This document shows positions 1-64,000 of a DNA stretch of 64,000 bases, piece after piece (within the stretch, counting starts at the first letter, position 1; each line of letters opens with the position of its first letter). The notes under the pieces are model-generated. The model was not told where the DNA came from. It worked only from the letters and a program-made list of their open reading frames with translations, and searched no databases. Origin of the DNA: Dendrobates tinctorius (lineage: Eukaryota). Where the stretch lies: contig NW_027361882.1 in NCBI RefSeq assembly GCF_039654945.1, positions 1,736,001 through 1,800,000 of the forward strand. The letters run 5' to 3'. The translations under genes were made by a program, and so were the position numbers.

Positions 1-708
<708 letters not shown>

Positions 709-1039
709 TAGGAGTGTATTTATGGCACTGTCCTTCACTATTATTTGGGTAAACAGAAAGCAAAAACACAAATATCTTGAAATAAAAAGTAAAAAAAATA
801 AACTGCAAATAATGCATAAAGGTAATAATAAGGGTATTTAGTAAACATAATTTTAATCAAAATAATGTACAAACCATCCCGCCACGTCACGGCAACCCTT
901 GTGGGACAGTCCCTACTCTAGTATTTAAAACCTTTTCACTTGCCAAGTGACATGAATGTGAACAAGGATCGAGCGGCTGAACCACTAGTAAAAGTTTAGG
1001 CCAGACAGGATGGTTTTCCCAGCTCAGAAAGAGGGCGGT

Positions 1040-1432
1040 TTTTTACTATTTGGGTGCAGTATAACTGTGTATTTGTGGTGCTGCCTGTCTCTGTTATTTG
1101 GGTGCAGTACAGGAGTGTAATTGTGGCACTGCCCGTCACCGTTGTTTGGATGCAGTATAAGAGTGTATTTATGACACTGCCCATCACTGTAATTTGGGTG
1201 CAGTATAGGGAGTGTTTGTGGTACTGCCCTCGTTGTTATTTGGGTGCACTATAAGTGTGTATTTGTGGTACTGCCCGTCACTGTTATTTGGGTGCAGTAT
1301 AGGAGTGTATTTATGGTACTGCCCGTCACTGTTATTTGGGTGCAGCATAGGAGTGTATTTGTGGTACTGCCCGGCGCTGCTATTTGGGTGGAGTAAACTA
1401 GTGTATTTATGGCACTGTCCATCACTGTTATT
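1040..1432. repeat. 48-bp minisatellite, ~8 copies, plus a partial copy at 711-750
   Basis: Unit GGGTGCAGTATAGGAGTGTATTTGTGGTACTGCCCGTCACTGTTATTT. Confidence 0.9.
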
Positions 1433-1944
1433 TAAAAAATGAGTAAAATTTCCACTTCTAAAAGTGTTAAGATTACTGATACTTGCATCAAAGTTTTCTT
1501 CCATGAGTTTGTCATATTGAAATCATTGTATAACATTATAATAATTGCGGAAAATTACCTTTCAAATTCGATCTATAAAGTTTGAAAGCTTTTTAAAACA
1601 TGTAATAATGCCAGCATTGTCTGATACAAATGTCAATAATGCTCTGAAGAATTAATGTAACCCTCGTAACCGGAGCCTTCCACCAAGCTTTTTAAGTCTT
1701 TGTGAAGACCAAGAAAGGAAGGGCTTCATAATGGAAAAGCACAGAACGTATCAGAAGAGCCCCATTAGTCTCAATAACTATAAAGATCATATAATATTGT
1801 TATCACTCAGAACTTTACTCCTGTCTAGTCCTCAAGGCTGAGGTTTATAAAAAAGGAAAGTTAGTCTTTATGTTAACCTGTAATTAACTATAGTACCAAA
1901 ATTAGTGAAGAAATCATTCACTGCAACGTAAAAAACATATACTA

Positions 1945-4900
1945 GTGCCCCCTATGTCTATATGTACAAGATATACGTTGACTACTGTAATACTGCTCCT
2001 ACGTACAAGAATATAACTACTATAATACTGCTCCTATGTACAAGAATATAACTACTATAATACTGCTCCTATGTACCGGAATATAACTACTATAATACTG
2101 CCCCTATATACAAGAATGTAACTACTATAATACTGCCCCTATGTACAAGACTATAACTACTATAATACTGCTCCTATGTACAAGAATATAACTACTATAA
2201 TACTGCCCCCTATGTACAAGAATATAACTACTATAATACTGCTCCTATGTACAAGAATATAACTACTATAATACTGCCCCCTATGTACAAGAATGTAACT
2301 ACTATAATACTGCCCCCTATGTACAATAATATAACTACTATAATACTGCCCCCTATGTACATGAATATAACTACTATAATACTGTTCCTATGTATAAGAA
2401 TATAACTACTATAATGCTGCTCGTATGTTCAAGAATATAACTACTATAATACTGCTCCTATGTACAAGAATATAACTCCTATAATACTGCCCCCTATGTA
2501 CAATAATATAACTACTATAATACTGCCCCTATGTTCAAGAATATAACTCCTATAATACTGCCCCCTATGTACAAGAATATAACTACTATAATACTGCTCC
2601 TATGTACAAGAATATAACTACTATAATACTGCTCCTATGCACAAGAATATAACTACTATAATACTGCTCCTATGTATAAGAATATAACTACTATAATACT
2701 GCTTCTATGTACAATAATATAGCTACTATAATACTGCCCTATGTACAAGAATATAACTACTATAATACTGCTTCTATGTACAAGAATATAACTACTATAA
2801 TATAGCCCCCTATGTACAAGAATATAACTACTGTAATACCGCTCCTATGTACAAGAATATATTTACTATAATACTGCTTCTGTGTACAAGAATATACCTA
2901 CTATAATACTGCCCCTATGTTCAAGAATATAACTCCTATAATACTGCCCCCTATGTACAAGAATATAACTACTATAATACTGCCCCTATGTACAAGAATA
3001 TAACTACTATAATACTGCCCCTATGTTCAAGAATATAACTACTATAATACTGCTCCCTATGTACAAGAATATAACTACTATAATACTGCTCCTATGTACA
3101 AGAATATAACTACTATAATACTGCTTCTATGTACAAGAATATAGCTACTATAATACTGCCCTGTGTACAAGAATATAACTACTATAATACCGCTCCTATG
3201 TACAAGAATATATCTACTATAATACTGCTTCTGTGTACAAGAATATACCTACTATAATACTGCTCCTATGTTCAAGAATATAACTCCTATAATACTGCCC
3301 CTATGTACAAGAATATAACTACTATAATACTGCTCCTATGTACAAGAATATAACTACTATAATATTGCTCCTATGCACAAGAATATAACTACTATAATAC
3401 TGCTCCCTATGTACAAGAATATAACTACTATAATACTGCTCCTATGTACAAGAATATAACTACTATAATACTGCTTCTATGTACAATAATATAGCTACTA
3501 TAATACTGCCCTATGTACAAGAATATAACTACTATAATACAGCCCCCTATGTACAAGAATATAACTACTGTAATACCGCTCCTATGTACAAGAATATATC
3601 TACTATAATACTGCTTCTGTGTACAAGAATATACCTACTATAATACTGCCCCCTATATACAATAATATAACTACAATAATACTGCCCCTATGTACAAGAA
3701 TATAACTCCTATAATACTGCCCCCTATGTACAAGAATATAACTACTATAATACTGCTCCTATGTACAAGAATATAACTACTATAATACTGCTCGTATGTT
3801 CAAGAATATAACTACTATAATACTGCTCCTATGTACAAGAATATAACTACTATAATACTGCCCCCTATGTACAATAATATAACTACTATAATACTGCTCC
3901 TATGTACAAGAATATAACTACTATAATACTGCTTCTATGTACAAGAATATAGCTACTATAATACTGCCCTATGTACAAGAATATAACTACTATAATACTG
4001 CTTCTATGTACAATAATATAGCTACTATAATACTGCCCTATGTACAAGAATATAACTACTATAATACAGCCCCCTATGTACAAGAATATAACTACTGTAA
4101 TACCGCTCCTATGTACAAGAATATATCTACTATAATACTGCTTCTGTGTACAAGAATATACCTACTATAATATTGCCCCCTATATACAATAATATAACTA
4201 CTATAATACTGCCACTATGTACAAGAATATAACTACTATAATACTGCCCCTATGTACAAGAATATAACTCCTATAATACTGCCCCCTATGTACAAGAATA
4301 TAACTACTATAATAATGCTCCTATGTACAAGAATATAACTACTATAATACTGCTCGTATGTTCAAGAATATAACTACTATAATACTGCTCCTATGTACAA
4401 GAATATAACTACTATAATACTGCCCCCTATGTACAATAATATAACTACTATAATACTGCCACTATGTACAAGAATATAACTACTATAATACTGCCCCTAT
4501 GTTCAAGAATATAACTACTATAATAATGCTCCTATGTACAAGAATATAACTACTATAATACTGCTTCTATGTACAAGAATATAACTACTATAATACTGCC
4601 CCTATGTACAAGAATATAACTACTGTAATACCGCTCCTATGTACAAGAATATATCTACTATAATACTGCCCCTATGTACAAGAATATAACTACTGTAATA
4701 CCGCTCCTATGTACAATAATATACCTACTATAATACTGCCCCCTATATACAATAATATAACTACAATAATACTGCCCCTATGTACAAGAATATAACTACT
4801 ATAATACTGCCCCTACGTACAAGAATATAACTACTATAATACTGCCCCTATGTACAAGAATATAACGACTATAATACTGCTCACTATGTACAAGAATATA

Positions 4901-7003
4901 ACTACTATAATACTGCTTCTCTGTACAAGAATATAACTACTATAATACTGCTCCTATGTACAAGAATATAACTACTATAGTACTGCCCCCTATGTACAAT
5001 AATATATCTAGTATAATACTGCCCCTATGTTCAAGAATATAACTCCTATAATACTACCCCTATGTACAATAACATATCTACTATAATACTGCCCCTATAT
5101 ACAAGAATATAACTACTATAATACTGCCCCCTATGTACAAGAATATAACTACTATAATACTGCTCCCTATGTACAAGAATATAACTACTGTAATACTGCT
5201 CCTATGTACAAGAATATAACTACTATAATACTGCCCCTATGTACAAGAACATAACTACTATAATACTGCCCCTATGTACAAGAATATAACTACTATAATA
5301 CTGCCCCTATGTACAAGAATATAACTACTATAATACTGCCTCCTATGTACAAGAATATAACTACTATAATACTGCCCCTATGTACAAGAATATAACTACT
5401 ATAATACTGCCTCCTATGTACAAGAATATAACTACTATAATACTGCCCCCTATGTACAAGAATATAACTACTATAATACTGCTCCCTATGTACAAGAATA
5501 TAACTGCTATAATACTGCTCCTATGTACAAGAATATAACTACTATAATACTGCTTCTATGTACAAGAATATAGCTACTATAATACTGCCCTATGTACAAG
5601 AATATAACTACTATAATACTGCTTCTATGTACAAGAATATAACTACTATAATACTGCCCCTATGTACAAGAATATAACTACTGTAATACCGCTCCTATGT
5701 ACAAGAATATATCTACTATAATATTGCCCCTATGTACAAGAATATAACTACTGTAATACCGCTCCTATGTACAAGAATATGCCTACTATAATACTGCTCC
5801 TATGTACAAGAATATAACTACTATAATACTGCCCCTATATACAATAATATAACTACAATAATACTGCCCCTATATACAAGAATATAACTACTATAATACT
5901 GCCCCTATGTACAAGAATATAACTACTATAATACTGCCCCTATGTACAAGAATATAACGACTATAATACTGCTCACTATGTACAAGAATATAACTACTAT
6001 AATACTGCTTCTCTGTACAAGAATATAACTACTATAATACTGCTCCTATGTACAAGAATATAACTACTATAATACTGCCCCTATGTACAATAATATATCT
6101 ACTATAATACTGCCCCTATGTTCAAGAATATAACTCCTATAATACTGCCCCCTATGTACAATAACATATCTGCTATAATACTGCCCCTATATACAAGAAT
6201 ATAACTACTATAATACTGCCCCCTATGTACAAGAATATAACTACTATAATACTGCCCTTATATACAAGAATATAGCTACTATAATACTGCTCCCTATGTA
6301 CAAGAATATAACTACTATAATACTGCCCCTATGTACAAGAACATAACTACTATAATACTGCCCCTATGTACAAGAATATAACTACTATAATACTGCCTCT
6401 TATGTACAAGAATATAACTACTATAATACTGCTCCCTATGTACAAGAATATAACTACTATAATACTGCCCCTATGTACAAGAACATAACTACTATAATAC
6501 TACCCCTATGTACAAGAATATAACTACTATAATACTGCCCCTATGTACAAGAACATAACTACTATAATACTGCCCCTATGTACAAGAATATAACTACTAT
6601 AATACTGCCTCTTATGTACAAGAATATAACTACTATAATACTGCTCCCTATGTACAAGAATATAACTACTACAATACTGCCCCTATGTACAAGAATATAA
6701 CTACTATAATACTGCTCCCTATGTACAAGAATATAACTACTATAATACTGCCCTTATATACAAGAATATAGCTACTATAATACTGCTCCCTATGTACAAG
6801 AATATAACTACTATAATACTGCCCCTATGTACAAGAACATAACTACTATAATACTGCCCCTATATACAATAATATAACTACAATAATACTGCCCCTATAT
6901 ACAAGAATATAACTACTATAATACTGCCCCTATGTACAAGAATATAACTACTATAATACTGCCCCTATGTACAAGAATATAACTACTATAATACTGCCTC
7001 CTA
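1945..7003. repeat. 35-bp AT-rich satellite, array 1 (~140 units)
   Basis: Unit TATGTACAAGAATATAACTACTATAATACTGC(C/T)CC with 34-36 bp variants; first units degenerate. Confidence 0.97.
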
Positions 7004-10000
7004 GCTGTGAGGTTGTGTGTTTGTAGCTCTCCTGATGTCTGGAGCAAGCCCAGGGGGAGGCCACCCTGGGCGGGGTAACTCCCCAAGCAAGGCCCAGGCT
7101 TCCAGGCCTACACTTGGAAGTAACGCTCAAGTTGTGTCTAAGGCGGATGCAAGTCCCAAAGTTGTTTCTGATGGAAAGAAAGCTCAGAATGGAAGTAGCA
7201 GCAGCAGCAGCAAGAAAGATGAAGCTGTGAAAGTGCAAAAAGTAACGGAACAAGGAAAAGCCATGGCTGTGGGTAAGAAAGTTCCAGTTAAGCAGTCGGC
7301 CAGCCAAGGCAAGCAGAGTGAAGGACAACTAGGAGAAATCCAGAAGAAATCTACTGGTGAGAAGCTGAATGGAGGAAAGCAGCCTGCAGCTCAGGAGGTG
7401 CCATCACCATCTTCAGGTGTGCAGCTGACTCCCAGCAGACAGAGGAGAACCTCACTGGAGAGACAGACGCTCCAGGAGAACCTGCAGCAGAAGCATGTGG
7501 TGGCCAGCATGGCGAGCTCTGGGCGCACAAGGTCGCAGTCAGGTGGCAGCAGTAAAAGTGCTGTGGAGCCTGGAGCCACGAAACCAGCGGTGGTGAAAGT
7601 TAAGGAGACGTCTGGTTTCAAGCATCCAGGGACATTGCTGAAAGCAGGATCCCAGGAGGAGACGCCACGTGCACCTGAGCTTCAGGTCGCAGAGGAGATC
7701 CCAGGACTGGTCAAGAGGCTCGGTGAGTTACAGCAGCACAAAGACTTGCTGCAGAAGCAAATAGAAATGGGCTATAATGTAAAGGCTGCTAATCCTGGTG
7801 GAGATCACACCTTTTGTGATCAGACTCTGAACATGCTTGGTATACAGCTGGCAAAAGTGGTGACGGACATGGACTGTGTCCTAGAGAAGATGGGGCCCCT
7901 GGCAGAGACTTATAGGAACCAGGAACTGTTTATGTCACACAAGCAGGACTCTGCAGGTTCCAGCTCAGACATTGTCCCAGGTGAGCCCCAGAAGCCGGTG
8001 CGGCCAGTGCTGCAGCCTGCAAGTTTCTGCTTCCAAAAGGGTCAAATGCTGCAGCCGCAGCAGCCTGCGGCAGACCCCAAGCAGCAGCATGTTATGCAGA
8101 TTCCAGCAGGTGTACCACAAGTCTCAGAATGCCCAGCACAGCAGCCTGCAGAAGATTCCAAGCAGCAGCATGGACTGCACTTTCCAGCAGAGGGACTACA
8201 AGTCTCAGAATGCCAAGCACAACAGTTGGGCAGTGGACATGTGCCGGTCATTACTGATGGTGCCCAGCAGGGCTCTGATGCTGGGGATAACCGCGCTGTA
8301 TCTGGGGGGCTGGGGGCTTGGGGGAGCACAGTATCTTTGGTGGACGCTGCACAGTCTGATAATGACATTGATGTTGATGATAACAATGTGCATGATAATG
8401 TCTGTGATTTCCCCCCTTTAATTTCAAGCACACAAGGTGTGGCTGCCCCTCCTGCTGCAGATCTTCACCCCGTCAGTCAACCCAATGTGACCCCGCACGG
8501 TCCCCCCAGTAATGCCTGGAGTCGTGGTGCTCCGTCCTTTACCTCTGGTACCAACTATACAGGCCAGGCGTTTAAACTGAGAAACGTTGTGCGTTTCCGG
8601 CACAGAGGTGCCAAGGAGGACCTGCCAGACAGGAGGTTTGTCATCAGGGAGCTCTTGTGCCACCAGATGGGGTTTGTGCCAGTCAGCATCCTGGCAGTGA
8701 TTAATCTTCCAGACAGGCAGGGCTATGATGTCAGCTTTAAGCTCATGTCTGACCTGGACAGATTCTGGTCTAGTTTCCCCAAGTTTAGAGACACGGAGGG
8801 CTGGAGTAAGTTCAGCTTTATTCCTATCTCTAAGCCAGATACTGTCACTGTAAGTGTCATCTTCTGGAATGAGTCTGTTCCCCCGCAGGACATTGTGGTG
8901 TGGCTCCGGAGGCATTGTGACCTGGTCTCTGACCTCACCAAAAGCAGAGACAGTGATGGGATCTGGACGGGAGGGTGGCGGGTTTTGGTGAAGCTGCGCC
9001 AGTGCAATAACATCACTGCCCATTTACCCAACTCCTTCTTTATTGGGAGGGAGAGGGGTGTGTGTTTCTATCCTGGGCAGCCTCGTAAGTGCTTTAAATG
9101 TGGCAAGGCAGGTCACCTGGCAAATACCTGTACTGTGGTGAAGTGCAGCCTGTGTGGGGAGGTCGGCCATCTAGCTGCAGACTGCCAGAACATCAGGTGC
9201 AACCTCTGTGGGAAGATCGGTCACCCTCACAGGGACTGTCCAGACGCCTGGCACAATATCTGTAAGGACTTTCCTGACGAGGACTTGGTGGCAGGGGCAG
9301 AGATTCTGGAGGAGGCAGCTTTACTGTCAGGGGAAATACTGACCAGACCAGAGGTCCACCAGGGGTCTACTCAGCTAACACCAGAGCAGCAGGGTTCAGA
9401 GAGAGAACAGGGGAGTATGGAGGTTGTACCTCAGGGGCAGCGGTCACAGGAAGGCATTACTTCAGTGCTGCCATCTGTGTCTGACGAGTATAGCAATAAT
9501 CAGAAAAGGAAGAAAAAGGACAAGGCCTCCCGTTAACCTGAGGGGTATGACACTGGCCAAGGAGCCGGGAAGAAATTCCAGAGCTCTGCAGGTGTAATGG
9601 TCGTATCTAACAGGTTTGATGTTCTGTCTGAGTCTGACGGCGATTTTGAAGATGACCTTAAAAGAATTGACGCAGAGTGTGATAGGGACGTAGAGGACTG
9701 TCCTCCGCCAAAGCGGAAGCCCTTACCTGAGGGCACTCGGGTAGAGTCTGAGATGGAGACCGGTGGTGAACAGAATAACTCCGACTCAGATCTGTGACGC
9801 CGTCAACCAGATAATGTCCAAACTCAGATAGGGAAAATCATTAGGAGAAATTAGGAAATGTTAAGATAGAGAAGGATGAGTCACTGGGTAGGAACATGAT
9901 GAGCTCTGTTTGCAAAGTGTTTTTTTTTTTTTTTTTTCTCTCCTCAAACTACGAGTATGGACTCTAAGTTAATTTGATATGTATAAACTGGATATGTAAT

Positions 10001-10084
10001 GAATGTATGTACAATCCTAGTGAATTCAGTTTTGTATTATTGGAGGAATGTTATTTGGATTTGTTTGGTTTTTACAATAAAAAT
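7004..10084 (+). mobile_element. ORF1-only L1/Tx1-like non-LTR retroelement inserted in the 35-bp satellite
   Basis: Unique sequence bounded on both sides by satellite. About 31-nt 5' UTR, one long gag-like ORF, ~290-nt T-rich 3' region with AATAAA at 10076-10081. Imperfect duplicated target TGCCTCCTA (6995-7003) / TGCCCCTA (10085-10092). No EN/RT ORF. Confidence 0.8.
7035..9536 (+). CDS. ORF1p/ZCCHC3-like zinc-knuckle RNA-binding protein (833 aa from ATG 7035; frame continues to 9797 after one TAA)
   Basis: K/S/Q-rich N-terminus, predicted coiled coil (EEIPGLVKRLGELQQ...), RRM-like segment (NVVRFRH...GYDVSFK...VWLRRHCD...GIWTGGWRVLVKL...HLPNSFFIGRERGVCFYPGQPRKC). Three CX2CX4HX4C knuckles (CFKCGKAGHLANTC, CSLCGEVGHLAADC, CNLCGKIGHPHRDC) and a basic KRKKKDK tract. 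Confidence 0.88.
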   Translation: MSGASPGGGHPGRGNSPSKAQASRPTLGSNAQVVSKADASPKVVSDGKKAQNGSSSSSSKKDEAVKVQKVTEQGKAMAVGKKVPVKQSASQGKQSEGQLGEIQKKSTGEKLNGGKQPAAQEVPSPSSGVQLTPSRQRRTSLERQTLQENLQQKHVVASMASSGRTRSQSGGSSKSAVEPGATKPAVVKVKETSGFKHPGTLLKAGSQEETPRAPELQVAEEIPGLVKRLGELQQHKDLLQKQIEMGYNVKAANPGGDHTFCDQTLNMLGIQLAKVVTDMDCVLEKMGPLAETYRNQELFMSHKQDSAGSSSDIVPGEPQKPVRPVLQPASFCFQKGQMLQPQQPAADPKQQHVMQIPAGVPQVSECPAQQPAEDSKQQHGLHFPAEGLQVSECQAQQLGSGHVPVITDGAQQGSDAGDNRAVSGGLGAWGSTVSLVDAAQSDNDIDVDDNNVHDNVCDFPPLISSTQGVAAPPAADLHPVSQPNVTPHGPPSNAWSRGAPSFTSGTNYTGQAFKLRNVVRFRHRGAKEDLPDRRFVIRELLCHQMGFVPVSILAVINLPDRQGYDVSFKLMSDLDRFWSSFPKFRDTEGWSKFSFIPISKPDTVTVSVIFWNESVPPQDIVVWLRRHCDLVSDLTKSRDSDGIWTGGWRVLVKLRQCNNITAHLPNSFFIGRERGVCFYPGQPRKCFKCGKAGHLANTCTVVKCSLCGEVGHLAADCQNIRCNLCGKIGHPHRDCPDAWHNICKDFPDEDLVAGAEILEEAALLSGEILTRPEVHQGSTQLTPEQQGSEREQGSMEVVPQGQRSQEGITSVLPSVSDEYSNNQKRKKKDKASR

Positions 10085-10808
10085 TGCCCCTATATACAAG
10101 AATATAACTACTGTAATACTGCCCCTATGTACAAGAATATAACTACTATAATACTGCCCCTATGTACAAGAATATAACTACTATAATACTGCCCCTATGT
10201 ACAAGAATATAACTACTATAATACTGCCTCCTATGTACAAGAATATAACTACTATAATACTGCTCCCTATGTACAAGAATATAACTACTATAATACTGCC
10301 CCTATGTACAAGAATATAACTACTATAATACTGCCCCTATGTACAAGAATATAACTACTATAATACTGCCCCTATGTACAAGAATATAACTACTATAATA
10401 CTGCTCCTATGTACAAGAATATAACTACTATAATACTGCTCCTATGTACAAGAATATAACTACTATAATACTGCTCCTATGTACAAGAATATAACTACTA
10501 TAATACTGCCCCTATGTACAAGAATATAACTACTATAATACTGCTCCTATGTACAAGAATATAACTACTACAATACTGCCCCTATGTACAAGAATATAAC
10601 TACTATAATACTGCCCCCTATGTACAAGAATATAACTACTATAATACTGCTCCTATGTACAAGAATATAACTACTATAATACTGCCCCCTATGTACAATA
10701 ATATAACTACTATAATACTGCCCCTATGTACAAGAATATAACTACTATAATACTGCTCCTATGTATAAGGATATAACTACTATAATACTGCTTCTATGTA
10801 CAAGAATA
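10085..10808. repeat. 35-bp satellite, array 2 (~20 units), continuation after the insertion
   Basis: Same unit and orientation as array 1. Confidence 0.97.
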
Positions 10809-12517
10809 GAACGACCTACAATAAGGCTCTGTCCTGACTCTCATGCTTTGTAACTTCCTCATGTGTAGATGTGTAATGTTTTTACCATTTATCGATGATG
10901 AGTTTCTGCCCTGTTATGCCCGTCTTTGCTTCTTCTACCTCTGACCACCAGCGCCTTCTCCTGGATCCTGCTACCCACCATCCTTCCTCCTATTAACAGT
11001 ATTTCACGTGTCTTCCGCTTTCTCCTTTCCTTTATGACTTTGATACCAGTTTCTTGCCTTTGCTCTGTCATCGCTGGCCTTGGATTGCTTCCGCGTTCCT
11101 TCATGCCTGTAGCAGATCCCGCTTCTGTATACATCGAGTGTGACTATTTCCAGAGGACTTTCAGTAACCTCACTGATAATGTCATTGTGGAGTCGTCTCC
11201 CTTACCAAACACATTAGGATCACTTCCAATGCCCATGAGAGGAATTTTCTCACTCTCCTTTGTCTTTCATTGGAGCAGCACGAAACTAGCGTGCCAATCA
11301 GGCGACATAAAATTAAAGGCACCGAATTATCACCCAGAGAGGTGTCCCCATTATGTCTTAACACATTAGATGCAACCACATTAACTAAAGTACTCTGCAA
11401 TTACTCAACCTTTAACAGCACCAAAAATCACCTCCAGAAATTCATCACTATTCCCTCTGGATTTAATTTCTATTACTATTCTGGAAATATTTCCTGTCAG
11501 AATGTGCCCTCCATACGCCACGCAAGGGCACATCACTGCTGAAAAAATATCAATAAATCACCTAAAAAAGAGAATCACATCAAAGTCAAACAGCAAAATG
11601 CCCAAAACTCGGTGAATTAATGGTCGCCTGTGTGAGTTAGGGGTAAGGTTTACCATGTATGGTGCCAAGAACATCTCAGATGTTTGACACCTGGAGGTGA
11701 TACCATGGTGGGTGCCGGGTCTCATCTCATCAAGACAAAGGTAGTTTATTTCTGGAAAAGCTGCGCTCAAGATTGAATTTTCCTAAGGAGAAATGGAGAT
11801 CAAATTTTATTAGGAATCTTCCCAGGATTATGAGATGCAACAAGAGTGGGAAAGTCAGTGGATATTGCTCCACACACGTTCATAGAGGTCATCATGGATA
11901 TCACAAATGGTTTGGATGTAAGAGCTGCCTTCAATATCCTTCCAGTTTGTGCAGGTCAATGACGGGTGCTGTGTGGCCCATCAGCGATAGGAAGCCCATT
12001 TATATCCATTACCCGGGGTGAGCACTGTGGGTGATGGAAGCCAGGAGTCGAAGTGGGTTTGGTAAAAACTGTGAGCAAAATCGGTGGAAACTCGAGAAGA
12101 GCAAAAGACAGACCTAGGCTTTATGTTCTGTGTTCTTCTTGCTTCTGATGGTGATCGTGGTAGAACGGATCCACATTACTGGTTTGTTGGGTTCCAGTCT
12201 TAGAAATCTTGGCCAACATTGCCTCAATATAAAGGGATTGTCTCATCAGATATGAACTCTCTTGAAATGAAGTAATCAGTGTGAATGGGTGACTACTTTG
12301 GATTTTGCTCTTGGGCTCCCTTTCGAAGGGCTGGTTTTGAAGGTAAATCATGTATTTTGTCCTGCAACATCTTCCTAAAATTGGAGTCACTTTTTCAAAG
12401 CACCACGCCGTTCTGGCTTCTAGAGGGCGGGTTCCAATAGCTCAGTTGTTCTGATTGGTCAAGAAGGCGTGAGCAGATGGAATACTGTCATAAGACCACC
12501 CTTCTTATCACAACTCA

Positions 12518-12937
12518 GGCTAGTTTCACACTAGCGTTCTCGGGCACAGCGCAGGGCCGCCGCTAAGCCCCGCCACCACCCACCATCCCTCCAGTCAGTT
12601 CCTCCACTGATCGCATGACGCTGCATGCGATCAGTGTACCCTATATTAGCGTTGGGTATGCTGACCGTGTGTTGGTATGATTTTGCTGGCGTTGCGCCCT
12701 TTTGGCGCTGCGCCCAGTGCACACAAATGGAACACAGAGCGTTTTTGTGCCCTGAGCGCAGCGCCAGCAAAATCATACCAGCGCACGGTCAGCGTACCCA
12801 ATGCTAAATATAGGGTACACTGATAGCATGCAGCATCATGCGATCAGAGGAGGAACTGACCGGAAGGGGGCACGGCCGGTGGCGGGGCTTAGCGGCAGCC
12901 CTGCGCTGCGCCCGAGAACGCTAGTGTGAAACTAGCC
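12518..12937. mobile_element. PIF/Harbinger-like MITE, near-palindromic
   Basis: Termini GGCTAGTTTCACACTAGCG...CGCTAGTGTGAAACTAGCC, arms of ~180 bp, flanked by TCA / TAA (TWA-like target). Confidence 0.8.
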
Positions 12938-14350
12938 TAAGTTGTGATAAGAAGGGTGGTCTTATGATGGTATTCCATCTGCTCATGCCTTCTTGACCAA
13001 TTGGAACAACTGACCAATGGAAGAGTGTAACCCAGGGTAGGACCAGACTACTAATACAGTAGGTGTTTGTGGTCAATGTCTATAGAGACAAACACAAATC
13101 GTCAGCGTTTTAATCAACACTATTTATTTAGTAATGCACTTATTTTTGTATTTTTGGTAGGGCAAAAAAAATTTGCAAAAAGAAGTCTTACCCATTCAAT
13201 TACGGTAAATCCCCGCCATACAGGTTTTCCCATAGGAGATTATTAATGATCAGTTTTGAAATGTTAAAAAAAAAATTGAATTGCATTTTTTTTTTTAATT
13301 TTGGTCAGAAGATTCATTATTGTCAACATCCTCCTAATAATACACATGAGATGGTAGAAGAGTCACGAGGCTCCCGGTTTCTTAGCGTTGGAAAGTGACA
13401 AACCACCACAATGTGGAATCCGCAGATTTTGATACTCTATAGAGGAAGATTGTCATCCGAGGCATTTTTTGCAGTCAATTTTTTTTTGCTCATATTTACG
13501 TCGCCAGCTTAAATTTCGTTCAGTTTCATTTTTGCAATTGTGACTTGGGTTTCTTTGTGTAACTGGGAAAAGTAGAGTCATCGGTTTACACTGCCTTCTG
13601 GGAGTCAATTTGGGTCAAAACATGCAACTTTTTAGCAAGTTTCAAATCGCAAATTTGTCAAAATCACAAGCCTTTTGTTTTAGGCAACATGAAATTGCAC
13701 AAAAATTTTGTGAATTTCATGCCAGTTTCAACCAGCTCTGCCAAAGTGGGCGTTCATGAGATATTGTGGAGTACCTGAAGGCAGAAATGTTACTCCAGTC
13801 ACTGATTGGAATAACATTTCTGGAGAGCCAATTGTAAGTTGTACCTAATTTATCTAACCTACTTCATGTGTTTGAGCGACTTGCCTAGTTACTCCAACAC
13901 TTCTGTTTCAAACTATTGGGCCACAATCACAAATTCTTGGCAAGAAAGGTACAAAATACATTACATGAAAACAAGGGCACAAAATTTTAGAAATGTCGCA
14001 GGCGCTGTAAATAAAAAGTTGTACATTAGCTCAATTTGCACCAAAAAAGTGGCAGATGTGAGGATCTATGGGGGCATGTAGGACAAAAATCTAAAAGAAA
14101 AAAGTAAATGGGTAACCCATGTCAATGCTGATATGGACGGATAATCGTATTACTTAGTAATCAGTAAAGTCTTCTCGTTGCTGAGGCAACCATGAAATGT
14201 TAGTAAGATGCTGGTGTGGTTTTCTTCTGACAAATCTGTGGGAAGATCAAAGGAGCTGAGATATTGTATTGTGACTTACTAATGGTTGGAAAACTGCGAC
14301 TCCTAGCATGCCGGCAGACTCGGGTTCAAAACCAATGATTTCTGCGGTGC

Positions 14351-15300
14351 CTGGTATCCAGCTGAAAAGGAAATTTGGGAGGAGACAAGTGTCTGGTATC
14401 CAGCTAAAGAGGATATTTGGGAGGAGACTAGTGTCTGGTATCCAGCTGAAGAGGATATTTGGGAGGAGACTAGTGTCTGGTATCCAGCTAAAGAGGATAT
14501 TTGGGAGGAGACTAGTGTCTGGTATCCAGCTAAAGAGGATATTTGGGAGGAGACTAGTGTCTGGTATCCAGCTGAAGAGGATATTTGGGAGGAGACTAGT
14601 GTCTGGTATCCAGCTAAAGAGGATATTTGGGAGGAGACTAATGTCTGGTATCCAGCTGAAAAATTACATTTGGGAGGAGACTAATGTCTGGTATCCAGCT
14701 GAAAATTACATTTGGGAGGAGACTAGTGTCTGGTATCCAGCTGAAGAGGACATATGGGTGTAGTCTTCCTTTTCAGCTGGATACCAGACACTAGTCTCCT
14801 CCCAAATGTTCTTTTCAGTTGGATGCCAGACACAAGTCTCCACCCATATGTCCTTTTCAGCTGGATGCCAGACACGAATTTGGAAGGAAACTAGTGTCTG
14901 GTATCCAGCTGAAAATTACATTTGGTAGGTGACTAGTGTCTAGTGTCCAGCTGAAAAGGACACTTAGAAAGAGATGTGTGTCTGGTATCCAGCTGAAAAG
15001 AACACTTAGAAAGAGATGTGTGTCTGGTATCCAGCTGAAAAGGACACTTAGAAAGAGATGTGTGTCTGGTATCCAGCTGAAAAGGACACTTAGAAAGAGA
15101 TGTGTGTCTGGTATCCAGCTGAAAAGAACACTTAGAAAGAGATGTGTGTCTGGTATCCAGCTGAAAAGGACACTTAGAAAGAGATGTGTGTCTGGTATCC
15201 AGCTGAAAAGGACACTTAGAAAGAGATGTGTGTCTGGTATCCAGCTGAAAAGGACACTTAGAAAGAGATGTGTGTCTGGTATCCAGCTGAAAAGGACACT
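14351..15300. repeat. 42-bp minisatellite with two sub-variants and an inverted internal block
   Basis: CTGGTATCCAGCTGAAGAGGATATTTGGGAGGAGACTAGTGT repeats to ~14760, inverted units ~14766-14873, then CTGGTATCCAGCTGAAAAGGACACTTAGAAAGAGATGTGTGT repeats. Confidence 0.92.
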
Positions 15301-16214
15301 TGTGTCCACCGCTTTGCAGGTATATCAGTGACACCTTCTTAGATTTTCTTCATTGGTCAAAGTAAAGTAACTTGGGAGGCAGGAATTAATGGATTGACTG
15401 GATTCACCCCATATTGTTTGAGCAGTCTCATGATGTTCAGTTTCCGAGATGATCTCGTCCAGTCATCATGTGTCCCGTATATGTCACTTTCAGCTATCAG
15501 ATATCGCGGCTCCAGATTTCTGCCAAGCCCAGAGCAGATACAGTTTCCGCTTACGAGCGGCCCGAGTCTCACCTTTCCACTGAGTCAGCCATCCGTTAAT
15601 GGTTTTGGGATAATAGGTGGATACATCCTAAAGATTTGTCTTCGGATCGTGGCCAAACTGACTTAAGATCACATCTCCTATGTAATGAGAAGCTGTGTCC
15701 TCAGATCATCACTCACTCCTGAGACACTGATGTCCAATTTGAAGCCAGAGAAGAGCCCTTACTATTTAAAGCACTTAAGAAAATGTAGCAATTAACAGCC
15801 GGGAGTGTATACTTAGGATAATGTATTTAATAGACTGGATTACATTTCATTTTAGAAAATCTCACAGGAGACTTCATTCACAATGAATGCCCTCCACTTA
15901 CAAACATGAAGATAGAATTTGCCAATGTGGGGAACACAGTGCAATCTCCGTATAAGAAGAGAAGCTACACTGATGCCACTGGCCAGGAATGGTGTCTATT
16001 CTGTTCCCACTGATGGGTCAGGAATAAGGGCATCAAAGTGGCCATAATTTGGCATAAAGAAAGAGGAAAACAGAACCTGATGAGAAGGCTCAAAGGACAT
16101 CCCATGGAGGAGCCAAATGAGAAGACGTGTCAGACGAATCCAAGATTAAAGAGGAGAGTTATCAATAGGAGAAAGAACCGCAGAATACCCGAGGAGGACG
16201 GCTGAAATCTCATT

Positions 16215-16922
16215 TACATAGTAACATAGTTATTAAGGTTGAAGGGAGACTTTAAGTCCATCTAGTTCACCCCATATCCTATCCTAACTTGCCCTAACAT
16301 GTTGATCCAGAGGAAGGCAAAAAAACCCCATGTGGCAACAGTAAGCTTCACATTGGGGAAAAAAATTCCTTCCCGACTCCACATACGGCAATCAGACTAG
16401 CTCCCTGGATCAACGCAATATTAAGGAGACTAGTGTATATACCCTGTAATATTATACTTTTCAAGAAAGGCATCCAGTCCCTTCTTAAATTTTAGTAGGG
16501 AATCACTAATTACAACATCATATGGCAGAGAGTTCCATAGTCTCACTGCTCTTACAGTAAAGAATCCGCATCTGTGAGTATGCTTAAACCTTCTTTCCTC
16601 CAGACGTAGAGGATGCCCCCTTGTCCCCGTCACAGGTCTAAGAGTAAAAAGATCATTAGAAAGGTCTTTGTATTGTCCCCGCATATATTTATACATTGTA
16701 ATAAGATCACCCCTAAGCCTTCGATTCTCCAAACTAAATAACCCCAAGTGTAATAACCTGTCTTGGTATTGCAGACCCCCCAGTTCCCTAATAACCTTGG
16801 CCGCTCTTCTCTGCACCCGCTCCAGTTCAGCTTTGTCTTTCTTATACACTGGAGACCAGAACTGTACACAGTATTCTAAGTGTGGTCGCAGTAGTGACTT
16901 ATATAGAGGTAAAATTATGTTC
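16215..16922 (-). mobile_element. CR1 LINE, 5'-truncated 3' fragment
   Basis: Minus-strand ORF 16430-16849 with CR1 ORF2 C-terminal motifs (LERVQRRAAK, LGLFSLENRRLRGDLI, TRGHPLRL, FFTVRAVRLWNSLP). (CTATGTTA)n tail at ~16215-16229. Confidence 0.93.
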
Positions 16923-17084
16923 TATTTGATGAATTGATTTGGATATCTTTGTGCCTCAAAATGTTATATCAAAATTTGTATAGGTCAAAAGACTAAAAAA
17001 GGTTTCAGGAAGTGATAGAGTAGGTCATTTTTTTCCCATAGAGTGGAAGGAAAACTACAGAGATATTCTGAGCATGCTCTTTAG

Positions 17085-18575
17085 TTATAATGAGATAACT
17101 ATGTTGATCCTGCCCTCTAATGATAATGAGATGACTCTGCTGACCCTTCTCTCTAATGATAATGAGATGACTCTGCTGACCCTTCTCTCTAATGATAATG
17201 AGATGACTCTGCTGACCCTGCCCTCTAATGATAATGAGATGACTCTGCTGACCCTACCCTTTAATAATAATGAGATGACTCTGCTGACCCTTCTCTCTAA
17301 TGATAATGAGATAACTATGTTGATCCTGCCCTCTAATGATAATGAGATGACTCTGCTGACCCTACCCTTTAATAATAATGAGATGACTCTGCTGACCCTT
17401 CTCTCTAATGATAATGAGATGACTCTGCTGACCCTTCTCTCTAATGATAATGAGATGACTCTGCTGACCCTGCCCTCTAATGATAATGAGGTAACTCTGC
17501 TGACCCTGCTCTCTAATAATAATGAGATGACTCTGCTGACCCTGCCCTCTAATAATAATGATGACTCTGCTGCCCTACTCTCTAATGATGAGATGACTCT
17601 GCTGATCCTGCTCTCTCTAATGATAATGATATGACTCTGTTGACCCTGCCCTCTAATGATAATGAGATGACTCTGCTGACCCTGCTCTCTAATGATAATG
17701 CGATGACTCTGCTGACCCTGCCCTCTAATGATAATGCGATGACCCTGTTGACCCTGCCCTCTAATAGTAATGAGATGATTCTTCTGACTCTGCCTTCTAC
17801 TGATGATGAGATGACACTGTTGATCCTGCCCTCTAATGATGATATCACATTGCCGACCCTGCCCTCTAATGATGGTGAGATGACTCTTCTGACCCTGCCT
17901 TCTAATAATATAACTCCTCTGGTCCTGCCTTCTAATAATAATGAGATTACTCTGCTGACCCTGCCCTCTAATGATAATGCAATGACCCTGTTGACCCTGC
18001 CCTCTAATAGTAATGAGATGATTCTTCTGACTCTGCCTTCTAATGATGATGAGATGACACTGTTGATCCTGCCCTCTAATGATGATATCACATTGCCGAC
18101 CCTGCCCTCTAATGATAATGAGATAACTCTTCTGATCCTGCCTTATAATAATCAGCTGACTATACTGACCCTGCCCTCTAATAGTGAGATGACTCTGCTG
18201 ACGCTGCTCTTTAATGATAGTGAGATGACTCTGCTTACCCTGCCCTCTAATGATAATGAGATGACTCTTCTGATCCTGCCTTATAATAATCAGCTGACTA
18301 TACTGACCCTGCCCTCTAATAATGAGATGACTCTGCTGACGCTGCTCTTTAATGATAGTGAGATGACTCTGCTTACCCTGCCCTCTAATGATAATGAGAT
18401 GACTCTTCTGATCCTGCCTTATAATAATGTGACTATTCTGGTCCTGCCCTCTAATAATAATGAGATGACTCTGCTGACCCTGCCCTCTAATAATAATGAG
18501 ATGACTCTTCTGACCCTGCCCTCTATTAATAATGAGATGACTCTTCTGACCCTGCCTTCTAATGATGAGACGACT
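17085..18575. repeat. 36-bp minisatellite (~42 units)
   Basis: Unit CTCTAATGATAATGAGATGACTCTGCTGACCCTGCC. Confidence 0.95.
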
Positions 18576-20107
18576 CTACCCAACTGCACCAAAAATATTC
18601 TTAATTAGTTTATTGTAAGCAATGATGGCACGCTACATTGATGAACCTCCATGTAACTAATAACTGAGGATGAGAAAACATGGCGTCCCTTGAACCCAAC
18701 ATAACCCGCAATCTGATTCTCATGAGTTTCTCTCCACCTACAAAGAGAAAATTCTAAATAACTTGTTTCTAAAAAAGAGTGGTATGATATAGGTGTGCGC
18801 CGGTGTTTGACTTTCTAGTCGCTCTCGGAGGAAACATTAGGAGAACATTGAGCTTGCTGCATAGAACAAGCTGAGAGGGATGTAGATGGTCCCACCGCAG
18901 CCGTTTGTATCTCCAGAGCTGTTAGAAATCTGTCTCTCCTCTCCAGCCTCAGGGGCTCCATTCTTTCCAACATTTGACTTTTTTTTTTTTTTCCTAAAGA
19001 TAAACATAATGATAAAGTGAAATGACCCATAAAAGTGCATGCGTCCGATGCACCAAAAGGCCAAATATTGTGCATTCCGGGGGCTGTCATTGATCTGACG
19101 GCTGATGGATCTGAAGCCGTCCTGCACGCACTATTCTCTACAGATGATTCATCACGGGAAGACACTTGAGACACGGTGATGGATAAGGCCCATAACATCC
19201 CGTATGTCCTGTATTTAACATGTAAAAAAAAAAACGATCACTATTGATGAATTGAAGCCATTTGTCGGAATATTCTTGTGTGTCCACAAGCCGATATTAC
19301 GAGATTTCCTCCAGGTGTTTTTCTTCTACTTAGTCGAGAGCCAAGGTCAACCACGCTGATGAAGCCAGTCCGTGCCCCTCCGGTGGGCGCCCCACCACTT
19401 CATTTTCGCCCAATATGGGGAGTCAGTCATCTGCAAACAACAAGAACCCAACACAGGAACACAAACAAAAAAGAGATCTGAGCTCTGGTAATTGGAAGTC
19501 AACCAGGCATGATTAACATTTATGTGAGCGCCGCGGCCCGATACCTTCTAACTGCTTACAAAACACAATAGCTTTCAAGAGGAGGTAGTTATGAGGCTAA
19601 TTAAGGCGACGCGTTGTGAAAATGATATTACGCCAGGCTGTGTATTCCATGGAACGTATTCAAGGAAACAGGTCGGCCTGTCATGCTATCTTAAGAACAA
19701 GGACACGGACTTGTGCTCCCGAAAATGCGGGATAATGTGACATAGACTGATACAAATATAGGGGGCTCATGTGCTATAGACACAAAGAAATGGGGCCCCG
19801 GAGGCTAAATCACCTCCTCTCCAGTGGGTAAAGAGCTGTGCCCGGATTCTGTACAGGTTGTACCAATATAGGGGTGGAGAATTCAAATGTACCTCTTGTT
19901 TCAGAATAAGCTGTCTGTGCATAAGGAATAACACTATCATATGACTTGTATACTGTGTTTTTCACCAGTTTTCCCCTCTGCAGGCTTTGTTTTTAATTTT
20001 CAATTGTCTCTGAGCTGGTGCGTAGAAAGAGCACGCACAGACATAAGGGATTCCTGCTCCCCTGTCTTTATGTAGCACATGTTCAGAAGACGCAGCAGCA
20101 TGGAGGT

Positions 20108-20540
20108 AGTGCAGCTGTGATTCCAGTAGTGGAGTAAGGAGTACTGAATAATTTTGCTGTGAATCCAGCAGTGTAGTAATGAGTACGGAGCAGTGTAGCT
20201 TTGAATCCAGCACTGTAATAATGAGTACTGAAGTGTAGCTGTGAATCCAGCACTGTAGTGATGACTACTTAACAATCTAGCTGTGAATCCAGCAGTGTAA
20301 TAATGAGTACTTAAGTGTAGCTGTTAATCAATCAGTGTAGAGAGGAGTACTCAACAGTGTAGCTGTGAACCAACAGTGTAGTGATGAGTACTTAATTTGG
20401 ATGTGAATCCAGCAGTGTAATAATGAGTACTGAATTGTAGCTGTTAATCCATTGGTGTAGAGAGGAGTTCTCAAAAGTGTAGCTGTGAATCAACAGTGTA
20501 GTGATGAGTACTTAGCAGTGTAGCTGTGAATCCAGCACTG
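20108..20540. repeat. Degenerate ~40-42-bp minisatellite (~10 units)
   Basis: Recurring GTGTAGCTGTGAATCCAGCAGTGTAGTGATGAGTACT. Confidence 0.85.
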
Positions 20541-22334
20541 TTGTAAGAAAACACCTACTACAAAGCAGCAGCAGTTGTCTTTATCTCTTTCACTCTACTC
20601 ATCTCTCGCCCCTCTCCACTTTCATCCCTAATGTGACATGACTACATAGTGAGCTGGGAGGTTGTCTTGACTTGAGCAGTACAGATGTAAAGAAGCACTC
20701 CTCACCCACATCCTCACCCACATCCTCCTCCCATCAAAGTTTTTATCCTGGTAATATATTCCAGTCATCATATTATATAGCACTGTGTACTGACAATTGC
20801 TCATTTTTGCCTTTCTATCTAGATAATTCTTCTCTTTTCCCTGCATTTTCATCCCCCTCTTTAACTCCTGACCCAGCTGATTCTTCCTCCCTCTCCCTAC
20901 CATAGACTTTTGCAGTGACTGATGAGTCATACAGGGAAAATTGATCTCCTGTTTCTACACAGAGCTTAGAAGGATTCAGTTCGTCAATGTTTCTTATATT
21001 CACGTATATTATTGGTTTATGAAAGTTTAGTAAAAGGACAGTGAATTTTAGCCAAAGTCATTTGTAGGAGATGGAGAACGGGGGAGAATAAACACCAGGT
21101 CCTCCAGCTCCAGATGGTCACAGCACCATATTAATCTTTACTGTGTGGCACAATTACTTATACTTAGATTTCTCTTTTATGTTGTTTTATGTTGTCACAA
21201 AATCTTTAAAATGTAAAATAAGATATAATGCAAGAGATGGAAGATCCGAGCGTTATAAGGGTCTGGGGGGGGTTGGTTTTATGGCGAGACTTTAACATTG
21301 CAAATTAATATAAAGATTTATCCAATAATATATAGTTTGAGCCTCATGCTACAGTCACATCCGGAGCTGCTGTCATGGAAGCAGAAGTGACTGTTCTACA
21401 GATGTAGCCGGCAAAAATCATATCTTCATAGCCAGGCCGCTATACTACATCGTTAATAGTCCGTCAAGCTTTTCATAAAGCAGCAAAAATGTGAAACGAA
21501 TGTTCGCTTGACGCTTGTTACATCTGTCCTTGGAAGCTTGGAGAGAGGGATGAAGTCACAGTGAACCATAGAGATGTACATTGAGAGGTACCGTATTTTT
21601 CAGAATATAAGACGCCCCGAACCATAAGACACACCCCAAATTTAGGGGTGGAAAATAGCAGAAAAAAGATTTTCATAAGATGAGGGTCCGTCTTATTGTC
21701 CGAATTTAAGGTACCTTACCTGAGGGCCAGCGGTGGTAGAGCGGGGTCACTGGAGGCATGGTCCCTTCCTCAGGAAGCCGGCGGCGGAAGAAGTGGGGCA
21801 ATGCTGCAGTCCTGGGGTGCAATGCTGCTGTTGGCGGTGAGGCAGAGCATGGAGCCAGGGTCCCTTCCTCAGGATGCCGCGACCCAGTGTCCACAGCGAG
21901 CAGAGCTGAGCGCATCACCGGTTTTTCGGCGGCCATCTTGCTGAGACCGCGTGTGTGCTGATTGAGATCTCGGTGTACCTCGGCTTAAGGAAAATGGCTG
22001 CTGAGATCTCAATCTGTGCATGTGCGGCCTCCGGCGGCCATTTTCCTGAAGCTGAGGGCTGCAGACACCTCATTCTGCGCACGCGCCACCCACTGCTTCA
22101 GGAAGATGGCTGCAGGGAAACCAGTGATGCACTCTGCTCGCTGTGGACACCGGGCCTCGGCGCTGCCACATTTCTGCCACTGGCATCCTGAGGAAGCGAC
22201 CCTGCTCAGGTGCACTCCGCCGACACTGAGCCACAGCATCGCCACACCTCTGCCGCCTGTTCCGCTGATGCACCACTACCACAATCCCCTGTAAAGCCTG
22301 TGTTCGGACTATAAAATGCACCCCCCTATTTTCC

Positions 22335-23801
22335 AGTAAGGAGGTGGATCGGACCGTGGGTACCTGCATGCCTGGTCCGGAACTGAAGGGGCTGCATCCT
22401 CTGTTTCTGGGGGGACGTCTGAGGGAGGGGGACCTTCCCCTGCTGCAGGAGGGAAGGAGAGGAGAGACGGAGTTTCCTGCTGACAGAAGAGGGTGGGGAG
22501 AGCCCAAAGAGAGCACGCTGACACAGGGAGATAAGAAGGAAAAGAGCGCGCTGCAGCAGGAGTTGGCGCCAAGTAAGAGTAGCGCATACAGCAGAGGAGA
22601 GCGCGCTCTGCTTCCCCCTCCAGAGAGTGCTGGCCCTGTGACAGGCCATGCTGCTGCTGCCCGGAATAGGAGCTGTGGTGCTGGGGGAATTAGCTGTGCC
22701 AGCAGAGCGGAGTGTGCGGAGCTGTGCCAGCAGAGCGGAGTGTGCGGTGCTGTGCCAGCAGAGCGGAGTGTGCGGAGCTGTGCCAGCAGAGCGGAGTGTG
22801 CGGAGCTGTGCCAGCAGAGCGGAGTGTGCGGAGCTGTGCCAGCAGAGCGGAGTGTGCGGAGCTGTGCCAGCAGAGCGGAGTGTGCGGAGCTGTGCCAGCA
22901 GAGCTGAGTGTGCGGAGCTGTGCCAGCAGAGCGGAGTGTGCGGAGCTGTGCCAGCAGAGCGGAGTGTGCGGAACTGTGCCAGCAGAGCGGAGTGTGCGGA
23001 GCTGTGCCAGCAGAGTGGAGTGTGCGGAGCTGTGCCAGCAGAGCGGAGTGTGCGGAGCTGTGCCAGCAGAGCGGAGTGTGCGGAGCTAAGCCAGGTGCTG
23101 TACACTAGGAGACAGTACCGCACCCGCTCTGCCCAAGAGTGACCGTTTGCTCAAAAGAGACTTCCTGTATGCGGTGAGAGCCCTCTGTGTAAACATGGAC
23201 CCGCCAGCCTCAGTGACCGGAGGAGACTCCCTTGACAAGTCTGAGACAGTCGTTAGTGCGTGCAGGCCTGTGTGCGCACTAACAGATCTGAGCCCCTGAG
23301 AGTAGTAGCTGGACCGATCAAGGAGCGAGGCACTGTCCCTGCGGTGACACATTCTGAGTGTGGACTTGTGACTAAGAGCGTTGAGAGCAGGACCCCCGCT
23401 CACTGCCCAGCATCCTGTTGTTTTCCCCAGAGGCTGTCTCTTTATTGTCGACAGAGACTTGAGAGACTGTATGTGCCGCTGTTGTCGGTGCCACCGTTGG
23501 ATTCCCGCCTGTCAGAGACTGTGACGAGACGACCCGCACCGCTGTTGCCAGTGCCACCATTGGAATCCTGTACTCCCTCACAACAGAAGACTACAGTCCA
23601 ATAAGTTTAACCTCTTTATTACTGAACTCTCGTTCGTCCCTCACCCACCCTGCCAACTTTCCAGTTCTGCCCCATTCCTCTCCGACACCCTACAATCCCT
23701 CACTCCCTGCGTAGCGCACATCTCCCTGTAAATAAACCTGTTTAACCCCTGCTCTGCCTCCACGTGTGTGACTGCATCCCGCGCTCCTGCAGGTTAATTC
23801 A
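22335..23801 (+). mobile_element. Solo LTR (Gypsy-like) containing a 28-bp minisatellite
   Basis: Flanked by 4-bp duplication TTCC (22331-22334, 23802-23805). Ends AGTAAGG (probably from TGTAAGG)...TTCA. AATAAA at ~23731. It splits the subterminal sequence of the host element. Confidence 0.72.
22693..23086. repeat. 28-bp minisatellite (~14 near-identical units)
   Basis: Unit GCTGTGCCAGCAGAGCGGAGTGTGCGGA. Confidence 0.95.
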
Positions 23802-24997
23802 TTCCTCTCAAATTTTAGCAAAAAGTTCGTCTTATAGTCCAAAAAATACGGTATCTATAGTGGTACAGAAGGGGAGGTAGCACATGAACCGTGGTGCCTC
23901 CTCTGCTACAGAAGAAGACCCCCGACTTATTAATGTCACATGTTAGATGAGGACCCTGTTAGATATGTTGCAATAGGACCCAGGAGCTTCAAGCTTGGGC
24001 TCGAGACCAGTTACATGAGTGTATCATTTTCATTAACCAAAGGGAAAATGTAAGAAAATCATCATCGATCATCATGTCTGTAGATGCCAATCAGAGTCCA
24101 TGCACTTGGAGCCCCAAAAATTTCCAAAACTGGTAGTAATGATGTAAAGAGCATCCAAAACGTTGAAAATATCCTTAGAAACTTCCTACAAAATCTTGAG
24201 AGTGCAGTGGCATCCATATTCTATGGCACAAGGCAATGTCGATTTGCCCTAACGCTCAGATCTGGTTTCCGAAAAAGCCGTAAAAAAGTGAGATTCGAGA
24301 GTCTTAAGGACCCTCGGGCTCTTCTCATACCTCTCATGTGTTCTACAATCACGTGGTTGTTAATGGTTTGCAGGGACGGAAGATTCACCCGTCCATTCAT
24401 GTCCATTGATTGAGAGACTCATTAGGTGCTCAATGAGGGCAAGGAGAAAAAATCCTAACCTCGAATCATTAGGACTCGGGGTAACGTGTAGCGTTAGGAT
24501 GTGCAAAATGTAAACACGGCTCATTTGTGGCGAATGAATGAGAAAGGGGTTAATGATTCTCTATCATAAAGGCGATTTATCTTAAAAAGCCTTTTTGGCA
24601 TAAGGTGGAGGGAGGAGAGCTCTTCGGTTATGGATACGCTATTGATTGTGATAAGTACACTCCCGGGTTCCTGCAGATATGTCGATAAACTTTGACCCAT
24701 AAGAAACCTAATAAGGATCACGGTGGAAAGTGACAAAACCCCACAGGAGTGCGCTACACACACAGTGTCCTACAGGGACGAAACAAGGTCAGCCCCAGAG
24801 TCAGTCAGCAGGATGGGGAACGCCAATTATATTGTTTCCTAACAGGAAAAGCAGAAATGGTATATGGAACTGACAAAGTACAAGACGACGTTATGGCATC
24901 AGAATTGTGTGTCAATTAAGACAGTAATATGTACTGGATTTACACAGTCATATAAGATCTATAATAACTGCACTATATGGATAAAAGTACAAGTAAT

Positions 24998-26671
24998 GTA
25001 ATACTGCCCCCTATGTACACGAATATAACTACTATAATACTGCCCCCTATGTACAAGAATATAACTACTATAATACTGCCCCTATGTATAAGAATATAAC
25101 TTCTATAATACTGCCCCTATGTACAAGAATATAACTACTATAATACTGCCCCTATGTACAAGAATATAAATACTATAATACTGCCCAATATGTACAAGAA
25201 TATCACTACTATAATACTGCCCCTATGTACAAGAATATAACTACTATAATACTGTCCCTATGTACAAGAATATAACTACTATAATACTGCTCCTATGTAC
25301 AAGAATATAACTACTATAATACTGCCCCTATGTACAAGAATATAAATACTATAATACTGCTCCTATGTACAAGAATATAACTACTATAATACTGCTCTTT
25401 ATGTACAAGAATATAACTACTATAATACTGCCCCTATGTACAAGAATATAACTACTATAATACTGACCCTATGTACAAGAATATAACTACAATAATACGG
25501 CCCCTATGTACAAGAATATAAATACTATAATACTGCTCCTATGTACAAGAATATAACTACTATAATACTGCTCTTTATGTACAAGAATATAACTACTATA
25601 ATACTGCCCCTATGTACAAGAATATAACTACTATAATACTGACCCTATGTACAAGAATATAACTACTATAATACTGCCCCTATGTACAAGAATATAAATA
25701 CTATAATACTGCTCCTATGTACAAGAATATAACTACTATAATACTGCTCTTTATGTACAAGAATATAACTACTATAATACTGCCCCTATGTACAAGAATA
25801 TAACTACAATAATACTGCCCCTATGTACAAGAATATAACTACAATAATACTGCCCCTATGTACAAGAATATAACTACTATAATTCTGCCCCTATGTACAA
25901 GAATATAACTACTATAATACTGCCCCTATGTATAAGAATATAACTACTATAATACTGCCCCCTATGTACAAGAATATAACTACTATAATACTGCCCCTAT
26001 GTACAAGAATATAACTACTATAATACTGCCCCTATGTACAAGAATATAACTACTATAATACTGCCCCTATGTACAAGAATATAACTACTATAATACTGCC
26101 CCTATGTACAAGAATATAACTACTATAATACTGCTCCTATGTGCAAGAATATAAATACTATAATACTGCTCCTATGTACAAGAATATAACTACTATAATA
26201 CTGCCCCTATGTACAAGAATATAACTACTATAATACTGCCCCTATGTACAAGAATATAACTACTATAATACTGCCCCTATGTACAAGAATATAACTACTA
26301 TAATACTGCCCCTATGTACAAGAATATAACTACTATAATACTGCTCCTATGTACAAGAATATAACTACTATAATACTGCCCCTATGTACAAGAATATAAC
26401 TACTATAATACTGCCCCTATGTACAAGAATATAACTACTATAATACTGCCCCTATGTACAAGAATATAACTACTATAATACTGCTCCTATGTGCAAGAAT
26501 ATAAATACTATAATACTGCTCCTATCTACAAGAATATAACTACTATAATACTGCCCCTATCTACAAGAATATAACTACTATAATACTGTTCCTATGTACA
26601 ATAATATACTGTAACTACTATAATACTGCCCCTATGTGCAAGAATATAACTACTATAGTACTGCCTCTATA
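24998..26671. repeat. 35-bp satellite, array 3 (~48 units)
   Basis: Same unit and strand as arrays 1 and 2. Confidence 0.97.
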
Positions 26672-26736
26672 TGAGATGGTTAAGGTTGAATTAATCTTTG
26701 GATTTCCTATTGCTATTTTTCATTTTTAGGAGAACA

Positions 26737-28411
26737 TCCTCTATATAAACGCCTTATCATGTCTCTCTGTAACTGAAATCGCGAGTCGCTGTTTGTAACG
26801 GTAAGCTGCGCCTGCCGCTGATTGGTCGCGGCCATCAGGCCGTGACCAATCAGCGGGACCACGCATACCAGGAAAGGGGGGAGGGTGACCATATATACCA
26901 GCAAAGTGGGGTGAGGGGGACCATGCATACCAGCAAAGGGAGGTGAGGGGGACCATGCATACCAGCAATGGGGGGGTGAGGGGGACCATGCATACCTGGA
27001 AAGGGGGGTCAAGGTGACCATGCATACCACCAATGGGGGGTGAGGGGGACCATGCATACCAGCAATGGGGGGAGGGTGACCATATATACCAGCAAAGGGG
27101 GGTGAGGGGGACCATGCATACCAGCAATGGGGAGGTGAGGGGGACCATGCATACCAGCAATGGGGGGGTGAGGGGGACCATGCATACCAGCAATGGGGGG
27201 GGGAGGGAGGGGGACCATGCATACCAGCAAAGGGGGGTGAGGGGGACCATGCATACCAGCAATGGGGAGGTGAGGGGGACCATGCATACCAGCAATGGGG
27301 GGGTGAGGGGGACCATGCATACCAGCAATGGGGGGGGGGAGGGAGGGGGACCATGCATACCAGGAAAGGGGGGTGAGGGTGACCATGCATACCACCAATG
27401 GGGGGGAGGGGGAGCATGCATACCAGCAATGGGGGGGAGGGGGACCATGCATACCAGCAATGGGGGGAGGGGGACCATGCATACCAGGAAAGGGGGGTGA
27501 GGGTGACCATGCATACCACCAATGGGGGGGTGAGGGGACCATGCATACCAGCAATGGGGGGGAGGGGGACCATGCATACCAGCAATGGGAGGAGGGGGAC
27601 CATGCATACCAGCAATGGGGAGAGGGGGACCATGCATACCAGCAATGGGGGGAGGGATACCAGCGATGGGGGGAGGGGTACCATGCATACCAGCAATGGG
27701 GGGAGGGGGACCATGCATACCAGGAAAGGGGGGTGAGGGTGACCATGCATACCACCAATGGGGGGGTGAGGGGACCATGCATACCAGCAATGGGGGGAGG
27801 GGGACCATGCATACCAGCAATGGGGAGGGGGACCATGCATACCAGCAATGGGGGGAGGGGGACCATGGATACCAGCGATGAGGGGAGGGGTACCATGCAT
27901 ACCAGCAATGGGGGGAGGGGGACCATGCATACCAGGAAAGGGGGGTGAGGGTGACCATGCATATCAGCAAAGGGGGTGAGAGGGACAATGCATACCATCA
28001 ATGGGGGATGAAGGGGACCATGCATACCAGGAAAAGGGGGTGAGGGTGACCATGCATACCAGGAAAGGGGGGTGACGGGACCATGCATACCAGGAAAGGG
28101 GGGTGAGGGGGCCATGCATACCAGGAATGAGGGGTGCCGGGACCATGCATACCAGGAAAGGGGGGTGGAGGGACCATGCATTCCAGGATTGGGGGGTGAG
28201 GGGTACCATGCATATCAGGATTGGGGGGGTGAGAGGACCATGCATACCACGAAAGGGGGGTGACGGGACCATGCATACAAGGAAAGGGGGGTGAGGGGAC
28301 CATGCATATCAGGATTGGGGGGTACATTATTGCATTATTATTAAAACTTCATAAATAAACTACATACATATTCTAGAATACCCGATGCATTAGAATCGGG
28401 CCACCATCTAG
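26737..28411 (+). mobile_element. Non-autonomous Helitron-like element with a G-rich internal minisatellite
   Basis: A|TC start (TCCTCTATATAAAC), 3' hairpin CCCGATgcattagaATCGGG (28381-28400), then CTAG|T end. No terminal inverted repeats. Confidence 0.8.
26855..28322. repeat. ~30-34-bp G-rich minisatellite
   Basis: Unit GGGGGACCATGCATACCAGCAATGGGGGG(T/-)GA with variable G-runs. Confidence 0.93.
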
Positions 28412-29166
28412 TCCTCTATAATGTAGCGCAGGAAGGATATAACTATATACAGTATATTATGTAGAATTCTCGTATGATTTGACTTTTATAATAAAATGTC
28501 TAAATATAACAAAACAGAAATGAGCAATCAGACAGTAAACTGTATAAAACCTTAGACATTAATCAGTCGCAGACGTCGTACATTACAGGAGAACAGGTCG
28601 CTAAGGCGTGGATCAATATTCAGCATCACCATCACTCATACACAGCTGGATGCATTGCAGGAGCATTGTCATCCATGAGTTATAACTTTCCTGTCTCAGC
28701 TGCGGTACAGGGGCCACTCATCCTCAGCAGAGGGGGCAAAGTCAGAATTGCGTGGCATGTACGCCTAAAATACAGAATATCACTGTTAATAGCGAAACTT
28801 TAGTTATCTTTTTTGAGACGTTTGTTATCAATTTTGCCCTTCTGCTTCATTATTAGTTTTGCTTCGAGGACTGTTTGGTGACAGTCAGCATGGCCGTTTC
28901 CAGGAGCTGTCACCAAGGTTTATTCTCTTTTCTATCAGGATTTTTAAAGCATTTCCTGTATTCTCTAGCTATATAACTTGGGTTGATGTTTTGTCTGGGA
29001 TAGCAAACTGAGAACCTATGAAAGCAATGAGGGGCCTATTGTGGTTGTCACAAAAGTAGAAGGAAAGAAGAAATGTAATTATTTGATTAAGCTGCACCTG
29101 TAGACAAGGAGAAAGTTTTTTTGATGAGAGGCAGGAGGCACATATAGCATTACACAGGGTTACTGT

Positions 29167-30270
29167 TTCGATCATAGCTGTGATGCTCTGTGTGTCCTGA
29201 TACTTTTCTATTATAGCTGTGATGCTCTGTGTGTCCTGATACTTTTCTATCATAGCTGTGATGCTCTGCAAGTACTAACACCTTTCGATCATAGCTGTGA
29301 TGCTCTGTGTGTCCTGATACTTTTCTATCATAGCTGTGATGCTCTGCAAGTACTGACACCTTTCGATCATAGCTGCAATGCTCTGTGTGTCCTGACACCT
29401 TTCTATCATAGCTGTGATGCTCTGTGTATCCCTGACACCTTTCTATCATAGCTGTGATGCTGTGGGTCCTGAGTCCTTACTATCATAGCTGCGATGCTGT
29501 GGGTCCTGAGACCTTTCTATCATAGCTGCGATGCACTGTGTCCTGACACTTTTTATCATAGCAGTAATGCTCTGTGTGTCCTGACACCTTTCTATCATAG
29601 CTGTGATGCTCTGCGTGTACTGATACCTTTATATCATTGCTGCGATGCTATGGGTCCTGTTTGCTTTCTATCATAGCTGCAATGCTCTGTGTGTCCTGAC
29701 ACCTTTCTGTCATAGCTGTGATGCTCTGTGTGTCTTGACTCATTTCTATCATAGCTGTGATGCTCTGCAAGTACTGACACCTTTCTATCGTAGCTGTAAT
29801 GCTCTGTGTGTCCTGACACCTTTCTAGCATAGTTGTGATGTTCTGGGTATCCCTGACACCTTTCTATCATAGCTGCGATGCTGTGGGTCCTGAGACCTTT
29901 CTATCATAGCTGTGATGCACTGTGTCCTGACACTTTTTATCATAGCAGTAATGCTCTGTGTGTCCTGATACCTTTCTATCATAGCTGTGATGCTCTGCGT
30001 GCCCTGATACCTTTATATCATAGCTGCAATTGCTCTGTGTGTCCTGACACCTTTCTGTCAGTCCTGTGATGCTCTGTGTGTCTTGACTCATTTCTATCAT
30101 AGCTGTGATGCTCTGCGTGTTCTGACACCTTTCTATCATAGCTGTGATGCTCTGTGTCCTGATACTTTCTATCATAGCTGTGATGTTCTGTGTGTCCTGA
30201 CACTTTCTATCATACCAGTGGTGCTCTGTATCTCCTGACACTTTTCAATTATAGCCGCGATGCTCTGTGT
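29167..30270. repeat. 39-bp minisatellite (~28 units)
   Basis: Unit CTATCATAGCTGTGATGCTCTGTGTGTCCTGACACCTTT. Confidence 0.93.
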
Positions 30271-30279
30271 GCCCAACAT

Positions 30280-30700
30280 AAGGAACACCCCACAAGAATT
30301 GTAGTCTACTGGAAACGCCCAGCAAAATCTGCCATATACTGGAAACTCCCCACAACACCCACCATTTGTCAATAACACCTCATAAAACCTACCATATAAT
30401 GAGAACACCTCACAACACCCACCATATGTCAGTAGCACCCCACAAAACCTACCGTATACTGGGAGAACCCCTCAAGACCAGTCATATACTGGTAGCACAC
30501 CACGGGGCCTGCCATATACTGGGAAAACCCCATAGGGCCTGCCATATACTGGGAATACCCCACAAGACCTGTCATATACTGGTAGCACACCACGGGGCCT
30601 GCCATATACTGGGAGCACCCTACAAGACCTTCTGTATACAGAAAACATCCCATAAGTCCTAACATATAATTGGTACCACCCACAAGACCTGACATTTTGG
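30280..30700. repeat. Degenerate 30-bp minisatellite
   Basis: Recurring GCCATATACTGGGAAAACCCCACAAGACCT-like units, directly abutting the 39-bp array. Confidence 0.8.
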
Positions 30701-32667
30701 CAGTACTTTCACCTGTCTTCTAATCATCACAGTTTGGCTCGGATCCCTTTGCTTCTCCGTGTTCCTGGTTCCCACCCATCAGCCTCATTACTGACTATCA
30801 CTTGCTCTCTTACATACCCCCCTCCTCTACAGATGCCATTATCAGTGTAATCTCTTCACCTGTCCATGGTGATACCGTTATGGCTCTATAATGGGTGCAG
30901 AATGACCTCGTACGTCGTCTTCTCTTCCTGCCCGCGGTAAATGATAGCGTTCCATGTTTTTCCCATACACGAGTGTGTTCTGTAAGTCGTTGTGATCTTT
31001 CCATGTTTAGAACTCCAACAAGTCAAGTAAACTATGAAGACGCCCGTGATCAATCCATAAGCGAGGAGTGCGTCTGTTTACGAGGTTGGGAAACAAACGA
31101 CCTTGATTCGCTCATTTGGAAGAGGCCGGGGTCGAGATAATAAAACCTGGAAATTGTGGCATTTTGATTCAGCAGCTCGGATCGATGAACAGTTCTGAAA
31201 TCTCTTTACATTTCATTCATAAAGGACATAGGAGAAACGCTCGGCTTTATAACTCCGCGCTGTCAGGGGAAAGGTTGATTCCAGGATCGATAAAACCTGT
31301 ATGTTATTGCACTCAAATTTTGACACTGCCTAAAAGGTCACACGTAGTTCCCGGGATCGCGAAACCATTAAATTGCCGTCTCTTTCCTTGGTTCTTGTGC
31401 ACATTCAGTGAGAGAAACTGAAAACATCATAATAGACAAGAAGGACGGGGGAGGAGTAGCCATGATTAAATGCAGCATGAGGCATCAGCTGTGATGAAGA
31501 ATAGATCGAAACTGCTGGTAATGTCGATGGTCTTGATGGAATTCAGGTTGAAAAATCTCAAATGTATCCTCCCTCAAGACTTCTTACATGAGGTCTTAGT
31601 GATAATCACCAACCGTAACTTATTTTGCTACCTACATATATATTGATAAAGGGTCTGCAGGAATCTACATAATAGCTGAGATGCTTTTGTAGCCTATGCA
31701 TGTTAGCGCCATATTTTTTCATCACTTATTATACTATTCTAACATGGATATCTAGGGCTTTAAGTTGCGGCGCTGGCTGAACAGAGGTAGGAGGTAATGG
31801 GGTCAGGGCTATAGAACACATATGGCATGAGCAATGTGCAGTCTGAGAAGTGTACTTTTACCATTTTTGGTGACAAAATGGGCAAGAAGCAAACGATAAT
31901 TTTGCACAAATTTACCCATTTTGTTACCGATAAACCCAGTGGTCGAGCTCGACCTAAATCCTGAATAAATTTGCCTTTAGATTAGTCACCATGCATACAC
32001 CAAAAGGACTAATATATAGATAGCGATGGAGATACTACTAGGGGTCTGGGGAACCTATGTGGTGGCCATGACCATATCCATCTATTGGCGCAAAAGACAA
32101 ATTTTCCGTGAATCCTATTTCAATCACTTAGTTCAGTTGATGTTAAGAATTAGAATTAGAGCCCGTTGACTTGAGGATGTTCTCTCCCTTCTCTCATGAC
32201 CACCGATCAGCCCATAGCCTTGAGTTCCGCTCTGGAGCCGCTTCCATGACAGCGAGAATCCGATGTAAAAATAAATTAATACAAAAAAGCAGCAAATGTT
32301 AAAAAGGAAAAATTGTGCTCTTCACTCCGCTGTCAATGAAGTGCAAACGCTCCGGTGGACTTGGTTTACTAACACGTGTTCATTGTAGCCTGTCAGCCCG
32401 AGAGTCCATACAGGATCAGCAATGGATAGAAATGGTAATTAGTGAGTTTTGCTTTTTCGTTGGTCTGTTTGTTTTACATCATTTGCTGCGGTTTTTAGAT
32501 TACATTTTTTTAGCAGTTCTGATTATGAGGCCATATCCCTTGAGAAAATGTGCTGCAGTCATACAAGTGATGAAAAAATAGCGGACTGGTGTCTTTATTT
32601 TTTTTAAATATGAAAATATTGTCATCAATAGAGATGTGATATAAATAGGAGCCTGAGCAACATTATC

Positions 32668-32711
32668 ATCCCTGATGAAGCCGCCTGTGGAACGGCGAAA
32701 CTCATGGAGAT
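32668..32711 (+). ncRNA. Minimal type I hammerhead ribozyme motif (probably decayed)
   Basis: CTGATGA (32672-32678), A, stem II GCCG/CGGC, then GAAAC. Stem III and the cleavage triplet are degenerate (CTCATG instead of a palindromic CGCGT-H). Confidence 0.55.
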
Positions 32712-32835
32712 TTAGCCTTTGGGACTTTCCCATGGGTGGCCCTTGATATTTTTATTGTGTGTAGCAGTGATCGGAGGGTGCAGCAGAATGCTAATGACAT
32801 TTTGGGAGTATTTGGCAACGGGCTAGGAGATAAAA

Positions 32836-33500
32836 TCCAACTTTACCACATCTACAATCCAGATCTAAGCTAGTCCCAGGAAGAAGCCAACGGGCGAAAC
32901 CTATGATCTGGTAGAAACTGCTGTGTCGCATGTTTGAAATACTTTTTATGTGTTGTGAGAATTCTAATGGAATTTTGGGATTATTTGTCCTCTGCCCTGG
33001 CCGGCCAGAGGTAGCAGACTTGGAGGTAATAGGGTCAGAGCTACGAAACTTACATGGTAATTAGTCTGGGAAAAGTCAGTCAAAATCAGTCGTCAGTTTT
33101 TCTCCCAAAATTGCTACGTGAATGCAGTTCATGGATTTTAATAGTAATTGGGGTGCGTTTTCTGATGTTCTTTCTATATGGGATTTCCTCTTTAAAGAAG
33201 ACCTGCTACTTGCTCAAACTGATATATTTGAAATGCCGTTGTCCTCCTGAATCTGTCGTAGTTTTTCTTTCCATCCTTCCCCTGAGATGCGGCCTCCACT
33301 TCTGTGAATATAGATGTTTTAGCTAACTGAGTGTGATCGTGAAAAAGATGTCCAAAGAGAAGACCGATAAAATGGAGCTTTACCGCATCAGTGATCTTTA
33401 GAGTAGAACGCAAGCTTGTCCCGGGAAGAAGCCAACAGGCGAAACACAAGGTCGGGTAGAAGCTGCCGTGTTGCATTTTTGATGGACCTTTCATGTATTG
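32836..33500 (+). mobile_element. Pair of degenerate ~130-bp direct repeats with hammerhead-like cores (Penelope-like or retrozyme remnant)
   Basis: 32836-32960 and 33373-33500 align (CTTTACC.CATC...AAGCT.GTCCC.GGAAGAAGCCAAC.GGCGAAAC...GGTAGAA.CTGC.GTGT.GCAT.TTTGA). Both have stem II GCC/GGC plus GAAAC; the second ends GTC-GGG. Confidence 0.55.
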
Positions 33501-34622
33501 TTAAGTCATTTATTCTTGTTAGAGTCATTGATAAAAAAAAAAACAATTGTAAGCCGACTGTCTGGGTGTCCTGTAAGGGAAACTTGTGAGCGTGTTGTTG
33601 GCGGGTATCCCTTGTGAGTTCGGTGGTCTCGGCAGGATGGAGAGCGAGGCTTCTGGATGATGCTGTCACATTTCATCTCTTTATATTGTGGACCACTTCA
33701 TTGAACATTGGCATGCTCAGTTCTCTCTGGTGGCCTTGCAGTAGAAAGAATGCTCAGATATATAATTACAGACCATAAAAAAAACTGTTGTAAACCACGC
33801 CCACTTGGCTAAAAATATTAGATTTCTGCACGGGGAAAAGGTGCCATATCTTGAGAACGGACAAGAGCTGAAAAATGTCGCCAGATTCAGGAGAAAACGA
33901 CATTTGCAGAAAGTAAAAAAAAAAAACAAAACATGTTTCCCCAATATTTGTAATGAAACCTGATGCGCTCAGTTCCCTGCCACATCGGACCCCCGACTGA
34001 GTGCGTGCCCACTACAAATGGACCGTCATCATTCCGCCCAGGGGCAGTAAAGCCCCCGATGGCCACGACAGTGCTGAGAAGTAAATGGCCCTGTGTCCTG
34101 ATGACGGCGCTGATCGGGGGATCGGCTCCGGAAACATTGATTTTTTTTTTTCCGTAAAATGATCTTTTTGATGAAGTTTTTTCAGTCGCTAATGATCTGG
34201 ACCGGACACATTGACGTGTCCAGTTTGGGTGAAGCCGGTGTCTAATCCTGCGGCCTCAATAACGGAAGCGCAGGTTCTGCCACCAGGAGATTTATTGCAT
34301 CTCTTAATTCCATGGAGTTGCATATTTATTATTGGTGGGTGAAATAAAATCAGCGGTGGAGAGCCGGATTCCGGGTCAGATTTACTGCGCCTGTAAATTC
34401 CACCGTCCCGCGACGGAGTAAATTCTCAGTATTTTATGAGAAGTTGTGGGGTCTGCGAGAAGGATTGCAGATGTCGGTGCTTATCACGCCGAGAATAGAT
34501 GATGTAACGACTCGCGTATTCGATACTGTGCTAACAATCTCACCTAGAGGGTTATCAGTCAGGAACATTCTCTGCTGCTGGGAAATCTGTTACATTGTTG
34601 CCCACTGGAGACCAGCTGGGAA

Positions 34623-35175
34623 GAGTCCAGGAGGAGGGACCATGACTGAGGGAGTCCAGGAGGAGGGACCATGACTGAGGGAGTCCAGGAGGAGGGACCA
34701 TGACTGAGGGAGTCCAGGAGGAGGGACCATGACTGAGGGAGTCCAGGAGGAGGGACCATGACTGAGGGAGTCCAGGAGGAGGGACCATGACTGAGGGAGT
34801 GAAGGAGGAGGGACCATGACTGAGGGAGTCCAGGAGGAGGGACCATGACTGAGGGAGTCCAGGAGGAGGGACCATGACTGAGGGAGTCCAGGAGGAGGGA
34901 CCATGACTGAGGGAGTCCAGGAGGAGGGACCATGACTGAGGGAGTCCAGGAGGAGGGACCATGACTGAGGGAGTCCAGGGGGAGGGCCATGACTGATGGA
35001 GTCCAGGGGGAGGGCCATGACTGAGGGGGTCCAGTGGGATGGGCCATGACTGGGGGAGTCCAGGGGGAGGGCCATGACTGGGGGAGTCCAGGGGGAGGGC
35101 CATGACTGGGGGAGAGCCATGACTGGGGGGGGGGGTCCAGGAGGATGGGCCATGACTGGGCGCATCCAGGGGGAG
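34623..35175. repeat. 29-bp minisatellite decaying into 26-bp variants
   Basis: Unit GGAGTCCAGGAGGAGGGACCATGACTGAG. Confidence 0.93.
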
Positions 35176-35425
35176 GTAACATGACTCTTCTCTTTTGAAT
35201 GATGGCCCAATAAGTCACTGGTTGTGTAGGAGAGAGAATTATGTGACTTCTGTGCATCCGGCGTCCAGAGCTTCGTGCAGCTTCAATTCTGTTTGATGTC
35301 ATTGGAAAAAGTCAGTAACATTCTATGTACACAAATAATAGCTCAGCTGAGAAGATGACTGCACAGAGCAGAAATAACCAAAGAAATATGCACTCACTAC
35401 TGGGATGTTTCAGCTCTAAAGCCTA

Positions 35426-36407
35426 CAGAATAGTGAGTGCAGCTCTGGAGTATAATACAGGAGGTAACTCAGGATCAGTAATGTAATGTATGTACACAGT
35501 GACTGCACCAGCAGAATAGTGAGTGCAGCTCTGGGGTATAATACAGGATGTAACTCAGGATCAGTAATGTAATGTATGTACACAGTGACTGCACCAGCAG
35601 AATAGTGAGTGCAGCTCTGGAGTATAATACAGGAGGTAACTCAGGATCAGTAATGTAATGTATGTATACAGTGACTGCACCAGCAGAATAGTGAGTGCAG
35701 CTCTGGGGTATAATACAGGATGTAACTCAGGATCAGTAATGTAATGTATGTACACAGTGACTGCACCAGCAGAATAGTGAGTGCAGCTCTGGGGTATAAT
35801 ACAGGATGTAACTCAGGATCAGTAGTGTAATGTATGTACACAGTGACTGCACCAGCAGAATAGTGAGTGCAGCTCTGGGGTATAATACAGGAGGTAACTC
35901 CGGATCAGTAGTGTAATATATGTACACAGTGACTGCACCAGCAGAATAGTGAGTGCAGCTCTGGAGTATAATACAGGAGGTAACTCAGGATCAGTAATGT
36001 AATGTATGTACACAGTGACTGCACCAGCAGAATAGTGAGTGCAGCTCTGGGGTATAATACAGGATGTAACTCAGGATCAGTAGTGTAATATATGTACACA
36101 GTGACTGCACCAGCAGAATAGTGAGTGCAGCTCTGGGGTATAATACAGGAGGTAACTCAGGATCAGTAGTGTAATATATGTACACAGTGACTGCACCAGC
36201 AGAATAGTGAGTGCAGCTCTGGAGTATAATACAGGAGGTAACTCAGGATCAGTAATGTAATGTATGTACACAGTGACTGCACCAGCAGAATAGTGAGTGC
36301 AGCTCTGCAGTATAATACAGGATGTAACTCAGGATCAGTAATGTAATGTATGTACAAGGTGACTGCACCAGCAGAATAGTGAGTGCAGCTCTGGAGTATA
36401 ATACAGG
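35426..36407. repeat. 86-bp satellite (~11.4 units)
   Basis: Unit CAGAATAGTGAGTGCAGCTCTGGAGTATAATACAGGAGGTAACTCAGGATCAGTAATGTAATGTATGTACACAGTGACTGCACCAG. ORF track offsets are exactly 86. Confidence 0.95.
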
Positions 36408-37421
36408 CTTCGCTTCTTCGTTTTATCAGTGTTCTGTAACATCGCTTCTTGGAGCCATTTTCTACATCTCTTGAATTGCATCCAATAAAAGTCTCACATT
36501 GCTTCCTCCTATAATGCAGCGATTTGTTGATGTTACTCCTTATCAGGACAGTGGGGGAATCGCCCGTTTTCCTGCTTCGCACCTTTCCTCCCTAGTCATT
36601 GATTATCTGGATCTCTGCTCGATACCTGTGATTCCTTCTCTTTTGTTATTTTGAGTCATCCGGTTCCTCATTCTGTTACTTTTCTATCACATGACTGATG
36701 ACGGCTCCATGAGCGACTGCTGGATCCATCGAGCAGTATTAATTAACTCTTAATGGTCAATAATATGGATTGACTCCATGACCCGCCATCTGCTCTGCCC
36801 ACCGACTTGCACAGAGTCTTCTGCTCGTTATTGGATTTCATTATCACTTAATTCCAATTGTAATTCTGAAAAACCTGTAGAAAGTGAGAAAAGCTGCAGA
36901 ATGAGGCCAGAAAAATAATTTATATTTTTTATCAACCGTGGAAGTGTTTATTACGGTGGAAAAACAGGAATCCGTACATTATTTCAGAACCTGAAATTTG
37001 AACTTTTTTGTTGGTTCTTTACTATTTATGCATCTTTACAGTTCCTTGTATAAGTAATCCAGCTCTAAAAGCTCATCAGAAGACCATAATTTGTACAGAT
37101 GCTGTATCCATAAAGAAATCCAGCAGAATTATAAATGCAGCTCTGGAAATCTAATGGAACCTAAATGGAATCTGTTGCTGTCGTCACCTACTGTTGTAAT
37201 GATCTGATGACTTTTAAGATTAGAAGTCCAAAAATATCATTTTATCCTTTCAGTTTGTTTTTAGTTTCCTGAATTTTTTACCAAAAAATGTCCATGCGCT
37301 CTTTTGGAACAATTCTAGATAAATGAATCCTTAAAAGTACAAAGAAACAGAGCCTATGTTATTTTTTTTTTGGTGACTTTGGACTAAAACTAATGAAATT
37401 TTTGTTGTGCTTTGTCACCAG

Positions 37422-37580
37422 GTGGATGGACGGCATGGACAATATGGGGGGATTGTAACAGAGACTGTGGAGGTGGGCTGCAAACCAGAACTAGGACGTG
37501 TCAGTCTCCCCCCAATGAAAGTCACATTTGTGAAGGTGTTCTGGAAGAAGGACGACTCTGCAACAGAAAGGCGTGTAGTG
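37422..37580 (+). CDS. ADGRB1: Internal coding exon of adhesion GPCR B1 (BAI1): first thrombospondin type-1 repeat
   Basis: Acceptor tttgtcaccag|G and donor G|gtaagt; 159 bp, phase 1-1. Encodes (G)[52 protein letters not shown], matching the BAI1 TSR1 signature [15 protein letters not shown]...[14 protein letters not shown] as I recall it. Confidence 0.92.
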
Positions 37581-37624
37581 GTAAGTGTGTACTGTATAAT
37601 GTGGGGGCCAAGGACAACTTCCCA

Positions 37625-38413
37625 TCGTCTATGGATAGGAGTTGACCGTGTCCTTCACCGTCATCTATGGAGAGGACTTGACCATGTCCTACTCCTTCGT
37701 CTATGGATAGGAGATGACTGTGTCCTACACTGTCATCTATGGAGAGGAGTTGACCGTGTCTTGCACTGTTGTCTACGGAGAGTAGTTGATTTTGTCTTAC
37801 ACTGTCATCTATGGAGAGGAGTTGACTGTGTCCTACACTGTCATCTATGGAGAGTAGTTGATTGTGTCCTACATTGTTGTCTACGGAGAGGAGTTGACCG
37901 TGTCCTACTTCTTCATCTATGGATGGCAGTTGACCGTGTCCTACACTGTCATCTATGGAGAGGAGTTGACCGTGTCCTACTCCTTCGTCTATGGATAGGA
38001 GATGACTGTGTCCTACACTGTCATCTATGGAGAGGAGTTGACTGTGTCCTACACTGTTTTCTACGGAGAGTAGTTGATTGTGTCCTACACTGTCATCTAT
38101 GGAGAGGAGTTGACCGTGTCCTACACTGTTGTCTACGGAGAGTAGTTGATTGTGTCCTACACTGTCATCTATGGTTAGGAGTTGACCGTGTCCTACACTG
38201 TTTTCTACGGAGTGAAGTTGATTGTGTCCTACACTGTCATCTATGGAGAGGAGTTGACCGTGTCCTACACTGTCGTCTATGAAGAGGAGTTGATTGTGTC
38301 TTACATGGTCGCCTATGGAGAAGAGTTGACTGTGTCCAACACCGTCATCTACAGAGAGGAATTGACATTGTCCTACACCGTCGGCTACGGAGAGGAGTTG
38401 ACTGTGTCCTACA
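37625..38413. repeat. 36-bp minisatellite (~22 units)
   Basis: Unit CTATGGAGAGGAGTTGACCGTGTCCTACACTGTCAT. Confidence 0.93.
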
Positions 38414-38750
38414 TGTACAATCATTTTGTGTCCTAGATGTATTCATTCGCTCGTAACATTTTATTACAATGTATCTTCTGTAATGGTGACATCGTGACTG
38501 GCCCTGTATGACCCCAGAATGGGTCTGATCGGAGGAGTTGTCATCTTTTACCTTCAAGGACTTCCTGACTTTGAAAGCTGAGGTTGACTTGAAAAGTTGC
38601 CATTATTATGATGATTGTTTTGTTTTTCTGGTCTACGTTACACTCAGCTGTAGCAAGCCAGTGACATTTGACAGAAGTTGATGAGTGAGTAATCTGACAA
38701 GAGAACCCAACCGACCTGGTGATCGTCATAAGACGGACTTTGATACTGAC

Positions 38751-39347
38751 TAGAGAAGAGCGAATACATTTGAGAAGAATTATATTCTACTTAAATTTTG
38801 CAAAAATTCTCATTCACCCAAATGGATTTTTTTTTGTAATTAATTTCTCTGGTGAGCCAACGAAATAGCATCTGTGGGCTGACATTCTTTTGGACCATAA
38901 AGGCCCGTCAAAATCCTTATACTCAGCTTTCCGGCCACTCCATTACTTACCACCACCTGTCCGTTCCTCACTGCATCTTCTGGTCTCTCACTACTACCCC
39001 TGGAATCTCCGCTCCTCTCAATCTGAACCGGGACTTCCAATTTTAATGGGGCCTGGCAGGGTTCTTCACATGTGTGCCGAAGCTCACAGCAGATGCCACC
39101 AATGGTGGGTGGATCAGAAGATGCAGCAAGGACTGGACAGGTGACTGTGAGGAGCAGAGGGACCGCAGAGATGAGTGGTAAGGTGAATTTTAGGTTTTAT
39201 TTTTTTACATATTATTTTTATTAGGAACTACAATATTTTATATTATTACGGTATATTCAAAGAGTACAAATTCTCCATGAATTGATTTTTTTAAGAAAAA
39301 ATGTACAAACAGGTGAGTTCGAATTTTTCCTGATCCGCTCATCTCTA
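38751..39347. mobile_element. hAT-type MITE (old)
   Basis: Termini TAGAGAAGAGCG...CGCTCATCTCTA with 8-bp flanks ATACTGAC / ACACTGGC (6 of 8 match). Confidence 0.72.
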
Positions 39348-41222
39348 ACACTGGCACTATTGTCCCAGTGGCTACCTCTTTTATCACTTTGTCATTTTTA
39401 TAAATACTTTATTGACCAAGTGGTTGCCAAATATTCTGGTTAACCACAACTATTGTGCAACACCATTGACTAGAGGGGCCACCAAAAGCTTTTATGCTTG
39501 TGATATTTTTGTGTAGCAATATTGACCCAAGGGCCACCGAATGTAAAGTCATAGTTCACTCCAACTCATCTGTTACACCAAAATATTAATCTGTAGGCCA
39601 TAATCTAGTCCAAGCCTACTCTTGAAGCCATGATCACTTCTGTTCATGATTGTCATATGGCCACACGACATCGACAGGCAACTGCTCCTCCAGACTTTCC
39701 CAAAGTCATGCATTCATTCTCAGTGAGAAGAGTGGAGTAAGCCAGTGCCGGACACCTCTGTTGAAGGCTTATCTCAGATCAGTACTAAATGATCTAGTAT
39801 GTTAAAATTCACCATGTCCCGTACTTATTCCCCCAATATTTGCTATTATGGAAGTCCGGAAGCCCCGGTAGACCTCATTTGGTTGACCGGTGTAATGCCA
39901 CTTGAGTTTTTTTTTCTGAATGGTAGATGTTGGAGGAACACTTCGAAGACCCAATAGACTGTTGGTGACTCTACTGACTAAAGTCTAGTTTCTTTATCCA
40001 ATTTATTAGAGTCTTTTTAGGATTTATTATTTGATTGGGGTTGACCAGGAATGGAACTTTAAGCTCCAGGGACCCAGAAGCGAAATGCGTAATGGGCTTC
40101 CGCAACTTCCTTTTTAACAGGTGACTTCTCATGTGGTTGAGAAGCCTTTGGGTTTCCACTGGCACCAGGGCATTTATGATCTGTGTACCTTTAATCACTG
40201 ATCCGAATGACACTTTAAAGAATTTCCATTGATTAGACCGCCACTTATCCTTTGAATGATTATTCCCATCTGAAGCTTTTATGGTAATCGCTGGATATAT
40301 GTCATCGAGTCCGGTGGTGCCAACGTTCTTAGAGAGGTGGTCACTGATGCACGGCTCTCTCCAATAGTTTCTACGAGAGTTCTAGAATGTATCAACTAGG
40401 TTTTATATAAAGAAAAGAAGTTGAGAAAATTCCCTTTACTTTCATTGTTGAGAAAGGAAGTTTCCGAACATTATGTCAGCGTCGTGTCTCGCAGCCAATG
40501 TTCGGAAGCTCAATTTTTTAGAGAAGAGCGATGATTAAACCTGATTTCCTTGGGCAGATGTGACTCCGACTTGCCTCATTCTTTAATTTAAAAACACTTT
40601 ATGTTTTATAAGGAAAACCCATTTTAGCTAATGCAAGACTGGTTCTCATAATAATTATCTCCATTTTTGAATGGCGCAGTGATATATTTTTGATTAGATT
40701 GTCAGTCTAGGCTCCGGATTCCACAGCCCAGAGTCTTGAGGGTGCAGAGTACGTAATACGGCGGATTAATGAATGGCCAAAATTGAAAGCCGGGCGTTCA
40801 TGTGGAAAGTGATTAGGGCGAAATTAGATGAAATTACTTCATGTATTTTTTACCTCTTCCATCATTAGAAATTATTTTGCAATTAGCGCCAGGTTCTCGA
40901 ATGCCTCCAGACCTGCGAGGTCTAATCTAACTGACGGGAAATGAAGTTTAGATCATGTAGAACTCTGTTAGAAATGATATTCTGGTGACTGCATCTTATA
41001 GGGGTTGTCCACCTTTCTCAGGTCTTCTGGAGATAAGATGCTTGTTCTGAGGCGTGAAGAAAAAAAGTGCACAGTGTCCTGTTAAAATGATTAGGTCATG
41101 GACTGACTTCAGTAGGCACTTCGAGGCCTGTTAGAGGATGAATCTGTAAATCCTAAAACATTTGGTTGATATAAAGCCAAGAAAAGTGCAAACGTCTTCT
41201 CATTGGGCTTTTGGGTTAGGTT

Positions 41223-42843
41223 AATGATAATAATAATAATTTTATTTCTATAGCGCTGACATATTCCGCAGCACTTTGCATTTCAGAGGGGATTTGTTCA
41301 GACAATAGACATTACAGCATAACAATAATCACATAGATCATAACAAATACCAAGAGGAATGAGGGCCCTGCTCGCAAGCTTACAGTCTATGAGGAAAGAG
41401 GTAGACACGGAAGGTGGATGGGAACAGTTGCTCTCATTGTTTGGACCATCCCTAGTGTAAGAATCTGGTGTTCCTGTTGCTGCATGAACCAGTTAACAGT
41501 CTAAGTATGTAACAGTACAGACACAGAGGGCTATTAAATGCAAAAATCATGTGAGAACATGATGCGAGGAACCTGGTTATGGTAAGTGATTTTGAATGAG
41601 CCACACAGGGATATTTAATTTAAAGGGAATCTATCACCCCTTTTCTGAGATATCATATAATGATATCATTCTATTGTGTGTCACATAAGGATTCTCTTAG
41701 TATTTTTGCTTCCCTCTGACTCCGCACCTTTCATGCACAAATACCTTTTTTATATCGGTTCAGATGTATGTAAACTGCCGCAGTCTGGTCCGCTGGGCGG
41801 GGCTTATTCAACTGCTCCCTCCCCCCCTGTCTTCCTCTACGCATTTCTTCTTGTGTAGAGCGAGACAGGGAGGGGGGGAGCAGGTGAATAAGCCCCACCC
41901 AGCGGACCGGACAGTGGCAGTTTACATACATCTGAACCGATATAAAAAAGGTATTTGTGCATGAAAGGTGCGGAGTCAGAGGGAAGCAAAAATACTAAGA
42001 GAATCCTTATGTGACACACAATTGAATGATATCATTATATGATATCTCAAAAAAGGGATGACAGATTCCCTTTAATGTGTTGAGGCGGTAGGCCAGTCTG
42101 AACAATATGCTTTTAGGGCTCACTTAAAACTGTGGGGATTGGGGATTGTGCATTCCAAAGAATTGGCGCAGCACGCGAAAAGTCTCGGAGAAGGGAGTGG
42201 GAGGTTCTGATTATTGAGGATGCTAACCTCAGGTCATCAGCAGAACGGAGGGCGCGGGTAGGGTGTTAGTCAGAGACGAGGGAGGAGATGTAGGGTGGTG
42301 CTGAGCCATGAAGAGCTTTGTGGGTGAGGGTAATAAGTTTATACTGAATTCTGGAGTGGATGGGTAGCCAGTGTAATGACTGGCACAAGGTAGAGGCATC
42401 GGTGTAACGATTGGTGAGGAATATGATCCTGGCTGCAGCATTCAGGACAGATTGGAGGGGGGAGAGTTTGGTAAGAGGGAGACCGATTAGAAGAGAGTTA
42501 CAATAGTCGAGACGAGAATGAATAAGAGAAACAGTAAGAGTTTTTGCAGAGTCGAAAGTAAGAAAGGGTCGAATTCTAGAAATGTTTTTGAGGTGCAGAT
42601 GACAAGAGCGAGCCAGTGATCGAATGTGGGGGGCAAAGGAAAGCTCGGAATCAAGTATGACCCCAAGACAGCGGGCATGTTGCTGGGGAGTAATAGTGGA
42701 ACCACACACAGAAATGGCAATGTCGGGTATAGGTGCATTAGTAGCGGGAGGAAACACAAGGAGTTCAGTTTTTCACAAGTTCAGTTTCAGATATAGTGAG
42801 GACATGATGTTAGAGACAGCGGTAAGACAATCACTGGTGTTTT
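41223..42843 (-). mobile_element. L2-clade LINE, 5'-truncated, interrupted by a MITE
   Basis: Minus-strand ORF2 C-terminus (ARCLGVILDSELSF..HI...SRLDYCNSLLIGLP...LHWLPIHSRIQYK). 3' end GCTGCGGAATATGTCAGCGCTATAGAAATAAA plus (ATT)n tail. Confidence 0.92.
41624..42071. mobile_element. T2/Kolobok-type MITE, near-perfect 448-bp palindrome
   Basis: TTAA|AGGGAATCTATCA...TGACAGATTCCCT|TTAA. Arms of ~210 bp are almost exact reverse complements. Confidence 0.92.
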
Positions 42844-42977
42844 GCCCAAAACCTAATGGCTACCAAAATAGTCGAAGAAATGATGGAGAGATTCTGTCTT
42901 TCAATTATATGATGACTCCAGTAGACACCATTGTTCTACTCTTCTAGAACGTGTATAGTAGTCAACCATGGAGCCAG

Positions 42978-43683
42978 TGTAGGGAAGGTGACCTGACGGA
43001 CGGACTGACTGGTCATATTTCAGAAAGGAAAACTGCTAGGAAAGTGTAGGTGACGTGCAGTACCTTGGGTTGACCACTAGATGGCAGGGAGGAGTGTAAG
43101 TTCAGGACTTGACAGCAGCTTAGGGCTTTAGAAACCGTTGGTTATGGGGGGCGGAATCACAGGGAAGCGGGAAAGCTATAAATTTGACAGGAGGATTCCA
43201 GAAAGTTCCAGTCCCCTGGGGGAGCTCAAGTGACGAGGAGACTGTGACAGTTGGTGCACTGTGAGGAGAACCTAACCAGGGGACTGAGGAGAAAGGAAGT
43301 CAGGGGGTGGTCCTGACATAAAGTACCGCAGTATAGACGAGGCTGCGGGCGAAGGATATTGTATAGGGAACGACGTTTGACCAGTAAAATTACTGTTGGT
43401 GTTCAGGCCTAAGGCAGCCACAGTGACGGAGCTGTCAGAGCGTCACTAAGTGCGAAGAGACGGTGCGTACATATACGTCCCAGGTGAAAACTACGATACG
43501 ACGATGTGTTCTGTAACCGGAGAGCCTTGAAGAGAATTGTGGTGTGCTGTGAGGCCGTCGTAGGGCCGGCGAGAGAATAAACTTGGACCTGTTGCACCCG
43601 AAACTTGCCTCCATCTTATGTCTGTACGTCACTGTGCGGTATACAGAGGGACCACCCCCCCAGCCCGGTCCACCGACCCTACA
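42978..43683 (+). mobile_element. Solo LTR
   Basis: TGTAGGG...CCCTACA termini, flanks CCAG / CCAT, TATAAA at ~43177, AATAAA at ~43576. Confidence 0.7.
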
Positions 43684-43810
43684 CCATCACCAGGATACTT
43701 TCACTACTGGCTCACTCAGCAGTTCTATAATAATTGTGATTTATGTACTCTTTTATGTTAGTGATGTGCAAACTCTTTGAGAATAACATCCGTAATCATT
43801 TATAAAAGTA

Positions 43811-46800
43811 CTAGCTGAAGAGCCCGGCGCTGCCCGGGCATAGTAACTAACTGTGGTTAGTCATAGCAAATTATAATTATCCTCCATCCCATAGTCCAGT
43901 GCCCATATACCCATCACACATCCTCCATCTCATAGTCCCATGCCCATATACCCATCATACACATCCTCCATCCCATAGTCCCATGCCCATATACCCATCA
44001 TACACATCCTCCATCCCATAGTCCCATGCCCATATACCCGTCATACATATCCTCCATCCCATAGTCCCGTGCCCATATACCCATCATACACATCCTCCAT
44101 CCCATAGTCCCATGCCCATATACCCGTCATACACATCCTCCATCCCATAGTCCCGTGCCCATATACCCATCATACATATCCTCCATCCCATAGTCCCATG
44201 CCCATATACCCATCATACACATCCTCCGTCCCATGCCCATATACCCGTCATACATATCCTCCATCCCATAGTCCCGTGCCCATATACCCATCACACATCC
44301 TCCTTCCCATAGTCCCGTGCCCATATACCCATCACACATCCTCCATCCCATAGTCCCGTGCCCATATACCCATCATACATATCCTCCATCCCATAGTCCC
44401 GTGCCCATATACCCATCATGCACATCCTCCATCCCATAGTCCCATGCCCATATACCCATCATACATATCCTCCATCCCATAGTCCTGTGCCCATATACCC
44501 ATCACACATCCTCCATCCCATAGTCCCATGCCCATATACCCATCATACACATCCTCCATCCCATAGTCCCGTGCCCATATACCCATCATACATATCCTCC
44601 ATCCCATAGTCCCATGCCCATATACCCATCATACATATCCTCCATCCCATAGTCCCGTGCCCATATACCCATCACACATCCTCCATCCCATAGTCCCGTG
44701 CCCATATACACATCATACATATCCTCCATCCCATAGTCCCGTGCCCATATACCCATCATACACATCCTCCATCCCATAGTCCCGTGCCCATATACCCATC
44801 ATACACATCCGCCATCCCATAGTCCCATGCCCATATACCCATCATACACATCCTCCATCCCATAGTCCCATGCCCATATACCCATCATACATATCCTCCA
44901 TCCCATAGTCCTGTGCCCATATACCCATCACACATCCTCCTTCCCATAGTCCCGTGCCCATATACCCGTCATACATATCCTCCATCCCATAGTCCCGTGC
45001 CCATATACCCATCACACATCCTCCTTCCCATAGTCCCGTGCCCATATACCCATCACACATCCTCCATCCCATAGTCCCGTGCCCATATACCCATCATACA
45101 TATCCTCCATCCCATAGTCCCGTGCCCATATACCCATCATGCACATCCTCCATCCCATAGTCCCATGCCCATATACCCATCATACATATCCTCCATCCCA
45201 TAGTCCTGTGCCCATATACCCATCACACATCCTCCATCCCATAGTCCCATGCCCATATACCCATCATACACATCCTCCATCCCATAGTCCCGTGCCCATA
45301 TACCCATCATACATATCCTCCATCCCATAGTCCCATGCCCATATACCCATCATACATATCCTCCATCCCATAGTCCCGTGCCCATATACCCATCACACAT
45401 CCTCCATCCCATAGTCCCGTGCCCATATACACATCATACATATCCTCCATCCCATAGTCCCGTGCCCATATACCCATCATACACATCCTCCATCCCATAG
45501 TCCCGTGCCCATATACCCATCATACACATCCGCCATCCCATAGTCCCATGCCCATATACCCATCATACACATCCTCCATCCCATAGTCCCGTGCCCATAT
45601 ACACATCATACATATCCGCATCCCATAGTCCCGTGCCCATATACCCATCATACACATCCTCCATCCCATAGTCCCGTGCCCATATACCCATTACACATCC
45701 TCCATCCCATAGTCCCGTGCCCATATACCCATCACACATCCTCCATCCCATAGTCCCGTGCCCATATACCCATCATACATATCCTCCATCCCATAGTCCT
45801 GTGCCCATATACCCATCATACATATCCTCCATCCCATAGTCCCGTGCCCATATACCCATCATACACATCCTCCATCCCATAGTCCCGTGCCCATATACAC
45901 ATCATACATATCCGCCATCCCATAGTCCCATGCCCATATACCCATCACACATCCTCCATCCCATAGTCCCGTGCCCATATACACATCATACATATCCGCC
46001 ATCCCATAGTCCCGTGCCCATATACCCATCACACATCCTCCATCCCATAGTCCCGTGCCCATATACACATCATACATATCCTCCATCCCATAGTCCAGTG
46101 CCCATATACACATCATACATATCCGCCATCCCATAGTCCCATGCCCATATACCCATCATACATATCCGCCATCCCATAGTCCCATGCCCATATACCCATC
46201 ACACATCCTCCATCCCATAGTCCCGTGCCCATATACACATCATACATATCCGCCATCCCATAGTCCCATGCCCATATACCCATCATACACATCCTCCATC
46301 CCATAGTCCCGTGCCCATATACCCATCACACATCCTCCATCCCATAGTCCCATGCCCATATACCCATCATACACATCCTCCATCCCATAGTCCCGTGCCC
46401 ATATACCCATCACATATCCTCCATCCCATAGTCCCCTGCCCATATACACATCATACATATCCTCCATCCCATAGTCCCCTGCCCATATACACATCATACA
46501 TATCCTCCATCCCATAGTCCTGTGCCCATATACCCATCATACACATCCTCCATCCCATAGTCCTGTGCCCATATACCCATCATACATATCCTCCATCCCA
46601 TAGTCCCATGCCCATATACCCATCATACATATCCTCCATCCCATAGTCCTGTGCCCATATACCCATCACACATCCTCCATCCCATAGTCCCATGCCCATA
46701 TACCCATCATACACATCCTCCATCCCATAGTCCCGTGCCCATATACCCATCATACATATCCTCCATCCCATAGTCCCATGCCCATATACCCATCATACAT

Positions 46801-48800
46801 ATCCTCCATCCCATAGTCCCGTGCCCATATACCCATCACACATCCTCCATCCCATAGTCCCGTGCCCATATACACATCATACATATCCTCCATCCCATAG
46901 TCCCGTGCCCATATACCCATCATACACATCCGCCATCCCATAGTCCCGTGCCCATATACACATCATACATATCCGCATCCCATAGTCCCGTGCCCATATA
47001 CCCATCATACACATCCTCCATCCCATAGTCCCGTGCCCATATACCCATTACACATCCTCCATCCCATAGTCCCGTGCCCATATACCCATTACACATCCTC
47101 CATCCCATAGTCCCATGCCCATATACCCATCATACATATCCTCCATCCCATAGTCCCGTGCCCATATACCCATCACACATCCTCCATCCCATAGTCCCGT
47201 GCCCATATACACATCATACATATCCTCCATCCCATAGTCCCATGCCCATATACCCATCATACACATCCTCCATCCCATAGTCCCGTGCCCATATACACAT
47301 CATACATATCCGCATCCCATAGTCCCGTGCCCATATACCCATCATACACATCCTCCATCCCATAGTCCCGTGCCCATATACCCATTACACATCCTCCATC
47401 CCATAGTCCCGTGCCCATATACACCTCATACATATCCTCCATCCCATAGTCCTGTGCCCATATACACCTCATACATATCCTCCATCCCATAGTCCTGTGC
47501 CCATATACCCATCATACATATCCTCCATCCCATAGTCTCGTGCCCATATACCCATCACACATCCTCCATCCCATAGTCTCGTGCCCATATACCCATCACA
47601 CATCCTCCATCCCATAGTCTCGTGCCCATATACCCATCACACATCCTCCATCCCATAGTCCCGTGCCCATATACCCATTACACATCCTCCATCCCATAGT
47701 CCCGTGCCCATATACACCTCATACATATCCTCCATCCCATAGTCCTGTGCCCATATACCCATCATACATATCCTCCATCCCATAGTCCCGTGCCCATATA
47801 CCCATCACACATCCTCCATCCCATAGTCTCGTGCCCATATACCCATCACACATCCTCCATCCCATAGTCCCGTGCCCATATACCCATCACACATCCTCCA
47901 TCCCATAGTCCTGTGCCCATATACCCATCACACATCCTCCATCCCATAGTCCCGTGCCCATATACCCATCACACATCCTCCATCCCATAGTCCTGTGCCC
48001 ATATACCCATCACACATCCTCCATCCCATAGTCCCGTGCCCATATACCCATCACACATCCTCCATCCCATAGTCCCGTGCCCATATACCCATCATACATA
48101 TTCTCCATCCCATAGTCCCGTGCCCATATACCCATCACACATCCTCCATCCCATAGTCTCGTGCCCATATACCCATCACACATCCTCCATCCCATAGTCC
48201 CGTGCCCATATACCCATCACACATCCTCCATCCCATAGTCCTGTGCCCATATACCCATCACACATCCTCCATCCCATAGTCCCGTGCCCATATACCCATC
48301 ATACATCCTCCATCCCATAGTCCCGTGCCCATATACCCATCATACATATTCGCCATCCCATAGTCTCATGCCCATATACCCATCATACATATCCTCCATC
48401 CCATAGTCCCGTGCCCATATACCCATCACACATCCTCCATCCCATAGTCCCGTGCCCATATACCCATTATGACATCATCATCACCATGGCAACTGTTATG
48501 ACATAACCGTCACAATTGCAACCTATGATGAACCAGCGTCGCCATGATAACAATTGTGACATCATAATGAGGGGCGGGGCTTGATGCACACACACTTTTT
48601 CCCCATTATGTAGATAGGGGCAAAATTGTTTGGTGAATTGGAACGCGCGGGGTTAAAATTTCGCCTCACAACATAGCCTAGGACACTCTCGGGGTCCAGA
48701 CATGTGACTGTGCCAAATTTTGTGGCTGTAGCTGCGACGGTGCGGATGCCAATCCCGGACATACATACATACATACACACACTTGAGCTTTATATATTAG
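43811..48800 (-). mobile_element. Non-autonomous Helitron-like element with a 4.6-kb internal minisatellite
   Basis: Minus-strand 3' end has hairpin GCCCGGGCAGCGCCGGGC (43822-43839) then CTAG|T. Minus-strand 5' end is CTAATATATAAAGCTCAAG followed by (GTAT)n; the first T of the canonical TC is not present. Confidence 0.78.
43880..48468. repeat. 41/43-bp minisatellite (~108 units)
   Basis: Unit ATCCCATAGTCCCGTGCCCATATACCCATC(AT)ACACATCCTCC. Higher-order duplication with a 721-bp offset (identical ORFs at 44416/45137 and 44586/45307). Confidence 0.96.
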
Positions 48801-49725
48801 CTTCTCAAGTTATTAAATTGTTTTATTTGATTAGACCGCATGAAATTAAGCAAGTTTGTAACTGACTTGTCTTTTCTGTCTGCTTTCATTCTTTTGCAAT
48901 GAGAGCTTTGATCTTACATAGAGTACAGCTCGTTTTCATGGAGCTCGGCCACCAAACCCTGATCCGAGAGTGTGTAGTAGTTCCATTCCAGGAGAGCGGT
49001 TAACTTTTAATTTCCCAGCCACCCCTCCATCAGCCCCTTGATTTTGATGCATCTGTTATCTGCTCTCTTTCCTCTTCTATCTCAGCTCCTGATGATCTGC
49101 TGTTATCAATCCTGTATAATCACAATCATCAGAATCTTATATCATGGCTCTCACTGTCCCCAGCTGTGCGCTTGTACAAATGCCCTGTTATCTCCTTATG
49201 TAAATACAGTGATGACGAGTGTTCTCTCCAGGACAAGTCACCGATATCTGAGTGTATTACAGCACAAGTTGTGCTGAGCTTTAGTACTACAGCGCAGCTG
49301 CTCATCAGATCTGTCACTCAGGGAGGAGTTCCTGCCCTGCCAGAAAGCAGAAAGTGAGGAGACCTTAAGGAGACTGCAGAGTTGTGAGACAATGTGAGAA
49401 GACCCCTTTAAGCCATTTCAGCACCATGGAGAGCTCGGAAGCTTCTGAAGCATCAGTCTTCATCTCTTCTTGCATTTTGTGCGCCCAGCCTCTCATGATA
49501 CCCCATATTATATATGTAGTCTATAACCCGGAGCGCTCTGGTGAATCGTTGTTCTGCTTTCTCAGACAACAGTCGTTACATTTTAGAATACAATCGATCG
49601 GACAATATATTTTCTATATTACACAAGATACTTTTCTGTTTTGCTTTATTTTTGGTTGTTTGTCTCCTCAGCTTCTGTGTTAGAAATAGATTTTCTATTA
49701 TTAGTTTTTCTGCAATAGTTTAGGA

Positions 49726-50445
49726 TTAAAAAGATCCCGTCACCAAGTCAGAAGCGACCAGATTTTCCGCTTTATTTACTCCCTCTATTGCTTTTTCTTT
49801 CTTAAAAAAAAAAAAAAAATACGCCATATGATTCTGGAGATATGGGTTCTTTTTATTTAGTGCTAGTTTTTATGCTATTTACTGAGGGTGTGTGGCTCAC
49901 AGGCTCCTCTGGGGCGTGGCTCACAGGCTCCTCTGGGGCGTGGCTCACAGGCTCCTCTGGGGCGTGGCTCACAGGCTCCTCTGGGGCGTGGCTCACAGGC
50001 TCCTCTGGGGCGTGGCTCACAGGCTCCTCTGGGGATTGACTCACTAGCTCCTCTGGGGCGTGGCTCACTGGCTCCTCTGGGGCATGGCTCACAGACTCCT
50101 GGGGCGTGGATCACAGGCTCCTCTGGGGCTTGGCTCACAAGCTCTTCTGGGGCGTGCATCACAGGCTCCTCTGGTGCTTGGCTCACTAGCTCCTCTGGGG
50201 CATGGCTCACAGGCCCCTCTGGGGCTTGGCTCACAGGGTTCTCTGAGGCTTGGCTCACAGGCTCCTCTGGGGCATGGCTCACAGGCTCCTGTGGGGTGTG
50301 TCTTTATCTCGCTCTGGATTATTACCCTGTGAGCTACACCACCTGTTAGCACTAAATAAAAAGGTCCACATCTCTGGGACAATATAGTGAATTACTCAGG
50401 GAAGTAACAAAGTGAGAACAAAACTGTCTATTTTTGGTCTGGTAA
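49726..50445. mobile_element. Degenerate T2/Kolobok-like MITE with an internal 24-bp minisatellite
   Basis: TTAA-AAAGATCCCGTCACC left end. Subterminal inverted pair GGAGATATGGGTTCTTTTTATTTAGTGCTA / TAGCACTAAATAAAAAGGTCCACATCTCT. Right end uncertain. Confidence 0.55.
49890..50295. repeat. 24-bp minisatellite (~17 units)
   Basis: Unit GCGTGGCTCACAGGCTCCTCTGGG. Confidence 0.93.
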
Positions 50446-50935
50446 GTGACTTATAAAAAAATAACCCCCAAATATATTTTAATTTCTTGTGATTGATCCC
50501 AAATTGTAGAGTAGGGTTGCTCAGTTAAGGGGCTGCATAGGCATTTTTTAGGGTTGTATGTAGCCCCCTGATTGAATTTGTACATCACCCTCAACCATTG
50601 GGGTCAGATTTTTCCATAACATTCAAAAAGAACCAAATGGTGGTCTTCGCCCCATCCTCGGTCTTGAAGACCTCTGTTTCATTTCTTTGATGACCATTAC
50701 TACAGGTTAGTGCTCCAGGTGTTTGTCCGGGTTTGTCATCCACTTCCGAGGCTAGAGACTCTTATTACGGGGTAACGAGGCGCCTCCCATCCTCTGCAGG
50801 CAGTATACACTGTGCCCATTGAGAAGCAGCTCTGTGCCAGCAGCAGATGCTGGGTGAGAGACTCTGGACTGAGGTCTAATGGGGAATGTTTCTCCTTGTG
50901 GAGAGTGGTTAGCCAAGCCTGGCATGTCAGAGTGA

Positions 50936-53900
50936 GTGGATCCTGTGTTATCTACTGTATATAGAGGAGCTATCAGTCATTGTACAGGAGGAGGAGGAGG
51001 TGAGCTGTGAAATCACCTATTGTGGATGGTGGATCCTGTTATATACTGTATATAGAGGTGTTATCAGTCATTGTACAGGAGGAGGAGGTGAGCTGTGACA
51101 TCACCTATTGTGAGTGGTGGATCCTGTGTTATCTACTATATATAGAGATGTTATCAGTCATTGTACAGGGGGGGAGGAGGTGAGCTGTGACATCACCTAT
51201 TGTGAGTGGTGGATCCTGTGTAATCTACTGTATATAGAGGTGTTATCAGTCATTGTACAGGAGGAGGAGGTTAGCGGTGACATCACCTATTGTGAATGGT
51301 GGATCCTGTGTGATCTACTGTATATAGAGGTGTTATCAGTCATCTTACAGGAGGGGGAGGAGGTGAGCTGTGACATCACCTATTGTGAATGGTGGATCCT
51401 GTGTTATCTACTGTATACAGAGATGTTACCAGTCATTGTGCAAGAGGGAGAGGAGGTGAGCTGTGACATCACCTATTTAGAATGGTGGATCCTGTGTTAT
51501 CTACTGTATATAGAGGTGTTATCAGTCATCTTACAGGAGGGGGAGGAGGTGAGCTGTGACATCACCTATTATGAATGGTGGATCCTGTGTTATCTACTGT
51601 ATATAGAGGTGTTACCAGTCATTGTAGAGGAGGAGGTGAGCTGTGACATCACCTATTGGGAATGGTGGATCCCGTGTTATCTACTGTATATAGAGGTGTT
51701 ATCAGTCATTGTACAGGAGGGGGAGGAGGTGAGCTGTGACATCACCTATTGGGAATGGTGGATCCCGTGTTATCTACTGTATATAGAGGTGTTATCAGTC
51801 ATTGTACAGGCAGAGGAGGTGAGCTGTGACATCACCTATTGTGAATGGTGGATCCTGTGTGATCTACTGTATATAGAGGTGTTATCAGTCATTGTACAGG
51901 TGGAGGTGAGCTGTGATATCACCTATTGGGAATGGTGGATCCCGTGTTATCTACTGTATATAGAGGTGTTATCAGTCATTGTACAGGAGGGGGAGGAGGT
52001 GAGCTGTGACATCACCTATTGGGAATGGTGGTTCCTGTGTTATCTACTGTATATAGAGGTGTTATCAGTCATTGTACAGGAGGAGGAGGAGGTGAGCGGT
52101 GACATCACCTATTGTGAATGGTGGATCCTGTGTTATCTACTGTATACAGAGGTGTTACCAGTCATTGTACAGGAGGGGGAGGAGGTGAGCTGTGACATCA
52201 CCTATTGGGAATGGTGGATCCCGTGTTATCTACTGTATATAGAGGTGTTATCAGTCATTGTACAGGAGGAGGTGAGCTGTGACATCACCTATTGGGAATG
52301 GTGGATCCTGTGTTATCTACTGTATATAGAGGTGTTATCAGTTATTGTACAGGAGGAGGAGGAGGTGAGCGGTGACATCACCTATTGTGGAAGGTGGATC
52401 CTGTTATCTACTGTATATAGTGGTGTTATCAGTCATTGTACAGGAGGGGGAGGAGGTGAGCTGTGACATCACCTATTGTGAATGGTGGATCCTGTGTTAT
52501 CTACTGTATACAGAGGTGTTACCAGTCATTGTACAGGAGGTGGAGGAGGTGAGCTGTGACATCACCTATTGTGAATGGTGGATCCTGTGTTATCAACTGT
52601 ATACAGAGGTGTTATCAGTCATTGTACAGGAGGAGGAGGTTAGCGGTGGCATCACCTATTGGGAATGGTAGATCCTGTGTTATCTACTGTATATAGAGGT
52701 GTTATCAGTCATTGTACAGGAGGAGGAGGAGGTGAGCTGTGACATCACCTATTGGGAATGGTGGATCCTGTGTTATCTACTGTATATAGAGGTGTTATCA
52801 GTCATTGTACAGGAGGAGGATGTGAGCTGTGACATCACCTATTGTGAGTGGTGGATCCTGTGTTATCTATTATATATAGAGATGTTATCAGTCATTGTAC
52901 AGGAGGAGGAGGTGAGGTGTGACATCACCTATTGTGAGTGGTGGATCCTGTGTAATCTACTGTATATAGAGGTGTTATCAGTCATTGTACAGGAGGAGGA
53001 GGTTAGCGGTGACATCACCTATTGTAAATGGTGGATCCTGTGTGATCTAATGTATATAGAGGTGTTATCAGTCATTGTACAGGAGGAGGAGGTGAGCGGT
53101 GACATCACCTATTGAGAATGGTGGATCCTGTGTGATCTAATGTATATAGAGGTGTTATCAGTCATTGTACAGGAGGAGGAGGTGAGCGGTGACATCACCT
53201 ATTGAGAATGGTGGATCCTGTGTGATCTACTGTATATAGAGGTGTTATCAGACTTCTTACAGGAGGGGGAGGAGGTGAGCTGTGACATCACCTATTGTGA
53301 ATGGTGGATCCTGTGTTATCTACTGTATACAGAGATGTTACCAGTCATTGTACAGGAGGGAGAGGAGGTGAGCTGTGACATCACCTATTGAGAATGGTGG
53401 ATCCTGTGTTATCTACTGTATATAGAGGTGTTATCAGTCATCTTACAGGAGGGGGAGGAGGTGAGCTGTGACATCACCTATTGTGAATGGTGGATCCTGT
53501 GTTATCTACTGTATATAGAGGTGTTACCAGTCATTGTAGAGGAGGAGGAGGAGGTGAGCTGTGACATCACCTATTGGGAATGGTGGATCCCGTGTTATCT
53601 ACTTTATATAGAGGTGTTACCAGTCATTGTACAGGGGGGGAGGAGGTGAGCTGTGACATCACCTATTGGGAATGGTGGATCCCGTGTTATCTACTGTATA
53701 TAGAGGTGTTATCAGTCATTGTACAGGAGGGGGAGGAGGTGAGCTGTGACATCACCTATTGGGAATGGTGGATCCCGTGTTATCTACTGTATATAGAGGT
53801 GTTATCAGTCATTGTACAGGCAGAGGAGGTGAGCTGTGACATCACCTATTGTGAATGGTGGATCCTGTGTGATCTACTGTATATAGAGGTGTTATCAGTC

Positions 53901-55422
53901 ATTGTACAGGTGGAGGTGAGCTGTGATATCACCTATTGGGAATGGTGGATCCCGTGTTATCTACTGTATATAGAGGACTTATCAGTCATTGTACAGGAGG
54001 GGGAGGAGGTGAGCTGTGATATCACCTATTGTGAATGGTGGATCCTGTGTTATCTACTGTATACAGAGGTGTTACCAGTCATTGTACAGGAGGGGGAGGA
54101 GGTGAGCTGTGACATCACCTATTGGGAATGGTGGATCCCGTGTTATCTACTGTATATAGAGGTGTTATCAGTCATTGTACAGGAGGAGGAGGAGGTGAGC
54201 GGTGATATCACCTATTGTGAATGGTGGATCCCGTGTTATCTACTGCATACAGAGGTGTTACCAGTCATTGTACAGGAGGGGGGAGGAGGTGAGCGGTGAC
54301 ATCACCTATTGTGGAAGGTGGATCCTGTTATCTACTGTATATAGTGGTGTTATCAGTCATTGTACAGAAGGAGGAGGTGAGCTGTGACATCACCTATTGT
54401 GAATGGTGGATCCTGTGTTATCTACTGTATACAGAGGTGTTACCAGTCATTGTACAGGAGGTGGAGGAGGTGAGCTGTGACATCACCTATTGTGAATGGT
54501 GGATCCTGTGTTATCTACTGTATATAGAGGTGTTATCAGTCATTGTACAGGAGGAGGAGGAGGTGAGCTGTGACATCACCTATTGGGAATGGTGGATCCT
54601 GTGTTATCTACTGTATACAGAGGTGTTATCAGTCATTGTACAGGAGGAGGAGGAGGTGAGCTGTGACATCACCTATTGGGAATGGTGGATCCTGTGTTAT
54701 CTACTGTATATAGAGGTGTTATCAGTCATTGTACAGAAGGAGGAGGAGGTGAGCGGTGACATCACCTATTGTGGAAGGTGAATCCTGTTATCTACTGTAT
54801 ATAGTGGTGTTATCAGTCATTGTACAGGAGGAGGAGAGCTGTGACATCACCTATTGTGAATGGTGGATCCTGTGTTATCTACTGTATATAGAGGTGTTAT
54901 CAGTCATTGTACAGGAGGAGGAGGAGGTGAGCTGTGACATCACCTATTGGGAATGGTGGATCCTGTGTTATCTACTGTATATAGAGGTGTTATCAGTCAT
55001 TGTACAGGAGGAGGAGGAAGTGAGCTGTGACATCACCTATTGGGAATGGTGGATCCTGTGTTATCTACTGTATATAGAGGTGTTATCAGTCATTGTACAG
55101 AAGGAGGAGGAGGTGAGCGGTGACATCACCTATTGTGGAAGGTGAATCCTGTTATCTACTGTATATAGTGGTGTTATCAGTCATTGTACAGGAGGAGGAG
55201 AGCTGTGACATCACCTATTGTGAATGGTGGATCCTGTGTTATCTACTGTATATAGAGGTGTTATCAGTCATTGTACAGGAGGAGGAGGAGGTGAGCTGTG
55301 ACATCACCTATTGGGAATGGTGGATCCTGTGTTATCTACTGTATATAGAGGTGTTATCAGTCATTGTACAGGAGGAGGTGAGCTGTGACATCACCTATTG
55401 TGTATGGTGGATCCTGTGTTAT
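50936..55422. repeat. 87-93-bp satellite (~49 units) with an embedded (GAG)n tract
   Basis: Unit GGTGGATCCTGTGTTATCTACTGTATATAGAGGTGTTATCAGTCATTGTACAG(GAG)nGTGAGCTGTGACATCACCTATTGTGAAT. Confidence 0.96.
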
Positions 55423-57140
55423 TGTTTTTTAGTAATGATCTTGATAGAAATACAAAAAAAACATCGCCAACATTTTTGTCTAATAATTTGTGCAGCACAA
55501 AGACCTGATGTAAGCTGTGGGTTATTTTTTGATGATCGCTTCACTTTAACCCCGGCAGGTAGTGGATATTCCAAGGTTGTGAACCCCAGAGTGACGGCTG
55601 TTAGTCATGGTGACCTTATATTGTGCCCATGGAGGCTGCGGTCAGGGCCGGCAGAGGACAGATGGAAGAGACCGCAGAGGTCAGGATAGGCGGCCGACAA
55701 TTGCACAGGGTCAGATAAGAAACCCAGCGGGACCAAGAGCAGAGAGGATCAGGAACACAATGGGGCAGAACCCTGCGGACGTCCGAGGTCGCCCATCACA
55801 ATATATGGGCACATGGACCCGGGGACGAGGGAGGAAGATGCAGGGGAGCGTGGAGACGAAAAGAAGGAAGATAGGAGCCAAGAGAGGGACTGGTCAGGAG
55901 ACAAAATGGAAGACAGCAGATGTGCGGCCTGCCATGATGAGAGGAGACGTTATGGCTTCTTGGAATGATGTATTGGCTCGGTGATTCCACAATTCATGGA
56001 AACGGAAGTCCGGAGACATTTGTAAGTTGGAGCCCTGTAACCCTAGGATTATTTCTCAGGACAATGTTCACTGTCTGGTCTCTTTTTTACAGGGTTTGTC
56101 CGTGACTACGATATTGTTAACCAGTTATTTTATCACTCACAGACCCAATGTCCAACCATTGAGCTGTTGTCAGGTCCCACAGCGGCGAGAAGTGTATGGC
56201 GCCACAGTATGATAATCTTGGGTACTGCAGCTCAGCACCCATGGAAGTGAATAAGATCCGAGCTGCAGTACCCAAGATCGGCCACTAGGCGTTGTATGGA
56301 GCTGTCCTGACTCTGTACACTGTTCATTTCCAGCCACCATGGGATCTGCAGATCACTGATTGGTGGAAGGTTTGGGTGTCAGACCCCCACTGATATTATA
56401 CTAGTGGTCTATCGTAAGGAAAATTACCAAGAGATTATTTCTGAGAATCCACACTAGATCTAAGACATTTTTTTCAACTAGCTAATCTAATAGCGATGAA
56501 GTTTTTTGTTCAGTTTTTCCAATCTCATGGAGAAATTATTGGTATTAGTCCTGTATACAATTTTGTCCTCAGTGTTCCTTTATATGCCCCCATGGTGCTA
56601 ATTTCTGTGTACTTACCTTGCTGAGTATGAATTTTGTGAAGATTGTTATGTAATAAGCATTGCTGTCATTTTATTCTCTGCCTGTCTTTCTGCCATTTAC
56701 TGGTGGTGGATATGGAATTTTCAGAATCATTATTGAGGTGGTGAGAAAAATATTCAGGACATTTGCTTGACGTATCGTAAGGATAGGTAACCAATGGCTG
56801 AGTCCTAGACAGCCCCTCTACCTGTAGAAAGGCGAATAAGCTGGAGGTTAATGAAATAAACCATGGACTCGATCCCCCGACTCCGCAGAAGACTCCGGTA
56901 ATATCCGCAGCTCAGTGTCTCTGCTCCGCATTCTCTAGAAGGAACGTTCAGCGTTAACTGGAATTCTATTTCCTTTTTTTTGCTCGAGGCTTCAAACCAA
57001 ATGATGAGATCTTCCTCACAACCGAGTCCAGGAGAATTCCACCATCTGTCGGCCCGTGCTGGCGACAGCGGACACATTGCCTCAATAAAGAGATTCTGAA
57101 TTATTAAACCGGTTGGCCTGCTCTTTATGTACATAGCACG

Positions 57141-58180
57141 GCCGGGGTGGGACCAGCGCGGCTGGGGTCGGATCTGCGCGGCTGGGGTCGGATCTGCGCG
57201 GCTGGGGTCGGATCTGCGCAGCCTGGGTCGGATCTGCGCAGCCGGGGTCGGATCTGCGCAGCCGGGGTCGGATCTGCGCAGCCGGGGTCGGATCTGCGTG
57301 GCTGGGTCGGAGCAGTGCAGCCGGGGTTGGATCTGCGCGGCCGGGGTTGGATCTGCGCAGCCGGGGTCGGATCTGCGTGGCCTGGGTCGGAGCAGTGCAG
57401 CCGGGGTTGGATCTGCGCGGCCAGGGTTGGATCTGCGTAGCCGGGGTCGGATCTGCGTGGCCGGGGTCGGATCTGCGTGGCCAGGGTCGGATCTGCGTGG
57501 CCGGGGTCGGATCTGCGTGGCCGGGGTCGGATCTGCGTGGCCGGGGTCGGATCTGCGTGGCCAGGGTTGGATCTGCGCGGCCAGGGTTGGATCTGCGTGG
57601 CCGGGGTCGGATCTGCGTGGCCGGGGTCGGATCTGCGTGGCCGGGGTCGGATCTGCGTGGCCGGGGTCGGATCTGCGTGGCCGGGGTCGGATCTGCGTGG
57701 CCGGGGTCGGATCTGCGTGGCCGGGGTCGGATCTGCGTGGCCGGGGTCGGATCTGCGTGGCCGGGGTTGGATCTGCGCGGCCGGGGTTGGATCTGCGCAG
57801 CCGGGGTCGGATCTGCGTGGCCGGGGTCGGATCTGCGTGGCCGGGGTCGGAGCAGTGCAGCCGGGGTCGGATCTGCGTGGCCGGGGTCGGATCTGCGTGG
57901 CCGGGGTCGGATCTGCGTGGCCGGGGTCGGAGCAGTGCAGCCGGGTTTGGATCTGCGCAGCCGGGGTTGGATCTGCGCGGCCAGGGTTGGATCTGCGTAG
58001 TCGGGGTTGGATCTGCGCGGCCAGGGTTGGATCTGCGTAGTCGGGGTCGGATCTGCGTGGCCTGGGTCGGAGCAGTGCAGCCGGGGTTGGATATACGCGG
58101 CCGGGGTCGGATCACGCAGCCGGGGTTGGATCTGCGTGGCTGGGTCAGATCTGCGCGACCGGGTCGGATCTGTGCGGCCG
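57141..58180. repeat. 20-bp CpG-rich minisatellite (~51 units)
   Basis: Unit CCGGGGTCGGATCTGCGTGG. Confidence 0.95.
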
Positions 58181-59975
58181 GCGCTGATAAGGTCATATTA
58201 AAGCTAGGTCATAAATGCTCAGATAACGACTCCAGCGCAGACACAGAACCGGACATCAGCCCTCCGCAGGTTTAGGAATTAATCTGCTGAAAAGTGGAAA
58301 CATTGTATCGGAATGTTGGGAAACAAAGTGTCTGATCTTAGATTCGTGACCCTCTAAAGCCCCCCAGGGGATGATTCTTCAAACATTTACTTTCTGCTCG
58401 ATATCATGTAACGTCTTTTGACTTTTGGCATTTTCGCCCCAGTCTTGGCCGGTTCGCCCTACAGTATGTGGATCTCAGTCAGGAGGGAACGCCGGCAACA
58501 AATTTTTTCAAACACAAAAGTAGCAATATTTTATTTCTAGATTCCAAATGAAAGGGTCTCAATGTCTTGTGGTTCATCGTCATCTGCAGTCTGACTTTAA
58601 AGAGGTCAGATGTGTTTTCAGGAGCGCCCCCGCTCCTCTGCCTCCTGGCTTCCTGCGTGGCGGTGGGGAAGTGGGGCAGTGCGGTCATGATGATGGACAG
58701 CTCGGATCTGCAGCATGGCTGAGCCGCTGCACCAAACCGTGCGCCAGTGGTGAACAGCACGGAACAGCACAGGTGGACTGAATCAGATCCAGCTATCCCG
58801 TCAGACGCAGAGCAGCACTCGCAAGCTCTATAGGAGAGAGTTTGTAAGTGCTGCGCTCCTTGGCTAGGAGACAAGGCCACCGCTGATTGCCTAGTCCACC
58901 TCCGTAGTCTATGAGAAGTACACAGAAGAATTAAAAAGTCTCTCCGGATACAATTTTATATAAAAGCTGATTTACAGTGTAATTCTCAATTTTGCCTATT
59001 TGAGAAGATGAGACAGCCCCTTTAAAAGGAATCTGTCAGCAGCTTTTTGCTATGTAATCTGAGAGCAATATGATGTAGGGACTGAGCCCCTGGTTCCAAT
59101 GATATGTCACTGACTGGACTGTGTGTTGTAGTTTCAATAAAATCAGTGCTTTATCAGCTGGAGATTATCACTTCTGACTACGCCCTCCAATATTAATAGA
59201 CATTGAAAACACAACATGCTGCAAACAGGCAGTCCACCACTAGGGGGAGCTTAGGAACTCTGTGCATACGCATTACACATAGAACTCAATGGTGTCACAG
59301 TATACAGTGAGCTCCCTCTGGTGGTGGCTGCAGGCAGCTAAGGTTTTATTATTTACTTCTATATCTGTGCTGGGGATTTGGAGCTTTGTGTCAGAAAAAA
59401 ATAGCTCTGACTTCTGTAACAATAAATAAGGAATATAATATGCACAGATGAGATTGACAGGCACGAGGTCAATAAAATGTTATTGTTGTAATTGTCATTA
59501 TGGACAGTCGAGGCCGGGCGCTACATCACCTTTAATATATAATATCTTGGAAATGTTTGCAGAAGTTTCCAATGACAGCGGGAAATCTCCGCTCTCCGGG
59601 CCACTAATTCGCATTTTCTCATTAGCAATTATCAGAGCGCAGCCCTCGCTCTATTACTTATTGATGCCGCCGGTCGCCACCATCTACTCTACGACATTAA
59701 ATAAGGACGGGGCGATTTTACAGTCAGGGTCTTACTGCAATACTTCTGCCTGGTCTATCATCAGGGCGGCCGCAGACGACCAGGAGGAAATCTTTGGTGG
59801 AGAGAGAGCAGGAGTCACACTGCCTCCAATCTGGAGGACGCGGGTGTTCGGGAGGTCGTACATGTCCCAATGGGGCCTGAAAGAAATTAACGTGCAGTGA
59901 AATTAGATCACGGCTGATCCCTTGGGGTCCTCGGATGAAAAGAACAAAAAAAAAAAGGATTGAAGTTCCCCTTAA

Positions 59976-60280
59976 AGGGAACTTTCTGCACTTTTTTGTG
60001 TAAGGAAGTAAGGCTGTAGCTGCATAGGTTCTGGTCTCCTAATTAAAATGATACCTTGAGTGTAGAGATGCGATGTGCCAGTCATGAGATATCTGGCATA
60101 AAAGCCGTATGCAAATCAGGCTGGGAGTGAATTGGGGGCGTGTCGGCACCTTAGGCCTGCTTCTTCTTCTTTATGTCTCATGACTGGCACATCGGATCGT
60201 TACAGGAAAGGTATCATTTTTATTGGGGGACAAGCGCCCACGCAGTCATACCACTCTTTCCATATGTAGCCGGGATCCTT
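59976..60280. mobile_element. T2/Kolobok-type MITE (diverged)
   Basis: TTAA|AGGGAAC...GATCCTT|TTAA with internal inverted arms AAAATGATACCTT...GATGTGCCAGTCATGAGA / TCTCATGACTGGCACATC...AAGGTATCATTTT. Confidence 0.72.
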
Positions 60281-60695
60281 TTAAGCTTTGCAATCATTCT
60301 CGAACTGTACCCTTCAGTTTTTAGCTAATTTATGTTTCCTATCATTTCACAGACTGCTGATAGTTTTATAGCTGAAAGTGTTGAAAAAAGACACAAGATC
60401 CTGAAATCCAACTTATCTCCCCACCGTATTGTTTAAAAAGAAATTGTCCACCCGTTTTTACACTTGGAAGCCGCTGTTCGGCCGTGTAGCCACCTGTCTT
60501 TTTTGTAGAGATCTGAAGTGGCAGTCATGAGAAATCTAGAGTAAAAGTGATATAGAAATTAGGCTGAAAGTTCATGGGGCGTGTTATTGCATGTGAAGAT
60601 GCATTGACACACCCCAGTGCACCTTTATCCTAATTTGCATATGCCTCTTACTCCAGATTTCTCATGATTGCTATCAAGTATCTCTACAATAAAGG

Positions 60696-61244
60696 TGTCA
60701 TGCTACTGCAGTGCAGTATAGCACAACCTCCACCAGGGAGTGCTGGTGAGGAAAGAGAGTGTAGCGACACTGAGCTGCAGCACAAGCGCCACCAGGTGGC
60801 GAAAGAGTGGTTAGACAAGCCGAGTCAGAAACAGCAAGGAGCAGAAGTACCAGAGGTCACAGCAGTACAAGTGGTCAAGAACGATCCAGGGGATCAGCAA
60901 TGGTCGGAAGCGGATAAGACAAAGACAAAAGACAGAAGCAGGTCTGAGTGCAAGCCGAGTCAAAACCAGGGAGTCAGCAAATTTACAGGGAAACACTGAG
61001 TCAGGACAGACAGAGGGAATAAACAGACACGGGGAGAGTAAGAGATCACAGCAGGACAAATCAGGATATAACAGAGTCAGATACACAAGCCGAAGGCAGA
61101 ACTATAGCTGACACCGCCTGCAGGATGCTGCGGAGCTAAATAGGAAACCTGAAACCAGACTGAGGCTGAGAAAAGTTAACCCCTGAAATGACCCGACCGG
61201 GAACATGGAAAGATAGGACTCAAAACCTGGTCTGGATCATGACG
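60696..61244 (-). mobile_element. Solo LTR (Gypsy-like), orientation tentative
   Basis: TGTCATG...CATGACG termini (final A probably mutated to G) with a perfect 5-bp duplication AAAGG (60691-60695, 61245-61249). Confidence 0.78.
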
Positions 61245-61609
61245 AAAGGTATGATTTTTGTAGAGGGACGACCCCCAGTACAGCCATACTGACTCCAAAT
61301 GTAACAACATGCTGAAAGGTTCCCTAATATTTGCATACAGTTCCCCCAAATCATTGCATGGGTCCCCTGTTGGTCTCAGATCTTTCATGACCCCTGCAGC
61401 CAATAAGTGAGAAAGGAGGAAAGGAGACTGCCGGGGCCCCCCGCGGCAGTATGGAGGAGGCGTGGAGGATCAGTAGCATGGTATGTTGTTGTTTTCCCAG
61501 AAACCCACAAAAGACCTGATTTATACATCTCATTAAATATATTTTGGGGTATCTCCCTGTTGTTTCCCATGGTGGCCGCCACAGACAAAAGTGTACATAT
61601 ACATGGACT

Positions 61610-62258
61610 ACTTGGAGTATTGTGTGCAATTTTGGACGCTGGTGCTCAAGAAAGACATTACTGAACTTGAAAGGGTTCAAAGGCGGGCGACTAAAATGAT
61701 AAATGGAGTTGGTTCACTACAATACCCAGAAAGGTTATCAAAATTAGGTCTATTTACTCTAGAAAAGAGAAGACTTAGGGGAGACTTAATATATATGTAC
61801 AAGTCTATCAGAGGGCAATACAGAGATCTCTCCAATGAACTGTTTGTACCAAGGACTGTGACAAGAACAAGGGGGCGTTCTCTTCGTTTGGAGGAAAGAC
61901 AATTCCTGCACCAGCATAGAAGAGGGTTCTTCACGGTAAGAGCAGTGAGGCTCTGGAATTCTCTTCCTGAGGAAGTGGTGATGGCCAACTCACTGAATGA
62001 ATGTAAGAAAGGAATGGAGGCTTTTCTTGTGAGTAACAGTATAGAAGGTTACGAATAACAGAATATTATAGGTAGATGGGTGACCCAGCTTAGGGGAAGG
62101 AATTTTTTTCCCTATGGAGAAAATTGGCTTCTACTCTGTGGGTTTTTTGTCTTCCCCAGGATCAACAGTGCAGAACAGCTGCACTAAAAATAGGCTGAAC
62201 TAGATGGACATAAGGTCTTCCTTCAGCCTTCAAAATTATGTTACTATGTTACTATGTA
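61610..62258 (+). mobile_element. CR1 LINE, 5'-truncated 3' fragment
   Basis: LEYCVQFW...LERVQRRATKMI...LGLFTLEKRRLRGDLI...FFTVRAVRLWNSLP to stop at 62058; tail (CTATGTTA)n. Confidence 0.93.
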
Positions 62259-63611
62259 TCAGTGTCAGATCTTCAGTGTTATCCATAAAAATATAGAATA
62301 AAATATTTACAAAAATGTCAGGGGTGTACTAACCTTTAGGACATAGTGTACACATATAGGCACAGTATCGGCCAGCAGATAAAGGAAGCAGAACTTCCTT
62401 TTGTTTTTCATGCAGTGGAGATAGGAACGCTTCCTTCAGCCGGGAATCGCCGTCTACCGGTCGTGAATCCTACAGAATATCGTCCCGATAAAATCAATCT
62501 CTCGGCCTCTCTTTTAGACTCCAGGAAATCCCGCTTTCCCCTAGCATTGAGGAGTCTTTTTGTTTTAAAGACCATCAGCAACAAATTGATTTCCAGCATC
62601 CATGATGTTCCAATAATAAAGCCACTTTGGAGCCTCTGATTTGGCCGGGGGCAGCCAATCCGTCAGTATTTACTTATTGATTTCCTGTCACTGGTGAAAA
62701 CCATAATGCTTAAGATGTAGGAAGACCTCGACGCGCGTCCACTGCACAGTGCGGGAAACTTTACTGATCCGGGCTGGCGTCAGCGTCCGGCACCATTCAC
62801 ACGGTCACGACCCGAATCATCTAACCGTCCACTGTTTGATGAGGACTTGTCCCACTCTGTGGGTTGTAAAGTAGAGCATTAATAAAACTGAAGACGCACG
62901 TCGGAAGCTGTATCCATTTCCATCAGCGTCTGGGGCTTCTCACAACAAATAAATGTGGGTAATAATCTACAGGAAGGGTGAACGCGGTCTTTTCTTCAAC
63001 CGGTGGAACTATATGTTTAGCTACGTACAGTTTATGTAAGATTGGGAAAGTTATTAGAGGGTTCAAAAAGTTTGTGAAAACTTTTTATATTACTAATCAG
63101 AACCTTTGTTCCCCTTTAATCACAGGAAAGGCGAGAAAAATAGCTACTCACTAGTGCCACCTATAGGTAGATACCTATCACGCTGAAGTCTGACCCTTCA
63201 CGGAGCCCTTGAAGCAGCAAGTAGTTTTCACTGGTTTGAATGATATCCTTAGGCCATATGCATACGGCATCCTCCAGACAGTTTTTCCCCGTGAAGCCGC
63301 TTCTGGGGAATGCTGACTTGTTTTCCTAACGCAGCTTTGCTGCGACGTCTTTTGCTTTCTACTGTGAAGCCGCCCGTAGTTTGAGCATGCCACTTTATTT
63401 TTTTCTTTTTTTTTTTATAACTGTTCCTGGGTTTACAAAGTGACATAAAATAAAACATGTGAACACTAATGTGGTTTTGCTGTTGATGTCATTTTGTCCA
63501 TTTTATGTGGCAGTTTTGCAGCAATTTTTCGACCAAAATCCACCTGAAAAGACGCCGTGTGCACGTAGCCTTAGCCACGTCTCTATGAAGAATCTGACAC
63601 TGAATTACTGC

Positions 63612-64000
63612 TAGAGATGAGCGAGTTGATTCGAGGCAAAACACAATTGCCGCAAATTTCACAACAAGTTTGGATTTGCCAGTACTAGTGATGAGCAAAA
63701 GTCCTCGGATAAGGTGTTATATAAGCATTCTCGGGTGCTAACAGAGTGACTTCTGCTCGCTCGAAAAATATGTTCTAGTCCCCGCGGCTGCATGTCTCGT
63801 GGTTGTTCGACAGCAACAGCTCATGCAGGGATTGCCTAACAAACAGGCAATGCCCTGTATGGTTTGCAGCTGTCAAACAACCACGAGACATGCAGCCGCG
63901 GGGACTAGAACATATTTTTCAAGCACGCCGAAGTCACTCTGTTAGAACCCAAGCGGGCTCCGATAACACCTTCGAATTAAGGAAAATGTTGGATTATTTT
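63612..64000. mobile_element. Nested hAT-type MITEs, the outer one running off the window
   Basis: TAGAGATGAGCG terminus at 63612 and a second TAGTGATGAGC terminus at 63686, followed by a ~265-bp internal palindrome (63711-63972). Confidence 0.7.

What the first reader, a model, noticed from the sequence alone, without database searches (positions are those of the whole stretch)
7004..10084. ORF1-only Tx1/L1-like retroelement embedded in a 35-bp satellite
Seen: a 3.08-kb unique insert splits a satellite array. It has a ~31-nt leader, a ~920-codon frame for a coiled-coil + RRM-like + triple CCHC protein, and a short T-rich 3' region ending AATAAAAAT directly into satellite. There is no APE endonuclease or RT. 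Known: Tx1-clade LINEs have zinc-knuckle ORF1s related to ZCCHC3 and are often sequence-specific for repeats, and ORF1-only derivatives (HAL1) exist for L1. Inference: this is a non-autonomous 'half-Tx1' family that supplies its own ORF1p, borrows ORF2p in trans and lives in this satellite. That would be a three-part system of satellite niche, autonomous helper and ORF1-only passenger. An annotation pipeline would probably mislabel it as a nested ZCCHC3-like gene.
Basis: partly seen in the sequence, partly recalled or inferred. Interest (0 to 1): 0.88.

Follow-up and report, generated by a model that had tools for sequence, protein, structure and literature searches.

The report
ORF1-only LINE living in frog satellite
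This 3.1-kb insert in a poison-frog satellite is a copy of a jumping gene that kept its RNA-binding gene but lost its reverse transcriptase, so it must borrow that enzyme from full-length relatives that insert at exactly the same spot of the same 35-base repeat; frogs evolved such "half elements" at least twice.

Summary
The insert 7004-10084 splits a 35-bp satellite, but its frame carries a TAA at 9534-9536. This copy therefore encodes 833 aa, not about 920.

In Dendrobates tinctorius a second copy at another locus (98.8% identical, intact 920 aa) lies 1.5 kb from a 6.4-kb full-length LINE. That LINE has ORF1 plus APE-RT ORF2, the same 5' and 3' ends and the same satellite junctions. The short element equals the full LINE minus about 3.26 kb of ORF2.

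The same deletion form occurs in Ranitomeya and Phyllobates. ORF1 there is under purifying selection (dN/dS 0.2-0.3 overall, 0.06-0.14 in the RNA-binding core).

Anomaloglossus has a second ORF1-only family with different breakpoints. It sits on three chromosomes, also in the satellite.

Full-length relatives in Hyla, Rhinoderma, Leptodactylus and Phyllobates use the same satellite site.

Not shown: transcription, an intact helper in D. tinctorius, or formal Tx1-clade membership.

It is a vertebrate, satellite-specific analogue of HAL1 and Drosophila HeT-A, and a new variant of a known kind. The scan noted further copies of this element on other DNA of this genome (s1-376937, s1-377012).

The parts
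1981..7003 (+). Upstream 35-bp satellite array (about 143 units); the target array into which the element is inserted
   Evidence: TRF, period 35, 91% matches; 147 pattern matches in the window against 0 expected
6995..7003 (+). 9-nt 'leader' TGCCTCCTA at the 5' junction. It is a rare satellite variant that accompanies the element in every complete copy, so it is either carried in the element RNA or is the 5' copy of the target
   Evidence: Present at all complete 5' junctions in Dendrobates, Phyllobates, Hyla, Leptodactylus and (1 mismatch) Rhinoderma. The variant is only 15 of 1,013 satellite units. Anomaloglossus copies carry TGCCCCCAA instead.
7004..7034 (+). 31-nt 5' UTR (GCTGTGAGGTTGTG...)
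   Evidence: Identical in the sibling copy and 85% identical to the full-length LINE 5' end
7004..7124 (+). 5'-terminal block conserved at nucleotide level (5' UTR plus codons 1-30); candidate cis element such as an internal promoter or a 5' integration signal
   Evidence: Third-codon-position identity is 0.86 in codons 1-30, against 0.40-0.69 in all but one of the other 30-codon windows, among six diverged elements. Other subfamilies in read contigs share 7004-7118 and then diverge (loose ends at 7118).
7035..9536 (+). ORF1 as it stands in this copy: 833 codons plus TAA
   Evidence: the ORF listing and translate; Pfam ZCCHC3 RBD1, RBD2 and zf-CCHC
7674..7934 (+). Two long helices (aa 214-300), a probable coiled coil or oligomerisation region
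   Evidence: AlphaFold H214-252 and H259-300, pLDDT 73-87, the only confident part of the whole-protein model; conserved block in alignment A1
8058..8225 (+). 81-bp internal tandem duplication (2.1 copies) inside the ORF1 linker, present only in the D. tinctorius copies
   Evidence: TRF; absent from the Phyllobates, Hyla and Rhinoderma proteins in A1
8580..9071 (+). Tandem RRM-like RNA-binding domains (RBD_ZCCHC3_1st aa 516-593, RBD_ZCCHC3_2nd aa 608-679)
   Evidence: Pfam; AlphaFold and Foldseek matches to tandem-RRM proteins; dN/dS 0.06-0.14
9084..9242 (+). Three CCHC zinc knuckles (aa 684-736)
   Evidence: Pfam zf-CCHC; PDB sequence hits to retroviral nucleocapsid knuckles; invariant Cys/His columns
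9534..9536 (+). Premature in-frame TAA (Lys in the sibling copy and in all homologues). It cuts off the conserved 86-aa C-terminal tail, so this copy is probably decaying
9537..9797 (+). Rest of the ancestral ORF1 frame (86 codons, conserved tail with the VMVVSNRF.VLSESDGD motif) plus the original TGA
   Evidence: Alignment A1; tail dN/dS 0.2-0.3 among ORF1-only copies
9798..9860 (+). Deletion scar. Directly after the ORF1 stop the sequence resumes in the last part of the ancestral ORF2 coding region; about 3.26 kb of ORF2 (APE, RT, zinc knuckle) is missing
   Evidence: Alignment A2 with the full-length LINE 3' end; BLAST of the element against the full copy
9798..10084 (+). 3' region (287 nt), homologous to the 3' end of full-length elements
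10060..10084 (+). Conserved 3'-terminal block TTTGTTTGGTTTTTACAATAAAAAT, shared by ORF1-only and full-length elements of all six genera; probable site where reverse transcription starts. It contains AATAAA and has no poly(A) tail
   Evidence: Alignment A4 of ten elements; junction table; other subfamilies in read contigs converge on 10063-10084 (loose ends at 10062)
10085..10812 (+). Downstream satellite array, resuming at TGCCCCTAT..., the same register in all twelve 3' junctions seen

Best explanation
Window 7004-10084 is one copy of a non-autonomous, ORF1-only derivative of a target-specific LINE of the L1/Tx1 group, and this copy is slightly decayed. That LINE inserts at one fixed position of a 35-bp satellite in hyloid frogs. 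Shown: the element has the 5' end (31-nt UTR), the whole ORF1 and the last 287 nt of the full-length LINE. An internal deletion of about 3.26 kb removed ORF2 from the base after the ORF1 stop codon to shortly before the ORF2 stop codon. Shown: this deletion form exists at several unrelated loci and in three dendrobatid genera, its ORF1 is under purifying selection, and a second deletion form arose independently in Anomaloglossus. Inferred mechanism: the element is transcribed, perhaps starting within the last satellite unit, so that the rare 9-nt leader TGCCTCCTA travels with it. Its ORF1 protein is long disordered N-terminus, helical region, two RRM-like domains, three CCHC knuckles and an acidic tail, and it coats its own RNA in cis. 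ORF2p from a full-length relative then recognises the shared 25-nt 3' terminus. The ORF2p endonuclease nicks the satellite between ...ATAATAC and TGCC..., and reverse transcription starts exactly at ...AATAAAAAT without a poly(A) tail. The satellite-like leader lets the cDNA end join the target seamlessly. The satellite is thus the niche, the full-length LINE the helper and the ORF1-only element a parasite of the helper.
For: Structure: a full-length 6,363-bp LINE (L002:14557-20919) shares the 5' end (85% over 115 nt), ORF1 (70% at nucleotide level, up to the stop codon) and the 3' end. It carries APE+RT ORF2 in between. The intact Hyla ORF2 has Exo_endo_phos, RVT_1 and zf-RVT domains. Site specificity: the 5' junctions of 11 complete copies and 12 3' junctions in six genera are in one register. 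In Hyla two elements sit head to tail, separated only by TGCCTCCTA. A family, not a one-off: the window and L002 copies are 98.8% identical, while their satellite flanks are 92-95% identical, within the satellite background of 87-89% +/- 6-9, and their outer flanks are unrelated. In a DNA-like run 564 short contigs lie on the element. The unitig bridging the ORF1-stop/3' junction has depth 881, like the ORF1 unitigs at 987-1122, whereas minor variants have depth 5-11. The same deletion occurs in Phyllobates (L003, 81-83% identity over the full length) and Ranitomeya (L007, 83-88% over the two aligned stretches). Selection: dN/dS among ORF1-only copies is 0.20-0.30 overall and 0.06-0.14 in RBD+CCHC, the same as among full-length elements (0.25-0.28 overall; 0.07-0.08 in the core). 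Independent origin: three Anomaloglossus copies on three chromosomes are 96-97% alike. They keep about 55 nt of the ORF2 start and join it to the last 152 nt. The ORF1 tree needs two ORF2 losses. Clade A is (Phyllobates,(Ranitomeya,(Dendrobates x2))) with support 100/99, and the Anomaloglossus clade is sister to the D. tinctorius full-length copy with support 100/100.
Against: No run could be shown to be RNA, so transcription and transcript ends are untested. The only full-length copy seen in D. tinctorius is decayed by frameshifts and stops, and is only 70% identical in ORF1. No intact helper was found in this species; intact two-ORF copies were seen only in Hyla and Leptodactylus. This window copy has a premature stop. 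A classical target-site duplication is not clear: the 5' 9-mer and the 3' flank differ in every copy. Spread by recombination between satellite arrays, rather than by retrotransposition, is not formally excluded. The depth-based copy number is rough, and the tool warns against reading depth as copy number. No conserved RNA structure was found in the shared 3' end.
Confidence: 0.8

Rival explanations
1. It is a host gene family: a ZCCHC3-like gene domesticated from LINE ORF1. It would be kept by selection for a host function such as RNA binding or retroelement restriction, and multiplied by recombination within and between satellite arrays rather than by retrotransposition.
For: ORF1 is under purifying selection over long times. 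The ORF1-only clade A follows the species tree. RefSeq annotates the sibling copy as a protein-coding gene. The same genome holds other ORF1-derived mini-genes (scan notes). Human ZCCHC3 is a LINE-1 restrictor (PMC10351740).
Against: The copies keep both LINE termini and sit exactly at the LINE insertion site in the satellite. They are multi-copy, with many variants and dead copies such as this one. Anomaloglossus has 18 proteins at 90% identity or more on at least 8 chromosomes. No synteny was found between the Phyllobates locus and either D. tinctorius locus. Synonymous divergence between genera (dS 0.24-0.37) seems to me (no calibration was run) too high for orthologous host genes of closely related genera.
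Confidence: 0.1
2. It is a dead relic: a single internal deletion in one LINE copy, later copied passively with its satellite by unequal crossing-over or segmental duplication. No mobility, and no function of ORF1.
For: Satellites expand by unequal exchange. The two D. tinctorius copies have identical junctions. This copy has a stop codon. No RNA evidence exists.
Against: Flanking satellite units are clearly less alike (92-95%) than the elements (98.8%), and the outer flanks are unrelated. The deletion form persists with an open 884-920-aa ORF and dN/dS of 0.06 in the RNA-binding core across genera at dS up to 0.37. A second form with other breakpoints lies on three chromosomes in Anomaloglossus.
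Confidence: 0.07
3. It is a processed retrocopy of a host ZCCHC3-like mRNA that landed in the satellite by chance.
For: The unit is intronless, with a short leader and an AATAAA near the 3' end.
Against: There is no poly(A) tail, and the element ends 3 nt after AATAAA. Both ends are those of a full-length LINE. The insertion point is identical in every copy and genus.
Confidence: 0.01

Closest known systems
HAL1 (half-L1) of mammals
   Same: A non-autonomous LINE derivative that encodes only ORF1p. HAL1s arose several times independently (PMC5753468). Here too ORF1 is retained and ORF2 deleted, with at least two independent origins.
   Different: HAL1 derives from mammalian L1, which has a Transposase_22-type ORF1p and poly(A) tails, and inserts without sequence specificity. 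The frog element has an ORF1p with two RRM-like domains and CCHC knuckles (ZCCHC3-type), has no poly(A) tail, and inserts at one position of a 35-bp satellite.
HeT-A and other ORF1-only telomeric Jockey-clade elements of Drosophila
   Same: These are niche-specialised LINEs living in head-to-tail arrays. ORF2 was lost repeatedly in many lineages, the ORF1-only elements depend on ORF2p of related elements, and ORF1-only lineages can persist and diversify (PMC13534243).
   Different: They belong to a different clade (Jockey), their target is chromosome ends rather than an internal satellite, and they serve the host by maintaining telomeres. No host benefit is known for the frog element.
Target-specific Tx1-clade LINEs (Tx1L, Keno, Kibi, Koshi, Tx1-Mar; some with satellite targets)
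   Same: These are APE-type LINEs with target preference for repeats, including satellites. Tandem insertions sandwich a short target copy, and dependent non-autonomous elements share the target (PMC4494074).
   Different: In the one source read for this (PMC4494074), the dependent elements are SINEs (SINEU), not ORF1-coding derivatives. Clade membership of the frog LINE was not established here.
R2 SIDEs (short internally deleted elements)
   Same: Non-autonomous elements made by internal deletion of a site-specific LINE. They keep both ends and use the parent's protein in trans (PMC3414825, title and abstract seen).
   Different: SIDEs encode no protein. The frog elements keep a selected 900-aa ORF1.
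Vertebrate host gene ZCCHC3
   Same: Same Pfam domain set: RBD_ZCCHC3_1st, RBD_ZCCHC3_2nd and CCHC knuckles.
   Different: ZCCHC3 is a host gene (about 400 aa in human; from memory). The frog element is multi-copy, more than twice as long, bounded by LINE termini and embedded in a satellite.

Membership tests
Non-LTR retrotransposon (LINE), L1/Tx1 group | Full-length members encode ORF2 with an APE endonuclease and a reverse transcriptase | tested here: met
   Hyla ORF2 (1,132 aa, intact) matches Exo_endo_phos, RVT_1 and zf-RVT. Leptodactylus ORF2 is 1,135 aa and intact. Nearest proteins are X. tropicalis RTs at 52-56% identity.
Non-LTR retrotransposon (LINE), L1/Tx1 group | ORF1 is a nucleic-acid-binding protein with RRM-like domain(s), with or without CCHC knuckles | tested here: met
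   Pfam; AlphaFold and Foldseek matches to tandem RRM proteins
Non-LTR retrotransposon (LINE), L1/Tx1 group | 5'-truncated copies and target-site duplications from target-primed reverse transcription | tested here: inconclusive
   One 3'-terminal 1.44-kb fragment ends on the satellite in the usual register, but its 5' side abuts another repeat. The 5' 9-mer and the 3' flank are similar but never identical.
Tx1 clade | The RT domain groups with reference Tx1 elements in a phylogeny | tested here: inconclusive
   No named Tx1 reference was available. The best non-frog match is a Takifugu RT (BAD04856) at 29% identity over 95% of the length, against rabbit L1 at 26% over 75%.
Tx1 clade | Sequence-specific insertion into a repeated target (common but not universal in the clade) | tested here: met
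   Same register in the 35-bp satellite in six genera
ORF1-only ('half-LINE', HAL1-like) non-autonomous retrotransposon | Keeps ORF1, lacks ORF2, and shares both termini with an autonomous element | tested here: met
   In this window copy ORF1 is cut short by a TAA; the sibling and Phyllobates copies are intact.
ORF1-only ('half-LINE', HAL1-like) non-autonomous retrotransposon | Several copies with the same deletion at independent loci | tested here: met
   Window plus L002 (unrelated flanks); Phyllobates L003 and Ranitomeya L007; three Anomaloglossus copies on three chromosomes; the junction unitig at high depth
ORF1-only ('half-LINE', HAL1-like) non-autonomous retrotransposon | Mobilised in trans by ORF2p of the autonomous partner | not testable with these tools
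   Needs a retrotransposition assay or insertion polymorphism data
HAL1 proper | Derived from mammalian L1 | tested here: not met
   The host is a frog, the ORF1 is ZCCHC3-type and there is no poly(A) tail. It is an analogue, not a member.
Host gene ZCCHC3 | Single-copy syntenic orthologue of about 400 aa | tested here: not met
   Multi-copy; 833-920 aa; LINE termini; no synteny between loci

The most novel reading that the evidence does not exclude
The LINE and the 35-bp satellite may be a co-propagating pair rather than just lodger and lodging. Under this reading, element transcripts start and end inside satellite units, which would explain why the rare 9-nt leader is inherited with the element. 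Each satellite unit would offer a TATA-like box and the target site, and retrotransposition of read-through RNAs would seed and refresh arrays. That would explain why an almost unchanged 35-bp unit accompanies the LINE in six genera of five hyloid families. ORF1-only elements would be recurrent hyperparasites of this pair, a vertebrate counterpart of the Drosophila telomeric TART/HeT-A system.
Probability: 0.2. Interest if true: 0.8.

Novelty: new variant of a known kind. Interest (0 to 1): 0.6.

Why it matters
ORF1-only LINE derivatives are known from mammalian L1 (HAL1) and from Drosophila telomeric elements. [quoted passage not shown]

This frog system is a third, independent case. It occurs in a vertebrate, in a sequence-specific LINE, and has at least two origins. 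It also leaves a clear selective signal: ORF1 stays needed after ORF2 is gone.

That makes two open questions testable in a natural system. The first is what ORF1p does that must be supplied in cis. The second is whether living in a shared tandem target favours loss of the enzyme gene.

The system also shows an unusually long association between a LINE and one satellite sequence.

On the practical side, these elements are being annotated as protein-coding genes in frog genomes (for example XP_073442725.1). That inflates 'ZCCHC3-like' gene families.

Tried and rejected
- **Retrocopy of a host mRNA:** rejected, because the ends are LINE termini, there is no poly(A) tail and the insertion register is fixed.
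- **Satellite as the element's own 3' tail:** rejected, because arrays at window 1981 and 24999 begin without any LINE 3' end, and no other LINE piece is in the window.
- **Synteny:** the Phyllobates locus shows no similarity to either D. tinctorius locus outside the satellite.
- **Conserved RNA structure in the last 120 nt:** none was predicted; only a 25-nt sequence block is conserved.
- **RNA evidence:** all runs were Logan contigs of uncertain type, so nothing can be said about expression, transcript ends or strand.
- **Whole-protein AlphaFold model:** poor (pLDDT 36) apart from helices 214-300.
- **PDB sequence search:** found only the CCHC knuckles.
- **Tx1 assignment:** no named reference was found among the hits.
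- **Ranid relative (Aquarana, L012):** it shows a similar CCTAG|CTGTGG 5' junction but in a different, non-satellite flank. The contig is too short to follow.
- **Intact ORF2 in dendrobatids:** none was seen in the loci or in the protein search.
Full report
**What is in the window.** A 35-bp satellite (consensus unit ACTACTATAATACTGCCCCTATGTACAAGAATATA) forms arrays at 1981-7003, 10085-10812 and 24999-26670. Between the first two arrays lies a unique, GC-rich 3,081-bp block at 7004-10084.
- It has a 31-nt leader and an ATG at 7035.
- The open frame runs to a TAA at 9534-9536, giving 833 codons. The same frame then continues for 86 codons to a TGA at 9795-9797.
Every other descriptive point is correct.
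- Pfam finds the two ZCCHC3-type RNA-binding domains (aa 516-593 and 608-679) and CCHC knuckles at aa 684-736.
- An AlphaFold model of aa 485-745 (pLDDT 78) shows two alpha/beta domains whose best PDB matches are tandem-RRM proteins.
- In a poor whole-protein model the only confident part is a pair of long helices at aa 214-300.
- The 287-nt 3' region holds a T18 run and ends ...ACAATAAAAAT directly on the satellite, with no poly(A) tail.

**Whose genome, and is it a single copy?** The closest protein is a 920-aa Dendrobates tinctorius protein, 98-99% identical, with Lys at the position of the stop. It is RefSeq XP_073442725.1, 'uncharacterized protein'. Scan notes also name the genome as the dyeing poison frog.
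- The locus of that protein (L001/L002) holds an element 98.8% identical to the window element over all 3,081 bp, with letter-identical junctions.
- It is a different locus. The window's right flank has no match there, and the left flank matches only in inverted orientation.
- The satellite units flanking the two copies are 92-95% identical. That is inside the background for random register-matched satellite segments (87-89% +/- 6-9) and below the 98.8% of the elements. This pattern is expected for separate insertions rather than one duplicated block.
- Contigs of 20 public runs from 9 studies hold the element.
- In a DNA-like run, 564 short unitigs lie on it, with many variant positions. The unitig that bridges the ORF1-stop/3' junction (9741-9868) has k-mer depth 881. 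ORF1 unitigs have depth 987-1122, and minor-variant unitigs 5-11.
- This points to a multi-copy family in which the ORF2-less form dominates. The tool warns that depth is not a copy number, so I give no figure.
- The scan itself noted two more copies of about 3.04-3.08 kb elsewhere in this genome (s1-376937, s1-377012). I could not read them.

**The autonomous relative.** In L002, 1.5 kb downstream of the ORF1-only copy and in the same satellite, lies a 6,363-bp element (14557-20919).
- It starts with the same GCTGTGAGGTTGTG... 5' end, 85% identical over 115 nt.
- It has a homologous but frameshifted ORF1, followed by an ORF2 with APE and RT motifs that is also decayed.
- It ends ...TATACTAAAAAT on the satellite.
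- Nucleotide homology with the window element runs from the 5' end to the ORF1 stop codon. It resumes shortly before the ORF2 stop codon and continues through the 3' UTR to the last base.
- The window element is therefore the full LINE minus about 3.26 kb of ORF2.
- A third piece in L002 (1924-3368) is the last 1.44 kb of such a LINE. It too ends on the satellite in the same register.

**Other frogs.** The same satellite and the same junctions recur across six genera.
- Full-length elements occur in Phyllobates terribilis (L006), Hyla sarda (L004, two elements head to tail, ORF2 intact at 1,132 aa), Rhinoderma darwinii (L005) and Leptodactylus fuscus (L009, both ORFs intact).
- The Hyla ORF2 carries Exo_endo_phos, RVT_1 and zf-RVT domains.
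- Its nearest relatives are Xenopus tropicalis reverse transcriptases (52-56% identity), then a Takifugu RT (29% over 95% of the length), then mammalian L1 (26% over 75%).
- This places the family in the L1/Tx1 group. I could not test Tx1 membership against named references.
- The literature reports many target-specific Tx1 families, some with satellite targets, and tandem insertions that sandwich a short target copy (PMC4494074). The two Hyla elements, separated only by TGCCTCCTA, fit that picture.

**Junction geometry.**
- All twelve 3' junctions read ...AAAAAT followed by (T/C)(G/A)CC..., one fixed register.
- Every complete 5' junction outside Anomaloglossus reads ...ATAATAC TGCCTCCTA | GCTGTGAGG, with one mismatch in Rhinoderma.
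- That 9-mer is a rare satellite variant: 15 of 1,013 units, and 0-3 per locus in dendrobatids.
- The 3' flank carries whatever variant is locally common, and it never equals the 5' 9-mer.
- The two Anomaloglossus copies with complete 5' ends carry a different 9-mer, TGCCCCCAA, in both.
- The 9-mer thus varies with the element lineage and not with the local array. I infer that it is part of the transcribed element, a target-like leader that could guide seamless joining of the cDNA end, rather than a classical target-site duplication. This is an inference.

**Other possible cis elements.**
- Among six diverged elements, third-codon-position identity is 0.86 in codons 1-30, against 0.40-0.69 in all but one of the other 30-codon windows (the sparsely filled window 361-390 reaches 0.79).
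- Read contigs of other subfamilies share 7004-7118 and then diverge. The first 120 nt or so are therefore constrained as nucleic acid, plausibly as an internal promoter or 5' integration signal.
- At the other end only a 25-nt terminal block is conserved in all elements. No conserved secondary structure was predicted there.

**Is the ORF1-only form a lineage?** The same deletion form, alignable over the full length including the scar, occurs in Phyllobates (L003, 81-83% identity, intact 884-aa ORF, satellite on both sides) and Ranitomeya imitator (L007, 83-88% over the two aligned stretches, interrupted by unrelated insertions). The Phyllobates locus shares no flank with either D. tinctorius locus.

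| Comparison | dS | dN/dS overall | dN/dS in RBD+CCHC core |
|---|---|---|---|
| Dendrobates vs Phyllobates, ORF1-only | 0.37 | 0.28-0.30 | 0.06 |
| Dendrobates vs Ranitomeya, ORF1-only | 0.24 | 0.20 | 0.14 |
| Among full-length elements | not applicable | 0.25-0.28 | 0.07-0.08 |

ORF1 has stayed under purifying selection after ORF2 was lost.

**A second origin.** Anomaloglossus baeobatrachus has ORF1-only copies on three chromosomes (L008, L010, L011).
- They are 96-97% alike and lie in the satellite with the same 3' junction.
- Their breakpoints differ from the dendrobatid form. They keep about 55 nt of the ORF2 start and join it to the last 152 nt.
- Their 90%-identity protein cluster has 18 members on at least 8 chromosomes.
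- An ORF1 tree of 13 copies needs two ORF2 losses. Clade A is (Phyllobates,(Ranitomeya,(Dendrobates x2))) with support 100/99. The Anomaloglossus clade is sister to the D. tinctorius full-length copy with support 100/100.

**Mechanism (inferred).** The ORF1-only RNA encodes its own ORF1p, which binds it in cis. ORF2p from a full-length relative recognises the shared 3' terminus and nicks the satellite at the fixed site. Reverse transcription then starts from the last base.

The following remain unshown:
- transcription;
- an intact helper in D. tinctorius;
- the nick sites;
- exclusion of spread by recombination between arrays.

The window copy itself, with its premature stop before the conserved tail, is probably a decaying daughter copy.

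**Comparison with known systems.**
- The element works like HAL1. HAL1 encodes only ORF1p and arose several times (PMC5753468).
- It works even more like the ORF1-only telomeric elements of Drosophila. There ORF2 was lost repeatedly in array-dwelling LINEs, and the ORF1-only forms depend on ORF2p of related elements (PMC13534243).
- It is a member of neither family. It differs in host, in ORF1 type, in lacking a poly(A) tail and in its internal satellite target.
- I found no description of it in the searched literature. That search does not cover Repbase or Dfam.
- I rate it a new variant of a known kind, of solid interest to transposon biologists.

Noticed in passing
L009:10087-10090; L006:9232-9235: In full-length relatives the ORF2 start codon overlaps the ORF1 stop codon (AUGA) in Leptodactylus and Phyllobates. 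In Hyla and Rhinoderma an AUG follows within a few bases of the stop. This suggests ORF2 is translated by termination-reinitiation.
   Followed up: partly
L012:1-200 (Aquarana catesbeiana): A ranid relative of ORF1 (45% identity) has a similar 5' junction (...CACCCTAG|CTGTGGTTGG...). Its upstream flank is a different, GC-rich repeat, not the 35-bp satellite, so this lineage may use another target.
   Followed up: no
window 1-712 vs L002:5117-5834: A 0.7-kb sequence beside the satellite array is 96% identical, in inverted orientation, to a sequence between two satellite arrays at the other D. tinctorius locus. It is another repeat that keeps company with this satellite.
   Followed up: no
window 14347-15301, 26855-28323, 35426-36407, 43879-48467, 50936-55422, 57140-58181: The window is crowded with other long tandem arrays. 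There are 42-bp arrays in opposite orientation, and units of 32, 86, 43 (4.6 kb), 93 (4.5 kb) and 20 bp. None is related to the element.
   Followed up: no
L007:4418-4764 and 5713-7400 (Ranitomeya imitator): The Ranitomeya ORF1-only copy is broken by two unrelated insertions, one with palindromic ends. The annotated 540-aa 'protein' is spliced around them.
   Followed up: no
L002:1733-1923: The 3' LINE fragment at L002:1924-3368 is bounded on its 5' side by a repeat rich in CCGATA/TATCGG palindromes. It may be a later insertion rather than a true 5' truncation.
   Followed up: no
window 8058-8225: An 81-bp in-frame tandem duplication (27 aa) in the ORF1 linker occurs only in the D. tinctorius ORF1-only copies. 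The full-length copy in L002 has its own 114-bp duplication at the equivalent place (15583-15814).
   Followed up: partly
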